From Minisyncoccota bacterium (GTDB lineage: Bacteria > Patescibacteriota > Minisyncoccia > Phycocordibacterales > UBA9973): DNA of 64,000 nt. Numbering within the stretch: the stretch's first letter is position 1; every line of letters begins with the position of its first letter. Below are positions 1 through 64,000 of this stretch, in pieces. A program made the translations under genes and the position numbers. Where the stretch lies: the NCBI GenBank assembly GCA_035714785.1, contig DASTLQ010000004.1:48248-112247 (forward strand). The letters run 5' to 3'. The notes under the pieces were generated by a model that ran no database searches, was not told the origin of the DNA, and worked only from the letters and a program-made list of their open reading frames with translations.

Positions 1-185
1 AAGAAGCACTCGGGCTCTACAACGCAGGCGCTACTTTTGTGGTGATGCCACATTATCTCGGGGCGCAGTATGCATCAGAGAGAATTGAAAAATGGGGTAT
101 CATGAAAGAGAAAGCTGATTGGGAAAGTGAAAAAGCAAAACATCTGGAATATTTGGAAAATAGAAAAAAGTTTACAGAGGAGTAA
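1..185 (+). CDS. 3' fragment of a gene running off the window start; unknown function (C-terminus faintly RCK/TrkA-C-like)
   Basis: Frame 3 is open from position 3 to TAA at 183-185 and encodes ...NAGATFVVMPHYLGAQYASERIEKWG... No start codon lies within the window. Confidence 0.3.
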   Translation, partial: EALGLYNAGATFVVMPHYLGAQYASERIEKWGIMKEKADWESEKAKHLEYLENRKKFTEE

Positions 186-220
186 AAAGTGCGCATTTAT
201 AAATAATTTTAAAATAAAAA

Positions 221-670
221 ATGAAAAAAACATATTTATGGATAGTGGTGCTGATTGTTTTAGTAGCAATTGCGTGGATAGCTATGGAAGAGAGAAGAGA
301 AGTGACGGCTCCGTCGGTAGTTGAGGAAATAAGCAACGAGGACGCAAGTGACGAAACAGAAAATACGGTGACAGAAGTATCCGCGGATGCAGAAGTAAAA
401 GAGTTTGTGATAGAGGGTAACAATTTTGCCTTTGTTCCAAATACTATGGAAGTTAAAAAGGGGGATAAGGTGAAAGTAGTGTTTAAATCTACCGAAGGTT
501 TCCATGATTTTGTGATTGATGAATACGGGGCTGCAACAAAACAACTTCGCGCTCCGGCAGAGGAAGTACTTGAGTTTACTGCAGATAAGGTAGGCACTTT
601 TGAATACTATTGTTCAGTGGGCACTCATCGTCAAATGGGAATGGTAGGAACTTTGACCGTGACGGAGTAG
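221..670 (+). CDS. membrane-anchored cupredoxin (type-1 blue copper protein, plastocyanin/amicyanin-like)
   Basis: N-terminal TM helix. The C-terminus carries His (EGFHDF) and a YYCSVGTHRQMGM Cys-His-Met ligand set typical of cupredoxins. Confidence 0.6.
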   Translation: MKKTYLWIVVLIVLVAIAWIAMEERREVTAPSVVEEISNEDASDETENTVTEVSADAEVKEFVIEGNNFAFVPNTMEVKKGDKVKVVFKSTEGFHDFVIDEYGAATKQLRAPAEEVLEFTADKVGTFEYYCSVGTHRQMGMVGTLTVTE

Positions 671-679
671 AATATAAGA

Positions 680-1078
680 ATGGTAGAACTATCTCAAAAA
701 GAAAAGAAACGTTTTTCCGTGGTGGCGCGAATCAATAGCGCCAACCATGCTTGGCGAGGAATAAAAATATTGCTATCAGCATGTCACAATATGTGGGGAC
801 ATATTTTCTTTTCTTTGGTTGCTGTGTATTTAGGATTTATTTTGGAAATTTCTTCCTACGAATGGATAGCGATCGTCTTTGCTATTGCTTTGGTTGTCGT
901 GACAGAGACATTAAATACTGCGATTGAAATCGATATGGACCTCACTTCTCCGGATTTTCATCCGTACGCTAGAGATACAAAAGATGTGGCGGCGGGAGGA
1001 GTGCTTTTGGCTGTTGTCTTTGCCATCATTATCGGCATGATTGTTTTCTTGCCCAAGATATATCCTATGTTAATATAA
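680..1078 (+). CDS. dgkA: diacylglycerol kinase / undecaprenol kinase family (DgkA)
   Basis: About 130 aa with three TM helices. Motifs ETLNTAIE, D..D and GGVLLAVVFA match the prokaryotic DAGK family. Confidence 0.7.
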   Translation: MVELSQKEKKRFSVVARINSANHAWRGIKILLSACHNMWGHIFFSLVAVYLGFILEISSYEWIAIVFAIALVVVTETLNTAIEIDMDLTSPDFHPYARDTKDVAAGGVLLAVVFAIIIGMIVFLPKIYPMLI

Positions 1079-1082
1079 GATT

Positions 1083-1433
1083 ATGTTTAGATTAAACCGA
1101 GAAAATGTCCTCAGCCTGTTTCTAGCCTTTGTAGTGATCTGGTTTGGGGTAAATGAATTTACAAATCCAGCAAGCTGGACTGCTTTTATTCCACAGTTCT
1201 TAAATGTAAGCGGAGAAATGGCGCGATATATGGTGATGGCTCATGGAGCGATCCTAGTATTGGCTGGGCTTGCATTGGTGTTTGATTGGAAGAGAAGAAG
1301 TGCAGCGTTTGTAATTTTTATAATGATCCTTTCTATCGTCGCAACCATTATTATGGGTGAAGGATTAGGAGAAATTGCAGTGCGTGATATCGGACTGCTC
1401 GGCATGGCTTTGGCTCTGTCGCTTAGAAGTTAA
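1083..1433 (+). CDS. small polytopic membrane protein (DoxX-like)
   Basis: 116 aa with four predicted hydrophobic segments and no catalytic motif. Confidence 0.35.
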   Translation: MFRLNRENVLSLFLAFVVIWFGVNEFTNPASWTAFIPQFLNVSGEMARYMVMAHGAILVLAGLALVFDWKRRSAAFVIFIMILSIVATIIMGEGLGEIAVRDIGLLGMALALSLRS

Positions 1434-1444
1434 AATATAATTTT

Positions 1445-1945
1445 ATGAATACACAAGTAAAAATTTTCGTGGGAGTGATTGCGTTTTTGATTCTTGCCAC
1501 AGTGGTGACTGTTATTATTCGTCAAGGAAGCGGTGGTCCAGCAGTAAAAGACGGACAATATGATTCTTTTGCGCAATGTTTGACCGAACAGGGTGCGATG
1601 TTTTATGGAACTTTTTGGTGTCCTTACTGCAAACAGCAAAAGGATATGTTTGGTTCTTCTGTTAAATATATGCCATACACTGAGTGTTCTACTCCAGATG
1701 GACAGTCCCAGACGGCAGTATGTAGAGAAGCAGAAATTGCCAACTATCCTACTTGGGTATTTGCTGATGGAAGCCGATTAAATGGTCTAGTGCCTCTAGA
1801 GACTTTGGCTGAAAAGACTTCTTGCCAGTTGCCAAGTGATGCTCCGGTGGATGTGTCTTCTGAAGAAGTCGGAGAAAGCTCTTTGGAACCTTCAGCTGAG
1901 CTAGGAGAAGATCAGACAGGATTGGAGGCGGAGGTAGTAGAATAA
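1445..1945 (+). CDS. membrane-anchored thioredoxin-fold thiol-disulfide oxidoreductase (BdbD/DsbA-like)
   Basis: N-terminal TM helix and a WCPYC CxxC active site. It sits immediately upstream of a DsbB-like gene. Confidence 0.5.
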   Translation: MNTQVKIFVGVIAFLILATVVTVIIRQGSGGPAVKDGQYDSFAQCLTEQGAMFYGTFWCPYCKQQKDMFGSSVKYMPYTECSTPDGQSQTAVCREAEIANYPTWVFADGSRLNGLVPLETLAEKTSCQLPSDAPVDVSSEEVGESSLEPSAELGEDQTGLEAEVVE

Positions 1946-1956
1946 TTTAAAAAACT

Positions 1957-2502
1957 ATGACATTCCAAGCAATAAACAACTTAAATATGTTTCTTGGAGC
2001 AGGAGCTATCGCGCTGCAGTTCTTTTCCGTGCTTACGCTTTTCATGCTCTTTTTTGGACCAAGAAAAAATGCTTTTCTTGATTACGTAGACAAGCACTTT
2101 TTGATTTTAGGATTTCTTATTTCGCTTTTCGCATCGCTTTTTTCGATGGTATATACCGAAGTAGTAGGATTCCTAGCATGTGCATTGTGCTGGTATCAGA
2201 GAATCTTTCTTTTCCCGCAAGTATTTCTTTTTGGAGTAGCTCTATGGGAAAAGGATAAGAAAGTGATCAAATATGCGTTACCGCTTCTCCTAGTGGGATT
2301 CGTCATTTCCATCTATCAGACATTCGTATATTACTTTGGAGATGTAAATGCACCCTGCGATGCTTCTGGTATTTCTTGCTATCAACAGCTAGTCTCAGTC
2401 TTCGGCGGATACATCTCGATACCAATGCTTTCGATGACTTCTTTCTTCTCTATGATAGTGCTCCTATCGGTTGTGCATTTTTACGGAAAGAGAAATCTCT
2501 AA
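1957..2502 (+). CDS. disulfide bond formation protein B (DsbB/BdbC family)
   Basis: Four TM helices. CALCWYQR lies in the first periplasmic loop and a second Cys pair (C..C) in the second loop, as in BdbC. Confidence 0.6.
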   Translation: MTFQAINNLNMFLGAGAIALQFFSVLTLFMLFFGPRKNAFLDYVDKHFLILGFLISLFASLFSMVYTEVVGFLACALCWYQRIFLFPQVFLFGVALWEKDKKVIKYALPLLLVGFVISIYQTFVYYFGDVNAPCDASGISCYQQLVSVFGGYISIPMLSMTSFFSMIVLLSVVHFYGKRNL

Positions 2503-2603
2503 AAGGGTCCACCTTCGCCAAAGGCGAAGGCGGACCCTTTACACACCCACCACCCTTACCTGTGGATAACATGCAAGGGGACCCCTTACACTTTATCCAC
2601 AAA
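2501..2603. repeat. composite palindromic repeat copy R1 (hairpin module + DnaA-box module + GGGGACCCC palindrome)
   Basis: Reads GGGTCCACCTTCGCCaaaGGCGAAGGCGGACCC...CCTGTGGATAACATGCAAGGGGACCCCTTAC...TTATCCACA. Confidence 0.85.
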
Positions 2604-2614
2604 TATTAAGAAAT

Positions 2615-2875
2615 ATGGAAAACGAAAAAATAACAAAAGAAGAAAAAAAGGAAAAAGAGACTTTACGAAAAGCCCTGCAGAATCAATCAAAAGGGTACAT
2701 CTTAGCGGGACTTGGATTAGTGTCGGGTCTTGCATGGAATGATGCGATACGGACGCTGATCGAAACGGTCTTTCCATTTTCTAAAGATGAAGTCTGGGTA
2801 AAATTTATATATGCGATAGTTATCACCTTGGTGGTCGTACTCATCGGCCGATATGTTTTTAAGGCGCAAAAATAG
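2615..2875 (+). CDS. hypothetical small membrane protein (Lys/Glu-rich N-terminus, two TM helices)
   Basis: 86-aa ORF bracketed on both sides by repeat copies R1 and R2. Confidence 0.4.
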   Translation: MENEKITKEEKKEKETLRKALQNQSKGYILAGLGLVSGLAWNDAIRTLIETVFPFSKDEVWVKFIYAIVITLVVVLIGRYVFKAQK

Positions 2876-2947
2876 GTGTAAGGGGACCCCTTACCTGTGG
2901 ATAACATGTAAGGGGTCCCCTTACATGTTATCCACAGGGTCCACGTG
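2876..2947. repeat. composite palindromic repeat copy R2
   Basis: Reads GTGTAAGGGGACCCCTTAC CTGTGGATAACATG TAAGGGGTCCCCTTAC ATGTTATCCACAGG GTCCAC. The central ~45 bp is a near-perfect palindrome. Confidence 0.85.
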
Positions 2948-2960
2948 CTAGAATACTGAT

Positions 2961-4514
2961 ATGGAAATTAAAAATAAAGAGGCGCAAATTGCCGTGGTGG
3001 ATTTGGGTTCGCAATACACAGAAATAATCAGGCGAAGTTTGCGCTATCTCGGTTTTTCTTCGGTAATTCTTTCTCCCAATGAAACTTTAGAATGGGTAAG
3101 GCAAAACCATCCAAAGGGCATAATATTGTCCGGTGGAAGTGCCAGCGTATACGACGCTGATGCTCCAAAAATTCCCGAAGAGATTTTAGAACTAAAAATT
3201 CCTATATTTGGAATATGTTTTGGCATGCAGTGGCTCGCGTATATTTCCGACAGAAATGCTGTGCATCAAGTGAAAGAAGGAAAGTCGTATGGACCAGTAG
3301 AAGTAGAAGTGGGCGAAAACACCAAGAGCCATCTTTTTCAAAATGTTGGCAAAAAAATCAAAGCTTGGTCTAGTCATGGAGATTCTGTAAAAATTGCGCC
3401 AGCTGGTTTTCAAATAGTTGCTACGTCAAAAGATGGTTCAGTCATTGAAGCAATGGAAGATTCTTCTAGAAAGTTTTACGGAGTGCAATTTCATCCAGAA
3501 GTAGAACAAACAGAAGATGACAATCAGATTCTATTAAACTTTGTTGAAAAAATTTGCGGATGTGAAAAAGATTATTCTAAAAGTGATGTTATTAAAGAAA
3601 TTCGAGAGAACACTGAAAAGGAATTGGGGCCGGATGGTATAGCCATCATCGGTGTTTCTGGTGGAGTAGACTCTACTACTCTCGCAGCGATCCTCTCTCC
3701 GGTGCTGGGGAATCGTTTAAAAGCTTTCATGATCGATACAGGAGGTATGCGTGAAGGTGAAGTGGAGGCAGTTTTAAAAATAGCTCAAAAGGCGAAGATA
3801 CCTTTGGAAATAATAACAAAATACAAGGAGCGATTTATCGAAGAGATTGGAAAAACGATTGACGCAGAAGAAAAGCGGGCAAAATTTCGCCAAGTATATG
3901 GTGAAGTATTTCGTGAAGTAGCCAAGTCTTACGATGCTACTCATATGATTCAAGGTACTTTAGCCACGGACTTGATTGAGTCAGGAAGCAAGGGAGGCTC
4001 TGCCATGATTAAAACGCATCACAATGTTGATCTTGATTTAGGGTTAAAGGAAATAATGCCTCTCTCTGATTATTTTAAATTTGAAATCAGGGAGCTTGCT
4101 TCAGAGTTTGGATTAGAAGAGCTAGTTGCAAAACGCCAACCATTTCCAGGCCCCGGACTTTTTTTAAGAATTGTTGGAGTTCCTATTACATCTGAGTTGC
4201 TCGAGATTGTCAGAGATGCAGATACCTCCGTAAAAAATATTCTTCAAAAACATGGTGTATATGAAATGATTTCTCAGACAATCGTTTCATTGCTCGGGGT
4301 AAAGACTGTCGGCGTAAAAGGGGATGGAAGAGTATATGGATACGCAATGGCTGTCCGTACTGTAGAAACAGTTGATTTCATGACTGCAAAAGGATTTTAT
4401 TTAAATAAAGAAATATGCGAGGAGATTGTCGCTTCTCTGACTAGTCACAGAGAAATAGTGCGAGTGTTCTTTGACTTTACTCCAAAGCCTCCAGCTACAA
4501 TGGAATATGAATAA
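2961..4514 (+). CDS. guaA: GMP synthase (glutamine-hydrolysing)
   Basis: Class-I GATase with GICFGMQ and HPE. ATP-pyrophosphatase P-loop SGGVDS. Typical GuaA C-terminal dimerisation domain. Confidence 0.95.
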   Translation: MEIKNKEAQIAVVDLGSQYTEIIRRSLRYLGFSSVILSPNETLEWVRQNHPKGIILSGGSASVYDADAPKIPEEILELKIPIFGICFGMQWLAYISDRNAVHQVKEGKSYGPVEVEVGENTKSHLFQNVGKKIKAWSSHGDSVKIAPAGFQIVATSKDGSVIEAMEDSSRKFYGVQFHPEVEQTEDDNQILLNFVEKICGCEKDYSKSDVIKEIRENTEKELGPDGIAIIGVSGGVDSTTLAAILSPVLGNRLKAFMIDTGGMREGEVEAVLKIAQKAKIPLEIITKYKERFIEEIGKTIDAEEKRAKFRQVYGEVFREVAKSYDATHMIQGTLATDLIESGSKGGSAMIKTHHNVDLDLGLKEIMPLSDYFKFEIRELASEFGLEELVAKRQPFPGPGLFLRIVGVPITSELLEIVRDADTSVKNILQKHGVYEMISQTIVSLLGVKTVGVKGDGRVYGYAMAVRTVETVDFMTAKGFYLNKEICEEIVASLTSHREIVRVFFDFTPKPPATMEYE

Positions 4515-5130
4515 TCAACCACAGTTTACACAAAAAGAAAAAAAATTGATAAAGAGTCTGAACACTCCAGCGAAGATTCAGGATTTTTTAAATAAACTTC
4601 CTTTTAATTTTGAAAAGGACGGACACGATACTATTAAATCTCCACTCCGTACTCTTCGCGAAAAGAATGCGCATTGTTTTGAAGGGGCACTTCTCGGTGC
4701 TTATATTTTATCGCAACACGGACACACTCCGCTTTTGCTTCATTTGAAAACGACTAGTGATGATATGGACCATGTGATAGCTCCTTTTAAAATAAATGGA
4801 TTGTGGGGCGCACTGTCGAAAACTAATCATGCTGTTTTGCGATATAGAGATCCGGTGTACAAAAATATTCGCGAATTAGTGATGTCGTATTTTCATGAAT
4901 ATTTTTTATATAACGGGAAGAAGACCCTCAGGCAGTATTCGAAGCCTCTTGATATGCGTGTGTTTAAAAAAGGATGGGAGGTTTCTGTTGAAGATTTGTG
5001 GATCGTAGATGAAGCCTTGGATAGGGCAAAGAATTTCGATATTGCGCCAAAAAATATTATTGCAAAGCTTCGCAAGGCCGACATTCTGGAAAGAAAAGTA
5101 GGGCAAGTAGAAGAATATCCAAAGGGGTAA
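4507..5130 (+). CDS. hypothetical protein (conserved Cys/His, possibly transglutaminase-like)
   Basis: ATG at 4507 overlaps the guaA stop. Soluble protein with HCFEGALLGAYIL...H motifs. No confident family assignment. Confidence 0.4.
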   Translation: MNNQPQFTQKEKKLIKSLNTPAKIQDFLNKLPFNFEKDGHDTIKSPLRTLREKNAHCFEGALLGAYILSQHGHTPLLLHLKTTSDDMDHVIAPFKINGLWGALSKTNHAVLRYRDPVYKNIRELVMSYFHEYFLYNGKKTLRQYSKPLDMRVFKKGWEVSVEDLWIVDEALDRAKNFDIAPKNIIAKLRKADILERKVGQVEEYPKG

Positions 5131-5182
5131 GGGGGGTAAGGGGACCCTTAACATGCAAGGGGACCCCTTACATGTTACATCT
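5123..5182. repeat. composite palindromic repeat copy R3 (degenerate)
   Basis: Reads GGGGTAAGGGGGGTAAGGGGACCCTTAACATGCAAGGGGACCCCTTACATGTTACATC, lying between convergent genes. Confidence 0.8.
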
Positions 5183-7181
5183 AGAGGCCGAAGATTTTGC
5201 GGACTAAGGACACTAGCCAGTTTCTTTTCTGAGGAGCCTCTCGTTCTGCGGACTTTTCTGATTCGCCGCCACGCGCCAATCCTGCGTCATTCCCTAGCTT
5301 CTGGCCGTCCGTCAGTCCCGCGCCACCTCCTAACTTCTCGCCGCCCGCCCGCCTCATCTCTTCGAGCTGTCTTCTAATTTCTTGGCTGATTTCGTCCCTG
5401 CTTGCCAGTGAACGCTGACTTGCTTGAAATGCTCCAATATTATTCTCAACCCCCGCGCGATTTGCTGGCACCGACAAGATTGCACCCACACCCTCCTTCT
5501 TTTCAAATTTTTTCATAAGCTCATTCCAGTTTTTTCCTGATAGGGAAGAAAGGACATAGCTCGTCTCCCAAAGTTTGTTTTTTTCATTTTCATTTTTTAT
5601 CCCACCAGTTGTATCTTCCACATTTTTCAAAAAGCCGTAAGCGGTGTTTTTGGTTGTTCCATGTTTCCAATTTTCAATTTTCTCTCCCATGGCTAGAATG
5701 CCCTGCATAGCCCATGCGGTAGAAGAAACATTTCCAAAACCTCCATTTTCTTTCTGCGATCTTTTCAAAAAATCTTTTGCTTTTGCTATAGAATTTTTTG
5801 CAGAAGAGTTTAGTGGAAAGTTGGAAAGGGCGACGATGCTTGCGCCAGTCATGTCGGGGCTATCATTCCACGAACCGTTTGCCATTTGTTTGGAAATAAT
5901 AAATGACATAGCATTTTGAATCATCTTCTCCTCTGTCGAATATCCCGCGTTCAGTAGCACGATGATGGCAAATACGTCGTCATTGTACAGTGCGGTATCT
6001 CCAAACTGATTGCCTTTATACGAGTCCACAATTTTTTGAATATAGTTTTCACCGTTTGTTCCGTACGGATTTAGTCCTAGGGCCATCAAGGCCATCGCTC
6101 GACGTTCGATGTCTGTCAGAGTATTACCCGTCGGTTTATTTGTAGCCAAATATTGAAAGAGTTTTGCTTTTTCAAGAGGGAAGTCGGAGTTTCCGAAAAA
6201 AGCGATTGCAGTCCATTCAGTGAAAAGATCTGCGCCAAAAGATCCACCTTCTTCTTGCTGAGAAACTAGATATTTGAAAGCATTATTTATATTGAAGTTA
6301 GAATCATTTTCTTCCTTGGTTGTGGTAACTGGTTTCGCTGGGGTCACAGAACTTCCGCCACCACTACTTCCGCTAGAGCCTCCACCACCACTTCCACTGG
6401 AACCGCCACCACTGGAACCGCCACCCCCACCACCTCCGCCGCTGGATGGAGCTGCCGTCACCACTAATTCCTCTGTTGGAAAGTAGTAGTCTTCCTTTAC
6501 TCCAAAATTATATGTGCCCACCGCAAGAGAAGAAAAAATTGCTTTTCCTTCGTTATCTACCGGCATAGTCACTATCTCAAGTGGCGTCCATGGGTCACTC
6601 GGATTTGGCTGTGTCGCCCCGATAGTCACACCTCCTCGAGCGGTCCACGAATTGTTTTCATAGTCGTATAAAAAAGCTGTGACCGTGACAGTACCGTTTG
6701 TGTAGATGGAACTTGCGCTGAGAGTGATTTTACTTTGAGATCCAAAATATACGTATACTGTTTCGTTGCCAGAAAGAATTGTTTTGTCCATTCCTTCTTG
6801 AGGATAATTTCCATTTACCACAAATTGCCAGTCATCGCATTTGTTGCCCGTGGAGCCGTTGATGCATTTTAAATAGAGGGATTCGAAGGAAGAAAAATAC
6901 TGTAACTCCGAGATATTGAAATTTTCACTTAGAAGATCGGCTGTGTTCACAATAGATAGCACGCTTTTTGCGTCGATGGTCCTAGGCGTACCAGTACTAT
7001 CTGTAAGCTCCACCGTTTCTCCTTCAGGTAGAGCAACTGCACCTTCAAATAATTTCACATTTCCATCTTGGATGATCAGGTTTACGTCCGCCAGCGCAAT
7101 TTGGTTTCCAAAAACAAAAGCGATTAATAAAAAGAACCCGATGCCGAACACTGCACTCGATAATGATTTAATTTTTTGCAT
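5181..7181 (-). CDS. secreted or surface protein with a DUF4430-like beta domain, Ig-like domain, Gly/Ser linker and prenyltransferase/squalene-oxidase-like alpha/alpha-toroid repeats (transcobalamin-like architecture)
   Basis: Signal peptide present. The N-terminal domain ends in DDWQFVVNGNYPQEGMDKTILSGNETVYVYFG, the W.F.VNG...G...L..G..V..Y pattern. A GGGGGGGGSSGGGSSGSGGGG linker follows. The C-terminal repeats (ALYNDDVFAIIVLLNAG, MTGASIVALS, STAWAMQGILAMG) resemble alpha/alpha toroid proteins. A candidate cobalamin riboswitch lies directly upstream. Confidence 0.5.
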   Translation of the reverse strand: MQKIKSLSSAVFGIGFFLLIAFVFGNQIALADVNLIIQDGNVKLFEGAVALPEGETVELTDSTGTPRTIDAKSVLSIVNTADLLSENFNISELQYFSSFESLYLKCINGSTGNKCDDWQFVVNGNYPQEGMDKTILSGNETVYVYFGSQSKITLSASSIYTNGTVTVTAFLYDYENNSWTARGGVTIGATQPNPSDPWTPLEIVTMPVDNEGKAIFSSLAVGTYNFGVKEDYYFPTEELVVTAAPSSGGGGGGGGSSGGGSSGSGGGGSSGSSGGGSSVTPAKPVTTTKEENDSNFNINNAFKYLVSQQEEGGSFGADLFTEWTAIAFFGNSDFPLEKAKLFQYLATNKPTGNTLTDIERRAMALMALGLNPYGTNGENYIQKIVDSYKGNQFGDTALYNDDVFAIIVLLNAGYSTEEKMIQNAMSFIISKQMANGSWNDSPDMTGASIVALSNFPLNSSAKNSIAKAKDFLKRSQKENGGFGNVSSTAWAMQGILAMGEKIENWKHGTTKNTAYGFLKNVEDTTGGIKNENEKNKLWETSYVLSSLSGKNWNELMKKFEKKEGVGAILSVPANRAGVENNIGAFQASQRSLASRDEISQEIRRQLEEMRRAGGEKLGGGAGLTDGQKLGNDAGLARGGESEKSAEREAPQKRNWLVSLVRKIFGL

Positions 7182-7234
7182 AGTAATAATAAACTTGGCT
7201 AATAAATAACTGGGCTAATAAATTTGGCTAATAA

Positions 7235-7262
7235 ATAAAAAAATTCTGCCGCCGGCAGAATC
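7235..7262 (-). terminator. intrinsic terminator-like hairpin + U-tract (likely expression platform of the riboswitch)
   Basis: On the minus strand, TTCTGCCGGCGGCAGAA (8-bp stem) is followed by TTTTTTTATTTAT. It lies between the riboswitch core and the start codon at 7181. Confidence 0.45.
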
Positions 7263-7264
7263 AT

Positions 7265-7440
7265 GGTTCCAAAAATCAGTAGAATAAAAAGATTTAGGAT
7301 ATCCTGCTCGGGATCCGCTCGAAATCGAGACGGAAAAAATGAATGGTAGTCGGACTTGTCTCTCAGAGAGAGCATACCGTAGCGGCACTGTACCGGAATC
7401 ACACCGGTTTCCCCAAACATTTTCTTAAATTGTTAAAGGC
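7265..7440 (-). promoter_or_regulatory. candidate cobalamin (B12) riboswitch
   Basis: The minus-strand core GGGGAAACCGGUGUGAUUCCGGUACAGUGCCGCUACGGUA matches the conserved cobalamin-riboswitch core (GGGAA..GGUG.GA.UCC...GCCGC.AC.GUA; compare E. coli btuB AGGGAAUCCAGUGCGAAUCUGGAGCUGACGCGCAGCGGUA). Downstream ACUACCAUUC and CCCGAGCAGGAUAUCC are B12-box-like. It lies 5' of the 5181..7181 gene. Confidence 0.5.
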
Positions 7441-7466
7441 ACGTTTTTATTCTATGCTAGATATAT

Positions 7467-7898
7467 ATGGAAAGCAAGAGGACAAAAATAATGGTTTTTG
7501 GCACCTTTGATGGTCTGCACGAGGGCCATATGGATTTCTTTAGACAGGCAAAGGCTTTGGCGGAATCTCCATCCTTGACTGTATCAATTGCTCGCGACGT
7601 CAATGTAATTCGCATAAAAGGAGTACGTCCGCTATTAAAGGAAGAAGAAAGGCACGATTTAATAGAAAAATCAGGCCTTGCAGATAGGGTAGTATTGGGA
7701 GAAGAAAACGACTATATTTCCCATATTGCCAGAGAGGATCCAGATATCATTGCGCTAGGATATGATCAGAGTGATTATGTGGAAGGATTGGAAGAAAAGC
7801 TTAGAGCAAATAGTATAAAAGCAGAGATTGTCCGATTGAAACCCTATAAAGAAAACATTTTCAAAAATAGTTTGCTTAGAAAACAAACTGGAATATAA
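7467..7898 (+). CDS. cytidylyltransferase-family nucleotidyltransferase (FAD synthetase RibL-like / glycerol-3-P cytidylyltransferase-like)
   Basis: GTFDGLHEGH is the (H/T)xGH motif of the nucleotidyltransferase alpha/beta phosphodiesterase fold. Length 143 aa. Confidence 0.55.
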   Translation: MESKRTKIMVFGTFDGLHEGHMDFFRQAKALAESPSLTVSIARDVNVIRIKGVRPLLKEEERHDLIEKSGLADRVVLGEENDYISHIAREDPDIIALGYDQSDYVEGLEEKLRANSIKAEIVRLKPYKENIFKNSLLRKQTGI

Positions 7899-7906
7899 TT
7901 TAAGAA

Positions 7907-9244
7907 ATGGAAGAAAATCATTTACATGAATATAGGAAGGAAAGGAGTTCGCTCAGTAAAAATTTTTTACTGGTGCTTTCAACTAGTTTTCTCCTTTTTA
8001 TATTTTTCCTTTTAATCACTGTCACTACTGCGTGGTACTTCCGAGCGGATATTTTTAGATATTTTGCCGATGAGTATTTAGCAGAAAATTCTCAGAGTGC
8101 AGTGATGAACACTTTTTCGCAGGAATATGCTGTGGTAAATGCTGTAAAGCTAGCAAATCCTGCTGTAGTATCTGTGGTACTTACTCGCGATGTGCCTACT
8201 TTTGAATATTCTCCCCGAGCGAATCCTTGGAGAGATTTATTCCCTGGCTTACCAGATTTTTTCTTTGATAATTCTCCAGAGTATCGCCAAAATGGAACAG
8301 AAAGAAGGGAAGTCGGAAGTGGGTCAGGCTTTTTGGTTTCTTCGACTGGTCTCATTGTGACCAACAAGCATGTGGTAGATGCGGAAAATGTAGAATACAC
8401 TGTTTTTACAAATGATGGAAAGAAACACAGTGCAGTGGTAGTAGATCGCGATCCACTTTTGGATATTGCTTTCTTAAAAATTGAATCTGATCGCAAAGCT
8501 ATCTTGCCAATCCCATTGAATGAAGAAGAAGATAACGACCCTCCGTTTAGTAGAGGGATTGGTGGATATCCATATCTTCCACTCGGAGATTCGGATATGT
8601 TGGAAGTCGGACAGAGTGTCATCGCTATTGGAAATGCTCTAGGAGAATTTGATAACACTGTTTCAGTAGGAGTAGTTTCCGGTCTGTCCAGATCTATTAT
8701 TGCTGGAAGTGTTTCTGGGGCAAGAGAAGTACTTGATGAAGTGATTCAAACAGACGCCGCTATTAATCCGGGAAATTCCGGCGGACCCTTGCTTGATCTA
8801 GCTGGCCGAGTGATTGGAGTAAATGTGGCGGTGGCCCAAGGTTCTCAAGGGGTAGGGTTTGCCCTTCCAATAAATGCAGTGAAAGGTGCCATTGAATCAG
8901 TAGAAAGTGAAGGTAGAATCATTCGACCATATCTTGGTCTTCGTTACGTGGTGATAGATGGAGAGTTAAAAGAGAGAAATAACCTTTCTGTAGATTATGG
9001 TGTCTTGGTTCGCCCTGGTGCTAATACAGGCGAACCCGCTGTCATTTCGGGAGGTCCTGCAGATAAAGCGGGCTTGCTTGAAAACGATATTATTTTAGAA
9101 ATAAATGGAGAGAAAATAGATCGGGACCATACGCTTGCTTCATTGATTAGAAAAAGAAAAGTTGGAGATCAAGTTAGTCTTCGTATTATGCGGGAAGGAA
9201 AAGAAAGAACAATAGAAGTAACATTGGAAGAAGCTCGAAACTAA
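7907..9244 (+). CDS. htrA: HtrA/DegP-family trypsin-like serine protease with C-terminal PDZ domain
   Basis: N-terminal TM helix. Catalytic His (TNKHVV), Asp, and Ser in GNSGGPL. The PDZ domain carries LGLRYV...GDQVSL. Confidence 0.85.
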   Translation: MEENHLHEYRKERSSLSKNFLLVLSTSFLLFIFFLLITVTTAWYFRADIFRYFADEYLAENSQSAVMNTFSQEYAVVNAVKLANPAVVSVVLTRDVPTFEYSPRANPWRDLFPGLPDFFFDNSPEYRQNGTERREVGSGSGFLVSSTGLIVTNKHVVDAENVEYTVFTNDGKKHSAVVVDRDPLLDIAFLKIESDRKAILPIPLNEEEDNDPPFSRGIGGYPYLPLGDSDMLEVGQSVIAIGNALGEFDNTVSVGVVSGLSRSIIAGSVSGAREVLDEVIQTDAAINPGNSGGPLLDLAGRVIGVNVAVAQGSQGVGFALPINAVKGAIESVESEGRIIRPYLGLRYVVIDGELKERNNLSVDYGVLVRPGANTGEPAVISGGPADKAGLLENDIILEINGEKIDRDHTLASLIRKRKVGDQVSLRIMREGKERTIEVTLEEARN

Positions 9245-9273
9245 AACACCTGCGCTTGGCAGGTGTTTTAGTT

Positions 9274-11205
9274 TTAGACGTTTAGGATTACTGGAATCAC
9301 TAGCGGTCTTTTTGCGGTTTTTTGGTATAGATATTTTGAAATATTTTCTCCAAGGTTTGCTTTTAGATATTCAAAATCAACTGGCTTTGTTTTGGTAGTG
9401 ATATCTTCAACATTTTTTCTGATAAGCAGTCGGACTTGGCGCAATAGTTCTTGATTTTCTTTTAGATAGACGAATCCTCGAGAAATGAGGTCGGGAGATT
9501 TTTTAAGTTTTCCAGTAGCCTGATCTACTACTGCAATGATTACAAACATTCCGTCTTGGGCGAGCATCACTCGGTCTCGAATGACTACGTCTTGATCGTC
9601 TCCCACTGAAATTCCGTCTACCATCATCAGTCCAGATGGAGCTTTTTCTTTTCGGATAGAAATTCTTTCTCCGTCGGGAGATATTTCAATGATGGAACCG
9701 TTGTCAGGTACTACAACATTTTGCTCAGGCATTCCAAGTTCCATGGCAAGCTGTTTGTGAAGCTGGAGACGATAGTGGTTTCCGTGAATTGGAATAAAGA
9801 ATTTTGGATGAGTCTTTTTGTGTAGCCATTTTACGTCTTCTTGGTTTCCATGACCGGTAGCGTGCACAAAGTCTTCACCCGGAGTTCGGTAGCTGATGAT
9901 TTTTACACCTTGGCGGGCGATACCGTCTTTCATTTTTTCTACTGCGCGTTCGTTTCCAGGAATGACCGAAGCGGAAAGAATAATAGTATCACCTTTGTGA
10001 AGCTTAAATTTAGTATGAGTCTTGGTAGCCGCACGGTTTAGAGCAGCGAATTCTTCTCCCTGAGCTCCTGTCATCAAGATCACCACTTTGTCCGGAGGAT
10101 AGTTGTCTACTTCTTCCAGGGGAATAATGGTGCCCTTTTTTGGTTTAAAGAAATTGGCCTCAATAGCCACGTCGATATTTGTCTTCATAGAGCGACCGTC
10201 CAAGGCCACTTTTTTACCCATGGTCTCGGCGGTCTTTACTACGTGTGCCAAGCGGGTGATGTGAGATGCGAAAGCCGCAATGATCATTCTGCCCTTTACT
10301 CTTCGTAAAAGATTTTCAAGTCCTTGGTGCACTTTTGCTTCAGGTAGGGAGTATCCTTCGTTTTCAATATTTGTAGAGTCAGTCAAAAGCAAAAGCACCT
10401 TTTCTTTATCAAAAATAGAATACTCTTTTTCTTCTTCGGGATTAACTACGCCGTCGGTGTGATCTAGTTTGTAGTCACCCGGAGTCACAATCAATCCATG
10501 CCTGGTCTCTATCATTATACCGATGGAGTCGGGGATAGTGTGAGTCACTCCGAAAAATCTTACTTTGATATTTCCTAGAGTAACAGTGTCGCTTTTTTCT
10601 ACGATGTACTCTTTCATTTTTGGAAGTTGAGGAAATTCGGCTGCACGCTTACGCATGAGCAAGATAGAAAGGTTTCGAGAATACACTGGTGGATTGCCGA
10701 TGCGGGAAAGCACCAATGGCACACCTCCGATGTGATCTAGGTGACCGTGGGTCACAATCAAGGCTCGGATTTTATCTTTTCTTTCTTCGAGATATGTAGT
10801 GTTTGGAATCACATAATCTACTCCAGGAGTTTCCTCAGTAGAGAAGTGCATTCCTGCGTCGACCACGATGATATCGTTTCCGATTTCAATAGCGGTCATG
10901 TTTTTTCCGATTTCTTCTACTCCTCCGAGCGGAATGATGCGCACTACTCCTTCTTCAGGTGGTGGGATTTTTCCTTCACCGGCGCCCTTTGGTTTCATTC
11001 TTCCGCCAGCTTGTGCACCACCTCCGCGCCTATCTTTAAAGCCACGCTTGGTGTATTGATAGGTGGAAGTTTTTCTTGATTTTCTTTTATTGTCTTTATC
11101 CTCTCCGTGCGTCCTGTCTCCCTGTGCTCTTTTTAACTCAGGCTGCTCTGCCTTGCGGGCTTCAAAACTTACCGAGCTGAATGATAATCTGGTTTTCTTT
11201 GTCAT
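9274..11205 (-). CDS. rnj: ribonuclease J (metallo-beta-lactamase/beta-CASP RNase)
   Basis: Motifs IPLGGVEEIGKNM and HGHLDHIGG, beta-CASP and C-terminal domains present. The ORF has an ~85-aa Arg/Lys/Gly-rich N-terminal extension. An alternative start at the Met near 10998 is possible. Confidence 0.85.
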   Translation of the reverse strand: MTKKTRLSFSSVSFEARKAEQPELKRAQGDRTHGEDKDNKRKSRKTSTYQYTKRGFKDRRGGGAQAGGRMKPKGAGEGKIPPPEEGVVRIIPLGGVEEIGKNMTAIEIGNDIIVVDAGMHFSTEETPGVDYVIPNTTYLEERKDKIRALIVTHGHLDHIGGVPLVLSRIGNPPVYSRNLSILLMRKRAAEFPQLPKMKEYIVEKSDTVTLGNIKVRFFGVTHTIPDSIGIMIETRHGLIVTPGDYKLDHTDGVVNPEEEKEYSIFDKEKVLLLLTDSTNIENEGYSLPEAKVHQGLENLLRRVKGRMIIAAFASHITRLAHVVKTAETMGKKVALDGRSMKTNIDVAIEANFFKPKKGTIIPLEEVDNYPPDKVVILMTGAQGEEFAALNRAATKTHTKFKLHKGDTIILSASVIPGNERAVEKMKDGIARQGVKIISYRTPGEDFVHATGHGNQEDVKWLHKKTHPKFFIPIHGNHYRLQLHKQLAMELGMPEQNVVVPDNGSIIEISPDGERISIRKEKAPSGLMMVDGISVGDDQDVVIRDRVMLAQDGMFVIIAVVDQATGKLKKSPDLISRGFVYLKENQELLRQVRLLIRKNVEDITTKTKPVDFEYLKANLGENISKYLYQKTAKRPLVIPVILNV

Positions 11206-11234
11206 TATTTATTTTCTTATAATACTGTTATTAA

Positions 11235-12968
11235 TTAATTAGTTTTTGCAAATATTTTCCAAATATTGTCCACCTCTGTATACCAAAGATGGGAGTTTAA
11301 AAATCTGTCCTTGGAAGATGAGAGATTTTCACTCGAAATTCCTTCGACGTTTCCTTTTACTACGTAAATAAAACTTGGACTATATAGAAAGACTGCTGGT
11401 TTTTCTTTCTTTATTTCTTGTTCAAACTGGCTATATTTTTCTGCTCGTACCTCTTCGTCGAGAGTGATCAATGCTTCTTCCAAAATTTTGTCTACTCGCA
11501 CATTTGTGTACATTGCAACATTTAACCCAGGATCTTTTCGCTGAGACGAATGCCAGAATGCAAACAAGTCTGATTGTCGATTGACGATTTCTCCGAATAG
11601 TAAGGCGTCATATTTTCGTGGGCGAATGACAGTCTGATTCAAATCTCCGGATTCAAAAGTTTTTATTTCTACTTGTATGCCGAAATGATCAAGGTCTTCT
11701 TTCACGATGTTTGCTGCTCGGACCAGATCTTCTGAGTTGCTGGTGGAGATAGAAAAGGAGAGAGACTGGTTGTCTTTTCCTTTTTGCCAAATTCCGTCAG
11801 CGTTCTTTTTCCAACCACTTTTGGTTAGCAATTCTTCCGCTTGCGTGATTCGTTCGTCGCGAGGCAGGGTATCTCCATAATTTCCGTTTACTGAAAGTGG
11901 GTCTGGCAGTGGACCGTTGATTACTTTTCCGTATCCATATAGTACCTCACTTACTATTCTATTTTTATCCACCAAAAGGTCAATAGCACTGATGATGTTT
12001 TTGTCTGTAAAAATTTGGTTCTCGCTTTGATTAAAGAAAATACCGAAGATTCGTGGAAGAATATATGACTCCACTCGGTAGCCTTTGCTTTCCAAGAGTT
12101 CTGCGTTTCTAGGAGAGATTTGGGAGATGTGCTCCACTTCTTTTCTTTCAAGGGCAGAAATCAGATCTATTTCGTTTTGATAAAAACGGATATCCATTTT
12201 TTTAATATATGGTCTTCCTAGAGCAAATTTCTTGAAAGGAACTAGTTCAGCTGAGGTGATAGTACCCTGAGGGCTTTTACCCATTTTCTTTATTTGAAAA
12301 GCGCCGGACCCAATTGGGTTAATATTTAAATCTGAAAGTTCCAAGGGAAAACCATTCCAAAGATGTTCGGGCAAAATTCCCACTGTGGTATTTTCAATAA
12401 AAGAAGCATCCGGTCCACGCAATCTAAATGAGACAGTCAGGTCGTCAATCTTTTCTACCTCCACTCCGTCCCAGTTGGCACTGAGAGGGGATCGTAAGAC
12501 AGGATTTTTAATTTCACTGATGGTAAAGAGGATGTCGTCGGCACTGACAGACTCACCGTCATGGAAAAATACTTTTTCTTTTAGCGTGAAAGTGTAAGTA
12601 CGTCCGTCTTCTGAAATCTCGTAACTTTCCGCAAGGTCTGGAATGAGGTCACCTTCAGGATCTTTTCGTAAAAGACCAGAATATACTAGAGCTGAAAGAT
12701 CACGGTCTACGTCAGTGAAAGCAAGTACTGGATTAATGAAGCGGGGAGTACCCACGATTCCTTCTGTGACGCTTCCTCCTCGGAGTGGAGTCTTTACCAT
12801 AAATGATTGATTCAAGTCATGAAGCAGAATAAATGAGCTTATTAAAAATGCAAAAGTCAGCACCGAAAGAATCACCCATTCTTTTTTTGAAAAAGCTGAA
12901 AACGCCAAGAGAAAGTCCTTTTTTGAAGGCAATTTTAAATTGCGTATGAAATCAAATATTTTTTGCAT
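11235..12968 (-). CDS. ABC transporter substrate-binding protein, family 5 (peptide/nickel-type), membrane anchored
   Basis: N-terminal TM helix. DPEGDLIPDLAESYEISEDGRTYTFTLKEKVFFHDGESVSADDILFT matches the SBP_bac_5 signature. Confidence 0.7.
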   Translation of the reverse strand: MQKIFDFIRNLKLPSKKDFLLAFSAFSKKEWVILSVLTFAFLISSFILLHDLNQSFMVKTPLRGGSVTEGIVGTPRFINPVLAFTDVDRDLSALVYSGLLRKDPEGDLIPDLAESYEISEDGRTYTFTLKEKVFFHDGESVSADDILFTISEIKNPVLRSPLSANWDGVEVEKIDDLTVSFRLRGPDASFIENTTVGILPEHLWNGFPLELSDLNINPIGSGAFQIKKMGKSPQGTITSAELVPFKKFALGRPYIKKMDIRFYQNEIDLISALERKEVEHISQISPRNAELLESKGYRVESYILPRIFGIFFNQSENQIFTDKNIISAIDLLVDKNRIVSEVLYGYGKVINGPLPDPLSVNGNYGDTLPRDERITQAEELLTKSGWKKNADGIWQKGKDNQSLSFSISTSNSEDLVRAANIVKEDLDHFGIQVEIKTFESGDLNQTVIRPRKYDALLFGEIVNRQSDLFAFWHSSQRKDPGLNVAMYTNVRVDKILEEALITLDEEVRAEKYSQFEQEIKKEKPAVFLYSPSFIYVVKGNVEGISSENLSSSKDRFLNSHLWYTEVDNIWKIFAKTN

Positions 12969-12990
12969 GATTTAGATAAATGCTGAAAAA

Positions 12991-13230
12991 CTAGAAGCCG
13001 GATCGCACCATGATGGTGAGAACAGCTGAAAGGGCAAATAGAATTCCGCAAATGATGGACAAGATGAATAGAAACTTTTCAAAGCCTCGGCGGACATGGT
13101 GAAAACTGGAATCTCCTCCTCCGAGCGCTCCTCCTACTCCGGCTCCTGTTTGTTGGAGCAGAATAGATGTAACCAATATTACTGACAGTATTATCTGCAC
13201 GTAGGGCAGACTGGTAGCCAATAGCTGCAT
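12991..13230 (-). CDS. secG: preprotein translocase subunit SecG
   Basis: Two TM helices with LLQQTGAGVGGALGGG between them. Start placed at the internal Met (MQLLATS...), because the upstream extension overlaps repeat R4. Confidence 0.65.
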   Translation of the reverse strand: MQLLATSLPYVQIILSVILVTSILLQQTGAGVGGALGGGDSSFHHVRRGFEKFLFILSIICGILFALSAVLTIMVRSGF

Positions 13231-13260
13231 GGGAAGAAGTATTACATAACCCCCGCCAAA

Positions 13261-13353
13261 TTGCAACATGCAAGGTTCCCCTCCAAGGGTCCACCTTCGC
13301 CAGAGGCGAAGGCGGACCCTTTAACACGCAAGGGGACCCCTTACACGTTGCAA
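13261..13353. repeat. composite palindromic repeat copy R4 (with terminal inverted repeats TTGCAACATG / CACGTTGCAA)
   Basis: Reads ...CAAGGGTCCACCTTCGCCAGAGGCGAAGGCGGACCCTTTAACACGCAAGGGGACCCCTTACACGTTGCAA, in the divergent region between secG and the metalloprotease gene. Confidence 0.85.
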
Positions 13354-13382
13354 TTTCCCTTAAAAAGGAGTATAATTAGACC

Positions 13383-15827
13383 ATGAATTTGAATAATGTG
13401 AAGAGCTGGGCTCCGACCATCATTTTAGCCTTATATATAGTGCTATTTGCTACTACGCCCTTGCTAGCAGCCCCAGTTTCCGTATCGGAGGCAGAAACCG
13501 AGATTGTCGGAGAAGTTTCCATATTTCATATAGACGATTTTGCTAATAAATCCAGCAAAAATTTCTACTATATAGACACTAACGAAAAAAGATACTCTTT
13601 TGAGTCTAATCAGGAGCTACCTTTTGAGGCTGGTTCAATCGTAAAAATAAAAGGTAAATTAAAAAATGATGTAATTGCAGTAGACACGGTTCGTAACCCC
13701 GTAGAGCTAGTAAGCGAGAAAAAAAATCATAACGTCATTTCCGCCATAAAAGATTCTGTTGGGGATCAGCGCACGCTCGTCATATTGATGAAAAGTTTTC
13801 CGAGTGACTCAGAACCATTTACCCCAGCCGAAGCGCACAATATGGTTTTCAAAAGTAGATTCCAGAGTTTCATGAAAGAGCAATCCTACGGAAAAGTTTC
13901 TTTCTCAGGAAAAGTGATTGGATGGGTTCCGATAAACAGAAATGTAGCTGAATGTGAGACACCAAGTGAGGCAGAGTACAATAATATTTTTTCTACTCAT
14001 AATATAAATCTTGCGAGCTACGATAGAGTACTCATTTTAAGAAATGACATGGCAGGAGGATGTTCTTCCGTTGGAAAAGCACCGCATACATATGGAGGTC
14101 AGACATATCATTTATCAAAAACTACTGTAGGTCTTTATCGATACGACCAACCTTCCGATTGGGGTACACATGTTTTTCCATGGACAAATTTAGATTTAGT
14201 TCTTTCTCACGAGATGGGCCATGCGCTCGGAGTGGGGCACTCTAATAGTTGGATTTGTGATGGAGAAGTAATATATGGAAACTGTCAGCACTTTGAATAT
14301 GGCAATCATTACGATGCGATGGCTACAGGAAGTCATACTTTGCACTACAATGCATATTTCAAAGAGAAGCTTGGCTGGTTGTCGGAAAATCAAATTTTAA
14401 ATATTACTCAATCGGGGTCTTTTACTCTTACACCTCTCGAGATGAATGGAGGATCAAAGATCGCAAAGATATATATTAATGGTACAAACGAAGCACCGTT
14501 TTTTGTGGAGTTTAGGAGAATCATGGGATATGATTTGAGCCTTGGAAAGCCTGAGCTTTCCATAAATCAGTACGGAGCCTTTGTCAGTCAAATAGGAAAT
14601 ACTGCGGTTCCGACTGTACAGCTTTTGGATATGAGTCCCGAAGCATCTCATCTTTCCAACAATATGAAGAATGTCACATTGAATCCTGTCTCAATTGGAA
14701 ATTCATTAGCGATATTTCATGATCAAGGAAAAGGAATTACTTTGCACGCTCCTCTTGGAATCTCTCGACCTCGCAATGCTATCAGCATGAGGGTGGATAT
14801 AAGCAACCCATCCTGCACTCGAGGACCAATGTCTATCACAAATTTAATAAATGATACATCGGTGAGCATTGGAGGTGCTAGTTTTGTCTCTGCTAATATA
14901 AGAAATAATGATCACTTTGGTTGCGGAAATTCTGATTTTGAAGTTTCCTTCGGGCTTCCAGCTGGATGGTCCTATGAGAATACTTCAACCGTCAGTATCT
15001 TACCCGGCCAGACCAAGATGGGATGGGGGACGTTTAAAGTACCTGCCACTACTACGCTCGGAAATTATCCTGTAACTTTTAAAGTGAAAAATAAAACCAC
15101 CGGACAGATTGGAAAAAAAACATTTCAGGTTTTTGTAGACAATCCGCTTTCGATTACTAACGCCACTCCTTCTTCAGGTCAGGCAGGTACAGTGGTCACC
15201 GTAACTGGTACAGGTTTTAATTCTACTCATACTGCCGTCACTCTCACGGGAAATAATTCATGGTCCGACACAGAGATAGTTTCTGTTTCAAATGGAAGTT
15301 TTCAATATGTCATTCCTGCAGTAATGAATACTTGCAACAAAAGTAATTGCCACACAGTTCCGCTTTCTAATGGCGACTATCATATAAATGTGTACTCCAA
15401 CAATGTTTCAGTAAATACACCTTTTAGAGTAGGAGCGACTTCTACTGTCTCTATTTCCGCAAATCCGATTTCTATTAATCTCGGTCAGTCTTCAATCATT
15501 ACTTGGAATGCACAAAACGTAGCATATTGTTTTGGTCAAGGAGGACTCGGAGGAGTTCTTCCATCTTCTGGACAACAAGTAGTGTATCCACTCGAGACCA
15601 CTTTATATGAAATACGATGCATGAGTGCAGTGGTGGGAGGAGGATTTATGTCCGAATCTGTCACCGTAACTGTAGTGAGTCCAACACCTAGAGATGGAGT
15701 GAAAGGACCCGTAAAAATACAACGAGAGGAATCCATAAAATTACCAACAAAAGGACCAGTGAACAGAGGGACGTCGCCTTCTACCGCGGGTTCTCGTTCT
15801 GTCTCAACAGAGACCGTTAGAAATTAA
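13383..15827 (+). CDS. secreted zinc metalloprotease (HExxH) with C-terminal Ig-like/IPT domains
   Basis: Signal peptide. LVLSHEMGHALGVGHSN is a HExxH zinc-binding motif. The C-terminal half has repeated beta-sandwich segments (TVTGTGFNS..., ISANPISINLGQSSIITW). Confidence 0.5.
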   Translation: MNLNNVKSWAPTIILALYIVLFATTPLLAAPVSVSEAETEIVGEVSIFHIDDFANKSSKNFYYIDTNEKRYSFESNQELPFEAGSIVKIKGKLKNDVIAVDTVRNPVELVSEKKNHNVISAIKDSVGDQRTLVILMKSFPSDSEPFTPAEAHNMVFKSRFQSFMKEQSYGKVSFSGKVIGWVPINRNVAECETPSEAEYNNIFSTHNINLASYDRVLILRNDMAGGCSSVGKAPHTYGGQTYHLSKTTVGLYRYDQPSDWGTHVFPWTNLDLVLSHEMGHALGVGHSNSWICDGEVIYGNCQHFEYGNHYDAMATGSHTLHYNAYFKEKLGWLSENQILNITQSGSFTLTPLEMNGGSKIAKIYINGTNEAPFFVEFRRIMGYDLSLGKPELSINQYGAFVSQIGNTAVPTVQLLDMSPEASHLSNNMKNVTLNPVSIGNSLAIFHDQGKGITLHAPLGISRPRNAISMRVDISNPSCTRGPMSITNLINDTSVSIGGASFVSANIRNNDHFGCGNSDFEVSFGLPAGWSYENTSTVSILPGQTKMGWGTFKVPATTTLGNYPVTFKVKNKTTGQIGKKTFQVFVDNPLSITNATPSSGQAGTVVTVTGTGFNSTHTAVTLTGNNSWSDTEIVSVSNGSFQYVIPAVMNTCNKSNCHTVPLSNGDYHINVYSNNVSVNTPFRVGATSTVSISANPISINLGQSSIITWNAQNVAYCFGQGGLGGVLPSSGQQVVYPLETTLYEIRCMSAVVGGGFMSESVTVTVVSPTPRDGVKGPVKIQREESIKLPTKGPVNRGTSPSTAGSRSVSTETVRN

Positions 15828-15845
15828 AAGTTTATTTAATAAAAA

Positions 15846-16457
15846 ATGCAAAACAATAAAGGTTTTACAACGACAAGTATTGTGATGATCGTGTTACTCG
15901 GAATCGCTATCGCAGCGGGTTCATATTATTTGGGAGCAGAAAAGAGTGCGGTGCAAGAGTATCCGCCTAATGTTTATAACGATGTTTACCCTGAGCCCGT
16001 AGATGATGTTAAGTCAGTCGATAACCCTGTGACACCTACGTCAAACGTCGGCGCAGGCAGTGAACAAGTAAATACAGAGAATTTTAACAATCAACCAGGT
16101 GCGGTAAAATCAATTCAAACCAACAGTAGTACAAGTTGGACCCTAGCAGTGGATCTCTTAACTCATAATCCAAATTGGTTGCCCGGAGTGGATAGTAGTG
16201 GTGGATTTTTTATTAATCAAAACACAATGATTAGAAATTTATCTGTAACAAATGCCACCAAAACATATATTTGTGGAGCAGGCCCAGACGGAAATAGTAC
16301 CACTGCTGATGTTCTCGAAAATACTTCGAGTTTCCTATCAAGTATAAATGCTAATATAAAGAACAAAGATTATAATAGCCAGTTCGTTGGGCCTACAAGT
16401 TATTTTGATATTAAGGGAACAAGCATTATTGCGATTTATCAGCAGTGCTTACCGTAA
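15846..16457 (+). CDS. secreted/membrane-anchored hypothetical protein, paralog A (shared N-terminal module)
   Basis: The N-terminal 36 aa MQNNKGFTTTSIVMIVLLGIAIAAGSYYLGAEKSAV are nearly identical to the next gene at both protein and DNA level. The C-terminus diverges. Confidence 0.45.
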   Translation: MQNNKGFTTTSIVMIVLLGIAIAAGSYYLGAEKSAVQEYPPNVYNDVYPEPVDDVKSVDNPVTPTSNVGAGSEQVNTENFNNQPGAVKSIQTNSSTSWTLAVDLLTHNPNWLPGVDSSGGFFINQNTMIRNLSVTNATKTYICGAGPDGNSTTADVLENTSSFLSSINANIKNKDYNSQFVGPTSYFDIKGTSIIAIYQQCLP

Positions 16458-16475
16458 CTTTCTTAGATTAAAAAA

Positions 16476-17081
16476 ATGCAAAACAACAAAGGTTTTACCA
16501 CAACAAGTATCGTGATAGTCGTGTTACTCGGAATCGCTATCGCAGCGGGTTCATATTATTTGGGAGCAGAAAAGAGTGCGGTGCCAAAATATTCTGAATC
16601 TCCATTTGATAAACTTTCTCAAAATGGACAAAATCAGACGGTGGAGACAAGCAACCAACAGCAAGCTCAGCTTTATAGAAACCCTGACCTTGGTTTTTCA
16701 TTTAATCCATTAGCTTTTGAAGGTGTAAAAACGTGGAACAACTATCCTTTAATTGGGGAAGGTGAGAAAGGGCTAAGCATGAGAGGATATCTTTCATTTC
16801 AAGATCCAGTTTTCTATTTTGCTGGTATGACACCTGATTATTCTGCGGGAAGAGGTACAGACTGCGGGGAAGCAAAAAGCTATCCGACAGAAGCTGAAAT
16901 GACAAATGCGAAAGGTGTTCGCTATATATATAAATATAATACGACAGATGAAATGCAGGGACCTCAGCACGTAGCTTATTTCAAATTAAAAAAAGGTCCC
17001 TTTCCAGTGCTAGGGTTTTGTGGGATTGGTATAAGCGAAAATGATTTTATTAGCGTGATAAATACAGTTACATTAGATTAA
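16476..17081 (+). CDS. secreted/membrane-anchored hypothetical protein, paralog B (shared N-terminal module)
   Basis: Same 5' module as 15846..16457 (about 95 percent nucleotide identity over the first ~110 nt), followed by an unrelated C-terminus. Confidence 0.45.
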   Translation: MQNNKGFTTTSIVIVVLLGIAIAAGSYYLGAEKSAVPKYSESPFDKLSQNGQNQTVETSNQQQAQLYRNPDLGFSFNPLAFEGVKTWNNYPLIGEGEKGLSMRGYLSFQDPVFYFAGMTPDYSAGRGTDCGEAKSYPTEAEMTNAKGVRYIYKYNTTDEMQGPQHVAYFKLKKGPFPVLGFCGIGISENDFISVINTVTLD

Positions 17082-17087
17082 AATTTC

Positions 17088-18098
17088 TTGTATAATACAT
17101 CTATGTCAAATCAATTCGCTGTGCTCGATTTATTCAAAAAATTATTCCACAACTTTAATTCCCGTCAGATGAAGGATGCGACTATCGCATACAAAGAACA
17201 TCTGGATCAAGGAGGAAAGATGATGCTCGCTATGGGTGGCGCTATGTCTAGTGCTCAGATGGGAGTAACTATTGCACCCATGATCAGAAATGGAAAGATT
17301 CATGCTATTTCTTGCACGGGAGCCAATCTCGAAGAATCAGTATTCAGACTAGTGGCTCATGATAGCTATAAAGATTATCCCGACTATAGATATTTTACAA
17401 AAGAGGACGATGAGAAAATATTGGAGCGCGGTGAGCGACGAGTGACCGACACTTCGATTCCAGAAGAAGAAGCATTCCGCGTAGTTGAACCTATTATTTT
17501 GAAACGCTGGAAAGATGCAGAAGCGAAAGGGGAGAGATATTTTCCTCATGAATATTTTTATCAAATACTTCTTTCAGATGAGCTTAAAGATAAATACGAA
17601 GGAAATCCTGAACACTGTTGGTTGCTGGCTGCTGCAGAAAAAAATTTGCCAATCGTAGTACCAGGCTGGGAAGATTCTACACTCGGAAATATTTTTGCGG
17701 GATACTGTAAAGCAGGGGAAGTAAGTCCGACAGTAATGAAGACAGGCGTGGAATACATGATGTATTTATACGACCAGTATAAAGAACTTTCCAAAGACGG
17801 CCCTGGTCTTGGCTTTTTCCAAATCGGTGGAGGAATTTCAGGAGATTTTCCAATCTGTGTGGTGCCTTCAATAAAATATGATCTCAAAGAAGAAGCTCGA
17901 CCCTGGGGATACTTTTGCCAGATTTCTGACAGTACTACTTCGTATGGTTCATACTCTGGTGCGACACCAAATGAAAAAATTACTTGGGACAAGCTTACAA
18001 AAGACACCCCAATGTTCGTGATTGAATCAGATGCCACCATCGTGGCCCCACTTATGTTTGAAGCTATTCTTGACCGATACACGATTTCTCAAAAATAA
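17088..18098 (+). CDS. deoxyhypusine synthase-like (DS family) protein
   Basis: ISCTGANLEESVF and the preceding AMSSAQMG...IRNGKIHAI align with the DHS NAD/spermidine-binding core (human DHS VTTAGGVEEDLIK). Confidence 0.5.
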   Translation: MYNTSMSNQFAVLDLFKKLFHNFNSRQMKDATIAYKEHLDQGGKMMLAMGGAMSSAQMGVTIAPMIRNGKIHAISCTGANLEESVFRLVAHDSYKDYPDYRYFTKEDDEKILERGERRVTDTSIPEEEAFRVVEPIILKRWKDAEAKGERYFPHEYFYQILLSDELKDKYEGNPEHCWLLAAAEKNLPIVVPGWEDSTLGNIFAGYCKAGEVSPTVMKTGVEYMMYLYDQYKELSKDGPGLGFFQIGGGISGDFPICVVPSIKYDLKEEARPWGYFCQISDSTTSYGSYSGATPNEKITWDKLTKDTPMFVIESDATIVAPLMFEAILDRYTISQK

Positions 18099-18674
18099 AT
18101 GTTTAAAGCACTTCTTGCCGCAGTTTTACTTTCACTGGTTTCAATTCCAGGATATGTGGAATGGAATGGTCCGGATCCGTATCCGGCAGTGGATTGGTCG
18201 GGTGCAGTGTCTGAATTGCGTCCGCTAGTTTTAGAATTTGAAAAAAAATGGGGCAAGCCTCTTCGCATTCGCCAAGTATATCGACCGGCCGAATACGGTG
18301 CGCATATCCGATCGGTTTGGGAATTGTGGAGATGGATGAATGGGTATTCTTACACTGAAGGATATTTGTGTGAAGATTTTGATGGACACATTGATCCGCA
18401 AAAAATCGGGAAGCTTTCATATTTTGATCGAAAATTTATTGACGGTGAAGCCAAGAAGCATGCATTTTGGAATGGTGGTACTCCGCCTGCCTGCAAGAGC
18501 GATCATGCTCTCGGAATTGCGGTAGACATCACTCCACCAACTGGCTGGGAAGAATACAAAAAATGGGTAGAGGTAGGAGCTTCCGTAGGGCTGTGTCATT
18601 ACATTGCTGGCGACGAGCCCCATTGGGCCATAGCAGAATTTTTACCGGAGGGCACAGACTGCAAGGCGTTGTAG
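18099..18674 (+). CDS. peptidase M15-like (LAS zinc D-Ala-D-Ala carboxypeptidase/endopeptidase fold) secreted protein
   Basis: Signal peptide. SDHALGIAVDI matches the SxHxxGxAxD zinc-ligand motif, with a C-terminal His (HW). Confidence 0.45.
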   Translation: MFKALLAAVLLSLVSIPGYVEWNGPDPYPAVDWSGAVSELRPLVLEFEKKWGKPLRIRQVYRPAEYGAHIRSVWELWRWMNGYSYTEGYLCEDFDGHIDPQKIGKLSYFDRKFIDGEAKKHAFWNGGTPPACKSDHALGIAVDITPPTGWEEYKKWVEVGASVGLCHYIAGDEPHWAIAEFLPEGTDCKAL

Positions 18675-18774
18675 GTCCTTTAGCGTTGTCAGATTTTAGT
18701 ATTTACAATCGTCATAATACATAGTCTTATAAAGTGCTTATTTTATTAATTATTATTAGTTTATAAAAAGATAA

Positions 18775-21309
18775 ATGAAAAAAATAATACTTGGTTTGTT
18801 TGTGTTTGGTTTGATGTTCTCTTTTGGTTTGAATAACGCGCAAGCGGTCACTTCCACTTCGCTTGATACTCTTTTGAGTAAAAATTATACAGTGGGTTCA
18901 AGAGGTGAAGATGTAAAAACAATTCAGAGCATTCTTATAGAAAAAGGTTTGCTTGCTCCTGGAAATGTCACGGGATATTATGGACCTCTTACTGCTCGCG
19001 CAGTAGCCTCATATAGAAGTCAGAGCGCTTCTACTATGCCAGTAAACGACATAGCTCCTATTCTTCCGACCGCAGCAATAAACCCGTTATCCAAAAGCTG
19101 TCACATTTCCAGTTTTACCGTGAATGGACTTACTTCTGCTACTATTGCAAACAACGTAGGAGCCTCACTTGCTTGGACAACTACAAACTGCTCTTCTCTA
19201 AGTATTTCAAATGTTTCAACTCCAACAAGATTACCACTTTCCGGAAAACTTGAATTGCTTCATCCTCAGACGGGACTTTATACACTAACCGCCAAGGGAT
19301 TAAATAATTCCACAGTTTCTAAGTCAGTATCAGTAATCCTTTCTACTCTTCCAGCAGGATGTACTTCTTCTGTGGGGTACAGTCCTCTCACTGGACTGCC
19401 ATGCTTTGTCGGACCCGTATTGCCAGCAGGATGTACTTCTACTATGGGATATAGTCCTTTGACAGGCTTGCCTTGTAATGGAGGAGTAGTAACCGGAGGA
19501 GGTCCCGTTATTAGTAGTGTCTCCGGTCCTCAATCATTGAATGTCGGTCAGCAAGGAACATGGACAGTCATAGCTTCTGATTCAAGCGGAGGAAATCTCA
19601 GCTACAGCGTAGTATGGGGTGATGAAACTTATAAACCAGCTCCACCACAACCAATGAGTCAGACAGCTACATTTACACATGTATATAGTACAGCTGGAGA
19701 ATATGTCCCTACCTTTACAGTCACCAATCAAAATGGTCAGAGTGCCGAGACGAGCTTGAGTGTGAGAGTAGGTGGAACAATTTCCAATCTTCCATCAGCA
19801 GTTATTAATGCTAACCCTTCTGTTATTCCTAAAGGGAATTCTAGTGTAATTTCTTGGACGTCTAGAAATGCGTCTACTTGCGTAGCAAATGGAGGAATAA
19901 GCGGTTGGCAGGGAACGAAGCCAACTACGGGAATATTTTTAGCTAACCAAATCAATCAGACTACAACATTTCACATTACATGTTCTAACACCAGCGGTCA
20001 GAAGGCATCAGCGTCAGTCAGAGTCATCGTAATTAATCCACCCGTCACCGTCCTTTCTCCAAAAGGAGGGGAAGCGTGGATGAAGGGAACCGCACAGACA
20101 ATAAAATGGCAGGATGATTACAATTACACTACCGACGCGATTAGGTATTATTCAATCAAACTTGTACCAGATTATTATAGCGGATGTGGCGGAAGTTCTC
20201 CGATGGTAGCCTGTCAGGCTGTGAGTTCTTTAATTGAACCATATGTTATATCCGATAACGTGGCATTAAGTTCCAATTCTTTTTCATGGATCGTAGGAAG
20301 AGTATCGAACGATCGTGTCGTGCCTGAAGGTTCATATATGGTTGAAATTTGTGAAAAGTCCACAAATAAATGTGGTTCAAGTAATTCTCATTTCAGGATT
20401 ATCGCCTCTAACGCGTTACCTCCAAATGTAACTATCGTTGCTGGACAGACTACAGTACCCTACAATGGTTCCACAACTATTCGATGGAATTCACAGAATG
20501 CTACAAGCTGTACTATGAATGGTGGTGTCACAGGTTGGACATCTCCAAAGCCAACTTCCGGGGTATTCAACACTGGCCCAATGAGAGCTTCAACTACTTT
20601 CCATATTTCTTGTACTGGAAATGGAATGACTGCTACTGGATCAGTGAGAGTAAATGTAACTAACCCTACTGGAGTTGGCCCTGTCATTAGTGGTGTTTCT
20701 GGTCCTCAATCATTGAATGTCGGTCAGCAAGGAACATGGACAGTCATAGCTTCTGATTCAAGCGGAGGAAATCTCAGCTACAGCGTAGTATGGGGTGATG
20801 AAACTTATAAACCAGCTCCATCACAAACAATGAGTCAGACTGCGACTTTCACTCATGTGTATAGTGTGGCCGGAAACTACAATCCTACCTTCACTGTTAC
20901 CAATCAAAATGGTCAGAGTGCACAGAGTAGCTTGAGCGTGAGGGTATTGGCTCCAGTCCCATCTTCTACTTCAACAATTAATGTTTCAGCAAATGCACTG
21001 AGCGCTTTTAACAACATGGCAACTACTTCTACCATTACTGGTACAGTAGAACCAAATGTCACTTCAACTCAATCTTCTGCAGTATGTAATTTTACTCAAA
21101 CTCTTAGACAGGGGATGAATAATAGCGAAGTAAAGTGTCTTCAACAAATGTTGGGACGAAAAGGCTTCAAAGTGCAAGATGCAGGTTCTGAAACCACATA
21201 TTTCGGAGAAGCCACTCTGTCTGCCCTAAAGGCTTTTCAAACTCAAAAAGGCCTTGTGGCTGATGGAATCTTTGGCGCAAAGAGCCGAGCGGTGTTGATT
21301 GGAAATTAA
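18775..21309 (+). CDS. large secreted cell-wall-associated protein with two PG_binding_1 domains and internally duplicated PKD/Ig-like repeats
   Basis: Signal peptide. N-terminal (GEDVKTIQSILIEKGLLAPGNVTGYYGPLT) and C-terminal (SEVKCLQQMLGRKGFKVQD...GIFGAKS) peptidoglycan-binding modules. Two copies of a ~85-aa unit (SGPQSLNVGQQGTWTVIASDSSGGNLSYSVVWGDETYKPAP) are identical over ~130 nt. Confidence 0.55.
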   Translation: MKKIILGLFVFGLMFSFGLNNAQAVTSTSLDTLLSKNYTVGSRGEDVKTIQSILIEKGLLAPGNVTGYYGPLTARAVASYRSQSASTMPVNDIAPILPTAAINPLSKSCHISSFTVNGLTSATIANNVGASLAWTTTNCSSLSISNVSTPTRLPLSGKLELLHPQTGLYTLTAKGLNNSTVSKSVSVILSTLPAGCTSSVGYSPLTGLPCFVGPVLPAGCTSTMGYSPLTGLPCNGGVVTGGGPVISSVSGPQSLNVGQQGTWTVIASDSSGGNLSYSVVWGDETYKPAPPQPMSQTATFTHVYSTAGEYVPTFTVTNQNGQSAETSLSVRVGGTISNLPSAVINANPSVIPKGNSSVISWTSRNASTCVANGGISGWQGTKPTTGIFLANQINQTTTFHITCSNTSGQKASASVRVIVINPPVTVLSPKGGEAWMKGTAQTIKWQDDYNYTTDAIRYYSIKLVPDYYSGCGGSSPMVACQAVSSLIEPYVISDNVALSSNSFSWIVGRVSNDRVVPEGSYMVEICEKSTNKCGSSNSHFRIIASNALPPNVTIVAGQTTVPYNGSTTIRWNSQNATSCTMNGGVTGWTSPKPTSGVFNTGPMRASTTFHISCTGNGMTATGSVRVNVTNPTGVGPVISGVSGPQSLNVGQQGTWTVIASDSSGGNLSYSVVWGDETYKPAPSQTMSQTATFTHVYSVAGNYNPTFTVTNQNGQSAQSSLSVRVLAPVPSSTSTINVSANALSAFNNMATTSTITGTVEPNVTSTQSSAVCNFTQTLRQGMNNSEVKCLQQMLGRKGFKVQDAGSETTYFGEATLSALKAFQTQKGLVADGIFGAKSRAVLIGN

Positions 21310-21323
21310 GGCTTAAATTAGGC

Positions 21324-21350
21324 TTGACTTTAGTTTTCGCTTAGTATAAT
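21324..21350 (+). promoter_or_regulatory. candidate sigma70-type promoter upstream of 16S rRNA
   Basis: TTGACT at 21324-21329, a 15-nt spacer, and TATAAT at 21345-21350. The spacer is shorter than optimal. Confidence 0.3.
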
Positions 21351-22395
21351 ATACACAAGAACGTCATCCATACGGATAGGCGTTTTTGTTTGAACTTTGA
21401 CAATATGATTGAATAAAATTGAGAACGCCGACATTTCAAGTCGGCAAGCAAGTCTCAAGAAGTTTTGTAAATAAATAATCAGAGCTAGGAACAAGAAATT
21501 AAAACACAAAAACAATACTGTTTTTTGTTTTGTTTCGTTCCACTGTCAATTTTTTAAAATGACAGCCTAACTTTTAGTTAGAGTTTGATCCTAGCTCAGG
21601 ATGAACGCTGGCGGCGTGGCTAAGGCATGCAAGTCGAACGAATCAGTCCCATGAATGGATGAAAGAAGTTTTGAGTAGCAATACAAGAGACAGATGGATT
21701 TCTGGATTGGGTTTGCTGGTTAGTGGCGAACGAGGTAGTAATACATAGGAACTTCCCCCAGAGTCGTGAATAATCCGGAGAAATCCGGACTAATACACGA
21801 TGGTCTCTTCCGCCAATTGGCGGAAGAGTAAAGTTTTAACGCTCTGGGAAAGGCCTGTGCGATATCAGCTAGTTGGTAGGGTAATGGCCTACCAAGGCTA
21901 TGACGTCTAGGGGAGCTGAGAGGCTGACCCCCACCGATGGAACTGAGACACGGTCCATACACCTACGGGTGGCTGCAGTCAAGAACCTTCCACAATGGAC
22001 GAAAGTCTGATGGAGCGACGCCGCGTGATTGATGAAGTCCCTTTGGGACGTAAAGATCTTTTATGAGGGAAGAAGTTTATTGACGGTACCTCATGAATAA
22101 GAGGCTCCTAATCTCGTGCCAGCAGGAGCGGTAATACGAGAGCCTCGAGCGTTATCCGGAATTATTGGGCGTAAAGGGTGCGTAGGTTGTTCTGTTAGTC
22201 TTTCGTTAAATCCTTGGGCTTAACCCAAGAACCGCGGAAGAAACGGCAGGACTTGAAAGTGCGAGAGGCGTACGGAACTCATGGTGTAGGGGTGAAATCC
22301 GTTGATATCATGGGGAACACCGAAGGCGAAAGCAGTACGCTGGCGCATATTTGACACTGAAGCACGAAAGCGTGGGTAGCGAATGGGATTAGATA

Positions 22396-23436
22396 ATCCC
22401 GTCACCGCATTACAATAGTGACGAAGGTGTCTCTTTTTTGTGGCGACACAAGATTGCAATCTAGCTATATCGGTGAAACTCCATACAATATGAAATTTAC
22501 TGATTTCGTATGGACAACCCCGAGGGAAGTTTGATATTTATATCAAACCCCGTAGAGACTATGAATTTGAGAAAAGATAGTAGGAGTTATTAACATTAAT
22601 AAATATGAAAATAACACCTTTGTCAAAAAATGTTCGAGACATCATTCTCGGGTCACTTTTGGGAGATGGCTCTTTGGCCATAAATCCAAAATACAAAAGT
22701 CCTCGATTTTCTTTCAGGCATTCCGTTAAACAAAAGGAATATTTCTTTTGGAAGATGGACATGTTAAAAGAAATTTCAGGTGAATCTTGTTATTGGCTTC
22801 AAGGTAGTGAAAAAAAGCCAGATGGTTGGGGAACGGCCAAATACCGTTTTCAGAGCAGGGCATTGGCTTGTTTGACTGAAATTTATAATCTAACTCATCA
22901 CAGAGTTTCAGGTACTAAAGTTCGGGTAACAAGAAAATGGCTAAATCAATTGTCTCCTTTGTCGCTTGCGATATGGTGGCAAGATGATGGATCCCTTGTA
23001 TCTGATTCCCGCCAGGGAGTGATTTGTACGGATGGTTTTTCCTTTGAAGAAGTGGAAATCATTCATCAATATTTTAGAAAAGTTTGGAATATTGAAACAA
23101 AAATTGGCCGAGTTTCAAATCAAGATAAGTGGAGGATTTGGATTCGATCTTCTGAGGAACTAAAAAAATTCCTCAGGATTATAATTCCGCATGTGTATAC
23201 AAAAAGCATGCTTTATAAAATACTCCTCATCTATAAAGACTCTCAAGTTCAAGAACGCTGGATATCTGAGTTAATTTCTTTAGGAAATTTTTCTGAAAAA
23301 GAAATTAGAGAAGTTCTAGAAAATAGAATTTCAAGAAAGCTCAGATAAAGATATAGTCCGGACTGTATGGCAACATACAGAGGTAAACAGAAATGTTTTA
23401 CCCTTCATAATTTAATTATGAAAGTAACAAAATCAA
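22396..23436 (+). mobile_element. intron (probably group I) inserted in 16S rRNA after GGGATTAGATA, carrying a homing-endonuclease ORF
   Basis: It breaks the universally conserved GGATTAGATACCCTGGTAGTCC region. The boundaries are approximate, to within a few nt. Confidence 0.7.
22605..23348 (+). CDS. double-motif LAGLIDADG homing endonuclease (intron-encoded)
   Basis: Two LAGLIDADG motifs, ILGSLLGDGSL and AIWWQDDGSL, in a 247-aa ORF lying entirely within the 16S intron. Confidence 0.85.
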   Translation: MKITPLSKNVRDIILGSLLGDGSLAINPKYKSPRFSFRHSVKQKEYFFWKMDMLKEISGESCYWLQGSEKKPDGWGTAKYRFQSRALACLTEIYNLTHHRVSGTKVRVTRKWLNQLSPLSLAIWWQDDGSLVSDSRQGVICTDGFSFEEVEIIHQYFRKVWNIETKIGRVSNQDKWRIWIRSSEELKKFLRIIIPHVYTKSMLYKILLIYKDSQVQERWISELISLGNFSEKEIREVLENRISRKLR

Positions 23437-23531
23437 CCCCAGTAGTCCACGCCCTAAACGATCTTCTCTCGGTTTTCGGAGTATCGACCCTCTGAGAGCC
23501 TTAGCTAACGCGTTAAGAGAAGCGCCTGGGA

Positions 23532-23563
<32 letters not shown>

Positions 23564-23977
23564 AGACGGGGACTTGCACAAGCAGTGGATTATGTGGTTT
23601 AATTCGATGGTAAACGAAGAACCTTACCAGGGTTAGAAATCCTATTGAAAGGTCTAGGAAACTAGATCCCTCGCAAGACTGTAGGACAGGTGATGCATGG
23701 CCGTCGTCAGTTCGTGGTTTGAATTGTACCCTTAAGTGGGCTAACGAACGCAACCCTCGTTGTGTGTTACAAGTGTCACACGAGACTGCCCCCACCAAAG
23801 CGCACGAAGCGCGAAAATTTTTTCGCAATAACTTCGCGAATTTTGGTGGGGGAGGAAGGAGAGGATGACGCCAGGTCAGCATGTCCCTTTGATACCCTGG
23901 GCTACACACATAATACAATGGCCGTTACAACGCGCAGCGACGAGGCGACTCTGAGCTAATCGTCTAAAAGTGGCCTA

Positions 23978-24014
<37 letters not shown>

Positions 24015-24412
24015 TGGAATTGCTAGTAATCGCGGGTCAGCTAAACCGCGGTGAATACGTTCTCAAGTCTTGTACTCACCGCCCGTCAATTCAAGGGAGC
24101 CGGGAGTACCCGAAGGCTCTGCGTTCGCAGGGACTACGGTAAGCTCGGTGACAGGGAATAAGTCGTAACAAGGCACGGCTAGCGGAAGCTGGTCGTGGAA
24201 TAATTCAATTTGAAAATCTTCTTTTCTGCTTTATGCGGGAAAGAATTATTGAGTCGATATTGTACAGCTCAATTGACTGTACAATGGACAATGATTTCAG
24301 TCCTAAAAGGAATCTGACATGAGGCAAAGACCCAAGTTAAGGAACGAAACAAAACAAAGGACAGTAAGAAAAAGCTCGCTAATGGCGAGCTTTTTCTGTT
24401 ATAATTTTAGAC

Positions 24413-25318
24413 ATGGAAAAGGGTGCGCATCGAAAAATCGGAATCATTCGTGGAGGGAAAAAACATTACAACGCTTCTTTGAAAGAAGGAAGCGATTTAA
24501 TCGCACATGTATTTGAACGACTTTCTCATGCATGGAAGCCGATTGATATTTTTATCGACAAAAATGGAGCATGGCATGCTAGAGGCGTGCCAGCGAGCCC
24601 AGAAAATTTTGCAGAAAAGGCAGATGTGTTTTGGGATACTACTCGAAATCATGAGCACTTATTAATAGGAAATGTACCGGTGGTGAATGCCTCAGGCGGT
24701 ATCGCTTCTTTATCAATCTCTGGGAGAAAAATGTTTGAAGAGAGTATGAAAGAGATAGGAGTGCGAATTCCTCGGCACATTCTAATTCCCGAGTATCAAC
24801 AAGACATAGATGGTCCGCTTGAAAAATTTATTTTAAAAAAATCCTCAGAAATTTTTGAAAAATTCTCTCCACCTTGGCAAGTGAGATTGTATCCAGGAAG
24901 CGCTAAAGAAGGCGCCCGACTAGTAAGGACTTTTCCCGAGCTTTCAAATGCTCTAGCGGACGGGGTGGGTTACGGCCGAAGTATTCTGATTGAAGAATAC
25001 GTTGGAGGAGAAAAAATACAACTTCACTCGGTGGCTGGTTTTCGTGGGCAGGAGACGTATGTTTTTCCTCCTACTGAAGGTCGGAAAGCGGAAAAAGAAA
25101 AAGCAGTAAATCTCGCTAAAAGTTTGCATAAATATGTGCCTGCTCCGCATTACCTTTTTGCTCAGTTTGTTTTTCACCCAAAGAGGGGAGTATATCTCGA
25201 GGAGCTTGAATTCTCACCCGATCTAGACCCACAATCTCATTTTGCAAAAGCCTGCGCTTCCGTAGGTGCCAAGATGCACCACGTCATAGAACACATCCTA
25301 GGAAAGGCCAAGGTGTAA
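24413..25318 (+). CDS. D-alanine--D-alanine ligase-family ATP-grasp protein (divergent)
   Basis: N-terminal KIGIIRGGKKHYNASLKEGSDLIAHVF resembles the Ddl N-domain. The central and C-terminal ATP-grasp region carries EEYVGGEKIQ. Confidence 0.5.
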   Translation: MEKGAHRKIGIIRGGKKHYNASLKEGSDLIAHVFERLSHAWKPIDIFIDKNGAWHARGVPASPENFAEKADVFWDTTRNHEHLLIGNVPVVNASGGIASLSISGRKMFEESMKEIGVRIPRHILIPEYQQDIDGPLEKFILKKSSEIFEKFSPPWQVRLYPGSAKEGARLVRTFPELSNALADGVGYGRSILIEEYVGGEKIQLHSVAGFRGQETYVFPPTEGRKAEKEKAVNLAKSLHKYVPAPHYLFAQFVFHPKRGVYLEELEFSPDLDPQSHFAKACASVGAKMHHVIEHILGKAKV

Positions 25319-25418
25319 GGCCAAGGGGTAAGGGGACCCCTTACCCCACCCCTTACCCCAACATGTAAGGGGTCCCCTTACATGTTATCCACAGGGGGCA
25401 AGGGGTCCCCTTACATGT
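25312..25418. repeat. composite palindromic repeat copy R5 (multi-unit)
   Basis: Reads GGTGTAAGGCCAAGGGGTAAGGGGACCCCTTACCCCACCCCTTACCCCAACATGTAAGGGGTCCCCTTACATGTTATCCACAGGGGGCAAGGGGTCCCCTTACATGTG. Confidence 0.85.
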
Positions 25419-25530
25419 GTAGTATAATAATTAAAGGTCGCTTTAAAAGGATTTAAAAAACTACAACTATCATGTCCTTCGGAGGCCACTAAGACCAAAG
25501 AGACAGCATTGCTGTCTCTTTGTAGTTTCA

Positions 25531-26712
25531 ATGCAAAAACACACATCATCCAAATCAAATTGTGCTTACTGCGGAGATGCTCCCATAAACCATGCATTTT
25601 CATATACTGGGGGTGTGATTTCAATGTTTGTTGATCCTTTTTTTGGCAAACTTTCCCGTTTGGTGCCTCAGTTTGCTGTAGACGGGGTGGATTATTTTTT
25701 AAAGTTACTTTTCCATATTCTGCGCGCTATGAGAATAATCCGACTTTCCCGGGATTCTGAAAAGGCCACCACTTTGCGATCAAAGGTAATTTGGGCTGAA
25801 GCTCTGAATAGGGGGATACATATGGAGCAGATAGTTGTCTTTGGAAAATATACGGACAACTATCGTGCAAAGGTGCAAGGCAAATATATTTATTTCGATA
25901 GCTTGCCACTGCCTCATCGCCCACTCAATGACAATGAGGAATGGGATGATAAATTTTATATGAAAAAAGTTTTTGCGGGAGAAAATATTCCGATTCCTGC
26001 ATGTCACAGTTTACCTATTTTCAAAAAAGATCGAAGAAAAATTTTTGATAAATTGCAAAAACCAGTAATAGTAAAACCTCGCAAAGGTTCTCGAGGGAGA
26101 CACACTACTACAAATATCGAAGCATGGGACGAATTTGAAAAAGCATATCAACGAGCAAAAGTATTAAGCCCGGAGGTAGTCGGTGAAGAACATTTAAAAG
26201 GATATGTTTGTCGGGCTACTTGCGTAGCAGGTAAGCTTGCTGGTTTTTATAGAGCAGAGCAAGCTAGTATCACGGGAGATGGAAAAAAATCTATCATAGA
26301 ATTAATAGATGAAAAAAATAAAAACAGACCAGAACGCGTGTCAGAAATTAAATTCACAGATGAAATAAATGAAAGCATAAAGAGACTTGGTTTTAAGAAA
26401 GAAGACGTGTTGCCCATGGGAACCAAAGTAGAGCTTTCTCACCGCACAGGCAGGTTGTTTGGCGGAATCACCAAGGAAATGCTAGACGAATTGCATCCGA
26501 GCTTTGTACCAGTACTCGAAAAAGCAGCTCAAGCTACTACCCTTTCGGTGGTTGGCATGGATTGCATTATTCCAAACCCAGAGCATCCGGAGGACTCCCA
26601 ACGCTGGGGAATCATTGAATGTAACACTCTACCTTTTATCGATCTTCACTATTACGCACTAGATGGAAAACCAAAAAATATTGCAGGCATGATTTGGGAT
26701 TTGTGGAAATAA
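25531..26712 (+). CDS. ATP-grasp ligase resembling the N-terminal ATP-grasp domain of cyanophycin synthetase (CphA-like)
   Basis: PVIVKPRKGSRGRHTT...GYVCRATCVAGKLAGFYRAEQASITGDGKKSIIELIDEKN parallels CphA (VVIKP..G.QGRGV...RVLVVGG.VVAA..R.PA.V.GDG..TI.ELI). The start codon is uncertain. Confidence 0.45.
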   Translation: MQKHTSSKSNCAYCGDAPINHAFSYTGGVISMFVDPFFGKLSRLVPQFAVDGVDYFLKLLFHILRAMRIIRLSRDSEKATTLRSKVIWAEALNRGIHMEQIVVFGKYTDNYRAKVQGKYIYFDSLPLPHRPLNDNEEWDDKFYMKKVFAGENIPIPACHSLPIFKKDRRKIFDKLQKPVIVKPRKGSRGRHTTTNIEAWDEFEKAYQRAKVLSPEVVGEEHLKGYVCRATCVAGKLAGFYRAEQASITGDGKKSIIELIDEKNKNRPERVSEIKFTDEINESIKRLGFKKEDVLPMGTKVELSHRTGRLFGGITKEMLDELHPSFVPVLEKAAQATTLSVVGMDCIIPNPEHPEDSQRWGIIECNTLPFIDLHYYALDGKPKNIAGMIWDLWK

Positions 26713-26836
26713 GGCTTCAAATATGGTAAAATGAAATAGAATTATTTTTATCTGTGACGAGTGATCGCACTCACATAGGCACATATGTTGGAGTTTCGCC
26801 ATCACTCGTCTCAAGTGAAAATAATTTAAAAAAATT

Positions 26837-26868
26837 CTGTCACCAAAATGGTGGCAGTTTTTTTATTT
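26837..26868 (+). terminator. rho-independent terminator-like hairpin + T-tract
   Basis: CTGTCACCaaaaTGGTGGCAG is followed by TTTTTTTATTTT. Confidence 0.4.
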
Positions 26869-27042
26869 TAAAATAAAAAAGTTATCCACAGTTTTGATAT
26901 AAATGTATTGTATTTGATTTCTAGATGCGAGATAATTAAGTTGTTCCTAGCAATAATTGTTTAGAAAAATTTTTTCGTAAGAAAAAATTTTTAGGTCGTG
27001 ATTATTGCAGACTAAATTAAAAATTTAATTCTAAAAAATATT

Positions 27043-27147
27043 ATGGCAGTAAAAAAAGCTAAGAAGGCTGCAAAGAAAGTTGCAAAGAAGCCTGCAAAGA
27101 GAGTAGCAAAGAAGAGCGCAAAGAAGAGCACAAAGAAGCGAGCGTAG
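27043..27147 (+). CDS. 34-aa Lys/Ala-rich basic mini-protein (histone H1-tail / AKKA-repeat-like)
   Basis: ATG at 27043 to TAG at 27145-27147 encodes MAVKKAKKAAKKVAKKPAKRVAKKSAKKSTKKRA. It is absent from the ORF track because it is under 60 aa. The antisense 70-aa ORF is low complexity. Confidence 0.4.
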   Translation: MAVKKAKKAAKKVAKKPAKRVAKKSAKKSTKKRA

Positions 27148-27237
27148 TCTTTTGTCTCTTGAAGAACTTCCGAATCCTATCTGCCCTTGGGCGGATGACG
27201 GGTCGGAAGTTTTTCGTTTTTATGCTAGAATCGGAGG

Positions 27238-29718
27238 ATGGGAATTTTATCAGGATTATTTGGAGATTCAAGCGCCCAGTACATTAAAGGGGCAAGCAAG
27301 GCAGTGGCAAAGATAAATGCCATGGAGGGCGATTTTACGGGCCTGGCTGATGCTGATTTTCCAAAAAAGACATTAGAATATAAAGAAAGGTTGGCAAAAG
27401 GGGAGAAGATTGAGGATCTTCTGCTGGAAGCTTTTGCCTTGGTGCGGGAGGCGGCGAAGAGAAACCTAGGAGAAAGACATTATGATGTTCAGCTGATCGG
27501 AGGTATTACTTTAAATAGTGGACAAATTGCCGAAATGAAAACCGGAGAAGGAAAGACCTTGGTGGCTACTCTTCCAGCCTACCTAAATGCTCTCACTGGC
27601 AAAGGAGTGCATGTGGTCACCGTAAACGACTACCTTGCTCGCAGAGACGCTGTGCTTATGGGTCAGGTTTATAATTTTTTGGGTTTGTCTGTGGGAATAA
27701 TTAATTCACAGAACGTTTCTTATTTATACGATCCAAGGCATACCGAAGAAGATAAAGAACGTGATGCGGTAGGAGAGTTTAAAATAATTTATGATTTTCT
27801 AAAACCATGCACTCGAAAAGAAGCATATGCTGCAGACATTACTTATGGTACAAACCATGAATACGGTTTCGACTATTTGCGAGACAATCTCGCCACCTCT
27901 GTCGATCAGATGGTTCAGCGCGGACATCACTATGCTATTGTCGACGAAGTTGACTCTATTCTCATTGACGAAGCGCGAACTCCGCTTATCATTTCTTCAC
28001 CATCTTCCGAATCTGAAGATTTTTATGTAAAGTTTTATCAAATCGCTCGGCAACTAAAGAAAGAAGATGATTACAAGGTGGATGAAAAGCTGAAAGCCAT
28101 CACTCTCACTGACGAAGGAATCACTAAGGCAGAAAATTTGCTTGGGGTAGACAATATATATACGGAAAAGGGAATAAAATACGTGCACCATTTGGAGACA
28201 GCCGTAAAAGCCCAGGCTCTTTTTGAACGAGACAAGGATTACGTTGTAAAAGAAGGGGAGGTAATCATCGTGGACCCATTTACTGGGCGTCTACAGCCGG
28301 GTAGACGATGGTCAGAGGGAATTCACCAAGCTATTGAAGCCAAAGAAGGGGTAAAGATTGAAAAAGAGAGTCGTTCTTCGGGTACTATTACTTTCCAAAA
28401 CTATTTCCGTTTTTATGAAAAGCTATCCGGAATGACTGGTACAGCCGCTACTTCTGCTGAAGAATTTTTGAAAGTGTACGGACTTGATGTGGTGGTGATT
28501 CCTACTCATCGTCCGATGGTGCGTCTCGATCATCCAGATCTCATATATCAAAGTGAAAAAGGAAAGTTTCAGGCTATCGCCAAAAAAGTGAAAGACCTAA
28601 ATACAAAAGGTCAGCCTGTTTTGATTGGTACTATTTCTATTGAAAAAAATGAATTGCTCTCTGCATATCTACGCCAAGAAGGAGTTGAGCATACTATTTT
28701 GAACGCCAAGAATCATGAGCGTGAGGGTGAAATCATCGCTCAAGCAGGTAGAAAAGGAGGAGTAACTATTGCCACCAACATGGCCGGTCGCGGAATCGAC
28801 ATCAAGCTCGGAGGAAATCCTTATACTGAAGAAAGCCATGAAGATGTAAAATCCCTTGGTGGACTTTTTGTGTTGGGTACTGAGCGCCATGAAGCAAGAC
28901 GTATCGACAATCAGCTTCGAGGACGAGCAGGCCGTCAGGGAGATCCAGGAGAAACTCAGTTTTTTGTTTCGCTTGAAGATGATCTGATGCGAGTCTTCGG
29001 GTCAGAAAGAATTCAGACCATGATGGGACGTTTTGGAATTCCAGAAGACGTGCCAATTGAAAATCGTTTTGTTGGAAAACAGCTCGAAGGAGCTCAGAAA
29101 AAAATCGAAGGTTTCCATTTTGATGCCAGAAAACATACTCTTGAATATGACGACGTGATGAATCATCAGCGTGGAGTGATATATGAACGCCGTCGAAAGA
29201 TGCTTTTGGCAGAAAAAGAGGGAATTGAAGAAGTACTGAATGATATTTGCGAAGGCAGAGAAGGTGCTGAAGAAATGGTTGCTGATAAAAGAGAAAAGAT
29301 TGGTGACAAGGCTCTTCTTGAAACTGTTCGACGTATTGCACTGTATACTACAGACAATCTTTGGATGGAACACTTGGAACAGATGGACTACTTGAGGTCT
29401 TCAGTAAATTTGCGAGCATATGGTCAGCGAGAACCAATCGTGGAGTATAAAAAAGAAGGTCTGCGAATGTTTAGAGAAATGGAAGAAGCATTCAGAGAGC
29501 AGGCAATTTCTCTGATAGGGAATATAAATACTGAAAATGTCCGCAATCTAGAACCCGAGAAGCCGGTAATTCAGACTTTGGTTTTAGGGCAAGCTTCTCC
29601 AGATTCTGTGCCAGAAAATACTGTCTCTACTGCTCAAAATGATGAAAATAAAGTAGGCAGAAATGATCCTTGTCCATGTGGGTCAGGTAAAAAATATAAA
29701 AAATGCCACGGGGCTTAA
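27238..29718 (+). CDS. secA: preprotein translocase ATPase SecA
   Basis: Walker A MKTGEGKT, DEAD-like DEVDSILIDEARTPLIIS, helical scaffold and wing domains, and a C-terminal zinc finger CPCGSGKKYKKCHG. Confidence 0.95.
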   Translation: MGILSGLFGDSSAQYIKGASKAVAKINAMEGDFTGLADADFPKKTLEYKERLAKGEKIEDLLLEAFALVREAAKRNLGERHYDVQLIGGITLNSGQIAEMKTGEGKTLVATLPAYLNALTGKGVHVVTVNDYLARRDAVLMGQVYNFLGLSVGIINSQNVSYLYDPRHTEEDKERDAVGEFKIIYDFLKPCTRKEAYAADITYGTNHEYGFDYLRDNLATSVDQMVQRGHHYAIVDEVDSILIDEARTPLIISSPSSESEDFYVKFYQIARQLKKEDDYKVDEKLKAITLTDEGITKAENLLGVDNIYTEKGIKYVHHLETAVKAQALFERDKDYVVKEGEVIIVDPFTGRLQPGRRWSEGIHQAIEAKEGVKIEKESRSSGTITFQNYFRFYEKLSGMTGTAATSAEEFLKVYGLDVVVIPTHRPMVRLDHPDLIYQSEKGKFQAIAKKVKDLNTKGQPVLIGTISIEKNELLSAYLRQEGVEHTILNAKNHEREGEIIAQAGRKGGVTIATNMAGRGIDIKLGGNPYTEESHEDVKSLGGLFVLGTERHEARRIDNQLRGRAGRQGDPGETQFFVSLEDDLMRVFGSERIQTMMGRFGIPEDVPIENRFVGKQLEGAQKKIEGFHFDARKHTLEYDDVMNHQRGVIYERRRKMLLAEKEGIEEVLNDICEGREGAEEMVADKREKIGDKALLETVRRIALYTTDNLWMEHLEQMDYLRSSVNLRAYGQREPIVEYKKEGLRMFREMEEAFREQAISLIGNINTENVRNLEPEKPVIQTLVLGQASPDSVPENTVSTAQNDENKVGRNDPCPCGSGKKYKKCHGA

Positions 29719-29739
29719 TGGGTGATATAATAACCATAT

Positions 29740-30477
29740 ATGTCGCAACATTCTTATTACATCGCTAAAAATCATGATCTAGTCCTTGATAATCAAGGCA
29801 AACGTTATCATCTTTCCATAAAGGATCTTCCAAAGGAAGAAATGCCTCGAGAAAAGCTCCTAAAGCATGGGCTTTCTGCGCTGTCTGTTCCTGAGCTTCT
29901 GGCTTTAGTTTTAGGCACGGGTACTGTCAAAGAAGATGTCCTTGAAATGTCTTCTCGGATAATTCGAAATTACGGAGAGGGCAGTATCATGTTTGAAAAA
30001 GATCCAAAAGCGTTAGCCGAAAATTTTGATGTACCTATCGGGAAAGCTAGTCAGATCGTGGCATGTGCAGAGCTAGGCCGAAGATTTTTCCAAAAAAATG
30101 AATCTTCGCTTCCAGTCGTACGTACTGCTCGAGAAGTATATGAGTATGTAAAAGACATGCACAACCTTTCCAAGGAAAATCTTCGCGGAATATATCTTAA
30201 TGCTCACTACAAAGTCATTCACGATGAAGTAATTTCAATCGGAACAGTAGATGGAAGTATCATTCATCCGAGAGAAGTTTTCAAGCCAGCCATTGAGCGA
30301 TCGGCGGTAGCTCTCATTTTGGTGCACAATCATCCATCGGGAGTGACCGAGCCATCTGAGGCAGATATCGCTGTGACCAAGCAATTAATTGAAGCTGGAA
30401 AAGTGCTTGGAGTAGATTTGATCGACCATGTGATTGTCACCCGAGATTCTTTTGTCAGCATTCCCGCAGACTATTAA
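29740..30477 (+). CDS. radC: RadC-like JAB/MPN domain protein (UPF0758)
   Basis: N-terminal HhH region (LLALVLGTG) and a JAMM motif HNHPSG...SEAD. Confidence 0.8.
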   Translation: MSQHSYYIAKNHDLVLDNQGKRYHLSIKDLPKEEMPREKLLKHGLSALSVPELLALVLGTGTVKEDVLEMSSRIIRNYGEGSIMFEKDPKALAENFDVPIGKASQIVACAELGRRFFQKNESSLPVVRTAREVYEYVKDMHNLSKENLRGIYLNAHYKVIHDEVISIGTVDGSIIHPREVFKPAIERSAVALILVHNHPSGVTEPSEADIAVTKQLIEAGKVLGVDLIDHVIVTRDSFVSIPADY

Positions 30478-30482
30478 ATTTT

Positions 30483-30758
30483 ATGATTTATTCTCCTTAT
30501 ACAATCCGCTTACCGAGATACTGGATGGTGGAAGACAAACCGGAGAAAAAATATTCTCGATCTTTACCAGAGGCTCGAGAAAATCTGCTTTTTCATATTT
30601 CAAGTGACGACTATTTTGGGACTCTTGCCACTTCGCTGAATTTGCTTAAACAATCCCTAGAGGATGGCAGAAACTTTGAAATAGGAAAAAAGTCTCTGGC
30701 TCACAGCGTGGATGACCTTATGTACCTGCAGAGAAATTACAAAATAACTAAAAAATAA
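30483..30758 (+). CDS. hypothetical protein
   Basis: 91-aa ORF with no recognised motif. Confidence 0.3.
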   Translation: MIYSPYTIRLPRYWMVEDKPEKKYSRSLPEARENLLFHISSDDYFGTLATSLNLLKQSLEDGRNFEIGKKSLAHSVDDLMYLQRNYKITKK

Positions 30759-30762
30759 CAGA

Positions 30763-30957
30763 ATGGAAATAGGAGAATATAAGCATTTTAAAGGAGGAAT
30801 ATATGCAGTGACAGGGGTTGCCAAGTTTTCCGAAGATCCCGAAAAGGAGTTCGTCATTTACGAGCATGATGGTGTTCTCTGGGCGCGTCCCAAAGAAATG
30901 TTTTTAGAAGATGTAGTGGTCGATGGGAAAAAAGTGCCGAGATTTAAAAAGATATAA
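30763..30957 (+). CDS. DUF1653-like small protein
   Basis: YKHFKGGIYAV...EKEFVIYEH matches the DUF1653 pattern (Y.HYKG..Y). Confidence 0.45.
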   Translation: MEIGEYKHFKGGIYAVTGVAKFSEDPEKEFVIYEHDGVLWARPKEMFLEDVVVDGKKVPRFKKI

Positions 30958-31306
30958 TTATATGATGGAAGGAAAAGGGGAATTCACATATCGAGAAAAA
31001 AAAGAGATAAGAGAAACTCTGACAAAGGCACTTTCCAATTTTATTATTCTTTTTGAGAACGCTGTTGATAATTACGGGCTCGATAAAATTGAAATACAAA
31101 AGGCCGTAGAACAGTTAAATATGAAAGAAATGACGAAGCAATTATATGCAAAAGGTAATAGGAAAGAAGAGGTTTCTCAGATTGCTGAAGAATATAATGC
31201 GCTGGTGAAAAGGATTTTATCTAATGAGTTTAATGCCTTGGCGGAAAACGTGCAGGAGATAAGAAAAAAATTGAGAGAGCTGTTTCTAGAGGCGAAAAAA
31301 TTATAA
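30923..31306 (+). CDS. hypothetical coiled-coil protein
   Basis: Charged, helical 127-aa ORF. The start is uncertain (Met-rich N-terminus). Confidence 0.3.
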   Translation: MGKKCRDLKRYNYMMEGKGEFTYREKKEIRETLTKALSNFIILFENAVDNYGLDKIEIQKAVEQLNMKEMTKQLYAKGNRKEEVSQIAEEYNALVKRILSNEFNALAENVQEIRKKLRELFLEAKKL

Positions 31307-32559
31307 TGCTTCTTAAAAAACTGAAAATTAAACGCAGGATGATCACCTGGCTGTCTGCTATGCATTTTTTTGGTAATCCTTCGGCAAAGATGAAAATAGT
31401 GGGAGTGACTGGTACCAATGGAAAGACCACCACCACTACGCTGTTGTACGATGTGGCTATGGCACTCGGACATAAATCTGGACTAATCGGGACGGTAGAA
31501 AATAGGATAGGAGAGGAAAGACTACCAGCTACTCATACTACGCCTGATCCACTAAACTTAAATAAATTGTTGAAAAAGATGGCGGAAGCTGGGTGTGAGT
31601 ACGTCTTTATGGAAGTTTCTTCCCATGCACTTGATCAGAAGCGTACGGCGGGGGTAGCTTTTGCTGGCGCGGTTTTTACCAATCTGACTCATGATCATTT
31701 AGACTATCATCAAAATGTTGAAAATTATTTTAATGCAAAGAAGAAATTGTTTAAATATCTCCCTGCTACTTCTTTTGCCATTTCGAATGTGGATGATCCA
31801 TACGGAGAGAAAATACTAGAAGGAATTTCTGGCCGAAAGTTTTCATATGGTTTTGATAAAAAGGCAGATTATTATGGAAAGATAGACAGTCTAAATTTTT
31901 CTGGCCTTCAGCTTGAAATAAATAGCACCCCAATCACATCAAAGTTGATTGGAAAATTTAATGCGTATAATATTTTAGCGGTTTGGAGCGTTTGCAATTT
32001 ACTTGGTTTTGATATGAAAAAAGTGGCGGAAATATTTAAAGGTATAAAGCCACCAAACGGAAGATTTGAACATTTTGTTTCTCCGACCGGAGCGCTCGTG
32101 ATCATAGACTACGCTCATACTCCAGATGCCCTTCTAAAAGTACTTCTAACCGCCAACGAAATTAAGTGTAAGGGGTCCCCTTGCATGTTATCCACAGGTG
32201 CACCGAGGTTGATTTCCCTCGCTGGATGTGGTGGGGACAGAGATCCAATGAAGCGGGAAAAGATGGGGCGAATAGCAGCCGAGCTTTCAGATATTTCGAT
32301 ATTTACTTCTGATAATCCTCGAAACGAAGACCCGTCGAAAATCATTGAAGAAATGAAAACAAGCCTGACGCCCGACCTTTTGGAAAAAGTAAAGACAATT
32401 CCTGATCGTAGGGAAGCTATTATAAAAAGTGTCCGAATTGCCAAAGAAGGGGATATCATTCTCTGCGCTGGAAAGGGGCACGAAGATTATCAAGAGATAG
32501 AAGGCGTCAAGCACCACTTTAATGACCTAGAGGAATACAAAAAAGCATATGAAAAATAA
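31306..32559 (+). CDS. murE: UDP-N-acetylmuramoyl-tripeptide synthetase MurE-like Mur ligase (short N-terminus, repeat insertion)
   Basis: P-loop GVTGTNGKTTTT, HTTPD, DYAHTPDAL, GCGGDRD and SDNPRNEDP are MurE hallmarks. Only ~28 aa precede the P-loop. A 33-nt repeat copy is inserted in-frame between DALLKVL... and ...ISLAGCGGDRD. Confidence 0.75.
   Translation: MLLKKLKIKRRMITWLSAMHFFGNPSAKMKIVGVTGTNGKTTTTTLLYDVAMALGHKSGLIGTVENRIGEERLPATHTTPDPLNLNKLLKKMAEAGCEYVFMEVSSHALDQKRTAGVAFAGAVFTNLTHDHLDYHQNVENYFNAKKKLFKYLPATSFAISNVDDPYGEKILEGISGRKFSYGFDKKADYYGKIDSLNFSGLQLEINSTPITSKLIGKFNAYNILAVWSVCNLLGFDMKKVAEIFKGIKPPNGRFEHFVSPTGALVIIDYAHTPDALLKVLLTANEIKCKGSPCMLSTGAPRLISLAGCGGDRDPMKREKMGRIAAELSDISIFTSDNPRNEDPSKIIEEMKTSLTPDLLEKVKTIPDRREAIIKSVRIAKEGDIILCAGKGHEDYQEIEGVKHHFNDLEEYKKAYEK
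32166..32198. repeat. repeat copy R6 inside the murE coding sequence (in-frame, 33 nt)
   Basis: GTGTAAGGGGTCCCCTTGCATGTTATCCACAGG is translated as CKGSPCMLSTG within MurE. Confidence 0.85.
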
Positions 32560-33904
32560 ATCTACCCAAAAAAATAATTTCCGACAATTTTTCGCAGGAA
32601 AAAAGATCACCGTGATGGGGCTAGGAATTTTGGGCCGTGGTTTAGGGTATACAAAATTTATGGCCGAATGTGGAGCCGATTTGATAGTGACCGATTTAAA
32701 GACAAAAAAAGAACTCGCCAGCTCTATAAAGGAGCTTGGAAAATTTAAGAATATCCAATTTGTACTTGGCGAACACCGCCTAGAAGACTTTCGCAATCGG
32801 GACATGATTTTGAAAGCTGCGGGAGTGCCAATGAATTCTCCTTTTATAGAAGAGGCTCGCCAAAATAGCATTCCGATAGAGATGGATGTTTCTTTTTTTG
32901 CTAAACTTTCTCCGAGCACAATACTGGTCGGAGTGACAGGCACTCGCGGAAAATCTATGACCACTGCGTTAATTTATGAGATTTTAAGAAAGAACGAAAA
33001 GGTTTTGAAAGGAAAAGTATATCTTGGGGGAAACATGCGGGGAATAGCGACTCTTCCTCTTCTTAGGAAAACGAGCCTTGCCCTTGGAAAGACAATAGTA
33101 GTCTGCGAGCTAGATTCATGGCAGTTGCAAGGATTTGGTGATGCTAAAATTTCTCCGCAAGTTTCAGTTTTTACATCTTTTATGCCCGACCATATGAATT
33201 ACTACAAGGATGATTTGAAAAAATATTTTAATGATAAAGCAAATATTTTTAAGTATCAAAAGAAAGGGGACTTGCTTGTGGTGCGCCCTCTTGTGCGCAA
33301 ACTCATTCCGAAAAATTTGAAAAGTACCCTTTTAGTGGTAGACCCGAAGACAGCTCAAAAGTATGAGTTTGTCGTTCCGGGCACTCATCAACGTGAAAAT
33401 CTCGCTTGCGCCATAGAAGTTGCAAAATATTTTAAAATTCCTAAAACTAATATCGAAAAGGCCGTTAAAAATTTTAAAGGTCTAGAAGGACGGATGCAAT
33501 ATCTGCTAAAGATAAATGGAGTAAAGATTTACAACGATAACAACGCTACTACTCCGGAGGCTACAATTGCGGGAATTGAGGCGCTAGTTAATGAAAAGAT
33601 AATTTTAATTTCAGGAGGCTCAGACAAAGGGCTAGACACAAAAAAATTAGTGGGAATGATGGAGAAGAACTGCAAGAAGGTGATACTTTTGACAGGAACG
33701 GGCACGGCTAAGCTGCCTTTAATTTCTAATTCCATAAAAGTGAAGTCACTTAATGAGGCCGTCCGCACCGCACTTAAAGAGGCAAAAAAGGGAGATATCA
33801 TTTTATTTAGCCCTGCTTTTGCTTCCTTTGGCCCACCGCCAGGAGGATTCAAGAATGAATATGATCGCGGGGATCAATTTATAGATATAGTGAAAAGAAT
33901 ATAA
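32549..33904 (+). CDS. murD: UDP-N-acetylmuramoylalanine--D-glutamate ligase
   Basis: N-terminal Rossmann motif ITVMGLGILGRGLG. P-loop GVTGTRGKSMTT, DSWQL, and C-terminal domain. Confidence 0.85.
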   Translation: MKNKSTQKNNFRQFFAGKKITVMGLGILGRGLGYTKFMAECGADLIVTDLKTKKELASSIKELGKFKNIQFVLGEHRLEDFRNRDMILKAAGVPMNSPFIEEARQNSIPIEMDVSFFAKLSPSTILVGVTGTRGKSMTTALIYEILRKNEKVLKGKVYLGGNMRGIATLPLLRKTSLALGKTIVVCELDSWQLQGFGDAKISPQVSVFTSFMPDHMNYYKDDLKKYFNDKANIFKYQKKGDLLVVRPLVRKLIPKNLKSTLLVVDPKTAQKYEFVVPGTHQRENLACAIEVAKYFKIPKTNIEKAVKNFKGLEGRMQYLLKINGVKIYNDNNATTPEATIAGIEALVNEKIILISGGSDKGLDTKKLVGMMEKNCKKVILLTGTGTAKLPLISNSIKVKSLNEAVRTALKEAKKGDIILFSPAFASFGPPPGGFKNEYDRGDQFIDIVKRI

Positions 33905-35145
33905 TGAGCACTAATTTAGACTTATCACAAATTAAGAAAATATTTTTCATCGGTATCGGTGGAATAGGTATTTCTGCTTTAGCCAAGATGGCGCTCTCTC
34001 GCGGGATAGAAGTGTCTGGAGTAAATGACGAAGAAACAGAGAAGACGCTGAGTTCATTAGTAGGAGATGGCGCAGAGGTGGTTATGTTGAAAGATTACCA
34101 GTCTTTGCCCGAGGCGGATATGTATGTTTATAGTGATGCTTGGATTCATCGCGGACCCGAGATAATAGATTCGGCTAAAAAAACGGGGAAGCCAACCCTT
34201 TCATATTTTGAAGCACTTGGAAAGTTTGCCGAGGAATATAAAGTGATAGCCATTTCAGGTACGCATGGAAAGACTTCCACCACGGCTATGGTGGCGGAGA
34301 TATTGATAGATGCTCAAATGGATCCGACGGTAGTAGTAGGATCTTTTGTAAAAAAATTTGGAAGCAATTTTAGAAAAGGGGAGAGCTCGTATCTAGTAGT
34401 AGAAGCCGACGAATATAATCGACATTTTTTAAATTTTAATCCGTTTATCGGAGTGGTCACCAATATTGAAGCTGATCACCTCGATTGTTACAAAGATCTT
34501 GCAGATATAAAAAAAGCTTTCGAGCAATTTTTGGCGCAAAGCCAAAACGTAATTGTAGATTTTGAAAAGTATCTAGAAAAAGTGCCAAAGCTCGCCGTGC
34601 CAGGTGAACACAATCGTCAAAATGCTGCTACCGCACTAGCGGTAGCGGATTTGTTGGGTGTGGATCTAGGGTCTGCCAAAAGATCGCTCTCAAATTTTGC
34701 GGGAACATGGAGACGTCTAGAGAAGATTAGAGAAACTAGCGAAGGGGTAATTGTGTATGATGATTATGCACATCATCCCACTGAAATCAAAGCGAGCCTT
34801 CAAGCACTGCGCGAACTTTACCCCTTAGGGCAAAAGAAAATCACAGTCGTTTTTCAACCTCATCTATATAGTCGGACAAAAGCCTTGTTTGATGATTTTG
34901 CGACCAGCTTCAAAGGCGCCGACAGGGTAATATTACTTCCTATATACTTTGCTAGAGAAAATCCGGACGAAAGCATTTCTTGTGGTAAGCTTGCAGAAGC
35001 AATATGTGCTACTGGGCAGTCTGCGATCGCATTTACTGATTTTGAACTGACTGAGAACTATTTGAAAGACTTAGAATTTGGACCCGATGACATTTTTGTC
35101 ACCATGGGGGCAGGGGAAGCCTACAAAGTAGCTGAAATTCTGTAA
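33904..35145 (+). CDS. murC: UDP-N-acetylmuramate--L-alanine ligase
   Basis: IFFIGIGGIGISALAKMA (the MurC N-terminal GIGG), P-loop AISGTHGKTSTT, and DYAHHPTEI. Confidence 0.85.
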   Translation: MSTNLDLSQIKKIFFIGIGGIGISALAKMALSRGIEVSGVNDEETEKTLSSLVGDGAEVVMLKDYQSLPEADMYVYSDAWIHRGPEIIDSAKKTGKPTLSYFEALGKFAEEYKVIAISGTHGKTSTTAMVAEILIDAQMDPTVVVGSFVKKFGSNFRKGESSYLVVEADEYNRHFLNFNPFIGVVTNIEADHLDCYKDLADIKKAFEQFLAQSQNVIVDFEKYLEKVPKLAVPGEHNRQNAATALAVADLLGVDLGSAKRSLSNFAGTWRRLEKIRETSEGVIVYDDYAHHPTEIKASLQALRELYPLGQKKITVVFQPHLYSRTKALFDDFATSFKGADRVILLPIYFARENPDESISCGKLAEAICATGQSAIAFTDFELTENYLKDLEFGPDDIFVTMGAGEAYKVAEIL

Positions 35146-35171
35146 AATAGGCGACAAAAAAAAGAAAAAGA

Positions 35172-35239
35172 CCTGTGGATAACATGCAAGGGGACCCCTT
35201 ACATGTTATCCACAGGGTAAGGGGTCCCCTTGCATGCAG
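35172..35239. repeat. composite palindromic repeat copy R7
   Basis: Reads CCTGTGGATAACATGCAAGGGGACCCCTTACATGTTATCCACAGGGTAAGGGGTCCCCTTGCATGCAG, immediately after the murC stop. Confidence 0.85.
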
Positions 35240-35503
35240 AATTAGGCTATTTATGGCTAATTTTGTCAAACTCATATCGGCAATATAGCCTTATTTTACA
35301 ACGTATAATGGATTTGACATACCCTAAAAAAGTGGTTTAACTATTGACTTTTGTTTACAGGTATGCTACCATATAAGCATGTCCTTACTTATAGGCGCAA
35401 GCCTAATAGATAAGGGCTTTTTCAGTAGAAGCTGAATATCCAATCTACTCAGGTGGAATTGGAATACGGAAAGGAAAGTTTGGCGGAGCTTAACCGCCAA
35501 CGT

Positions 35504-36136
35504 ATGTATAAAAACAAAACAATACGGTTTGTGCATTCCCTGATGATATTGCCATTGTTAACAGGCGCTACGCCTATAACGGCAAACATCCCTAACGGTA
35601 ATCCGGGAAACGCCGAAATCGTATTAATACAAAAACAAAATATCGAAGCACTTGGGTCTATGTCTATTAACCAGGCGGACGACCTAAAGGCCAAGACTAT
35701 AGAATTGCGAGCCGAAGCCATTGATGCTTATTTCAAAGCATATGACATGCCACTTGCTGGTACTGGACGCAAAATGGTGGAAGAAGCCGAAAAGAACGGT
35801 ATTGACTGGAGACTTCTACCCGCTATTGCAGTACGAGAATCTACTGGTGGAAAGTTTGCATGTAAAAAGGCAACCTATAGTGCCTTTGGATGGGGATCAT
35901 GTAAGATCAACTTTGAATCTCACGAACGTGCCATTGAAATAGTGGCTATGAACTTGGGAGGAAACAATCCAAACACTGCAAGATACTATAAAGGAAAAGA
36001 TACTCGCGAGATTTTGCTTGCTTACAATCCTCCTTCTATTATTCCAAGATACGTTCCGCAGGTGATAAATATCATGGATAAGATTGGGAAGAAAGATCTA
36101 GAAGCAACCGCACATCTAGCGTTTCAGCAGATCTAA
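35504..36136 (+). CDS. secreted hypothetical protein (weak lytic-transglycosylase/cell-wall-hydrolase-like segment)
   Basis: Start taken at the Met before the TM/signal helix. GIDWRLLPAIAVRESTGG resembles an SLT-domain active-site region. Confidence 0.35.
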   Translation: MYKNKTIRFVHSLMILPLLTGATPITANIPNGNPGNAEIVLIQKQNIEALGSMSINQADDLKAKTIELRAEAIDAYFKAYDMPLAGTGRKMVEEAEKNGIDWRLLPAIAVRESTGGKFACKKATYSAFGWGSCKINFESHERAIEIVAMNLGGNNPNTARYYKGKDTREILLAYNPPSIIPRYVPQVINIMDKIGKKDLEATAHLAFQQI

Positions 36137-36159
36137 AGTCTAAAGATTTAACATTTGAA

Positions 36160-36268
36160 AAAACAGGTAAGGGGATGACCCTTACCTGTTTTGCGTGTAA
36201 GGGGACCCCTTACCCTGTGGATAACATGCAAGGGGACCCCTTACCCCAAGGTGGGCCCTTTCCTTACA
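36160..36268. repeat. composite palindromic repeat copy R8 (includes an A-tract/hairpin/T-tract bidirectional-terminator-like unit)
   Basis: Reads AAAAAACAGGTAAGGGGATGACCCTTACCTGTTTTGCGTGTAAGGGGACCCCTTACCCTGTGGATAACATGCAAGGGGACCCCTTACCCCAAGGTGGGCCC, between convergent genes. Confidence 0.85.
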
Positions 36269-36269
36269 C

Positions 36270-37355
36270 TTATTTCTCGTCGAGATGCATTAGAGTCATC
36301 TTGTGTTCTTTTGGTTCAAAGAGAGTAATCTGGAAGTTGTAGTTTTTTCCAAGTTCCAACTTTTCTCTTAGTTTTGATTCAAGACCAAATGTAGAATTGT
36401 GTACCAATCCAGCCACTCCTTCTTTGATTGAAACGAGGGCACCGTGTTTGTTGTATTTGATCACAACTCCTTTGATGATGTCTCCCTTTTTGATTTTTCC
36501 TTCAAACTCTTTCCAAGGGTTTTCCTTGAGGGCTTTGATAGATAGTGAGATCTTGCCTTCTTTGATTTCGATGACCTTAGCTTTTATCTTGTCTCCGATT
36601 TTAAACATTGCCCGTGGGTCTTCAACTAGCCCCCAGTCAAGCTCGGAGATGTGTACTAGTCCTTCTAGTCCATTTTCAAGCTTTAAGAATACTCCGAAAT
36701 CTACGATACCAGCTACGGTGCATTCTAGCTCATCACCCACAGCATACTTTGATAGGATCTCTTTCTTTTCTTCTGGATTGTTGTCTTTTTCAGAAAAGAT
36801 TAGCTTGCCTTCTTTTGGAAGAGTAGAGATGATCATCACCGTGATGCTCTCGCCTACAAGCTTCTTTAATTCTTTCAAAATTTTATCTTTATCAGAATCT
36901 AATACTCTAGGATAGTGTTCTGTCTTTAGTTGAGAAGCAGGCAAGAAACCTTGAATGCCCTGCCATTCCAAAATCAATCCTCCCTTGTTTGCGTCCTTTA
37001 CCTCGAGGCTGAATACTGCTTTTGCCTTGATAGCTTTTTCTGCTTCGCTCCATAGGAGGGCTTGTTTAGCTTCCTTGAGGGATAGCTCGATGTAGCCGTT
37101 TTCGTTTTCAGCTTCAACTACTTTTGCCTTGATAGAATCTCCGACGTTAATTTTTCGGATGATATCTTTGGCGTTGATAAATTCTCGTCCGTAAATGACT
37201 CCAGTTCCAAAAGGGGAAAGATCCACGTATACCGAGGATTTCTTTATTAAGATTACTGGCCCTTCTACCAAAGAATCAATTTTTGGCTTTTCTAAACTGC
37301 GATCTACGATTGACTTTAAAACTAAATTTTCTGTTACTGTCTCTTCTTTTATCAT
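36270..37355 (-). CDS. rpsA: 30S ribosomal protein S1 (four S1 domains)
   Basis: Repeated S1/OB motifs (G..V.G.V..I..FGAFV-like: VGDELECTVAGIVDFGVFLKLENGLEGLVHISEL, GDIIKGVVIKYNKHGALVSI). Confidence 0.8.
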   Translation of the reverse strand: MIKEETVTENLVLKSIVDRSLEKPKIDSLVEGPVILIKKSSVYVDLSPFGTGVIYGREFINAKDIIRKINVGDSIKAKVVEAENENGYIELSLKEAKQALLWSEAEKAIKAKAVFSLEVKDANKGGLILEWQGIQGFLPASQLKTEHYPRVLDSDKDKILKELKKLVGESITVMIISTLPKEGKLIFSEKDNNPEEKKEILSKYAVGDELECTVAGIVDFGVFLKLENGLEGLVHISELDWGLVEDPRAMFKIGDKIKAKVIEIKEGKISLSIKALKENPWKEFEGKIKKGDIIKGVVIKYNKHGALVSIKEGVAGLVHNSTFGLESKLREKLELGKNYNFQITLFEPKEHKMTLMHLDEK

Positions 37356-37543
37356 AAATTAAAATTCCCGCCTAAAAGCGGGATTGAGGTCTAGGTTCTT
37401 TTTATTTCATAGCTTTTTAAAGGCTATGATAGTCAAAAAGGGTTACCCTAAATCCGTGCTTTAATAAATATTAAACTTTCTCCATCCTACTACAATTCCC
37501 CAATTTTGCAAGTTTTTAACACCCAGAATTCACCAATTTTGAT

Positions 37544-37572
37544 TTGTACCCATTGCCTTTTCTTGCTATAAT
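37544..37572 (+). promoter_or_regulatory. candidate sigma70-type promoter giving a leaderless transcript
   Basis: TTGTAC at 37544-37549, a 17-nt spacer, and TATAAT at 37567-37572. The ATG of the next gene is at 37580, about 7-8 nt downstream of the -10. Confidence 0.35.
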
Positions 37573-37579
37573 ATAGGCA

Positions 37580-38209
37580 ATGATAATCACATATTTCGGC
37601 AAACAGTTTTGGAAGATAACCCAAGGCGAGATGGTGCTCGCCTTTAATCCTGTGAGCAAGGAGTCAAAATTAAAGTCCTCCACTCGCTTTGGAGCAGACG
37701 TCGCCCTAGTCTCTGTAAATCATCCAGACTACAATGGAGTGGAACAGCTTTCGTATGGAGAGAGGATGCCTTTCGTAGTAGACGGTCCGGGAAATTATGA
37801 AGTAAAAGACATATTTATCCATGGCGCGATTTCGAATGCGAATTTGGATGAAAAAAAATACGTCAACACCGTTTATTCTTTTGTTCTCGATAGCATAAAG
37901 ATAGTTTTTTTGGGACCACTTGGAGAAGAAGAGCTATCCAAAGAGGCAAGAGAGCTTGCCGAATCCCCAGACATTCTTTTTGTGCCTGTGGGTAATAAAG
38001 ACACTCTCAATCCAAAAAATGCCGCCAAGCTAGCAGCTTCACTTGAACCAAAGCTAGTGATTCCTATGGACTATGATGATGCGACTCTGAAAACATTCCT
38101 AAAAGAAATGGGAGATGAGAAAGCAGATACTCTCGACAAACTTACTATTAAAAGAAAAGATCTTGAGGGAAGTGAAGGAAAAGTAATCGTTTTGAAAAGC
38201 AGTCAATAG
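37580..38209 (+). CDS. metallo-beta-lactamase-fold metal-dependent hydrolase (UPF0173-like)
   Basis: MIITYFGKQFWKI...DVALVSVNHPDY resembles the MKITYLGHS...H.D MBL-fold family. Confidence 0.5.
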   Translation: MIITYFGKQFWKITQGEMVLAFNPVSKESKLKSSTRFGADVALVSVNHPDYNGVEQLSYGERMPFVVDGPGNYEVKDIFIHGAISNANLDEKKYVNTVYSFVLDSIKIVFLGPLGEEELSKEARELAESPDILFVPVGNKDTLNPKNAAKLAASLEPKLVIPMDYDDATLKTFLKEMGDEKADTLDKLTIKRKDLEGSEGKVIVLKSSQ

Positions 38210-38212
38210 AGT

Positions 38213-38422
38213 ATGAAAAAGATTATTCATCATTTAAGAAAACAACCCGAAGATGTCCGAAGACATGTTTTACATATTGTAACTTTTGTGGCCGGCATTA
38301 TTCTCATCTTGTTATGGGTCTTTAGTCTAGGAAGAGATTTTTCAAGTGATGATACCCAGAGAGAGATCAAGCAAGATTTGCAACCGTTCAACTTATTGAA
38401 AGACAGCATCATGAAAAAATAA
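38213..38422 (+). CDS. small membrane protein, hypothetical
   Basis: 69 aa with one TM helix, directly upstream of gyrA. Confidence 0.3.
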
Positions 38423-38424
38423 TT

Positions 38425-40893
38425 ATGGCAAAGATTAAAGCACCAATAGAAGAAATACCGAGAGTAAACGTAGTGCCCGTGGATGTAGTGGCAGAAATGA
38501 AAGAATCATACTTGGCCTATGCCATGTCTGTGATCACTTCGCGTGCCCTTCCTGATGTCCGAGATGGATTAAAGCCAGTGCATCGTCGTATTCTCTATGC
38601 CATGCATGAAATGGGACTTACTGTTTCGGGTCGTTTCAGAAAGTCAGCTGCAGTAGTCGGAGACGTGCTCGGAAAATATCATCCACATGGAGACGTGGCA
38701 GTTTATGACTCTATGGTGGGAATGGCTCAGGACTTTTCGTACAGATACCCTCTAATCATGGGGCAAGGAAACTTCGGTTCTATTGATGGAGACAACGCTG
38801 CTGCTATGCGTTATACCGAGGCCAAAATGTCTAGAATTTCTTCGGAGCTTCTTCGTGATCTTGAAAAGGAAACTGTAGACCTGCGCGCAAACTACGATCA
38901 GACTTTAAAGGAACCTTCCGTGCTTCCAGCTGCAGTGCCTACATTGCTTTTGAATGGAACTCTAGGTATTGCAGTCGGAATGGCTACAAATATACCTCCG
39001 CACAATTTGTTTGAAGTGGTGGAAGCTACTCGACACTTGATTGAGAATGAGGATGCTACTACCGAAGACTTGATGCAATTTGTAAAAGGTCCCGATTTTC
39101 CAACGGGCGGTATTGCTTATGGGCAAAAAGATATGCTCCATGCATATTCAGGTGGCCGAGGAGGAGTGGTTTGTCGAGGAGAGGCTGAGATTGTAGAAAA
39201 CAAAGGAGGAAATTTCCAAATCATCATCACTTCTATTCCTTATCGTGTAAACAAAGCAAACCTCATCATGGCTATCGCCGAACTAGTGCAGGAGAAAAAG
39301 CTGGATGGCATCAAGGGTCTGCGTGACGAATCCACTCGCGATATTCGCATCGTGATCGACTTGAAATCAACCGCTCATCCGGAAAAAGTATTAAATTATA
39401 TTTATAAAAATACCCAGCTTGAATCCAATTTTAATTTCAATATGGTGGCCTTGGTAGAAGGAGTTCCTCAGACTCTTTCTCTAAAATCTATTCTTTCCCA
39501 GTTTATTCTTCACCGTAAAGAAGTGGTCCGCAGGAGGACAGAATACGATTTACGGAAAGCCGAAGAGCGTGAGCATATTTTGCTTGGTTTGAAAAAAGCG
39601 CTTGATAAAATCGATCGAGTGATCACCATCATTCGTGGCTCTAAAAATTCAGCTGCCGCAAAAATAAATTTGATAAAGGAATTTAAATTCTCTGATCTTC
39701 AGGCTACCGCTATTTTGGAAATGCGACTTTCCAAGCTCGCAGGCCTTGAAAGAAAGGCAGTACTCGATGAACTTGAAGAAAAGCAAAAATTCATAAAAGA
39801 AATGAAAGAAATTTTGGCTAGTGCAAAGCGAATGCTAAAGATTATTTCCACAGAGCTTGGCGAGATTGCAGAAAAATACAAAGATGAACGCCGAACCAGA
39901 ATCATGAAAGGGGGAGTGAAAGAAATCTCCGACGAAGACTTGATTCCAGAAAAAGAAACTGTGCTAGTGCTTACCGCTGGCGGGTACGTAAAGCGCACTG
40001 ATCCATCAGAGTATCGCTCACAGAAGCGAGGAGGAGTAGGAGTAGTAGATCTAGAGACAAAGGAAGAAGATTTTGTCACCATGCTTGTCTTCGGCTCAAC
40101 TCATAGCGATCTATTATTCTTTACCAATCTTGGAAAAGCATATCAGATGAAGATGTATGATATACCAGAGGGCCGACGAGCTACTCGCGGAAAGTCCATC
40201 ATGAATTTCCTAGCGCTTGGTGGTGAAGAAAAAGTGACTTCAATTTTAGCTTTGCCAAAAAATCTAGATAAATCAGGTCTTTCTCTCATGCTGGTCACCA
40301 AGGCCGGCACAGCAAAGAAGATGTCCGCAGGAAGCTTCAAAGACGTACGTCGAAGCGGAATCATTGCTATTCGCCTAGAAAAAAATGACAGCTTGATCGG
40401 AGCATTTTTGACAGACAAGGGAGATGAAGTGATGGTAGCCACAGGCGAGGGACAGTCTATCCGATTCAAGGAATCTGATATACGCGAGATGGGACGTTCT
40501 GCGGGTGGAGTGAGAGGAATCAAGCTTGGAAAGAGTGATGAAGTAATCGGAGTAGATGTAATTAAAAAAGATAGTACCCCATCCGCCGGCGGAGGATATT
40601 TCCTCACCATGAGTGCAAATGGTTTTGGAAAGAAAACTTCCTTGAAAGAATACAAGGTACAGAAAAGAGGGGGAAGCGGTATCAAGACTGCCAAAGTCAC
40701 CACCAAGACAGGAAAGCTGATCGTAGGGAAAGTGCTTACTGGAACTGAAGAGGAAATCATCGCGATGTCCAAAAAGGGACAGGTGATTCGTACCGCCTTG
40801 AAAGATATCTCGGCTCTCGGCAGACAGACTCAAGGAGTGACTGTGATGAGATTGCGTTCGGGTGATAGTATTGCGTCAGTGGTGTGTTCCTAG
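38425..40893 (+). CDS. gyrA: DNA gyrase subunit A
   Basis: [20 protein letters not shown] and [20 protein letters not shown], with catalytic Tyr. C-terminal beta-pinwheel repeats carry QKRGGVG/QKRGGSG GyrA-box-like motifs. Confidence 0.9.
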
Positions 40894-40918
40894 AGGTAGG
40901 GCTATAAAGCTTTGCAAA

Positions 40919-41440
40919 ATGTTTACAAATCCAGAAAAAAATTTAAGAGAATTTAATCTCCAAGAACACATGATCGTGGCGGACCTTGGCGCAGGCACAG
41001 GGCACTATGCTATTCCAGCTGGTAGAATTGTTTCTCGAGGAAAAGTTTATGCAGTAGAAATACAAAAAGATTTCTTAGAAACTATTCGTAATCGCGTAAA
41101 AGAATCTCACTTGGGAAATGTCGAGTGTTTATGGGGCAATATTGAAAAAATTGGAGGCACCAAGCTTGGCGACGATACCATCGATCGAGTGATAGCTTCA
41201 AACGTATTTTTCCAAGTAGATGATAAGAATGATTTTATAAAAGAAGTAAAGAGAATTTTAAAGCCCGGTGGCAAGGTTCTTTTGATAGATCACTGCCCCG
41301 AGCGATCACATCTGGGGCTTAAGAGTGCGGTCTCAAAAGAAAAGGCGAAAGAAATGTTTATCGGTAAAGGATTTGAATTTGAGAAATTTATTGACGCAGG
41401 AAGCCATCATTATGGTATAATTTTAATTAACAAAAAGTGA
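40919..41440 (+). CDS. class I SAM-dependent methyltransferase
   Basis: VADLGAGTGHYAI is motif I (GxGxG). The acidic residue after beta-2 is AVE. Confidence 0.6.
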   Translation: MFTNPEKNLREFNLQEHMIVADLGAGTGHYAIPAGRIVSRGKVYAVEIQKDFLETIRNRVKESHLGNVECLWGNIEKIGGTKLGDDTIDRVIASNVFFQVDDKNDFIKEVKRILKPGGKVLLIDHCPERSHLGLKSAVSKEKAKEMFIGKGFEFEKFIDAGSHHYGIILINKK

Positions 41441-42729
41441 AAAATTTTCAGATAATCATTCTCATCGTATTCATCATTGGCGCTATCGTAGGTATTTTAG
41501 TATTCTCGGGAACTATTCCACTCGGAGATAAAGATAATGAAGAAGGTTCAGGTGGAACAGTGGTACTTTGGGGTACTATGAAATCCGCTGATATTGCCTT
41601 TGCAGTCGAAGACTTTAATAGAACCAACAATGTATACAATCTCCAATATGTAGAAAAGCGTGCAGAAACTTTTGATCAAGACCTACTCGAAGCACTAGCA
41701 TCCGGAGTTGGACCTGACCTTTTTATAATTTCAAATGATTTGGTATATAAATACAGCAACAAAATTCTGACCATTCCCTACAAGAGCTATCCAATTGCCG
41801 TTTTCAAACAAAATTTCGTAGGGGCTGGGGAAGTATTTTTAAACTCCCTAGGTGCCATGGCTTTTCCACTAGCAGTAGATCCTATGGTGATGTACTACAG
41901 CCGTTCTATGCTTGATTCAAATAATATCGTGTATCCTCCAGAAACTTGGGATCAGCTCGGAGCTTTAGCTCCCGTGCTTGGAAGAAAAGATGAATCAAGG
42001 AAGATCCTAAAAAGCGCAGTGGCGCTGGGGCAGTTTTCAAATGTCAGACACGCAAAGGATATCATGGCGATGCTCTTTATGCAGGCAGGAAATCCGATTG
42101 TCGCAGAGAGGAGTGGTTCCTTCATTTCAGTACTTGATCAATCCACAGCTACCTACAACCCGGAAGCTATTTTAGAAGCTTATACAGCCTTTGCTAATCC
42201 AATGAAGGAAGTTTACTCTTGGAATAAATCTCTGCAAAATTCTCAAGATGCTTTCAGTGCCGAAAATCTCGTATTTTATTTTGGATATGCGACGGAGCTT
42301 CGATCTCTCGTAGAAAAAAATCCCAATCAAAATTTTATGGTGGCTCCTATGCCTCAGATTCCTGGTTCTCAAGCTAAGCTTACTTTCGGTAGGGTGACAG
42401 GGGTAGCAGTATCGAGTGCTTCAAAAAATTTAAACAGCGCATTTTTAGTGGCAAGCCTTTTGTCCACCAGTAATTTCGGAGGAGAATTTGCTAAAGCTAT
42501 GGGAGCAGCTCCTGCGCGTAGAGAATTGCTCACTGCCACTCCCGAGGATTCCTATCAGCCAGTATTTTATTCCTCTGCTTTGATTGCTCGAAGTTGGCTG
42601 GATCCTTCACCAATCGATTCAAATGAAATCTTTCAAGGAATGGTGGAAAAGGTACTATCAAATAACCTAAATCCGTCCCAAGCTATTCGTGAGGGTTCTT
42701 CAAAATTAAATTTATTACTTATTCGATAA
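41437..42729 (+). CDS. extracellular solute-binding protein (ABC transporter SBP family 1-like), membrane anchored
   Basis: N-terminal TM helix followed by GTVVLWGTMK and a periplasmic-binding-protein type II fold pattern. Confidence 0.45.
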   Translation: MKNFQIIILIVFIIGAIVGILVFSGTIPLGDKDNEEGSGGTVVLWGTMKSADIAFAVEDFNRTNNVYNLQYVEKRAETFDQDLLEALASGVGPDLFIISNDLVYKYSNKILTIPYKSYPIAVFKQNFVGAGEVFLNSLGAMAFPLAVDPMVMYYSRSMLDSNNIVYPPETWDQLGALAPVLGRKDESRKILKSAVALGQFSNVRHAKDIMAMLFMQAGNPIVAERSGSFISVLDQSTATYNPEAILEAYTAFANPMKEVYSWNKSLQNSQDAFSAENLVFYFGYATELRSLVEKNPNQNFMVAPMPQIPGSQAKLTFGRVTGVAVSSASKNLNSAFLVASLLSTSNFGGEFAKAMGAAPARRELLTATPEDSYQPVFYSSALIARSWLDPSPIDSNEIFQGMVEKVLSNNLNPSQAIREGSSKLNLLLIR

Positions 42730-42730
42730 T

Positions 42731-43120
42731 ATGTATAAAAAAATAATTTTTCTCGCAGTTGTTCTTCTTCTGGTCATCGCTCCGGTAGATATTTTCCCTG
42801 CAGTAGCAGAAGGATTGGTAAAGTGTGGCACAGATAAGCCATGCGGATTTGAAGATCTTTTGATTTTAATAAATACGGTAGTGAACTTCGTGATGATTCA
42901 GTTAATGATTCCTTTGGCTGCGCTTTTGTTTGCTTATGCGGGAGGAATGCTGATGTTCTCAGGAGGAGAAGTATCAAAGAGACAACAAGCCAAGAAAATA
43001 TTTACCAATGTCGCCCTAGGTCTCATCATAGCGGCCGCATCATGGCTCATCGTCAATACAGTCCTTACCATTATGGGGTATAACGGTGCTTGGATAGGAT
43101 TTAAAGATGTTGTACAATAA
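42731..43120 (+). CDS. pilin-like two-TM small protein (CPR T4SS-pilin / VirB2-TrbC-like family), paralog 1
   Basis: Signal/TM segment, then a hydrophobic helix, a short charged loop (GGEVSKRQQAKK) and a second hydrophobic helix. Confidence 0.45.
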   Translation: MYKKIIFLAVVLLLVIAPVDIFPAVAEGLVKCGTDKPCGFEDLLILINTVVNFVMIQLMIPLAALLFAYAGGMLMFSGGEVSKRQQAKKIFTNVALGLIIAAASWLIVNTVLTIMGYNGAWIGFKDVVQ

Positions 43121-43502
43121 ATTTATGAAAATTATAAAAAATCCACTTGTTATCATCACTATCATAATGCTGGTGTCCTTTTTTCCTTTGGTTACATTTG
43201 GTCAGGCTACTGGTAGCGCACCACCTGCACCCCCCGTGGAAAACCCAATTAAAAATCCCATCGGTGTCAGCTCGTTTACTGGACTCCTAAAACAAATCCT
43301 GGAAGGGGCGATCAAAATTGGTATGCCAGTCATAGCGCTTGCGATTATTTATTCAGGTTTTCTTTTTGTTGCAGCTCAAGGTAATCCAGAAAAACTCGAT
43401 ACGGCCAAGAAATCTTTCGTATATACTTTGATCGGAGCAGCTATACTACTCGGAGCTTGGGCACTGGCTCAAGTGATCACAACGACCGTGCTTTCTTTAT
43501 AA
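43107..43502 (+). CDS. pilin-like two-TM small protein, paralog 2
   Basis: Same topology. The loop reads AAQGNPEKLDTAKKS. Confidence 0.45.
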   Translation: MLYNKFMKIIKNPLVIITIIMLVSFFPLVTFGQATGSAPPAPPVENPIKNPIGVSSFTGLLKQILEGAIKIGMPVIALAIIYSGFLFVAAQGNPEKLDTAKKSFVYTLIGAAILLGAWALAQVITTTVLSL

Positions 43503-43520
43503 ACTAATATAATTATTTAA

Positions 43521-44435
43521 ATGGAAATCAAAGATATAATAATCAAGCTCGGAAATTTACTGGATACATTGTTACCCGTATTAGTTTTAGCTGGTGTGGT
43601 GATTTTCGTTTGGGGAGTGATTCAATACGTGATAGGAGGGGACGAAGAAGCCAAATCAAAAGGAAAGAATCGCATCATCTGGGGTATCGTCGGGTTTGCG
43701 ATCATTGCAGGATTATATGGTTTAATCAATATAGTATTAAATACTTTTGGGTTGGATCCATCGAGCGGAAATTTGGTTTCGCCTACGGGCCTAGTTCCTG
43801 CTACACCTACGCCAGGTACTTGTGAGGGTACTGGTAACATCGGTTCACTCATCTGTAAAATTGGAACAATTCTCAATTCTATCATTCCTCTCCTCATCAG
43901 CTTCGGGGTAGTAATCTTTGTATGGGGAGTAGTGCAGTACGTGATAGGAGGGGACGAAGAAGCCAAATCAAAAGGAAAAGACAGAATGATTTGGGGAATC
44001 ATCGGACTAGTGGTGATCGCCTCAATGTGGGGATTGGTCAATATGGTAGTGAAAACTTTTGACTTAAATCCGACGGGGTCTAGTGGAGTGGCTAATCAAT
44101 TTTTACAAAATACTAGCCAACTCGGTAATACTCCCGGTACTTGTTCTATCGCTGCAACGGGAGCAAGTCTCGGGGACCTTATGAATTATGCGACCTGTCT
44201 GATTACTAAGTCGGTAATTCCTCTAATCTTTTCATTGGCAGTTCTCTTGTTCGTCTGGGGAGTAGTACAGTATGTGATATCTGGAGCAAATGAAGAACAA
44301 AAAGACAAAGGGAAGAATTTCATGATATGGGGAATCATTGCGCTTACTGTGATGGTGTCTGTCTGGGGGATTGTGCGCATTGTAGGTGATACTTTTGGGA
44401 TAGAATATGCGATTCCGCAGGTGAAGAGCAGGTAG
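43521..44435 (+). CDS. triple-module pilin-like protein (three tandem two-TM pilin-like units fused in one ORF)
   Basis: Three repeats of VIFVWGV(I/V)QYVIGGDEEAKSKGK(N/D)R(I/M)IWGI(V/I)G...NTFGL. The first two share an identical 40-nt stretch TACGTGATAGGAGGGGACGAAGAAGCCAAATCAAAAGGAAA. Confidence 0.5.
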   Translation: MEIKDIIIKLGNLLDTLLPVLVLAGVVIFVWGVIQYVIGGDEEAKSKGKNRIIWGIVGFAIIAGLYGLINIVLNTFGLDPSSGNLVSPTGLVPATPTPGTCEGTGNIGSLICKIGTILNSIIPLLISFGVVIFVWGVVQYVIGGDEEAKSKGKDRMIWGIIGLVVIASMWGLVNMVVKTFDLNPTGSSGVANQFLQNTSQLGNTPGTCSIAATGASLGDLMNYATCLITKSVIPLIFSLAVLLFVWGVVQYVISGANEEQKDKGKNFMIWGIIALTVMVSVWGIVRIVGDTFGIEYAIPQVKSR

Positions 44436-44567
44436 GCGGTATCCACAGTTTCCTCTTTTGTCTTTATTTTGTATGGTATAATTAAAAAAGAACCTAAACA
44501 TTAGGAAAAAATTATAAGGTCGTTTCCGCGAGAGCGGTGTTATCAATAATCCCGTTAGGGAAAAAAA

Positions 44568-44954
44568 ATGAAAAATAAATTAATCGTATTTATGGTTTCC
44601 GCAGCCTCATTGGCTTCTATGCCTTTGTTTGCTTTGGCGCAGGGTAGAGGAGGTGCTTGTAGTGTAGTAAACACACAAAATACCATTCAGGGTATCATTT
44701 GTAAGGCAGGAGAAATATTGGGAGTAGTGCTTCCATTCTTGGTTGCATTGGCAGTTGTTATCTTTGTGTGGGGAGTAGTGATGTATGTTGTTTCAAGTGA
44801 CGAGGAAGCAAAGAGCGCTGGAAGAAACAGAATGATCTGGGGAATTGTCGGTCTTGCAGTGATCGTATCATTGTGGGGATTGGTAAGAATCTTGACCAAT
44901 ACTTTTGACCTTAACACAAATCAGGGTGTTACTTTGCCAGTACTTCCTTACTAA
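44568..44954 (+). CDS. pilin-like two-TM small protein, paralog 4
   Basis: VIFVWGVVMYVVSSDEEAKSAGRNRMIWGIVGLAVIVSLWGLVRILTNTFDL is the same module. Confidence 0.5.
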   Translation: MKNKLIVFMVSAASLASMPLFALAQGRGGACSVVNTQNTIQGIICKAGEILGVVLPFLVALAVVIFVWGVVMYVVSSDEEAKSAGRNRMIWGIVGLAVIVSLWGLVRILTNTFDLNTNQGVTLPVLPY

Positions 44955-44957
44955 TAA

Positions 44958-45296
44958 ATGATGACCTGGCTCTTCGGAAATATAGCCTACGCGAGCGTGG
45001 ATGCCTTTATGGCAAACGTGGGACGGCTCATCATCAATCCACTCATTACTCTTCTTTTTGCCTTGGCGGCTGCATACTTTCTTTACGGGGTTTTCCAGTT
45101 TATTGCAAATGCCCAAAATGATGAGAAGAGAACTCAAGGCAAAAGTCATATGCTTTGGGGAGTGATCGGAATAGTGATAATGTTGGGAGTATGGACAATA
45201 CTAAATATTGTTTTAAAAACTTTCAATATTGATGGAATAAATCCTGAGCAGGGAACAGTACAATTAAACGAGTACAACCCAAGCTTTCCGAAGTAG
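44958..45296 (+). CDS. pilin-like two-TM small protein, paralog 5
   Basis: AAAYFLYGVFQFIANAQNDEKRTQGKSHMLWGVIGIVIMLGVWTILNIVLKTFNI. Confidence 0.45.
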   Translation: MMTWLFGNIAYASVDAFMANVGRLIINPLITLLFALAAAYFLYGVFQFIANAQNDEKRTQGKSHMLWGVIGIVIMLGVWTILNIVLKTFNIDGINPEQGTVQLNEYNPSFPK

Positions 45297-45379
45297 CATA
45301 GAATTGTGAAATTAAGTAGCACAGAAACGAAAATATAATCAGGAATATAAAAAGGCGAGCTATGTGCTCGCCTTTTGCG

Positions 45380-45928
45380 TTAATGATTTACTACCTCCCA
45401 AATCCTAACTCTTGCTGTGTTGTTAGGATTTCCAGAGACTATTCTTACGGCACCAGCACTCCTTGGCGGGATTGCGATGGTGCCTTTTCCAGAATAGAAG
45501 ATTGTGTCTTTTATTCCTGGAAAGATCATTTTGATTGGATCTCCTTGCGTATCCAATTCAAAATCGTAGTCAAAGATTACGAGGCATGGCGTGTAAGTGT
45601 CATGCCTTAGAATGAGTGCTTTCGTGGTGGGCGGCGGGGGAGAATACGTGTGGACAGTTGTCACAGGCTTCGGAAACCATGATTCTGTCCATGCCGAAAT
45701 TACTTTCAGCATGACAAAAAGAAAAACTATGATTGCGCCGATCATTAATGTGTTAATGATCAGTTTGCTGTTCGAGTTGTTTTTTATTATGGTTGTAGAT
45801 CCGGCAGGAGGTGAGCAAGGAGAAGGGTTTGAAGAATGGATCTTTGCCTTTTGTTTTGCTGCGGCATAAGCTATCAACGAAAAGAAGACCAAGATCACTA
45901 TAACGAGAAGTGCAATAATATAAATCAT
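45380..45928 (-). CDS. membrane protein co-transcribed with SPFH protein (possible NfeD-like partner)
   Basis: Its start overlaps the stop of the SPFH gene. Two TM helices precede a soluble beta-rich C-terminal domain. Confidence 0.3.
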   Translation of the reverse strand: MIYIIALLVIVILVFFSLIAYAAAKQKAKIHSSNPSPCSPPAGSTTIIKNNSNSKLIINTLMIGAIIVFLFVMLKVISAWTESWFPKPVTTVHTYSPPPPTTKALILRHDTYTPCLVIFDYDFELDTQGDPIKMIFPGIKDTIFYSGKGTIAIPPRSAGAVRIVSGNPNNTARVRIWEVVNH

Positions 45929-47031
45929 TGTTCACCTCCTGTTCCAGTTCCTGTCGGAATGACGGGCTTAGCGTTATCAGAGTTTTGCACCCAAGTAGTG
46001 AGCTTGGAATCCCTTACAGCCTGTGCTTGCATGATACGGCCCGTAGTGTTTACCACTTCCGTACTTGCGCCCTTGAAATTATCTACAAGCTGTTTTATTT
46101 CTACTCCTTTTGCCTCTGCCAACTTTTTTTGTCGGTCAAAATCAGCTTGCGTTTCGATATCGGTTTTGGCTTTGTATAACTCAGCTTTAATAATACCAGC
46201 CTCCTTTTCTTTTTTTGCGGTTTCCACTTTGGCATTTCCTTCTTCAATAGCAAGAGCAACTGCCTGCATAGCTTTTACTGTTTCATTGTCACCAGCTTGA
46301 TAGTCATTAATGGCTATGCTTATTATCATTACTCCTACTAAATCAATTAATGCCTCATTGAAAGCACCATTTGGATCTTTTAGGTGGCTTAAAACTCCAC
46401 CCACTTCACCTTTATTTTGGGACATGAATTCTCCGAGAGTCATGTCGTTTAGCTTGTCAATTACAGCACTTTCTAGAAGACTACCCATTTGGGTAAAAAA
46501 GTTACCGTTAAATACATATAAAGGAATGTATGCATTAACGACTTGAAATTGCACTATAATTTTAAGGTGAACCGTTAGCCTATCTTTCATTTCTATGTCG
46601 GTAAAGACGTACGGGCGGGGAGCCTCAAAACGTAGATGGTCCACAATTTCTGTCGTGGCAGGTGCCATCCAGTTTGATGGTTCAGTGCCTCTGAGATTTT
46701 CTTTTTGTTTTGTTATCTGGAACTGTCTCACTCTATAAAAAGGATAAAATCCAAAATAATATATTCCATATTTGTCGCGAAGTCTTCTATTTCGGGGGCT
46801 TAGCTGTTGGGTTCTTCCGTTTGATTTTTCAATCAATCGTGTTTTTTGGTCCACTATGTATCCTGGAACTTCCATTATAACGTGATCCAAGATATCTCCC
46901 TTTTCGATATATTTTATTCCATTTGATTTACCAAATGTATAAAAAATATCTAAAAGTGCTAGGGCTCTTATTATATAGGATCTTAAGACCCAAATTATAA
47001 TCAAGAGTAGTGCGATGATGTAAGTTTCCAT
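45925..47031 (-). CDS. SPFH/band-7 domain protein (stomatin/flotillin-like)
   Basis: N-terminal TM, a band-7 core (VFTDIEMKDRLTVHLKIIVQFQVVNAYIPLYVF...), and a C-terminal Ala/Glu/Lys-rich coiled coil. Confidence 0.65.
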   Translation of the reverse strand: METYIIALLLIIIWVLRSYIIRALALLDIFYTFGKSNGIKYIEKGDILDHVIMEVPGYIVDQKTRLIEKSNGRTQQLSPRNRRLRDKYGIYYFGFYPFYRVRQFQITKQKENLRGTEPSNWMAPATTEIVDHLRFEAPRPYVFTDIEMKDRLTVHLKIIVQFQVVNAYIPLYVFNGNFFTQMGSLLESAVIDKLNDMTLGEFMSQNKGEVGGVLSHLKDPNGAFNEALIDLVGVMIISIAINDYQAGDNETVKAMQAVALAIEEGNAKVETAKKEKEAGIIKAELYKAKTDIETQADFDRQKKLAEAKGVEIKQLVDNFKGASTEVVNTTGRIMQAQAVRDSKLTTWVQNSDNAKPVIPTGTGTGGEQ

Positions 47032-47179
47032 TTTTTTATTCCTTATATTAAATTTTCAATGATGATTATTTACTTTCACACTACAACAAAATACAAAAAA
47101 GTCAAGCCGAGTGGCCTGACTTTTTGTGATTAGATTATGGAATATTTTTCGGTGGTTTTAGCCTTACTCTCTATATTCC

Positions 47180-47908
47180 TTACGCGTGTTTCATTGGAGC
47201 AGAGCGATACTGTGATTCACCTCCGAAATATTTTCTCCAGATAAAGACAATCGCGCCGATTAGTATGACGAATATAATCCACTGAAGGATGCCTGTAGGA
47301 AAGAATCCACGAGAACCGAATACTGCGTTTGCGGTGAGGCTCTTGTAGCTTTCGTCGCCACGAATTGTGCCACTTGTATTTCCCGACATACTTTCATAAC
47401 CAGTTAGTGCACTAGCACCATAGGATCCGCCAGTGTATGAGGTATATCCTGTGGGAGCAGTAGAATTTACTACAAAGGAAGCAGGATTTGAAAATCCACC
47501 ACCTGGCATATCGTTTATCACTGTGATGTATTGTCTGCCTGGTGTCATCACATCTCGTTCATTAAGCTGTACTACTAGGCGAGTGGGACTCACATAGGTG
47601 ACAGTGCGAGGAGCGTCATTAAAGCGAACATTGGAGCTCGGAATAAAACCATTTCCTGTAATAGTGACTTTTATTATTTGTGCTTGAACTGTCGCGCTAT
47701 CAGGTGTGATAGATAGGATGTATGGTACTGGGTTTAGGGCCGGGGTAGAAGGGTTGTAGTTCCCGCCTGGGTTATATGACGGTCCTGTGTCTGCAAATGG
47801 GGCAGGCTGAAAATACGTATAAACTCGTGCGTCTGAAATACCTGGAAAAGCTAGGAAAAACCCTGAAATTCCAAGGATTATTAAGTTGTATTTAATGATA
47901 TTACTCAT
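47180..47908 (-). CDS. membrane-anchored IPT/TIG (Ig-like) domain protein
   Basis: Start trimmed to the Met at 47908, because the longer ORF overlaps tRNA-Leu. Signal/TM, ITPDSATVQAQIIKVTITGNGF Ig-like, and a C-terminal TM helix. Confidence 0.45.
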   Translation of the reverse strand: MSNIIKYNLIILGISGFFLAFPGISDARVYTYFQPAPFADTGPSYNPGGNYNPSTPALNPVPYILSITPDSATVQAQIIKVTITGNGFIPSSNVRFNDAPRTVTYVSPTRLVVQLNERDVMTPGRQYITVINDMPGGGFSNPASFVVNSTAPTGYTSYTGGSYGASALTGYESMSGNTSGTIRGDESYKSLTANAVFGSRGFFPTGILQWIIFVILIGAIVFIWRKYFGGESQYRSAPMKHA

Positions 47909-47944
47909 AAGTAATAGTATATCACCTTTAGAGCAAAATGTCAA

Positions 47945-48029
47945 GGTGCTGGAGGAGGGACTCGAACCCTCAAGCCTTGCGGCACTAGTTCCTAAGACTA
48001 GCGCGTATACCAATTCCGCCACTCCAGCA
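47945..48029 (-). tRNA. tRNA-Leu (anticodon TAG), type II
   Basis: Reverse complement GCTGGAGTGGCGGAATTGGTATACGCGCTAGTCTTAGGAACTAGTGCCGCAAGGCTTGAGGGTTCGAGTCCCTCCTCCAGCACC. Anticodon loop CTTAGGA, long variable arm. Confidence 0.9.
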
Positions 48030-48058
48030 AACAAAATACTTTCATGCATCATACTGCA

Positions 48059-48134
48059 TGGTGCGCCCAGAGGGAATCGAACCCCCGACCATCTCCTTAA
48101 GAGGGAGCTGCTCTACCAGCTGAGCTATGGGCGC
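48059..48134 (-). tRNA. tRNA-Lys (anticodon CTT)
   Basis: Reverse complement GCGCCCATAGCTCAGCTGGTAGAGCAGCTCCCTCTTAAGGAGATGGTCGGGGGTTCGATTCCCTCTGGGCGCACCA. Anticodon loop CTCTTAA, CCA encoded. Confidence 0.9.
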
Positions 48135-48146
48135 ATTACTATTTCC

Positions 48147-48230
48147 GGTGCCCGAGGTGGGAGTCGAACCCACATGCCTTACGGCGATCGATCTTAAGTC
48201 GATTGCGGCTACCAATTACGCCACTCGGGC
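48147..48230 (-). tRNA. tRNA-Leu (anticodon TAA), type II
   Basis: Reverse complement GCCCGAGTGGCGTAATTGGTAGCCGCAATCGACTTAAGATCGATCGCCGTAAGGCATGTGGGTTCGACTCCCACCTCGGGCACC. Anticodon loop CTTAAGA. Confidence 0.9.
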
Positions 48231-48295
48231 AATTGCCGTCTTTGTAAAAGAAGCACTCGGACCATTATATTGTTATCTCTTTCAAATTACAATAG

Positions 48296-48367
48296 AGGCC
48301 TGGGGCGGAATTGAACCGCCGTATATTCCTTTTGCAGAGGAATGCCTTACCACTTGGCTACCAGGCC
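48296..48367 (-). tRNA. tRNA-Cys (anticodon GCA)
   Basis: Reverse complement GGCCTGGTAGCCAAGTGGTAAGGCATTCCTCTGCAAAAGGAATATACGGCGGTTCAATTCCGCCCCAGGCCT. Anticodon loop CTGCAAA, discriminator U. Confidence 0.9.
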
Positions 48368-48411
48368 GTACATTTTATTTATTTTACAAGCTGAGCGCTT
48401 TTGCTTTAATC

Positions 48412-48714
48412 CTACTCACCGCGAAGCAATTCGTCAATTTTTTGCCTGTTCTTTTCTCCGCGATCTATTTCTATGTCTATAAAAGGAACAATCTTTGTAT
48501 TCAAACTTTTCTTTAAAACTTCTCTTATTTCTCTTCGCTTTCGCTTGGCAAAACCTATGGCAGCGTTTTCTTTGTCTTCGGGTAGGACTGTGATAAAGAC
48601 TGTACCACGCTTCATATCTTCAGAAATCAAACAGTTTGTGACAGTGATTAGGGAAGTACCGTTGCCTTCTTCGCCGAGAAAGCGAGCGGTGACTTCTTTT
48701 ACCAAACTTTGCAT
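48412..48714 (-). CDS. rbfA: ribosome-binding factor A
   Basis: Sits immediately downstream of infB. About 100 aa KH-like protein with SLVKEVTARFL...GTSLITVTNCLISEDMKRGTVFITVL, resembling RbfA (R..R....I...LA.IL...L..P.L..VTVT.V.VS.DL..A.VYV). Confidence 0.6.
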   Translation of the reverse strand: MQSLVKEVTARFLGEEGNGTSLITVTNCLISEDMKRGTVFITVLPEDKENAAIGFAKRKRREIREVLKKSLNTKIVPFIDIEIDRGEKNRQKIDELLRGE

Positions 48715-48715
48715 G

Positions 48716-50233
48716 TTATCTTTGCGTGACATTGATTGATTCAATTACGTCTCCGGGAGCGATTTCTACACTTGATTCCATCATCATTCCGAATTCGGCT
48801 CCTTCTTCGACTTCTCGGACCTTTGTTTTGTTCTTTTCAAGATTTGTAATCTTACCTTTACCTATCTCAAAATCTCGGCGCATGATTCTAGCTTCGCCAT
48901 CCATGGAGAGACGTCCTTCCACTACTTTTCCACCTGCGATTTGTTTATCACGATTCTTGCTGAATACTTTTAAGATTTTTGCTTTTCCAGTCACTTCCGA
49001 GGTCTCTATTTTAGGACGACGATTTTCCATTTCTTTTTCGAGCCACTCAGTGAGTTTATAGATCACGTCGAAGGTAAAGATGTTTATTCCTTTCTGCATG
49101 GCTATCTCCATAGCACTCTTGTCTGCTTTTACATTAAATCCTATTACTAGCACATTCTCTGGAGTGGTGATTGTCTTTACATCAAATTCAGATACAGGTC
49201 CGGCTCCTTTTTGCACTATGCGAAATTCTGCATTTTCGCTTTTAATTTTATTGACTTCTTTTTCAATGGCTTCAATGCTACCCCAAGCATCTGCTTTCAA
49301 AATGATTGGAATTATTTTTTTGTCGTCCTGTGAAGAAGACTCGGGTGATATTTCATTTTCCGTAATATTTTTTCCAGCTTCCACCGCGTAGCTTTCTGCC
49401 TCTCGTTTGTTTGAGAAACCTTTAAATTCTGCTCCAATGCGTGGCATTTTGCTCCACCCTACTAAGCGAATAGGGGAGGAAAAAGAGGCTTCATTGATCG
49501 CTTTGCCTAAAAAGTTTTCCATGATGTTGGTGGTGCATACGCTATCATTTACCGCTACTGCCATGCCTTTCTTAAGACTTCCGTCTTTAATGACAAGCGT
49601 CGCTTGGATACCTCTTTTTGGATCTAGGTGAGCTTCGATCACGTATCCTGTGGCATTTTTTTCGAGGTCTCCTTGAAATCCTTCCATCAGAGCCATGATG
49701 TTTATTAGTGAAAGGAGGTTATCTACTCCTTCACCAGTTTTTGCAGAAATCTCTGCGACGGGAATTTTACCTCCAAAGTTTTCTAGATATACTTCGTTTT
49801 CTGCAAGTTCAATCTTTGTCTTTTCAATGTTGGCAGCTGGCTTGTCTATTTTATTTATTGCCACAATAAAAGGAATACCGCTTTCAATGATGGTATTTTT
49901 TGCTTCAATGGTTTGAGGCTTTACTCCGTCCTCAGCAGAGACTATCAGAATCGCGATGTCTGCTACTAGAGCACCTCGCTCTCTCATCTTGGTAAATGAT
50001 TCATGGCCGGGAGTATCTAAAAAAGTAATTTTTCTTTCTACTCCATCTTCGTCGTTATGTTTTACTTCATAGGCTGAAAGTGTTTGGGTGATTCCGCCAG
50101 CTTCTTTTTCTACAATGTTGGTGTTGCGAAGATAGTCGAGCAGGGTAGATTTACCATGGTCGATATGTCCCATGATAACTACTACTGGCGCTCTTTCCGA
50201 GAGCGCATTTTGTTTTGCTTCTTGATTTTTCAT
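48716..50233 (-). CDS. infB: translation initiation factor IF-2 (short form lacking N-terminal domains)
   Basis: G-domain [23 protein letters not shown] and NKID, followed by beta-barrel domains. Confidence 0.9.
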
Positions 50234-50235
50234 AG

Positions 50236-50691
50236 TTATACTTTTGCTCGCTCCAATGCATCCTTTTCTTCGGCAGTGAGTTCGTAAGTAGAGTCTCCTT
50301 TTTTAATCGGCTTAGCGAAGACACTCATTCTTTCCCTTGAATACAAACTGGAAAGAACTACTCCATCACCTTCTTCATTTAAAAGTCCGATGGCAAAGCT
50401 TTGGTTGCTTCCTTGGTCTGGAAATGGATTGAATCGAATTGTTTCAAGACCGCGGATGCTCTTTTTTAGTTTGGCTTCAATGATGGCGATTTCTTTCTCA
50501 AATTTTGCTTTGGCAGTTTCTAGCTTTGCGATTTGATCCTGCATAGAAAGGATAGTCTCCTCTAGATCTTTGGCTTTTTTGCCAAGGAAGAATTTCTTTA
50601 GTCTCGTTTCTGTGCGAAGTGCCCAAGCAATGCCGATGATTACGGCCAAGAGGAGAATACCTAAAAAAATAATTTGGAGCTTTGGATCCAT
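50236..50691 (-). CDS. DUF4446-like membrane-anchored coiled-coil protein
   Basis: N-terminal TM helix, a coiled coil, and a C-terminal domain. Confidence 0.35.
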   Translation of the reverse strand: MDPKLQIIFLGILLLAVIIGIAWALRTETRLKKFFLGKKAKDLEETILSMQDQIAKLETAKAKFEKEIAIIEAKLKKSIRGLETIRFNPFPDQGSNQSFAIGLLNEEGDGVVLSSLYSRERMSVFAKPIKKGDSTYELTAEEKDALERAKV

Positions 50692-50754
50692 AGGGTTTCA
50701 ATATATACTATTTCCATGGTTAAATCAAACCGCCAAAAAGTGAAAAACATATAT

Positions 50755-51906
50755 ATGGACTATGCCTCCTCGGCTTCTCCGAACCCTAGTTCGATTCATT
50801 TACAAGGGGTAGGGGCAAAAAATGACCTCGAATCAGCTAGAAAGATGGTGGCTGATGTATTTAGCGCTCGCCCTGATAGTGTGATTTTTACTAGTGGTGG
50901 AACAGAGAGCAACAATCTAGCAATCCAAGGAATCATATTGGGATGGTGGCAGAAAGAGAGAAAATCTGGAAAGAAATTAAATGCCAAATATTTACCTCAC
51001 ATCGTGACTACAAACATTGAACATCCATCTGTACTTGAGACTGTTGGGATGCTTAAAGAGCGAGGACAAGCAGAAGTCACCATATTACCCGTAGAAGTGA
51101 GTGGGATAGTGGATCCAAAGAAAATACGAAAAGCGATTAAAAAAAATACAGTGTTAGTGTCGGTCATGTATGCCAACAATGAAATAGGTACTATCGAACC
51201 GATTCGGGAGATTGCTAAAGAGATCCGTCACTATCGAAAAGAAAATGAAACCGAGTATCCATTTTTTCATACTGATGCTGCTCAGGCACCAAATTATTTA
51301 GAATTAAATACAGAAAGACTCGGAGTAGACATGCTTACTTTGACTGGAGCAAAAATTCCGGAAGCTGGCAGGGTAGGGGTGTTGTATAAAAGAAAATCTG
51401 TTTTGCTCGCTCCGGTCATGGCCGGAGGGGATCAAGAGTTTGGATTGCGCGCAGGCACAGAAAGTATTTTTGAAATTACTAAATTTGCCAAAGCTCTTCG
51501 TCGTGCCGAGAGTGAAAGAGAAAAAGAAAGTAAAAGACTTTTAGGAATTCGTGATTATCTTTACAAAAAAATTCAAAAAATTGTGCCAGAAGTAATCATT
51601 AACGGCGAGATGGAAAACAGATTGCCCAACAATTTAAATATCACCATTCCCCATATTCCGAGCGACCTTTTGGTGATTGAGCTTTCTAGCCGAGGTATCA
51701 TGATTTCAGAAAAAAGTGCATGCAAGTCTGGTGAAGAAAAAGCTTCGCATGTGATAGTGGCGATACGAGAGAAGGAAGGGAAAAATAGTGGCGACACAGG
51801 ATCGCTCCGGTTTTCCCTGGGACGGGATACGACGAAAGCGGATATTGACTATACACTGAAAGCACTTTCAGAGATCTTAATAAAACATAAAAAGTGGTAT
51901 CATTAG
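50755..51906 (+). CDS. cysteine desulfurase (class V aminotransferase, IscS/NifS-like)
   Basis: Start at MDYASS. Motifs FTSGGTESNNLAI, a PLP-lysine region and SACKSGE match the NifS family. Confidence 0.8.
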   Translation: MDYASSASPNPSSIHLQGVGAKNDLESARKMVADVFSARPDSVIFTSGGTESNNLAIQGIILGWWQKERKSGKKLNAKYLPHIVTTNIEHPSVLETVGMLKERGQAEVTILPVEVSGIVDPKKIRKAIKKNTVLVSVMYANNEIGTIEPIREIAKEIRHYRKENETEYPFFHTDAAQAPNYLELNTERLGVDMLTLTGAKIPEAGRVGVLYKRKSVLLAPVMAGGDQEFGLRAGTESIFEITKFAKALRRAESEREKESKRLLGIRDYLYKKIQKIVPEVIINGEMENRLPNNLNITIPHIPSDLLVIELSSRGIMISEKSACKSGEEKASHVIVAIREKEGKNSGDTGSLRFSLGRDTTKADIDYTLKALSEILIKHKKWYH

Positions 51907-51909
51907 TAT

Positions 51910-53121
51910 ATGGAAAAGTTTCCTTCAAATAATAAAAGGAATATAGGCAAGAATATCCGTAACATTGCGGGAGGCATAGGTGTTTCTGCTCTCGCTTTTT
52001 TTGCTGAAAAAGCACTTGAAGGATCAGAGATTAATGTTTCGAATAATAAAAATAATATTGAAAATAAAATTGAATGGGAAAGAAATGAATTGGAGTTTCA
52101 GGAGGGATCTATGGAAAATATGGCTTTCAATTTAGCCAAGAAGGAAATTAGGTACGAAGAGGATTTTCGTTCGCATATGGAAAGAATACAATATCTAGAA
52201 AAACTTATACGAGAATATGTAGCTGAGATAGATTATCGTGAATCCAATGGGAAACCTTCTGATAAATATGTTCAAAAAACCACTGAAGAGCTTAGAATAG
52301 CTATTGGTGATAATGAAAAATTGATAAGTCTATGCCAAGTGATGATTGATCAATTGGCTAAAAAAAAGGAGATACTACCAGAATTGGTCAAAGAAAAAAT
52401 TAAAGAAATAAAAAAGAAAATATTCTTTTATGATATAGGAAGACAATGGGTGCTTGATAACATGAAAAATCCAGAATATTCCAATAGACTAAAGGAGGAG
52501 TATCGGTCTGATATCTTAACAGGAAACGAATTGAAAGAATATTTAGAACTAGCAAGATCATATAGAATACATAAAGCATCTGATGGAAATTTTGTTATTT
52601 CACAGAATATTACCGAAAGTCATGGAAATAGCGCAGGAAATGTAGAAGCTTTCTTTGATGCTTCTACACAAACAGTTTTTTTCCCATTAGACATAGATTC
52701 CGTGAATGCAGTTAATTACGCAATACATGAATATGCTCATAAGATAACTACTGGAAATATATTTCTATCCTCCAAAGCCATTTCACTTTTTAAAGATGCC
52801 TTTAATAGTTTGTCTATGTTGGAAAATGTAGACTCAAATGCCAATATTTTAAAAATCATTTCTTATTACTCTGATCCTACTGAAATGTATGCACGAAAAA
52901 AAGTATTTGAACATGACTTAGAAGTATTGGGAGTAAAAAAGTATGAAGAACAATTTACAAAAGAACATTACCTTAAAGCGTTACAACTCGAGAAGGAAGG
53001 CAAGTTAAATAACGATAGTCGCGAATTTTTGCTTATTATAAAACCGAATATGATCGAAAAAGTGATGAATGAAATTGCGGATGCGGATTTTAATGAAAAG
53101 GAAGTGGAGGGAATGGTCTAA
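51910..53121 (+). CDS. hypothetical membrane-anchored coiled-coil protein with HExxH-like motif; markedly AT-rich gene
   Basis: One N-terminal TM helix, a long Lys/Glu-rich coiled coil, and AIHEYAHK (HEXXH) followed by SDPTEMYARK. No family assigned. Confidence 0.35.
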   Translation: MEKFPSNNKRNIGKNIRNIAGGIGVSALAFFAEKALEGSEINVSNNKNNIENKIEWERNELEFQEGSMENMAFNLAKKEIRYEEDFRSHMERIQYLEKLIREYVAEIDYRESNGKPSDKYVQKTTEELRIAIGDNEKLISLCQVMIDQLAKKKEILPELVKEKIKEIKKKIFFYDIGRQWVLDNMKNPEYSNRLKEEYRSDILTGNELKEYLELARSYRIHKASDGNFVISQNITESHGNSAGNVEAFFDASTQTVFFPLDIDSVNAVNYAIHEYAHKITTGNIFLSSKAISLFKDAFNSLSMLENVDSNANILKIISYYSDPTEMYARKKVFEHDLEVLGVKKYEEQFTKEHYLKALQLEKEGKLNNDSREFLLIIKPNMIEKVMNEIADADFNEKEVEGMV

Positions 53122-53243
53122 CCAAAAAATGGTATCGATAATAACACCATCTTTAATTTGATTTTAATAAAATTGTGCTATAATACCTTGATAAGCGGCA
53201 GATTTCTCTGAAATTTATTAGGGTTTTTGTCGTCTTAAAACAT

Positions 53244-55943
53244 ATGCCACCACTACATAAATTTACAGCTAAATCACGTGACGCCATTAAAAAGGCTCAC
53301 GAGCTTGCTATTGAACGAGGACAAAACCATGTGTCTTCGCTTCATCTTTTAGCAGCTATGCTTCTCCAAGAAGAGAGCATGGTGAATTCCATTTTAGATA
53401 AACTAGAAGTAGACACGGTTCTTTTGACTGACGCAGTGCTTGAGTCTATAGAGATGCCTGAGACCAACAGCACTCTGTCGCCTTCATATCAGATATATTT
53501 GAATCCTGATTTAGCTCAGGTGATTGAGCACTCGGTAAAGCTGGCAGAATACATGAAGGATGATTTTGTTTCGACCGAGCATCTTTTCATCGCTATGCTT
53601 GAAGTACCGGGTGATACTCGAGAACTTTTAGCCCGATACAGAATTTCAAAGGACGGCATCATGAAAGTGTTAGAAGAACTTCGCAGTCAAAACATCACAG
53701 ACGTAGGTGAGCCAAAAAAATTCCGATTGCTTTTGAAATACACTCGAAACCTAACTAAGCTCGCAAAAGAAGACAAGCTTGATCCTGTTATCGGACGTGA
53801 CAAAGAGATCACTCGAATCATGCAGATTCTTTCAAGACGAACTAAAAACAATCCAATTTTAATCGGAGAAGCAGGAACAGGAAAGACAGCAGTGGTGGAA
53901 GGCTTGGCAGAAAGAATCGTAAAGAGTAATGTTTCCGAATCTTTAAAAGACAAGGAGCTAGTATCGCTAGACTTGGGACTTTTGATTGCCGGTACAAAAT
54001 ATCGGGGAGAATTTGAAGAGCGACTAAAAGGATTGATGAAAGAAATTGAAAGAGCGGAAGGAAAGATCATTCTTTTTATCGACGAGATTCATACTATTGT
54101 AGGTGCCGGCGGTACCGAAGGTACTATGGATGCTTCCAATATGTTAAAACCAGCTTTATCCAGAGGGGAGCTTCGGGCCATTGGCGCCACCACTTTGCGA
54201 GAATACCAGAAACATATTGAAAAAGATCCAGCTTTGGCTCGTCGCTTTCAGCCTGTGTATATAGATGAGCCAGTATCTGAGGACGCTATCGCTATCTTAC
54301 GTGGCCTAAAAGAAAAATATGAACTTTTCCATGGGGTGCGAATCACCGATGATGCAATCGTGGCAGCGGTAAATTTTTCTACTCGATATATAACAAACAG
54401 ATTTTTACCAGACAAGGCAGTAGACCTGATCGATGAAGCATCTTCTTCTTTAAAGATTGCACTTGAAAACAAGCCACCAATACTTGAGGAAACTCATCGA
54501 AAGATTATGCGTCTCGAAGTAGAGAAAGAAGCTTTAAAAAAAGAAATCTCTGCTATGGGAGGATCCTTGTCTGCTGAAGAAAAGCGAAAAGAGAAAAGAA
54601 TAAAGGAGAGGATAAAAAATATTGATACGGAGATTGCAAACTATAAAGAAAAGACTCATGAGCTTGAACTAAAATGGCAAAATGAAAAGGAGATCGTGGT
54701 TGAAATTCGTTCTATCAAAAAAGAGCTCGAGACTATGCGTTTAGAAGCTGAAAGTGCCGAGATGCGAGCAGATCTTTCTAGGGCTGCAGAAATTCGTTAT
54801 GGAAAGATTCCTTCTCTAAAAAAGGAACTCGAAACTAAACTTAGCCGTTTGAAGAAACTTCAGCGGTCACGCAGAATTTTGAAAGAAGAAGTGAATGCTG
54901 AAGACGTGGCAGAAGTAGTGGCTCGATGGACTGGAATTCCGCTTACAAAAATGCTTGAGGAAGACAGGGAGAAGCTAGAAAAAATGGAAGGAGAACTTTC
55001 CAGACGCGTTGTTGGACAAAAAGACGCGATTCACCGAGTAGCTGATGTGATACGTCGCTCACGAGCAGGAATCTCGGACCCAAATCGTCCGATTGGTTCT
55101 TTTATTTTCCTTGGTCCTACGGGAGTGGGAAAAACAGAGCTCACAAAAGCACTGGCAGAATTCATGTTCAATGATGACAGCGCTCTCATTAGAGTAGATA
55201 TGTCTGAATATATGGAAAGGCACTCAGTTTCAAAGCTGATTGGTTCTCCTCCCGGATATGTTGGTTACGAAGAATCTGGCCAGCTGACAGAGGCTGTGCG
55301 CCACCGACCGTATTCCGTCGTGCTTTTAGACGAGATTGAAAAGGCTCACCCAGAGATATTCAATATGCTATTGCAGGTGATAGATGAAGGACGTCTGACT
55401 GATGGAAAAGGACGAGTAGTAAATTTCAAAAACACTATCATTATTCTCACTTCAAATATCGGTTCACAGTATGTGGAAAAATTGGAAGCAATCGGATTCT
55501 CCAACAATCAGACTGAGCAGGATTACCATCGCATGAAAGAAAAAATCAACGACGCCTTAAAGGATCATTTTAGACCAGAGTTTTTAAACCGTATAGATGA
55601 AATAGTCACCTTTGATTTGTTGTCCGAGTCCGCAATTAAGGAAATCGTAGGTCATCGCGTAAAAGTAGTAGGAGATAGACTAGCTACCAAAGACATTGGA
55701 TTTAAAATAGACGAGGAAGCACTGGTGCTCTTGGCCAAAGAAGGATACGATCCACATTACGGAGCTCGACCACTTAACCGTTTGATCCAAAACAAGATTC
55801 TAAATCCAGTAGCTACCTTCATCATCTCAAACGGAGTATCCGCAGGTGATACTATCTTTGTGCATGTAAAAAACGGAGAGCTTGCCATTGAAGCAAAAAA
55901 GGGCCGAGCCAAAAGCCGAATGCCCGTAAAGTCTCGTTCCTAA
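53244..55943 (+). CDS. clpB: ATP-dependent chaperone ClpB
   Basis: Clp N domain, two AAA+ modules ([15 protein letters not shown] and [15 protein letters not shown]), and a long middle coiled-coil (M) domain. Confidence 0.9.
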
Positions 55944-55992
55944 CAAACATTACAAAAGAAGGACATGATCCTCGTAACCTTTTTGAAGGATT

Positions 55993-56784
55993 ATGCCCAG
56001 ACGTTGGACAACCACAGAAGAAAATAAATATCGCTTGGAATTATTTTCGCTTTATATAGAGCAAAACAAAAGCCTGCGTGAAGTTGCTTTAGCTCTTAAT
56101 ATTACGGAAGCCAGTGTGTTCTCAAGATTAAAAAGATTGGGAATAAAAACTTGCCCGACTCTCAAGGATAACTATCTTCGAAAAAGAAAAGATTTAACGA
56201 TTCCCACAGAGTACTCAGCAGACTTGGCGGAATTCTTTGGTGTCATGCTTGGGGATGGACACCTCAGTCATTTTCAGGCTACGGTTACGTTAGGTAATAA
56301 GGAAAAAAACTACGCTGAGCATGTAAGTGTACTTTTTCAAAAAGTTTTTGGCGTAGCAGGTACGATTTGCGTACGGAAGAGCTTGTATAGAGATGTGTAT
56401 CTTGGCTCGGTAGAGGTTACATCGTGGTTGTTTAAAGAAGGTCTTGTTTCTAATAAGGTGAAATCACAAGTGAATGCACCTTCTTGGATATTTCGAGAAA
56501 GTATTCTCATGGAAAATTTTTTACGAGGATTTTTTGATACTGACGGATCAGTTTATAAATTAAAATTTGGCATTCAGATTTCGTTCTGCAACAGATCGTT
56601 ACCGTTGCTGGAATCTTTACATTTAATGCTAAAAAAGTTAAAATACCATCCGTCAAATATCAGTGGTTTTAATTTTTATCTTACTAGACGAAAAGAAGTC
56701 AAAAGATTCTTTGAAGAGGTAAGGCCTGCTAATTCAAAGCACGTTAGGAGATATTTTGAAATAATGAATGCGTCGGTCGGATAG
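55993..56784 (+). CDS. free-standing double-motif LAGLIDADG homing endonuclease with N-terminal HTH region
   Basis: Motifs FFGVMLGDGHL and LRGFFDTDGSVY. The 3' end overlaps the first ~15 nt of tRNA-Tyr. Confidence 0.7.
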   Translation: MPRRWTTTEENKYRLELFSLYIEQNKSLREVALALNITEASVFSRLKRLGIKTCPTLKDNYLRKRKDLTIPTEYSADLAEFFGVMLGDGHLSHFQATVTLGNKEKNYAEHVSVLFQKVFGVAGTICVRKSLYRDVYLGSVEVTSWLFKEGLVSNKVKSQVNAPSWIFRESILMENFLRGFFDTDGSVYKLKFGIQISFCNRSLPLLESLHLMLKKLKYHPSNISGFNFYLTRRKEVKRFFEEVRPANSKHVRRYFEIMNASVG

Positions 56785-56853
56785 TGGCTATTCCAGGAGA
56801 CTGTAAATCTCCCGCCTTAATTGGCATCGGTGGTTCGAGTCCACCCCGGCGCA
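56770..56853 (+). tRNA. tRNA-Tyr (anticodon GTA), type II
   Basis: GCGTCGGTCGGATAGTGGCTATTCCAGGAGACTGTAAATCTCCCGCCTTAATTGGCATCGGTGGTTCGAGTCCACCCCGGCGCA. Anticodon loop CTGTAAA, long variable arm. Confidence 0.85.
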
Positions 56854-56899
56854 CAACATGTAAGGGGACATGTAAGGGGACCCCTTACACCTTACACCC
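56854..56899. repeat. repeat copy R9 (palindrome module only)
   Basis: Reads CAACATGTAAGGGGACATGTAAGGGGACCCCTTACACCTTACACCC, directly after tRNA-Tyr. Confidence 0.8.
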
Positions 56900-56905
56900 A
56901 AAAAT

Positions 56906-57334
56906 ATGGACACAAATCCTGACAATAAAAAAAAGTTTTTAAAAAACAGTAAAAGGATTTTTATCTGTAACATCGTTGTTGTTCTAGGTTATATTGGCTT
57001 CTTTTTATTGGTAGGAGAAAATTTTGGTCTCATATTTGCATATTTGCCGTTGATAATAGCTTTGATGTTTCTTTCCTTGATTACAATAATATCCGATATA
57101 TATTTAGCGGTGCATTATTTTAAATACAAAGATTACAAAATGTTCTCCCTTGCTTTGCTTCTGTTAGTGATAGTGTCTTTTCCGTTTTATCTTCCATTAA
57201 TAAATTTATCTTCGAACAGTTCAAAATTGGAAAGGATGAATCAGCAACTTCTTTTCAACGAACAACAAGAAATGGCTGAGAAAGCCATATTAAAGGAACG
57301 AGATGAATTAATGAAAGAGCCAACGGGCATTTAA
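56906..57334 (+). CDS. hypothetical polytopic membrane protein (AT-rich)
   Basis: Three or four hydrophobic helices and a C-terminal charged tail. Confidence 0.3.
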   Translation: MDTNPDNKKKFLKNSKRIFICNIVVVLGYIGFFLLVGENFGLIFAYLPLIIALMFLSLITIISDIYLAVHYFKYKDYKMFSLALLLLVIVSFPFYLPLINLSSNSSKLERMNQQLLFNEQQEMAEKAILKERDELMKEPTGI

Positions 57335-57374
57335 CCTGTGGATAACATGTAAGGGGACCCCTTGCCCTTACACC
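57335..57374. repeat. repeat copy R10
   Basis: Reads CCTGTGGATAACATGTAAGGGGACCCCTTGCCCTTACACC, directly after the stop at 57334. Confidence 0.85.
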
Positions 57375-57443
57375 TTTGACTTTTATTGATAACATTGTAA
57401 TGTTTATATAGAAAAATTAAAACAATTATTTTAGAGGTGTAAA

Positions 57444-58001
57444 TTGAAAAAACAAATCAGTTTCTCTACGTTTTTAGCAACTTGGTTTATGTCTGGGTTG
57501 CTAAAACCCATTCCGCCATTTAAGGCGATGGCAGGGACATACGGTAGCTTTCTGGCGCTTCCTTTGTGTTATTTAGGGTTAATATATTCTGAAAATTTAT
57601 TTTTTAACACCACGCCAACTGATGCAGGAAAATTTGTTTTATACATGGCTCTGGTGGTAATGGTGTATTTTTTTGGCATGCTAACTGTACCTATTGCTGA
57701 AGATGAATTAGGGGAGCAAATAGACTGGAAGGGTAAAATCAAAACAAGGGATCAGAACCAGATTGTAATTGACGAGGTTTTGGGAATGCTAATTTCTTGC
57801 ATTCCGATACTTTTCGTACCGCGAAAGTTAGAGTATTTTCTGTTTGCTTTCGTGCTGTTTAGAATCTTTGATATTGTTAAGATCCCGCCAACCAGGTACT
57901 TTGATAAAATCAAAAGTGCCTTTGGGGTGATGATGGACGACGTGATCGCGGGAATATATGCCGCAGCGTCGTTATGGTTTTTGATTAAGTATTTATTGTA
58001 G
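57444..58001 (+). CDS. pgpA: phosphatidylglycerophosphatase A-like (PgpA family)
   Basis: AGTYGSFLALPL and IDEVLGMLIS resemble the PgpA motifs (GTFGSL, DEVVGM). Confidence 0.5.
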   Translation: MKKQISFSTFLATWFMSGLLKPIPPFKAMAGTYGSFLALPLCYLGLIYSENLFFNTTPTDAGKFVLYMALVVMVYFFGMLTVPIAEDELGEQIDWKGKIKTRDQNQIVIDEVLGMLISCIPILFVPRKLEYFLFAFVLFRIFDIVKIPPTRYFDKIKSAFGVMMDDVIAGIYAAASLWFLIKYLL

Positions 58002-58043
58002 CCGTTTTCAACACAAGAAGTCGTTGGAGACGGCTTTTTGTTT

Positions 58044-58119
58044 AGGGCGAAGGTGGACCCTTACTACACAAAAAAATGATTTAACCTGTGGATAACATGT
58101 AAGGGGACCCCTTACACCC
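58044..58119. repeat. repeat copy R11 (half hairpin module + DnaA-box module + palindrome)
   Basis: Reads AGGGCGAAGGTGGACCCTTAC...CCTGTGGATAACATGTAAGGGGACCCCTTACACCC. Confidence 0.85.
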
Positions 58120-58225
58120 TTGCTAGATTTCCAAAAATATGAAAGATGTGTTATGATACTTGAAAGCCCGCAGGCTTTTTTTGTTTGAGCGGCTTTTAAA
58201 ATTTTTTACTTAAATTACTTAAATT

Positions 58226-60031
58226 ATGGAAATCAGAAATATAGCAATCATCGCTCACGTGGACCACGGCAAGACTACTCTTACCGATGCTCTCATGCGC
58301 CAAAACGGCGCTGCGGAAGAAGAAGGATTTTCTATGGATTCCAACGCTATTGAAAAGGAGCGGGGGATTACTATTTATTCAAAAAATACTTCTATTTATT
58401 ACAAGGATACGAAGATAAACATCGTGGACACGCCAGGTCACGCGGATTTCGGCTCGGAAGTGGAGCGAGTATTACGGGCTATCGACTCTGTGCTCCTTCT
58501 AGTGGACGCAGTAGAAGGTCCTATGCCTCAGACTCGTTTTGTACTTAAAAAGTCTCTAGAGCTTGGTTTAAAGCCTATTGTGGTCATAAATAAGATAGAT
58601 AAGCCCGCTGCGGATGCTGATCGAGTGCATGAGGAAGTATTCGACCTATTCCTAGAGCTCGGTGCAACCAATGACCAAGCAGATTTCACTACGGTATATG
58701 CAATTGGCCGAGATGGAGTAGCATTTAAAAAAATGGGAGATGATTCTACCGACCTTTCTCCACTGCTAGATATTATTTTAGAAAAAGTACCCGCAGCTCC
58801 GGCAAATTTTAATGAAAAAATGTCCGCTCAGGTTTTCAATCTTGCATATGACAATTTCCTCGGACGTATGGCTATCGCTCGAATTTATTCAGGAAAGGTT
58901 ACTTCGGGCTCACAAATACTTGTAAAAGGAGAACATCCTGTCCGAAAAGGAAAGATCACTAAACTTTTTAGTTTCGAAGGGGTAGTCCGCAAGGAAATAC
59001 AAGAAGCTCAGTCTGGAGATATCGTGCTGGTGGCTGGAATTCCAGATATTTATATTGGTGAGACACTTTGTGAAGATGATGGAGTAGAGCCTATGCCCGC
59101 TATCGCTATTGATGAACCCACTCTGTCTTTAAATTTTCTAGTGAATGATTCTCCGTTTGCCGGAAAGGAAGGAAAATTTGTTACTTCGCGTCAATTAAAA
59201 GAAAGATTAGAAAAAGAGCTTGAGGTGAATGTTGGACTAAAAGTAGATTTTTCTCCTGACCAGGGAGAACAACTCGGTCCGTCTTTTTTCAAAATATATG
59301 GAAGAGGGGAACTGCACTTGGCGGTGCTTCTGGAAAACATGCGTAGAGAAGGATTTGAAATGCAGGTATCTCAGCCGGAGGTAATCATAAAAGAAGAAGA
59401 TGGAATCAAGAAAGAACCTTTCGAAGAAACTATCATTGACGTACCGATGGAATATTCTGGCACAGTTATAGAAAAGCTTGGAAAGCGCCGAGGGATGGTG
59501 ACAGATATGTCTGAGAAAAATGGAGTGATGAGAATTGTGGTTGAAATCCCTACCCGAGGACTCCTCGGATATCGTGGTGAATTTATCATCGATACCAAGG
59601 GAGAGGGGATCATTTCTTCGCGAGTCATTGGCTTTAAAGACTTTGCCGGGGATATAAAAAAGAGGGAATACGGATCCATGTCTTCAATGGTCTCAGGCAA
59701 GGCGGTGGCCTTTGCTCTTGCAAATCTACAGGAACGTGGTATACTATATATAGGTCATGGTACCGAAGTTTACGAAGGTATGGTGATTGGTAATGTTTCC
59801 AAGGGTGAAGATATGGCAGTAAACCCTTCTAAAGGAAAACAATTGACCAATATGCGAGCCTCTGGAACAGACGATGCTATATACCTCAATCCTCCTTTTA
59901 CCTTAAGTATTGAGCGAGGATTGGAAGTAATGAGTCACGATGAATATTTGGAAATAACTCCCGCTTCTGTCCGTCTTCGTAAGAAGCACTTGACGGAATT
60001 AGATCGAGTGCGCGCAACTAGAGCAAAATAA
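58226..60031 (+). CDS. typA: translational GTPase TypA/BipA
   Basis: IRNIAIIAHVDHGKTTL, DTPGHADF and NKID, followed by EF-G-like domains. Confidence 0.9.
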   Translation: MEIRNIAIIAHVDHGKTTLTDALMRQNGAAEEEGFSMDSNAIEKERGITIYSKNTSIYYKDTKINIVDTPGHADFGSEVERVLRAIDSVLLLVDAVEGPMPQTRFVLKKSLELGLKPIVVINKIDKPAADADRVHEEVFDLFLELGATNDQADFTTVYAIGRDGVAFKKMGDDSTDLSPLLDIILEKVPAAPANFNEKMSAQVFNLAYDNFLGRMAIARIYSGKVTSGSQILVKGEHPVRKGKITKLFSFEGVVRKEIQEAQSGDIVLVAGIPDIYIGETLCEDDGVEPMPAIAIDEPTLSLNFLVNDSPFAGKEGKFVTSRQLKERLEKELEVNVGLKVDFSPDQGEQLGPSFFKIYGRGELHLAVLLENMRREGFEMQVSQPEVIIKEEDGIKKEPFEETIIDVPMEYSGTVIEKLGKRRGMVTDMSEKNGVMRIVVEIPTRGLLGYRGEFIIDTKGEGIISSRVIGFKDFAGDIKKREYGSMSSMVSGKAVAFALANLQERGILYIGHGTEVYEGMVIGNVSKGEDMAVNPSKGKQLTNMRASGTDDAIYLNPPFTLSIERGLEVMSHDEYLEITPASVRLRKKHLTELDRVRATRAK

Positions 60032-60106
60032 TCCAAAATTTATTTGACACTTAAGGCATTCGTAAATATAATACTATAGATAGAGTGTCTTATAAATTTC
60101 TTACAT

Positions 60107-61135
60107 ATGTCAAACATATCATTTAAACCAAAACAGGTTACAAAGAAGATAACTTCTCATTTAGGCGACCGAACTCGCGATGTCATCATGAATCGCTATG
60201 GCCTAACTTCTGATGCAAAGAGAAAAACTCTTGAAGAAATTGGCCGTAAATACGGTATTACCCGCGAAAGAGTGCGCCAAATCGAAAATGTTGCCTTTAA
60301 TATGATCAAAAAATCATCTGCTTTTCACGAAGAAAAGGGAATTTTTGACGAGCTAAAGGAGCTTATTCACTCTCTAGGAGCAATCATATCTGAGCATGAT
60401 CTTCTTCATCATATTTCAAAGGATAAAGCTACTCAAAACCATATTCACTTCTACCTTCATCTCGGAGATCACTTCACAAAACACGCAGACGATCCTCACT
60501 TCAAATCTCGCTGGAGTATAAACGATGATATGGCACAAGTAGTGCATGATGCTTTAAGAAAATTATATGCAAATCTTTCTGACGAGGATCTTGTTCCTGA
60601 AAGTGAAATGATAAAAAAATTCTTTGATCAAATGAAGGATGTTTCTGAACACTATCGTGATGAAGAAATGGTAAAGCGATGGCTTTCTCTTTCGAAAACA
60701 ATTTCCAAAAATCCTCTTGGAGAATGGGGAAAGGCTACCTCACCAAATATTCGTACTCGTGGAGTAAAGGACTATGCATACTTGATCATGCGAAAACATG
60801 GATCCCCAATGCACTTCAGAGAAGTGGCGGATGCAATCACCAAGACTTTTAGCCGAAAGACCCACTACGCAACATGTCACAACGAGCTCATTAAAGATTC
60901 CCGTTTCGTACTTGTGGGACGCGGACTATATGCTTTAGCAGAATGGGGATACAAGACTGGTATTGCCCGAGACGTAATCAGGGATATTCTAAAACGAGAA
61001 GGTCCACTTTCCAAAGAAGAAGTGATAGAAAAGGTGATGAAGGAGCGATATTTCAAGAAAAACACTATTATCGTAAACCTTGTAAATTCTAAATATTTCA
61101 AAAAGACTAAAAACGGGATGTATACTTTAGCTTAA
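60107..61135 (+). CDS. DNA-binding protein with N-terminal sigma-70 region-4-like HTH plus uncharacterised C-terminal domain
   Basis: TLEEIGRKYGITRERVRQIENVAFNMIKK is a sigma70 region-4 HTH, here placed at the N-terminus. Confidence 0.4.
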   Translation: MSNISFKPKQVTKKITSHLGDRTRDVIMNRYGLTSDAKRKTLEEIGRKYGITRERVRQIENVAFNMIKKSSAFHEEKGIFDELKELIHSLGAIISEHDLLHHISKDKATQNHIHFYLHLGDHFTKHADDPHFKSRWSINDDMAQVVHDALRKLYANLSDEDLVPESEMIKKFFDQMKDVSEHYRDEEMVKRWLSLSKTISKNPLGEWGKATSPNIRTRGVKDYAYLIMRKHGSPMHFREVADAITKTFSRKTHYATCHNELIKDSRFVLVGRGLYALAEWGYKTGIARDVIRDILKREGPLSKEEVIEKVMKERYFKKNTIIVNLVNSKYFKKTKNGMYTLA

Positions 61136-61197
61136 CTCTTTTCTGGAAAGCCTCGACCCATCTAGCGGTCGAGGCTTTTTTGTACTAAAATATACAT

Positions 61198-62628
61198 ATG
61201 TGGAAATGGAAGGATCTGTCCAAGGATGTTATCGGGCCAATAGAGCTCGTTATTATTTTAGTCATTCTCTATACGCTTGCGTCTATGATTTTTCCTGCTC
61301 TGGCAGTCACTCTGTCTTCTGACGCAGGAATTGTAAATGTTGTCTTTTTCTATCTGTATAAATTTATCTTACTTATTTTCCCAGTGGCGGGAACTATCTT
61401 CTTACTATATTACGCTCACATGTTTTGGCTACATTATATTCGTGCAAACTTTATTTCTGGGATTACTTGGGTGTTGTTAGAAGTTACACCTCCGCGAGAC
61501 GTTTTAAGGTCCCCGAGAGCAATGGAGCTTTTTTTAAACAATGCTTTATATCATATGAGCGAAAAAAGTGGGCTTGAAATGTACTGGCAGGGAGCGGTAA
61601 GATTTTGGTTTTCACTTGAGATTGCTTCTATTGGCGGACAGGTTCGTTTTTATATACGTGCTCCGAGCAGGACCAAGGAATTGCTTGAGACTCAGATGTA
61701 TGCAGCATATCCGCAGTCACAGGTGAGAGTAGTAGAAGACTATACTCTAGCCGTGGATAAGATCACTGAAGACAGCAAATGGAACCTGTGGGGTTGTGAA
61801 TTCACTTATACAAACCCCGATGCTTATCCTATTAAAACTTACGTAGACTACGGCCTCGACAAGGATCCAAAAGAAGAACAGAAAGTAGATCCTATCGCTC
61901 CGGTGGTAGAGCTTTTCAGTGTGATTGGTAAAGATGAGCAGATGTGGTGCCAGATCGTCGTGGCTCCTTCAAAGAAACAATACAAGACTCCCGGAACTTT
62001 GTTTAAGACTCATGGATGGGTGGAAGAAGTTGAAGAGGAAATAAAGAGGCTCTTAATTCAATTTACCCGTCAGCACCCTAAACAACCAAACGGTATTACT
62101 CCTATAGAAATTCGACCACCGGATTTCTTGTCGGAGATTACCAAAAAGGCTAGCGCCAAAATGCTAAAGCTTGGTTTTGATACCGGAATAAGGGTTTGTT
62201 ATGTTGCTAAAAAAGAGGCTTTCAACATGAACAACAGACGTAATATTCGTATGATCTTTCGCCAGTATGCTGCTCCAAATTCAAATGAACTAGTGAGGGT
62301 GAATTCTACTCAGGCAGATGCTTTTGGAAAAAATCAATTCACCGCGTTTTTTCCACTTTCAACCAAAAAGGTTTATAAACTGGCTGATCGTATGTTGCTT
62401 GAATATAGAGAGCGAGAATTCTTTAATCCACCTATGAGACACAAGATTCATCTACCCTGGCCCCTTTCTCCATTGATCTTTCCGAATTTTTTTCATCACC
62501 ATATTATGGTCATGAATACCGAAGAAATTGCTACCCTTTGGCACTTCCCAGGTCAGATTTTGAAAGTACCAAGCCTAGAGCGTATCGAATCCAAGGAAGC
62601 TTCTCCTCCTACAAATCTTCCAATTTAA
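61198..62628 (+). CDS. hypothetical membrane protein (three N-terminal TM helices, large cytoplasmic domain)
   Basis: No nucleotide-binding or catalytic motif recognised. Confidence 0.35.
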   Translation: MWKWKDLSKDVIGPIELVIILVILYTLASMIFPALAVTLSSDAGIVNVVFFYLYKFILLIFPVAGTIFLLYYAHMFWLHYIRANFISGITWVLLEVTPPRDVLRSPRAMELFLNNALYHMSEKSGLEMYWQGAVRFWFSLEIASIGGQVRFYIRAPSRTKELLETQMYAAYPQSQVRVVEDYTLAVDKITEDSKWNLWGCEFTYTNPDAYPIKTYVDYGLDKDPKEEQKVDPIAPVVELFSVIGKDEQMWCQIVVAPSKKQYKTPGTLFKTHGWVEEVEEEIKRLLIQFTRQHPKQPNGITPIEIRPPDFLSEITKKASAKMLKLGFDTGIRVCYVAKKEAFNMNNRRNIRMIFRQYAAPNSNELVRVNSTQADAFGKNQFTAFFPLSTKKVYKLADRMLLEYREREFFNPPMRHKIHLPWPLSPLIFPNFFHHHIMVMNTEEIATLWHFPGQILKVPSLERIESKEASPPTNLPI

Positions 62629-62631
62629 TCT

Positions 62632-63507
62632 ATGAAAAAAATCGCTATCACCTGTGCAAGTGTGCTCTTCTTGGCAATAATATTTATTGTCTATGTTTTG
62701 AGTTCACCTCGCAGTTTTCCAGAGGACACTACTTTTAATATTGAAGAAGGAGAGTCGCTTCGAGGTCTTTCTCTGCTTTTAAAAAATGAAAATATTATTC
62801 GTTCCCGTCTTGCATTTGAAACTTTTGTAATTGCATATGGAGGGGAAAGAAGAATCCGAGAAGGGTACTATTTGTTTGAAAACAGAATTCCGGTTTTTGA
62901 AGTAGCCAGAAGAATGGCGCGAGGTGATCGGCATCTACTGCCTGTCAGAGTCACTATTCCCGAAGGATTTACAGTAAAGGAAATGGCGGAAGCATTTTCT
63001 TCCAAGCTTTCCATGTTTAATAAAGAGCAATTTATCACTCTTGCCAGTGAAAAGGAGGGATATCTTTTTCCTGACACTTACTTCTTATTTCCCAACGATA
63101 CTGACACAGAAGCTTTGAAGCTGATGGAAAAAAACTATGAAAGGAAAATTAAAAATATACGTGGAGATATAGAGAAGTCCGGTAAAACAGAAAATGAAAT
63201 CATCGTGATGGCATCTATCATTGAAAAGGAAGCCAAAGGTAGTGATGATAGAAATATGATTTCTGGAATATTGTGGAACAGAATTTCTATTGATATGCCT
63301 TTACAGGCCGATGCCGCTCCGGAAACGTATCAAAGGAAAGGATTGCCCGAGAAACCTATCGCTAACCCCGGACTTCTGGCCATCAATGCCGCTATAAATC
63401 CTACCCCCACTGATTATCTTTTTTATTTACATGACAAGACAGGGATGATTCATTATGCTGTCACTTATACGGAGCATAAAAAGAATATTGCAAAGTACTT
63501 AAAATGA
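62632..63507 (+). CDS. mltG: endolytic murein transglycosylase MltG (YceG-like)
   Basis: N-terminal TM helix and the YceG fold (EGYLFPDTYF, ITLASIIEKEA). Confidence 0.7.
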   Translation: MKKIAITCASVLFLAIIFIVYVLSSPRSFPEDTTFNIEEGESLRGLSLLLKNENIIRSRLAFETFVIAYGGERRIREGYYLFENRIPVFEVARRMARGDRHLLPVRVTIPEGFTVKEMAEAFSSKLSMFNKEQFITLASEKEGYLFPDTYFLFPNDTDTEALKLMEKNYERKIKNIRGDIEKSGKTENEIIVMASIIEKEAKGSDDRNMISGILWNRISIDMPLQADAAPETYQRKGLPEKPIANPGLLAINAAINPTPTDYLFYLHDKTGMIHYAVTYTEHKKNIAKYLK

Positions 63508-64000
63508 GAAATCAAAATTTTGCCTTTATAGATTTAGAAGCTACTGGAACAAATGTCATTCAACATGAGATTATCGAGATTGGTTGCGTGATTACGGATT
63601 CTGATTTGAATGTAATCGAAGAGTTTGAAATGAAAGTAAAACCAGAGCGGATAGAGGGTGCTGACCCGGTTGCTTTAAAAGTAAATCAATATGACGAATC
63701 GGCTTGGAAAGATGCATACAGTCTAGAGGAAGCGATGGAAATATTTAGTAAGAAAGTAAAAGGTTGTGTGATGGTAGGACAAAATGTTGCTTTCGATTCC
63801 GCTTTCTTGGAGCATGCTTTAGCAACGGTTGGTTTACCAAACGAAATGCATTACCACAAGCTCGACACTCTCTCTATCGCGTGGGCCAAGCTTCATCGAA
63901 ATACCGAGGTGCTTCGTTTTTCTCTACGTGAGCTTTGTGTAAAATTTGGAATAGTGAATGAAAAAGCCCATACCGCCCTATCGGATGCCAGAGCCACCTA
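63504..64000 (+). CDS. DEDDh 3'-5' exonuclease (DnaQ/epsilon-like), 3'-partial at window end
   Basis: Exo I FIDLEATG, Exo II GQNVAFDSAFL, and the beginning of Exo III (H..LSDA). Confidence 0.6.
   Translation, partial: MRNQNFAFIDLEATGTNVIQHEIIEIGCVITDSDLNVIEEFEMKVKPERIEGADPVALKVNQYDESAWKDAYSLEEAMEIFSKKVKGCVMVGQNVAFDSAFLEHALATVGLPNEMHYHKLDTLSIAWAKLHRNTEVLRFSLRELCVKFGIVNEKAHTALSDARAT

Follow-up and report, generated by a model that had tools for sequence, protein, structure and literature searches.

A conserved operon of seven predicted VirB2-like hairpin modules, partly fused, in Nomurabacteria-type Paceibacterota

Five small consecutive ORFs in a 64-kb stretch of DNA (hereafter the window) raise the question of whether they encode subunits of a type IV secretion system (T4SS) pilus, and what the fusion of several units in one of them means for that role. 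The original prediction described them as VirB2/TrbC-like two-TM modules of the family annotated as T4SS pilin in Patescibacteria. The ORFs are present as described, on the + strand at 42731-45296, and code for seven two-helix hairpin modules. They are listed here with the two genes directly upstream.

40862..41440, + strand: class I SAM methyltransferase (UbiE-like; Pfam Methyltransf_31/11/25); last 4 nt shared with the start of the SBP gene
41437..42729, + strand: membrane-anchored extracellular SBP (SBP_bac_1, PF01547, 61 bits); stop 1 nt before the ATG of P1
42731..43120, + strand: P1, 129 aa; signal peptide, Cys-x5-Cys segment, one PF18895 hairpin module (nt 42845-43084)
43125..43502, + strand: P2, 125 aa (NCBI start); signal peptide, one hairpin module (nt 43263-43496)
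43521..44435, + strand: P3 (ORF3), 304 aa; three fused hairpin modules, no signal peptide
43524-43757: module 3a of P3
43758-43835: first linker of P3, Ser/Gly/Thr/Pro-rich, one Cys
43836-44069: module 3b of P3
44070-44165: second linker of P3, Ser/Gly/Thr/Pro-rich, one Cys
44166-44405: module 3c of P3
44568..44954, + strand: P4, 128 aa; signal peptide (ALA|QG), Cys-x13-Cys segment, one hairpin module (nt 44682-44915)
44958..45296, + strand: P5, 112 aa; 12-residue N-terminal tail without signal peptide, then one hairpin module (nt 44994-45233)

The longest ORF for P2 (43107-43502, 131 aa) overlaps P1; the NCBI annotation starts at 43125 instead. The peptides VIFVWGVVQYV, GGDEEAKSKGK and MIWGIVGLAVIVSLWGLV are all found in ORFs of the array. 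ORF3 contains three separate PF18895 matches, which bears out the claim that it fuses three units. An NCBI protein of a Candidatus Paceibacterota MAG, already called 'pilin', matches it at 100% identity; the MAG has the locus-tag prefix VFQ59 and includes the proteins HEU0085426-27. As a separate observation, the 16S rRNA carries an insertion typical of CPR.

All five ORFs score above the gathering threshold of PF18895 (T4SS_pilin, 26.6 bits), with 32.8, 36.7, 101.1 (in three stretches), 40.4 and 34.2 bits for P1 to P5. The NF045849 model (Mbov_0395 pilin-like conjugal transfer protein, curated cut-off 40 bits) is matched above its cut-off by P3 (61.3 bits) and P5 (44.3 bits) and below it by P4, P2 and P1 (33.6, 25.7 and 22.2 bits). 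The TrbC/VirB2 model named in the original prediction (PF04956, gathering threshold 27.9 bits) is passed by none of the ORFs, though P2 comes near with 26.2 bits; P1 reaches 13.3 bits and P3-P5 give no match. P2 is the most TrbC/VirB2-like member of the array. A relationship to VirB2 is suggested by its near-threshold match and by the precomputed annotations of most P2 homologs, which list PF04956 alongside PF18895. Neither profile-profile nor fold comparison could establish homology to genuine VirB2 (hhalign between the P2 family and eight annotated VirB2/TrbC genes: probability 1.3%), and a tblastn search of P2 against 72,556 plasmids found no match. The lack of a PHROGs match for the five array ORFs, the SBP and the downstream 182-aa protein argues against a phage origin.

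Pairwise identities between the modules range from 13 to 60%. All five ORFs had been said to carry the same unit. This holds for the Pfam family but not at the sequence level, since P1 and P2 are only 13–26% identical to the other modules. P4 is the closest paralog of 3a and 3b (58–60%).

Hydropathy peaks indicate two hydrophobic helices and a short polar loop in each module. An AF2 model of P2 (pLDDT 80.7) has helices at residues 51-83 and 88-124. The model of P3 consists of three helical hairpins (helices 3-38/42-75, 107-142/146-179 and 217-253/258-292) connected by disordered linkers with pLDDT < 50, and with a pTM of 0.39 it gives no confidence to the packing between modules. The predicted two-helix topology is thus found in both proteins. 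Together with the PF18895 and NF045849 matches and the NCBI name, these hairpins agree with the description of the modules as VirB2/TrbC-like T4SS pilins.

A signal/TM segment had been assigned to every unit. Judged by hydropathy, this is right for the N-termini of P1, P2 and P4 in this genome, but P3 and P5 have no such segment. Among orthologs, signal-like N-termini occur in 68/68 P1, 62/68 P2 and 65/68 P4 proteins and an N-terminal hydrophobic segment in one of 68 P5 proteins. At its C-terminus P5 has a conserved tail, PEQGTV(Q/H)L. Of 72 inter-module linkers, none is hydrophobic and 71 carry one Cys. Some P1 orthologs have 200–330 additional N-terminal residues, in part with adhesion-type domains (TSP_1, DUF5018). 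Each module would be inserted with its N-terminus outside, the charged loop in the cytoplasm and the C-terminus outside. P1, P2 and P4 are predicted to enter via cleavable signal peptides, whereas the later modules of P3 would need none, because the hairpin before them would already end outside.

An identical 40-nt stretch had been reported in two units of ORF3. The exact repeat exists, but its length is 41 nt:

43626..43666, + strand: exact 41-nt tract, copy 1, where TM1 meets the loop in module 3a (YVIGGDEEAKSKGK)
43938..43978, + strand: exact 41-nt tract, copy 2, in module 3b

The tract comprises 13 consecutive identical codons; outside it the codons agree at 10 of 33 positions. The chance expectation of such a run is ~1.5e-4 (167 nt aligned, 74% identity). 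Exact tracts over the loop also occur in two related loci, L007 (71 nt) and L006 (23 nt). A tree of the modules contains orthologous clades for P1, P2, 3c and P5 and a mixed 3a/3b/4 clade. From these sequence comparisons we infer directly that gene conversion keeps the cytoplasmic loops of modules 3a, 3b and 4 homogeneous. P3 itself probably originated by fusion of adjacent pilin genes.

The order GyrA-methyltransferase-SBP_bac_1-pilin array, a housekeeping setting, is found in 76 of 80 related species, and the pilin positions are orthologous. The SBP lies directly upstream of the array in 76/80 loci and also in L001, L004, L006, L007 and L098. The methyltransferase lies upstream in 74/80 loci and also in the more divergent L098. 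The module patterns are 1-1-2-1-1 (42 arrays), 1-1-1-2-1-1 (16) and 1-1-3-1-1 (3). A two-module fusion is present in 64 of 65 complete arrays and a triple fusion in three of the 65; in 16 species the same modules are separate genes. Fusions reach seven modules at the same locus (L098) and 10–17 modules in Altiarchaeales. These data are best explained by a chromosomal, vertically inherited operon with a fixed set of seven paralogs in Nomurabacteria-type Paceibacterota (CPR).

Median intergenic gaps in the operon are 2, 17, 109 and 12 nt. Scanning 40500-45700 for generic promoters and terminators worked no better than on shuffled sequence; the conserved promoter comes from the comparative alignment instead. 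The elements in the P3-P4 gap are:

44474..44482, + strand: extended -10 promoter TGGTATAAT, the presumed internal promoter of P4-P5
44513..44522, + strand: leader motif core TATAAGGTCG, specific to P4; ATTATTA(G) repeats flank the core in relatives
44526-44537: hairpin 3' of the leader core
44551-44560: hairpin 3' of the leader core

The TG-TATAAT of the promoter is invariant across a six-species alignment, and an exact TGnTATAAT occurs in 43 of 78 P3-P4 gaps. The relaxed form TGnTAWAAT lies at most 160 nt upstream of P4 in 23/46 arrays, compared with 0–3 of 46 for the other genes. This box would allow P4-P5 a separate expression. The leader of P4 carries TATAAGGTCG and ATTATTAG, and the TATAAGGTCG core occurs only once in the window. 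GGTCG is present in 64/78 gaps (density 7.0/kb vs 0.55/kb). The composite leader motif was found 40 times in gaps and three times elsewhere, in each case immediately before P4 or in the P3-P4 position. We rejected a structured RNA in this gap: RNAalifold gave no consensus structure for the leader and folding z-scores were near zero. Rfam likewise contained nothing credible within the gap. Since no conserved RNA fold was found, we prefer a protein-binding sequence motif as the candidate function of the P4 leader.

The window was said to contain no VirB4/VirD4 ATPase. This proved correct: a Pfam scan of its 39 large ORFs found neither a T4SS ATPase nor any other T4SS family. Within 10 kb of the array in 80 related species there was no Walker-A ORF of at least 400 aa that lacked a homolog in the window. 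All six related Nomurabacteria assemblies with the array that were looked up appear in a listing of VirB4-positive assemblies, as does a seventh, that of L050. VirB4 is present in 80% of Patescibacteria assemblies. Pilins have been located near virB4 in 1135 of 1948 assemblies and away from it in 813 (PMC12102498), so that a position inside a T4SS cluster is not obligatory. In Southlakia epibionticum ML1 a six-gene array lies inside the T4SS cluster SEML1_0006-0019 and is essential (PMC10633639). A monoderm T4SS pilus in Patescibacteria has been discussed as a possibility, not as an observation (PMC12857230). The 476-aa membrane protein at 61198 had been put forward as a possible partner. We rejected it as a demonstrable one: it is a DUF8128 protein surrounded by housekeeping genes, and nothing ties it to the array. 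It had no match in Pfam, NCBIfam or PDB, and a literature search on DUF8128 found nothing.

Based on the sequence comparisons and the family-level evidence we propose that the locus is a fixed operon of seven VirB2-like hairpins that serves a monoderm-type T4SS. The modules would be structural subunits handled by the T4SS of this lineage, with VirB4 presumably encoded elsewhere in the genome, and would form a heteromeric pilus-like or channel structure of fixed stoichiometry where the cell touches its host, with P1 as the subunit bearing adhesive domains in some species. We assign this reading as a whole a probability of roughly 0.55; the role as T4SS pilus subunits within it is inferred from family-level evidence.

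The paralogs could instead be interchangeable pilins for antigenic or host-range variation, as proposed for the virB2 arrays of Bartonella and Anaplasma; the idea has also been raised for Patescibacteria arrays (PMC12102498), and the variable subunits of the original prediction point the same way. The tandem paralogs are indeed several and divergent, and recombination tracts connect some of them. Each of the five positions, however, has one-to-one orthologs across the 80 species with signature features of its own, and the divergence of the pilins from their orthologs (39–68%) brackets that of the neighbouring SBP (57–61%). Since the positions are orthologous and the pilins diverge no faster than the SBP, the array is not a variation cassette in our view. 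The conversion tracts moreover homogenise the cytoplasmic loop, not the exposed parts, and there was no sign of silent cassettes or invertible elements. We consider such a cassette highly improbable. Somewhat less improbable, but still hard to favour, is that P3 is made as a polyprotein and cleaved at the linkers once inserted, to give three equimolar single-hairpin pilins. The composition and disorder of the linkers would suit this, as would the Cys-loop segment at the start of each downstream module, the same as at the mature N-terminus of P4, and the separate genes in 16 species. Against it, no conserved cleavage motif was seen in the 72 linkers, and the operon encodes no dedicated peptidase. 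Processing of this kind would be compatible with the proposed T4SS operon.

A further possibility, which we regard as rather unlikely, is that the hairpins are never extruded and form a membrane-resident hetero-oligomeric ring, channel or scaffold, within the T4SS translocon or independent of it, with fusion fixing the stoichiometry. The prevalence and size of the fusions speak for this, as do the fixed module set and order, the separation from VirB4 in all 80 relatives, the short, flexible linkers with no confident packing between modules, and the fact that no monoderm T4SS pilus has been observed (PMC12857230). The adhesin domains on P1 orthologs would equally fit a membrane-anchored adhesin. 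On the other hand, a VirB2-type role is indicated by the family annotation and by the association of the family with T4SS clusters elsewhere, the modules lack conserved intramembrane polar or acidic residues as for a channel or ion-binding ring, and the disulfide loops and the conserved C-terminal tails on the outside hint at exposure on the surface. Tentatively, and with the odds clearly against it, one may extend the idea: PF18895 hairpins might be building blocks of concatenated 'poly-hairpin' chains (2–3 modules here, seven in a relative, 10–17 in Altiarchaeales), which together with single-hairpin paralogs form a heteromeric envelope structure of defined stoichiometry, encoded, in ultrasmall bacteria and some archaea, by chromosomal core operons that lie apart from VirB4. 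If true, this would be a surface or membrane assembly without a described counterpart among conjugative pili. Against the T4SS operon proposed above stand the lack of T4SS genes in the window and of candidate Walker-A ORFs near the arrays of relatives. Conjugative pili as they are known consist of many copies of a single unfused pilin, and hairpins covalently linked in chains of 3, 7 or 17 are awkward for subunits that have to be pulled out of the membrane and polymerised.

Only a small number of systems have been demonstrated to be indispensable to a cultivated CPR bacterium living as an epibiont, and a T4SS with its pilin array is one of them. Across a large lineage of Paceibacteria the paralogs form a fixed and ordered set, some of them fused, which favours a heteromeric structure of set stoichiometry over interchangeable variants. 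As details new to the literature we searched, we report the fixed locus in 76/80 species, the fusion counts, the loop conversion, the P4-P5 promoter and leader, and the fusions of 7–17 modules. The proposed operon offers experimental handles in the intact mass of P3 (about 32 kDa at full length, about 9-11 kDa for each of three fragments if cut), the relative abundance of the subunits (P4-P5 with their own promoter) and the subunit with adhesion domains (P1). The fused chains of 7–17 hairpins challenge the view of every PF18895 protein as a pilus monomer, which would affect the annotation of tens of thousands of metagenomic protein clusters.

The c/K proteolipid subunits of V-/A-type ATPases are two-helix hairpins (N-out/loop-in/C-out) that assemble side by side and occur as single hairpins or as fusions of two, three or more. 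They resemble the array in hairpin topology and in the coexistence of single and fused forms, which we take as an analogy only: the array has no PF00137 match and no conserved intramembrane carboxylate, and it has signal peptides and Cys loops. Agrobacterium VirB2 and RP4 TrbC are likewise small, with a long signal peptide and a short charged loop between two hydrophobic helices, and they align co-linearly with the modules. VirB2, however, is a single unfused gene beside virB1, virB3 and virB4, whereas the seven modules here are partly fused and have no T4SS neighbours. The Mbov_0395 family of Mycoplasma ICEs (NF045849), which P3 and P5 match above its cut-off, shows hairpins of this type to occur in conjugative elements of monoderms. 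Its members are single-module proteins of mobile elements, in contrast to the chromosomal core operon with fusions described here; a literature search found no functional study of the family. The T4SSs of Bartonella, Anaplasma and Rickettsia likewise include multiple VirB2-type genes in tandem (cited in PMC12102498). Theirs are thought to serve antigenic variation, while the positions here are stable and orthologous.

The closest counterparts are the VirB2-like pilin arrays already published for Patescibacteria (Wang 2023; Quinonero-Coronel 2025), and the kind of system is therefore already known. With five adjacent PF18895 genes in a Patescibacteria chromosome and divergent paralogs, the array belongs with these, of which 441 arrays of 2–11 genes in 383 assemblies are described. 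The similarities extend to tandem paralogs of comparable divergence (published mean identity 25%, here 13–60%), a chromosomal location without relaxase context and the presumed use by a monoderm-type T4SS. The literature searched on these arrays does not mention fusions of pilin modules. The array described here differs from them in its position outside a T4SS cluster, in the fixed GyrA-methyltransferase-SBP context of 76/80 species, and in one position at which two to three modules, and seven in L098, are fused into a single chain.

The five forward-strand ORFs of the pilin-like array were confirmed at 42731–45296. Each of them matches the T4SS_pilin family (PF18895), and the array thus belongs to this family:

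P1 (ORF1), 42731–43120, + strand, PF18895 above the gathering threshold
P2 (ORF2), 43107–43502, + strand, PF18895 above the gathering threshold
P3 (ORF3), 43521–44435, + strand, PF18895 above the gathering threshold, three matched stretches (modules 3a, 3b and 3c)
P4 (ORF4), 44568–44954, + strand, PF18895 above the gathering threshold
P5 (ORF5), 44958–45296, + strand, PF18895 above the gathering threshold

The three matches in P3 bear out the three units assigned to this ORF. ORF3 and ORF5 also pass the cut-off of NF045849 ('Mbov_0395 family pilin-like conjugal transfer protein'). P3 is 100% identical to HEU0085427.1, named pilin, on a 115-kb contig of a Candidatus Paceibacterota MAG, and ORF2 corresponds to HEU0085426.1. 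The original prediction saw the same unit in all five ORFs. This holds for the family, but not at the sequence level for P1 and P2, which share only 13–26% identity with the other modules.

With the PF04956 (TrbC/VirB2) model the best score, 26.2 bits for P2, stayed below the threshold (cut-off 27.9). Both families are annotated on most P2 homologs. A profile search against PDB sequences matched GPCR helices only. We also ran hhalign against eight annotated VirB2/TrbC genes of conjugative plasmids, all eight adjoining virB3 and seven of them also following a lytic-transglycosylase/VirB1-type gene; the alignment was co-linear at a probability of 1.3%. Membership of the VirB2/TrbC family proper is therefore only putative; a VirB2-type function is an analogy, drawn from topology and from the association of PF18895 with T4SS clusters elsewhere.

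Hydropathy analysis and AlphaFold2 models agree on two-helix hairpins. According to hydropathy, P1, P2 and P4 comprise an N-terminal signal-like segment followed by two hydrophobic helices, P3 contains six such helices and P5 two. The signal segment predicted for every ORF was thus found in P1, P2 and P4, but not in P3 and P5 of the window. Among 68 arrays, the first module follows a hydrophobic N-terminal segment in P1 (68/68), P2 (62/68), P3 (56/68) and P4 (65/68), but in P5 only once (1/68). The inter-module linkers (n = 72) span 20–37 residues with a high content of Ser, Gly, Thr, Ala and Pro; none is hydrophobic. All but one (71/72) contain exactly one cysteine, which pairs in the sequence with a second cysteine where the following module begins, as is the case at the mature N-terminus of P4. 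The AlphaFold2 model of P2 shows a signal helix and a confident hairpin (pLDDT 80.7). For P3, the triple-module protein, it yielded three hairpins with linkers of low confidence and no confident inter-module packing (pTM 0.39). These features fit a predicted orientation of every module with both termini outside and the loop inside; downstream modules could dispense with a signal peptide because the preceding hairpin ends outside.

In some P1 orthologs the N-terminus is extended by 200–330 residues with TSP_1 (thrombospondin type 1) or DUF5018 domains, which again places it outside and makes P1 a candidate adhesin-bearing subunit. Long extracellular extensions fused to the hairpin occur in the homologous loci L024 (8228–9538), L038 (1857–3098), L025 (8576–9718) and L032 (6260–7567); P1 of the window has none.

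The array lies directly 3' of genes for GyrA, a SAM methyltransferase and a membrane-anchored SBP_bac_1 protein (SBP), whose stop codon is 1 nt ahead of the P1 start. Exact-protein look-ups of ORF3 homologs showed that relatives at 49–62% ORF3 identity share this neighbourhood, in the order S1, Lactamase_B_3, GyrA, methyltransferase, SBP_bac_1, five PF18895 genes and then opposite-strand genes. When one genome of each GTDB species was scanned, 80 related loci were obtained, nearly all with the label Nomurabacteria or Paceibacterota. Upstream of the array, SBP is present in 76, the methyltransferase in 74 and GyrA in 72 of them, the exceptions being short contigs. Modules were counted with an HMM trained on those of five genomes, which gave five patterns among the 65 complete arrays:

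1-1-2-1-1, 42 arrays
1-1-1-2-1-1, 16 arrays
1-1-3-1-1 (the pattern of the window), 3 arrays
1-1-2-1-1-1, 3 arrays
1-1-1, 1 array

From these patterns the two-module fusion is near-universal, and the triple P3 of the window corresponds to a single-module gene plus a two-module gene of other species. A tree of the modules resolved clean orthologous clades for P1, P2, 3c and P5. Modules 3a, 3b and P4 fall into one mixed clade with some within-genome clustering.

Several features of the surrounding DNA were observed. Neither of two extracellular solute-binding protein genes, SBP_bac_5 (11235–12968) and SBP_bac_1 (41437–42729), adjoins an ABC permease or ATPase gene; the coupling of SBP_bac_1 to the pilin operon in 76/80 species may reflect function or mere conserved synteny. 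Between the array and a tRNA cluster, a 182-aa TM protein and an SPFH protein form the variable part of the locus, kept in 7–9 of 80 relatives. For a TIG-domain protein on the − strand, the longest ORF (47180–48052) overlaps tRNA-Leu (47945–48028); translation therefore probably begins further downstream. GyrA of the close relative L001 (2964–6605, GCA_027428315.1; 1,213 aa) contains an intein (PF14890), which is absent from GyrA of the window (38425–40893, 822 aa).

Within ORF3, the identical stretch noted before is real, but measures 41 nt rather than 40 nt (starts at 43626 in 3a and 43938 in 3b). At the surrounding 74% identity such a run is expected by chance at ~1.5e-4. It covers 13 identical codons in a row, whereas outside it just 10 of 33 codons for a shared residue are the same. 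Exact tracts of 71 nt (3a/P4, locus L007) and 23 nt (3a/3b, locus L006), likewise attributed to gene conversion, were found in the same clade, and all three span the end of the first helix and the charged loop. The loops of 3a, 3b and P4 are nearly the same within a genome and different between species; on this comparison, their predicted cytoplasmic loop is under concerted evolution. From this we infer that the three loops may contact a common partner or line a common surface.

Median intergenic gaps are 2 nt (P1–P2), 17 nt (P2–P3), 109 nt (P3–P4) and 12 nt (P4–P5). The wide gap contains the following elements:

44436–44567, + strand, P3–P4 gap, with hairpins at 44526–44537 and 44551–44560
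44474–44482, + strand, extended -10 box TGGTATAAT, invariant in a six-species alignment
44513–44522, + strand, leader motif core TATAAGGTCG, 3' of the -10 box, with flanking ATTATTA(G) repeats in relatives

GGTCG was found in 64 of the 78 P3–P4 gaps (7.0/kb versus 0.55/kb in whole loci) and its reverse complement at 0.11/kb; the motif is strand-specific. ATTATTA is ~40-fold enriched in the gaps, the enrichment range for the leader motif being 13–40-fold. Of the composite motif, 40 copies lie in P3–P4 gaps and only 3 in the rest of 2.5 Mb, these three just 5' of P4 or at the P3–P4 position of loci for which the gap definition failed. The motif is thus confined to upstream of P4. Since an Rfam search of the gap matched no family and neither a consensus RNA structure nor a folding signal was found there, it is probably a protein-binding site. 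P4 and P5 are likely transcribed separately from P1–P3 from their own promoter. That P4 would be the abundant subunit is speculative.

The window is ordinary chromosome (16S rRNA, SecA, Mur ligases, GyrA, IF-2, ClpB, BipA, tRNAs). Its 16S rRNA gene (21573–24210) measures 2,638 nt, compared with 1,533 positions in the model, and has a ~1.1-kb insertion with an ORF (22605–23348) for a LAGLIDADG_2 homing endonuclease (130 bits). Endonuclease-bearing insertions are typical of rRNA genes of Patescibacteria (CPR). A LAGLIDADG_3 ORF (55993–56784) lies just 3' of ClpB, its end overlapping tRNA-Tyr (56770–56854). Together with these, ORF 56906–57334 and PgpA (57444–58001) form a block that looks like an insertion, because in the relative L096 BipA directly follows ClpB.

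No T4SS component was found among the 39 large ORFs of the window, in agreement with the prediction that no VirB4/VirD4 ATPase is visible. Across the 80 related loci, 248 ORFs reach at least 400 aa; 229 have homologs in the window and the other 19 lack a Walker A motif, so in these loci no T4SS ATPase lies within 10 kb of the array. Table S1 of PMC12102498 gives 'Presence of VirB4: Yes' for the six Nomurabacteria assemblies looked up among these loci (L019, L037, L060, L061, L070 and L073), and a seventh array-bearing assembly (L050) is also VirB4-positive; a T4SS is therefore likely encoded elsewhere in this genome. The 476-aa membrane protein at 61198, proposed as a partner, was rejected: it is a DUF8128 protein (PF26449), conserved and in a housekeeping context, with nothing tying it to the array. 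This protein (61198–62628) has N-terminal TM segments, is more conserved than the pilins (60–74% identity across the lineage) and always lies between a Sigma70_r4/HARE-HTH gene and YceG. Literature on DUF8128 was not found.

A profile built from the window's seven modules matched 55,442 clusters (50% identity) at E ≤0.001 and 7,046 at ≤1e-10. Many matches have 2–8 matched stretches and some 10, 11 or 17; the poly-module sequences are genuine tandem arrays preceded by one signal peptide. The more divergent relative L098 (9005–14262, ENA ERZ27249449 contig k141_1518664), at the same GyrA–methyltransferase–SBP locus, encodes at position 3 a 606-aa protein of seven fused modules, with two single-module genes before and five after it (14 modules in total). 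A Band_7 (SPFH) gene then follows on the opposite strand, as in the window. Archaeal PF18895/TrbC tandem hairpin arrays are encoded in L100 (10001–15328, GCA_975902405.1; 17 modules in 1,775 aa) and L101 (4175–9247, GCA_002254405.1, Candidatus Altiarchaeales; 10 modules in 1,039 aa beside a 617-aa PF18895 protein). The two loci, one labelled Altiarchaeales by its source, are syntenic and carry an archaeal L39e gene. Their order (L39e, poly-hairpin gene(s), Mrp antiporter) is a conserved housekeeping context, and no T4SS ATPase was found within 10 kb of the poly-hairpin genes.

We propose that P1–P5 would be VirB2-like subunits of a Patescibacteria T4SS in a fixed heteromeric set, with P3 as a covalent fusion of neighbouring subunits (probability roughly 0.55). 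Family and topology come from the data; dependence on a T4SS and a filament are what we infer. The main rival is a hairpin assembly that would reside in the membrane and never be extruded; with fusions reaching 17 modules and no linkage to VirB4, this reading is credible, but we consider it less probable. The earlier suggestion of variable subunits was not supported. The genes occupy orthologous positions, and their identity to orthologs (39–68%) is comparable to that of the neighbouring SBP (57–61%), so that the pilins are not generally fast-evolving. On the same grounds, a variation cassette of interchangeable alternative pilins is disfavoured.

Fused multi-module pilins are not mentioned in the published texts on Patescibacteria pilin arrays that we examined (Wang, PMC12102498, PMC12857230). 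Nor did the searched literature contain the fixed orthologous set, the loop conversion, the core location unlinked to a T4SS or the P4 leader motif. A 2025 review (PMC12857230) regards monoderm-T4SS pili in Patescibacteria as possible, but as an open question. Quinonero-Coronel et al. 2025 (PMC12102498), who list VirB4 in 2,417 of 3,035 assemblies, called VirB2-like pilins of Patescibacteria with PF18895 and PF04956 in 1,948 VirB4-containing assemblies, near virB4 in 1,135, and described 441 pilin arrays of 2–11 genes each with ~25% average identity. Such VirB2-like arrays have been reported, so that the array, a real and correctly identified feature, is of a published kind.
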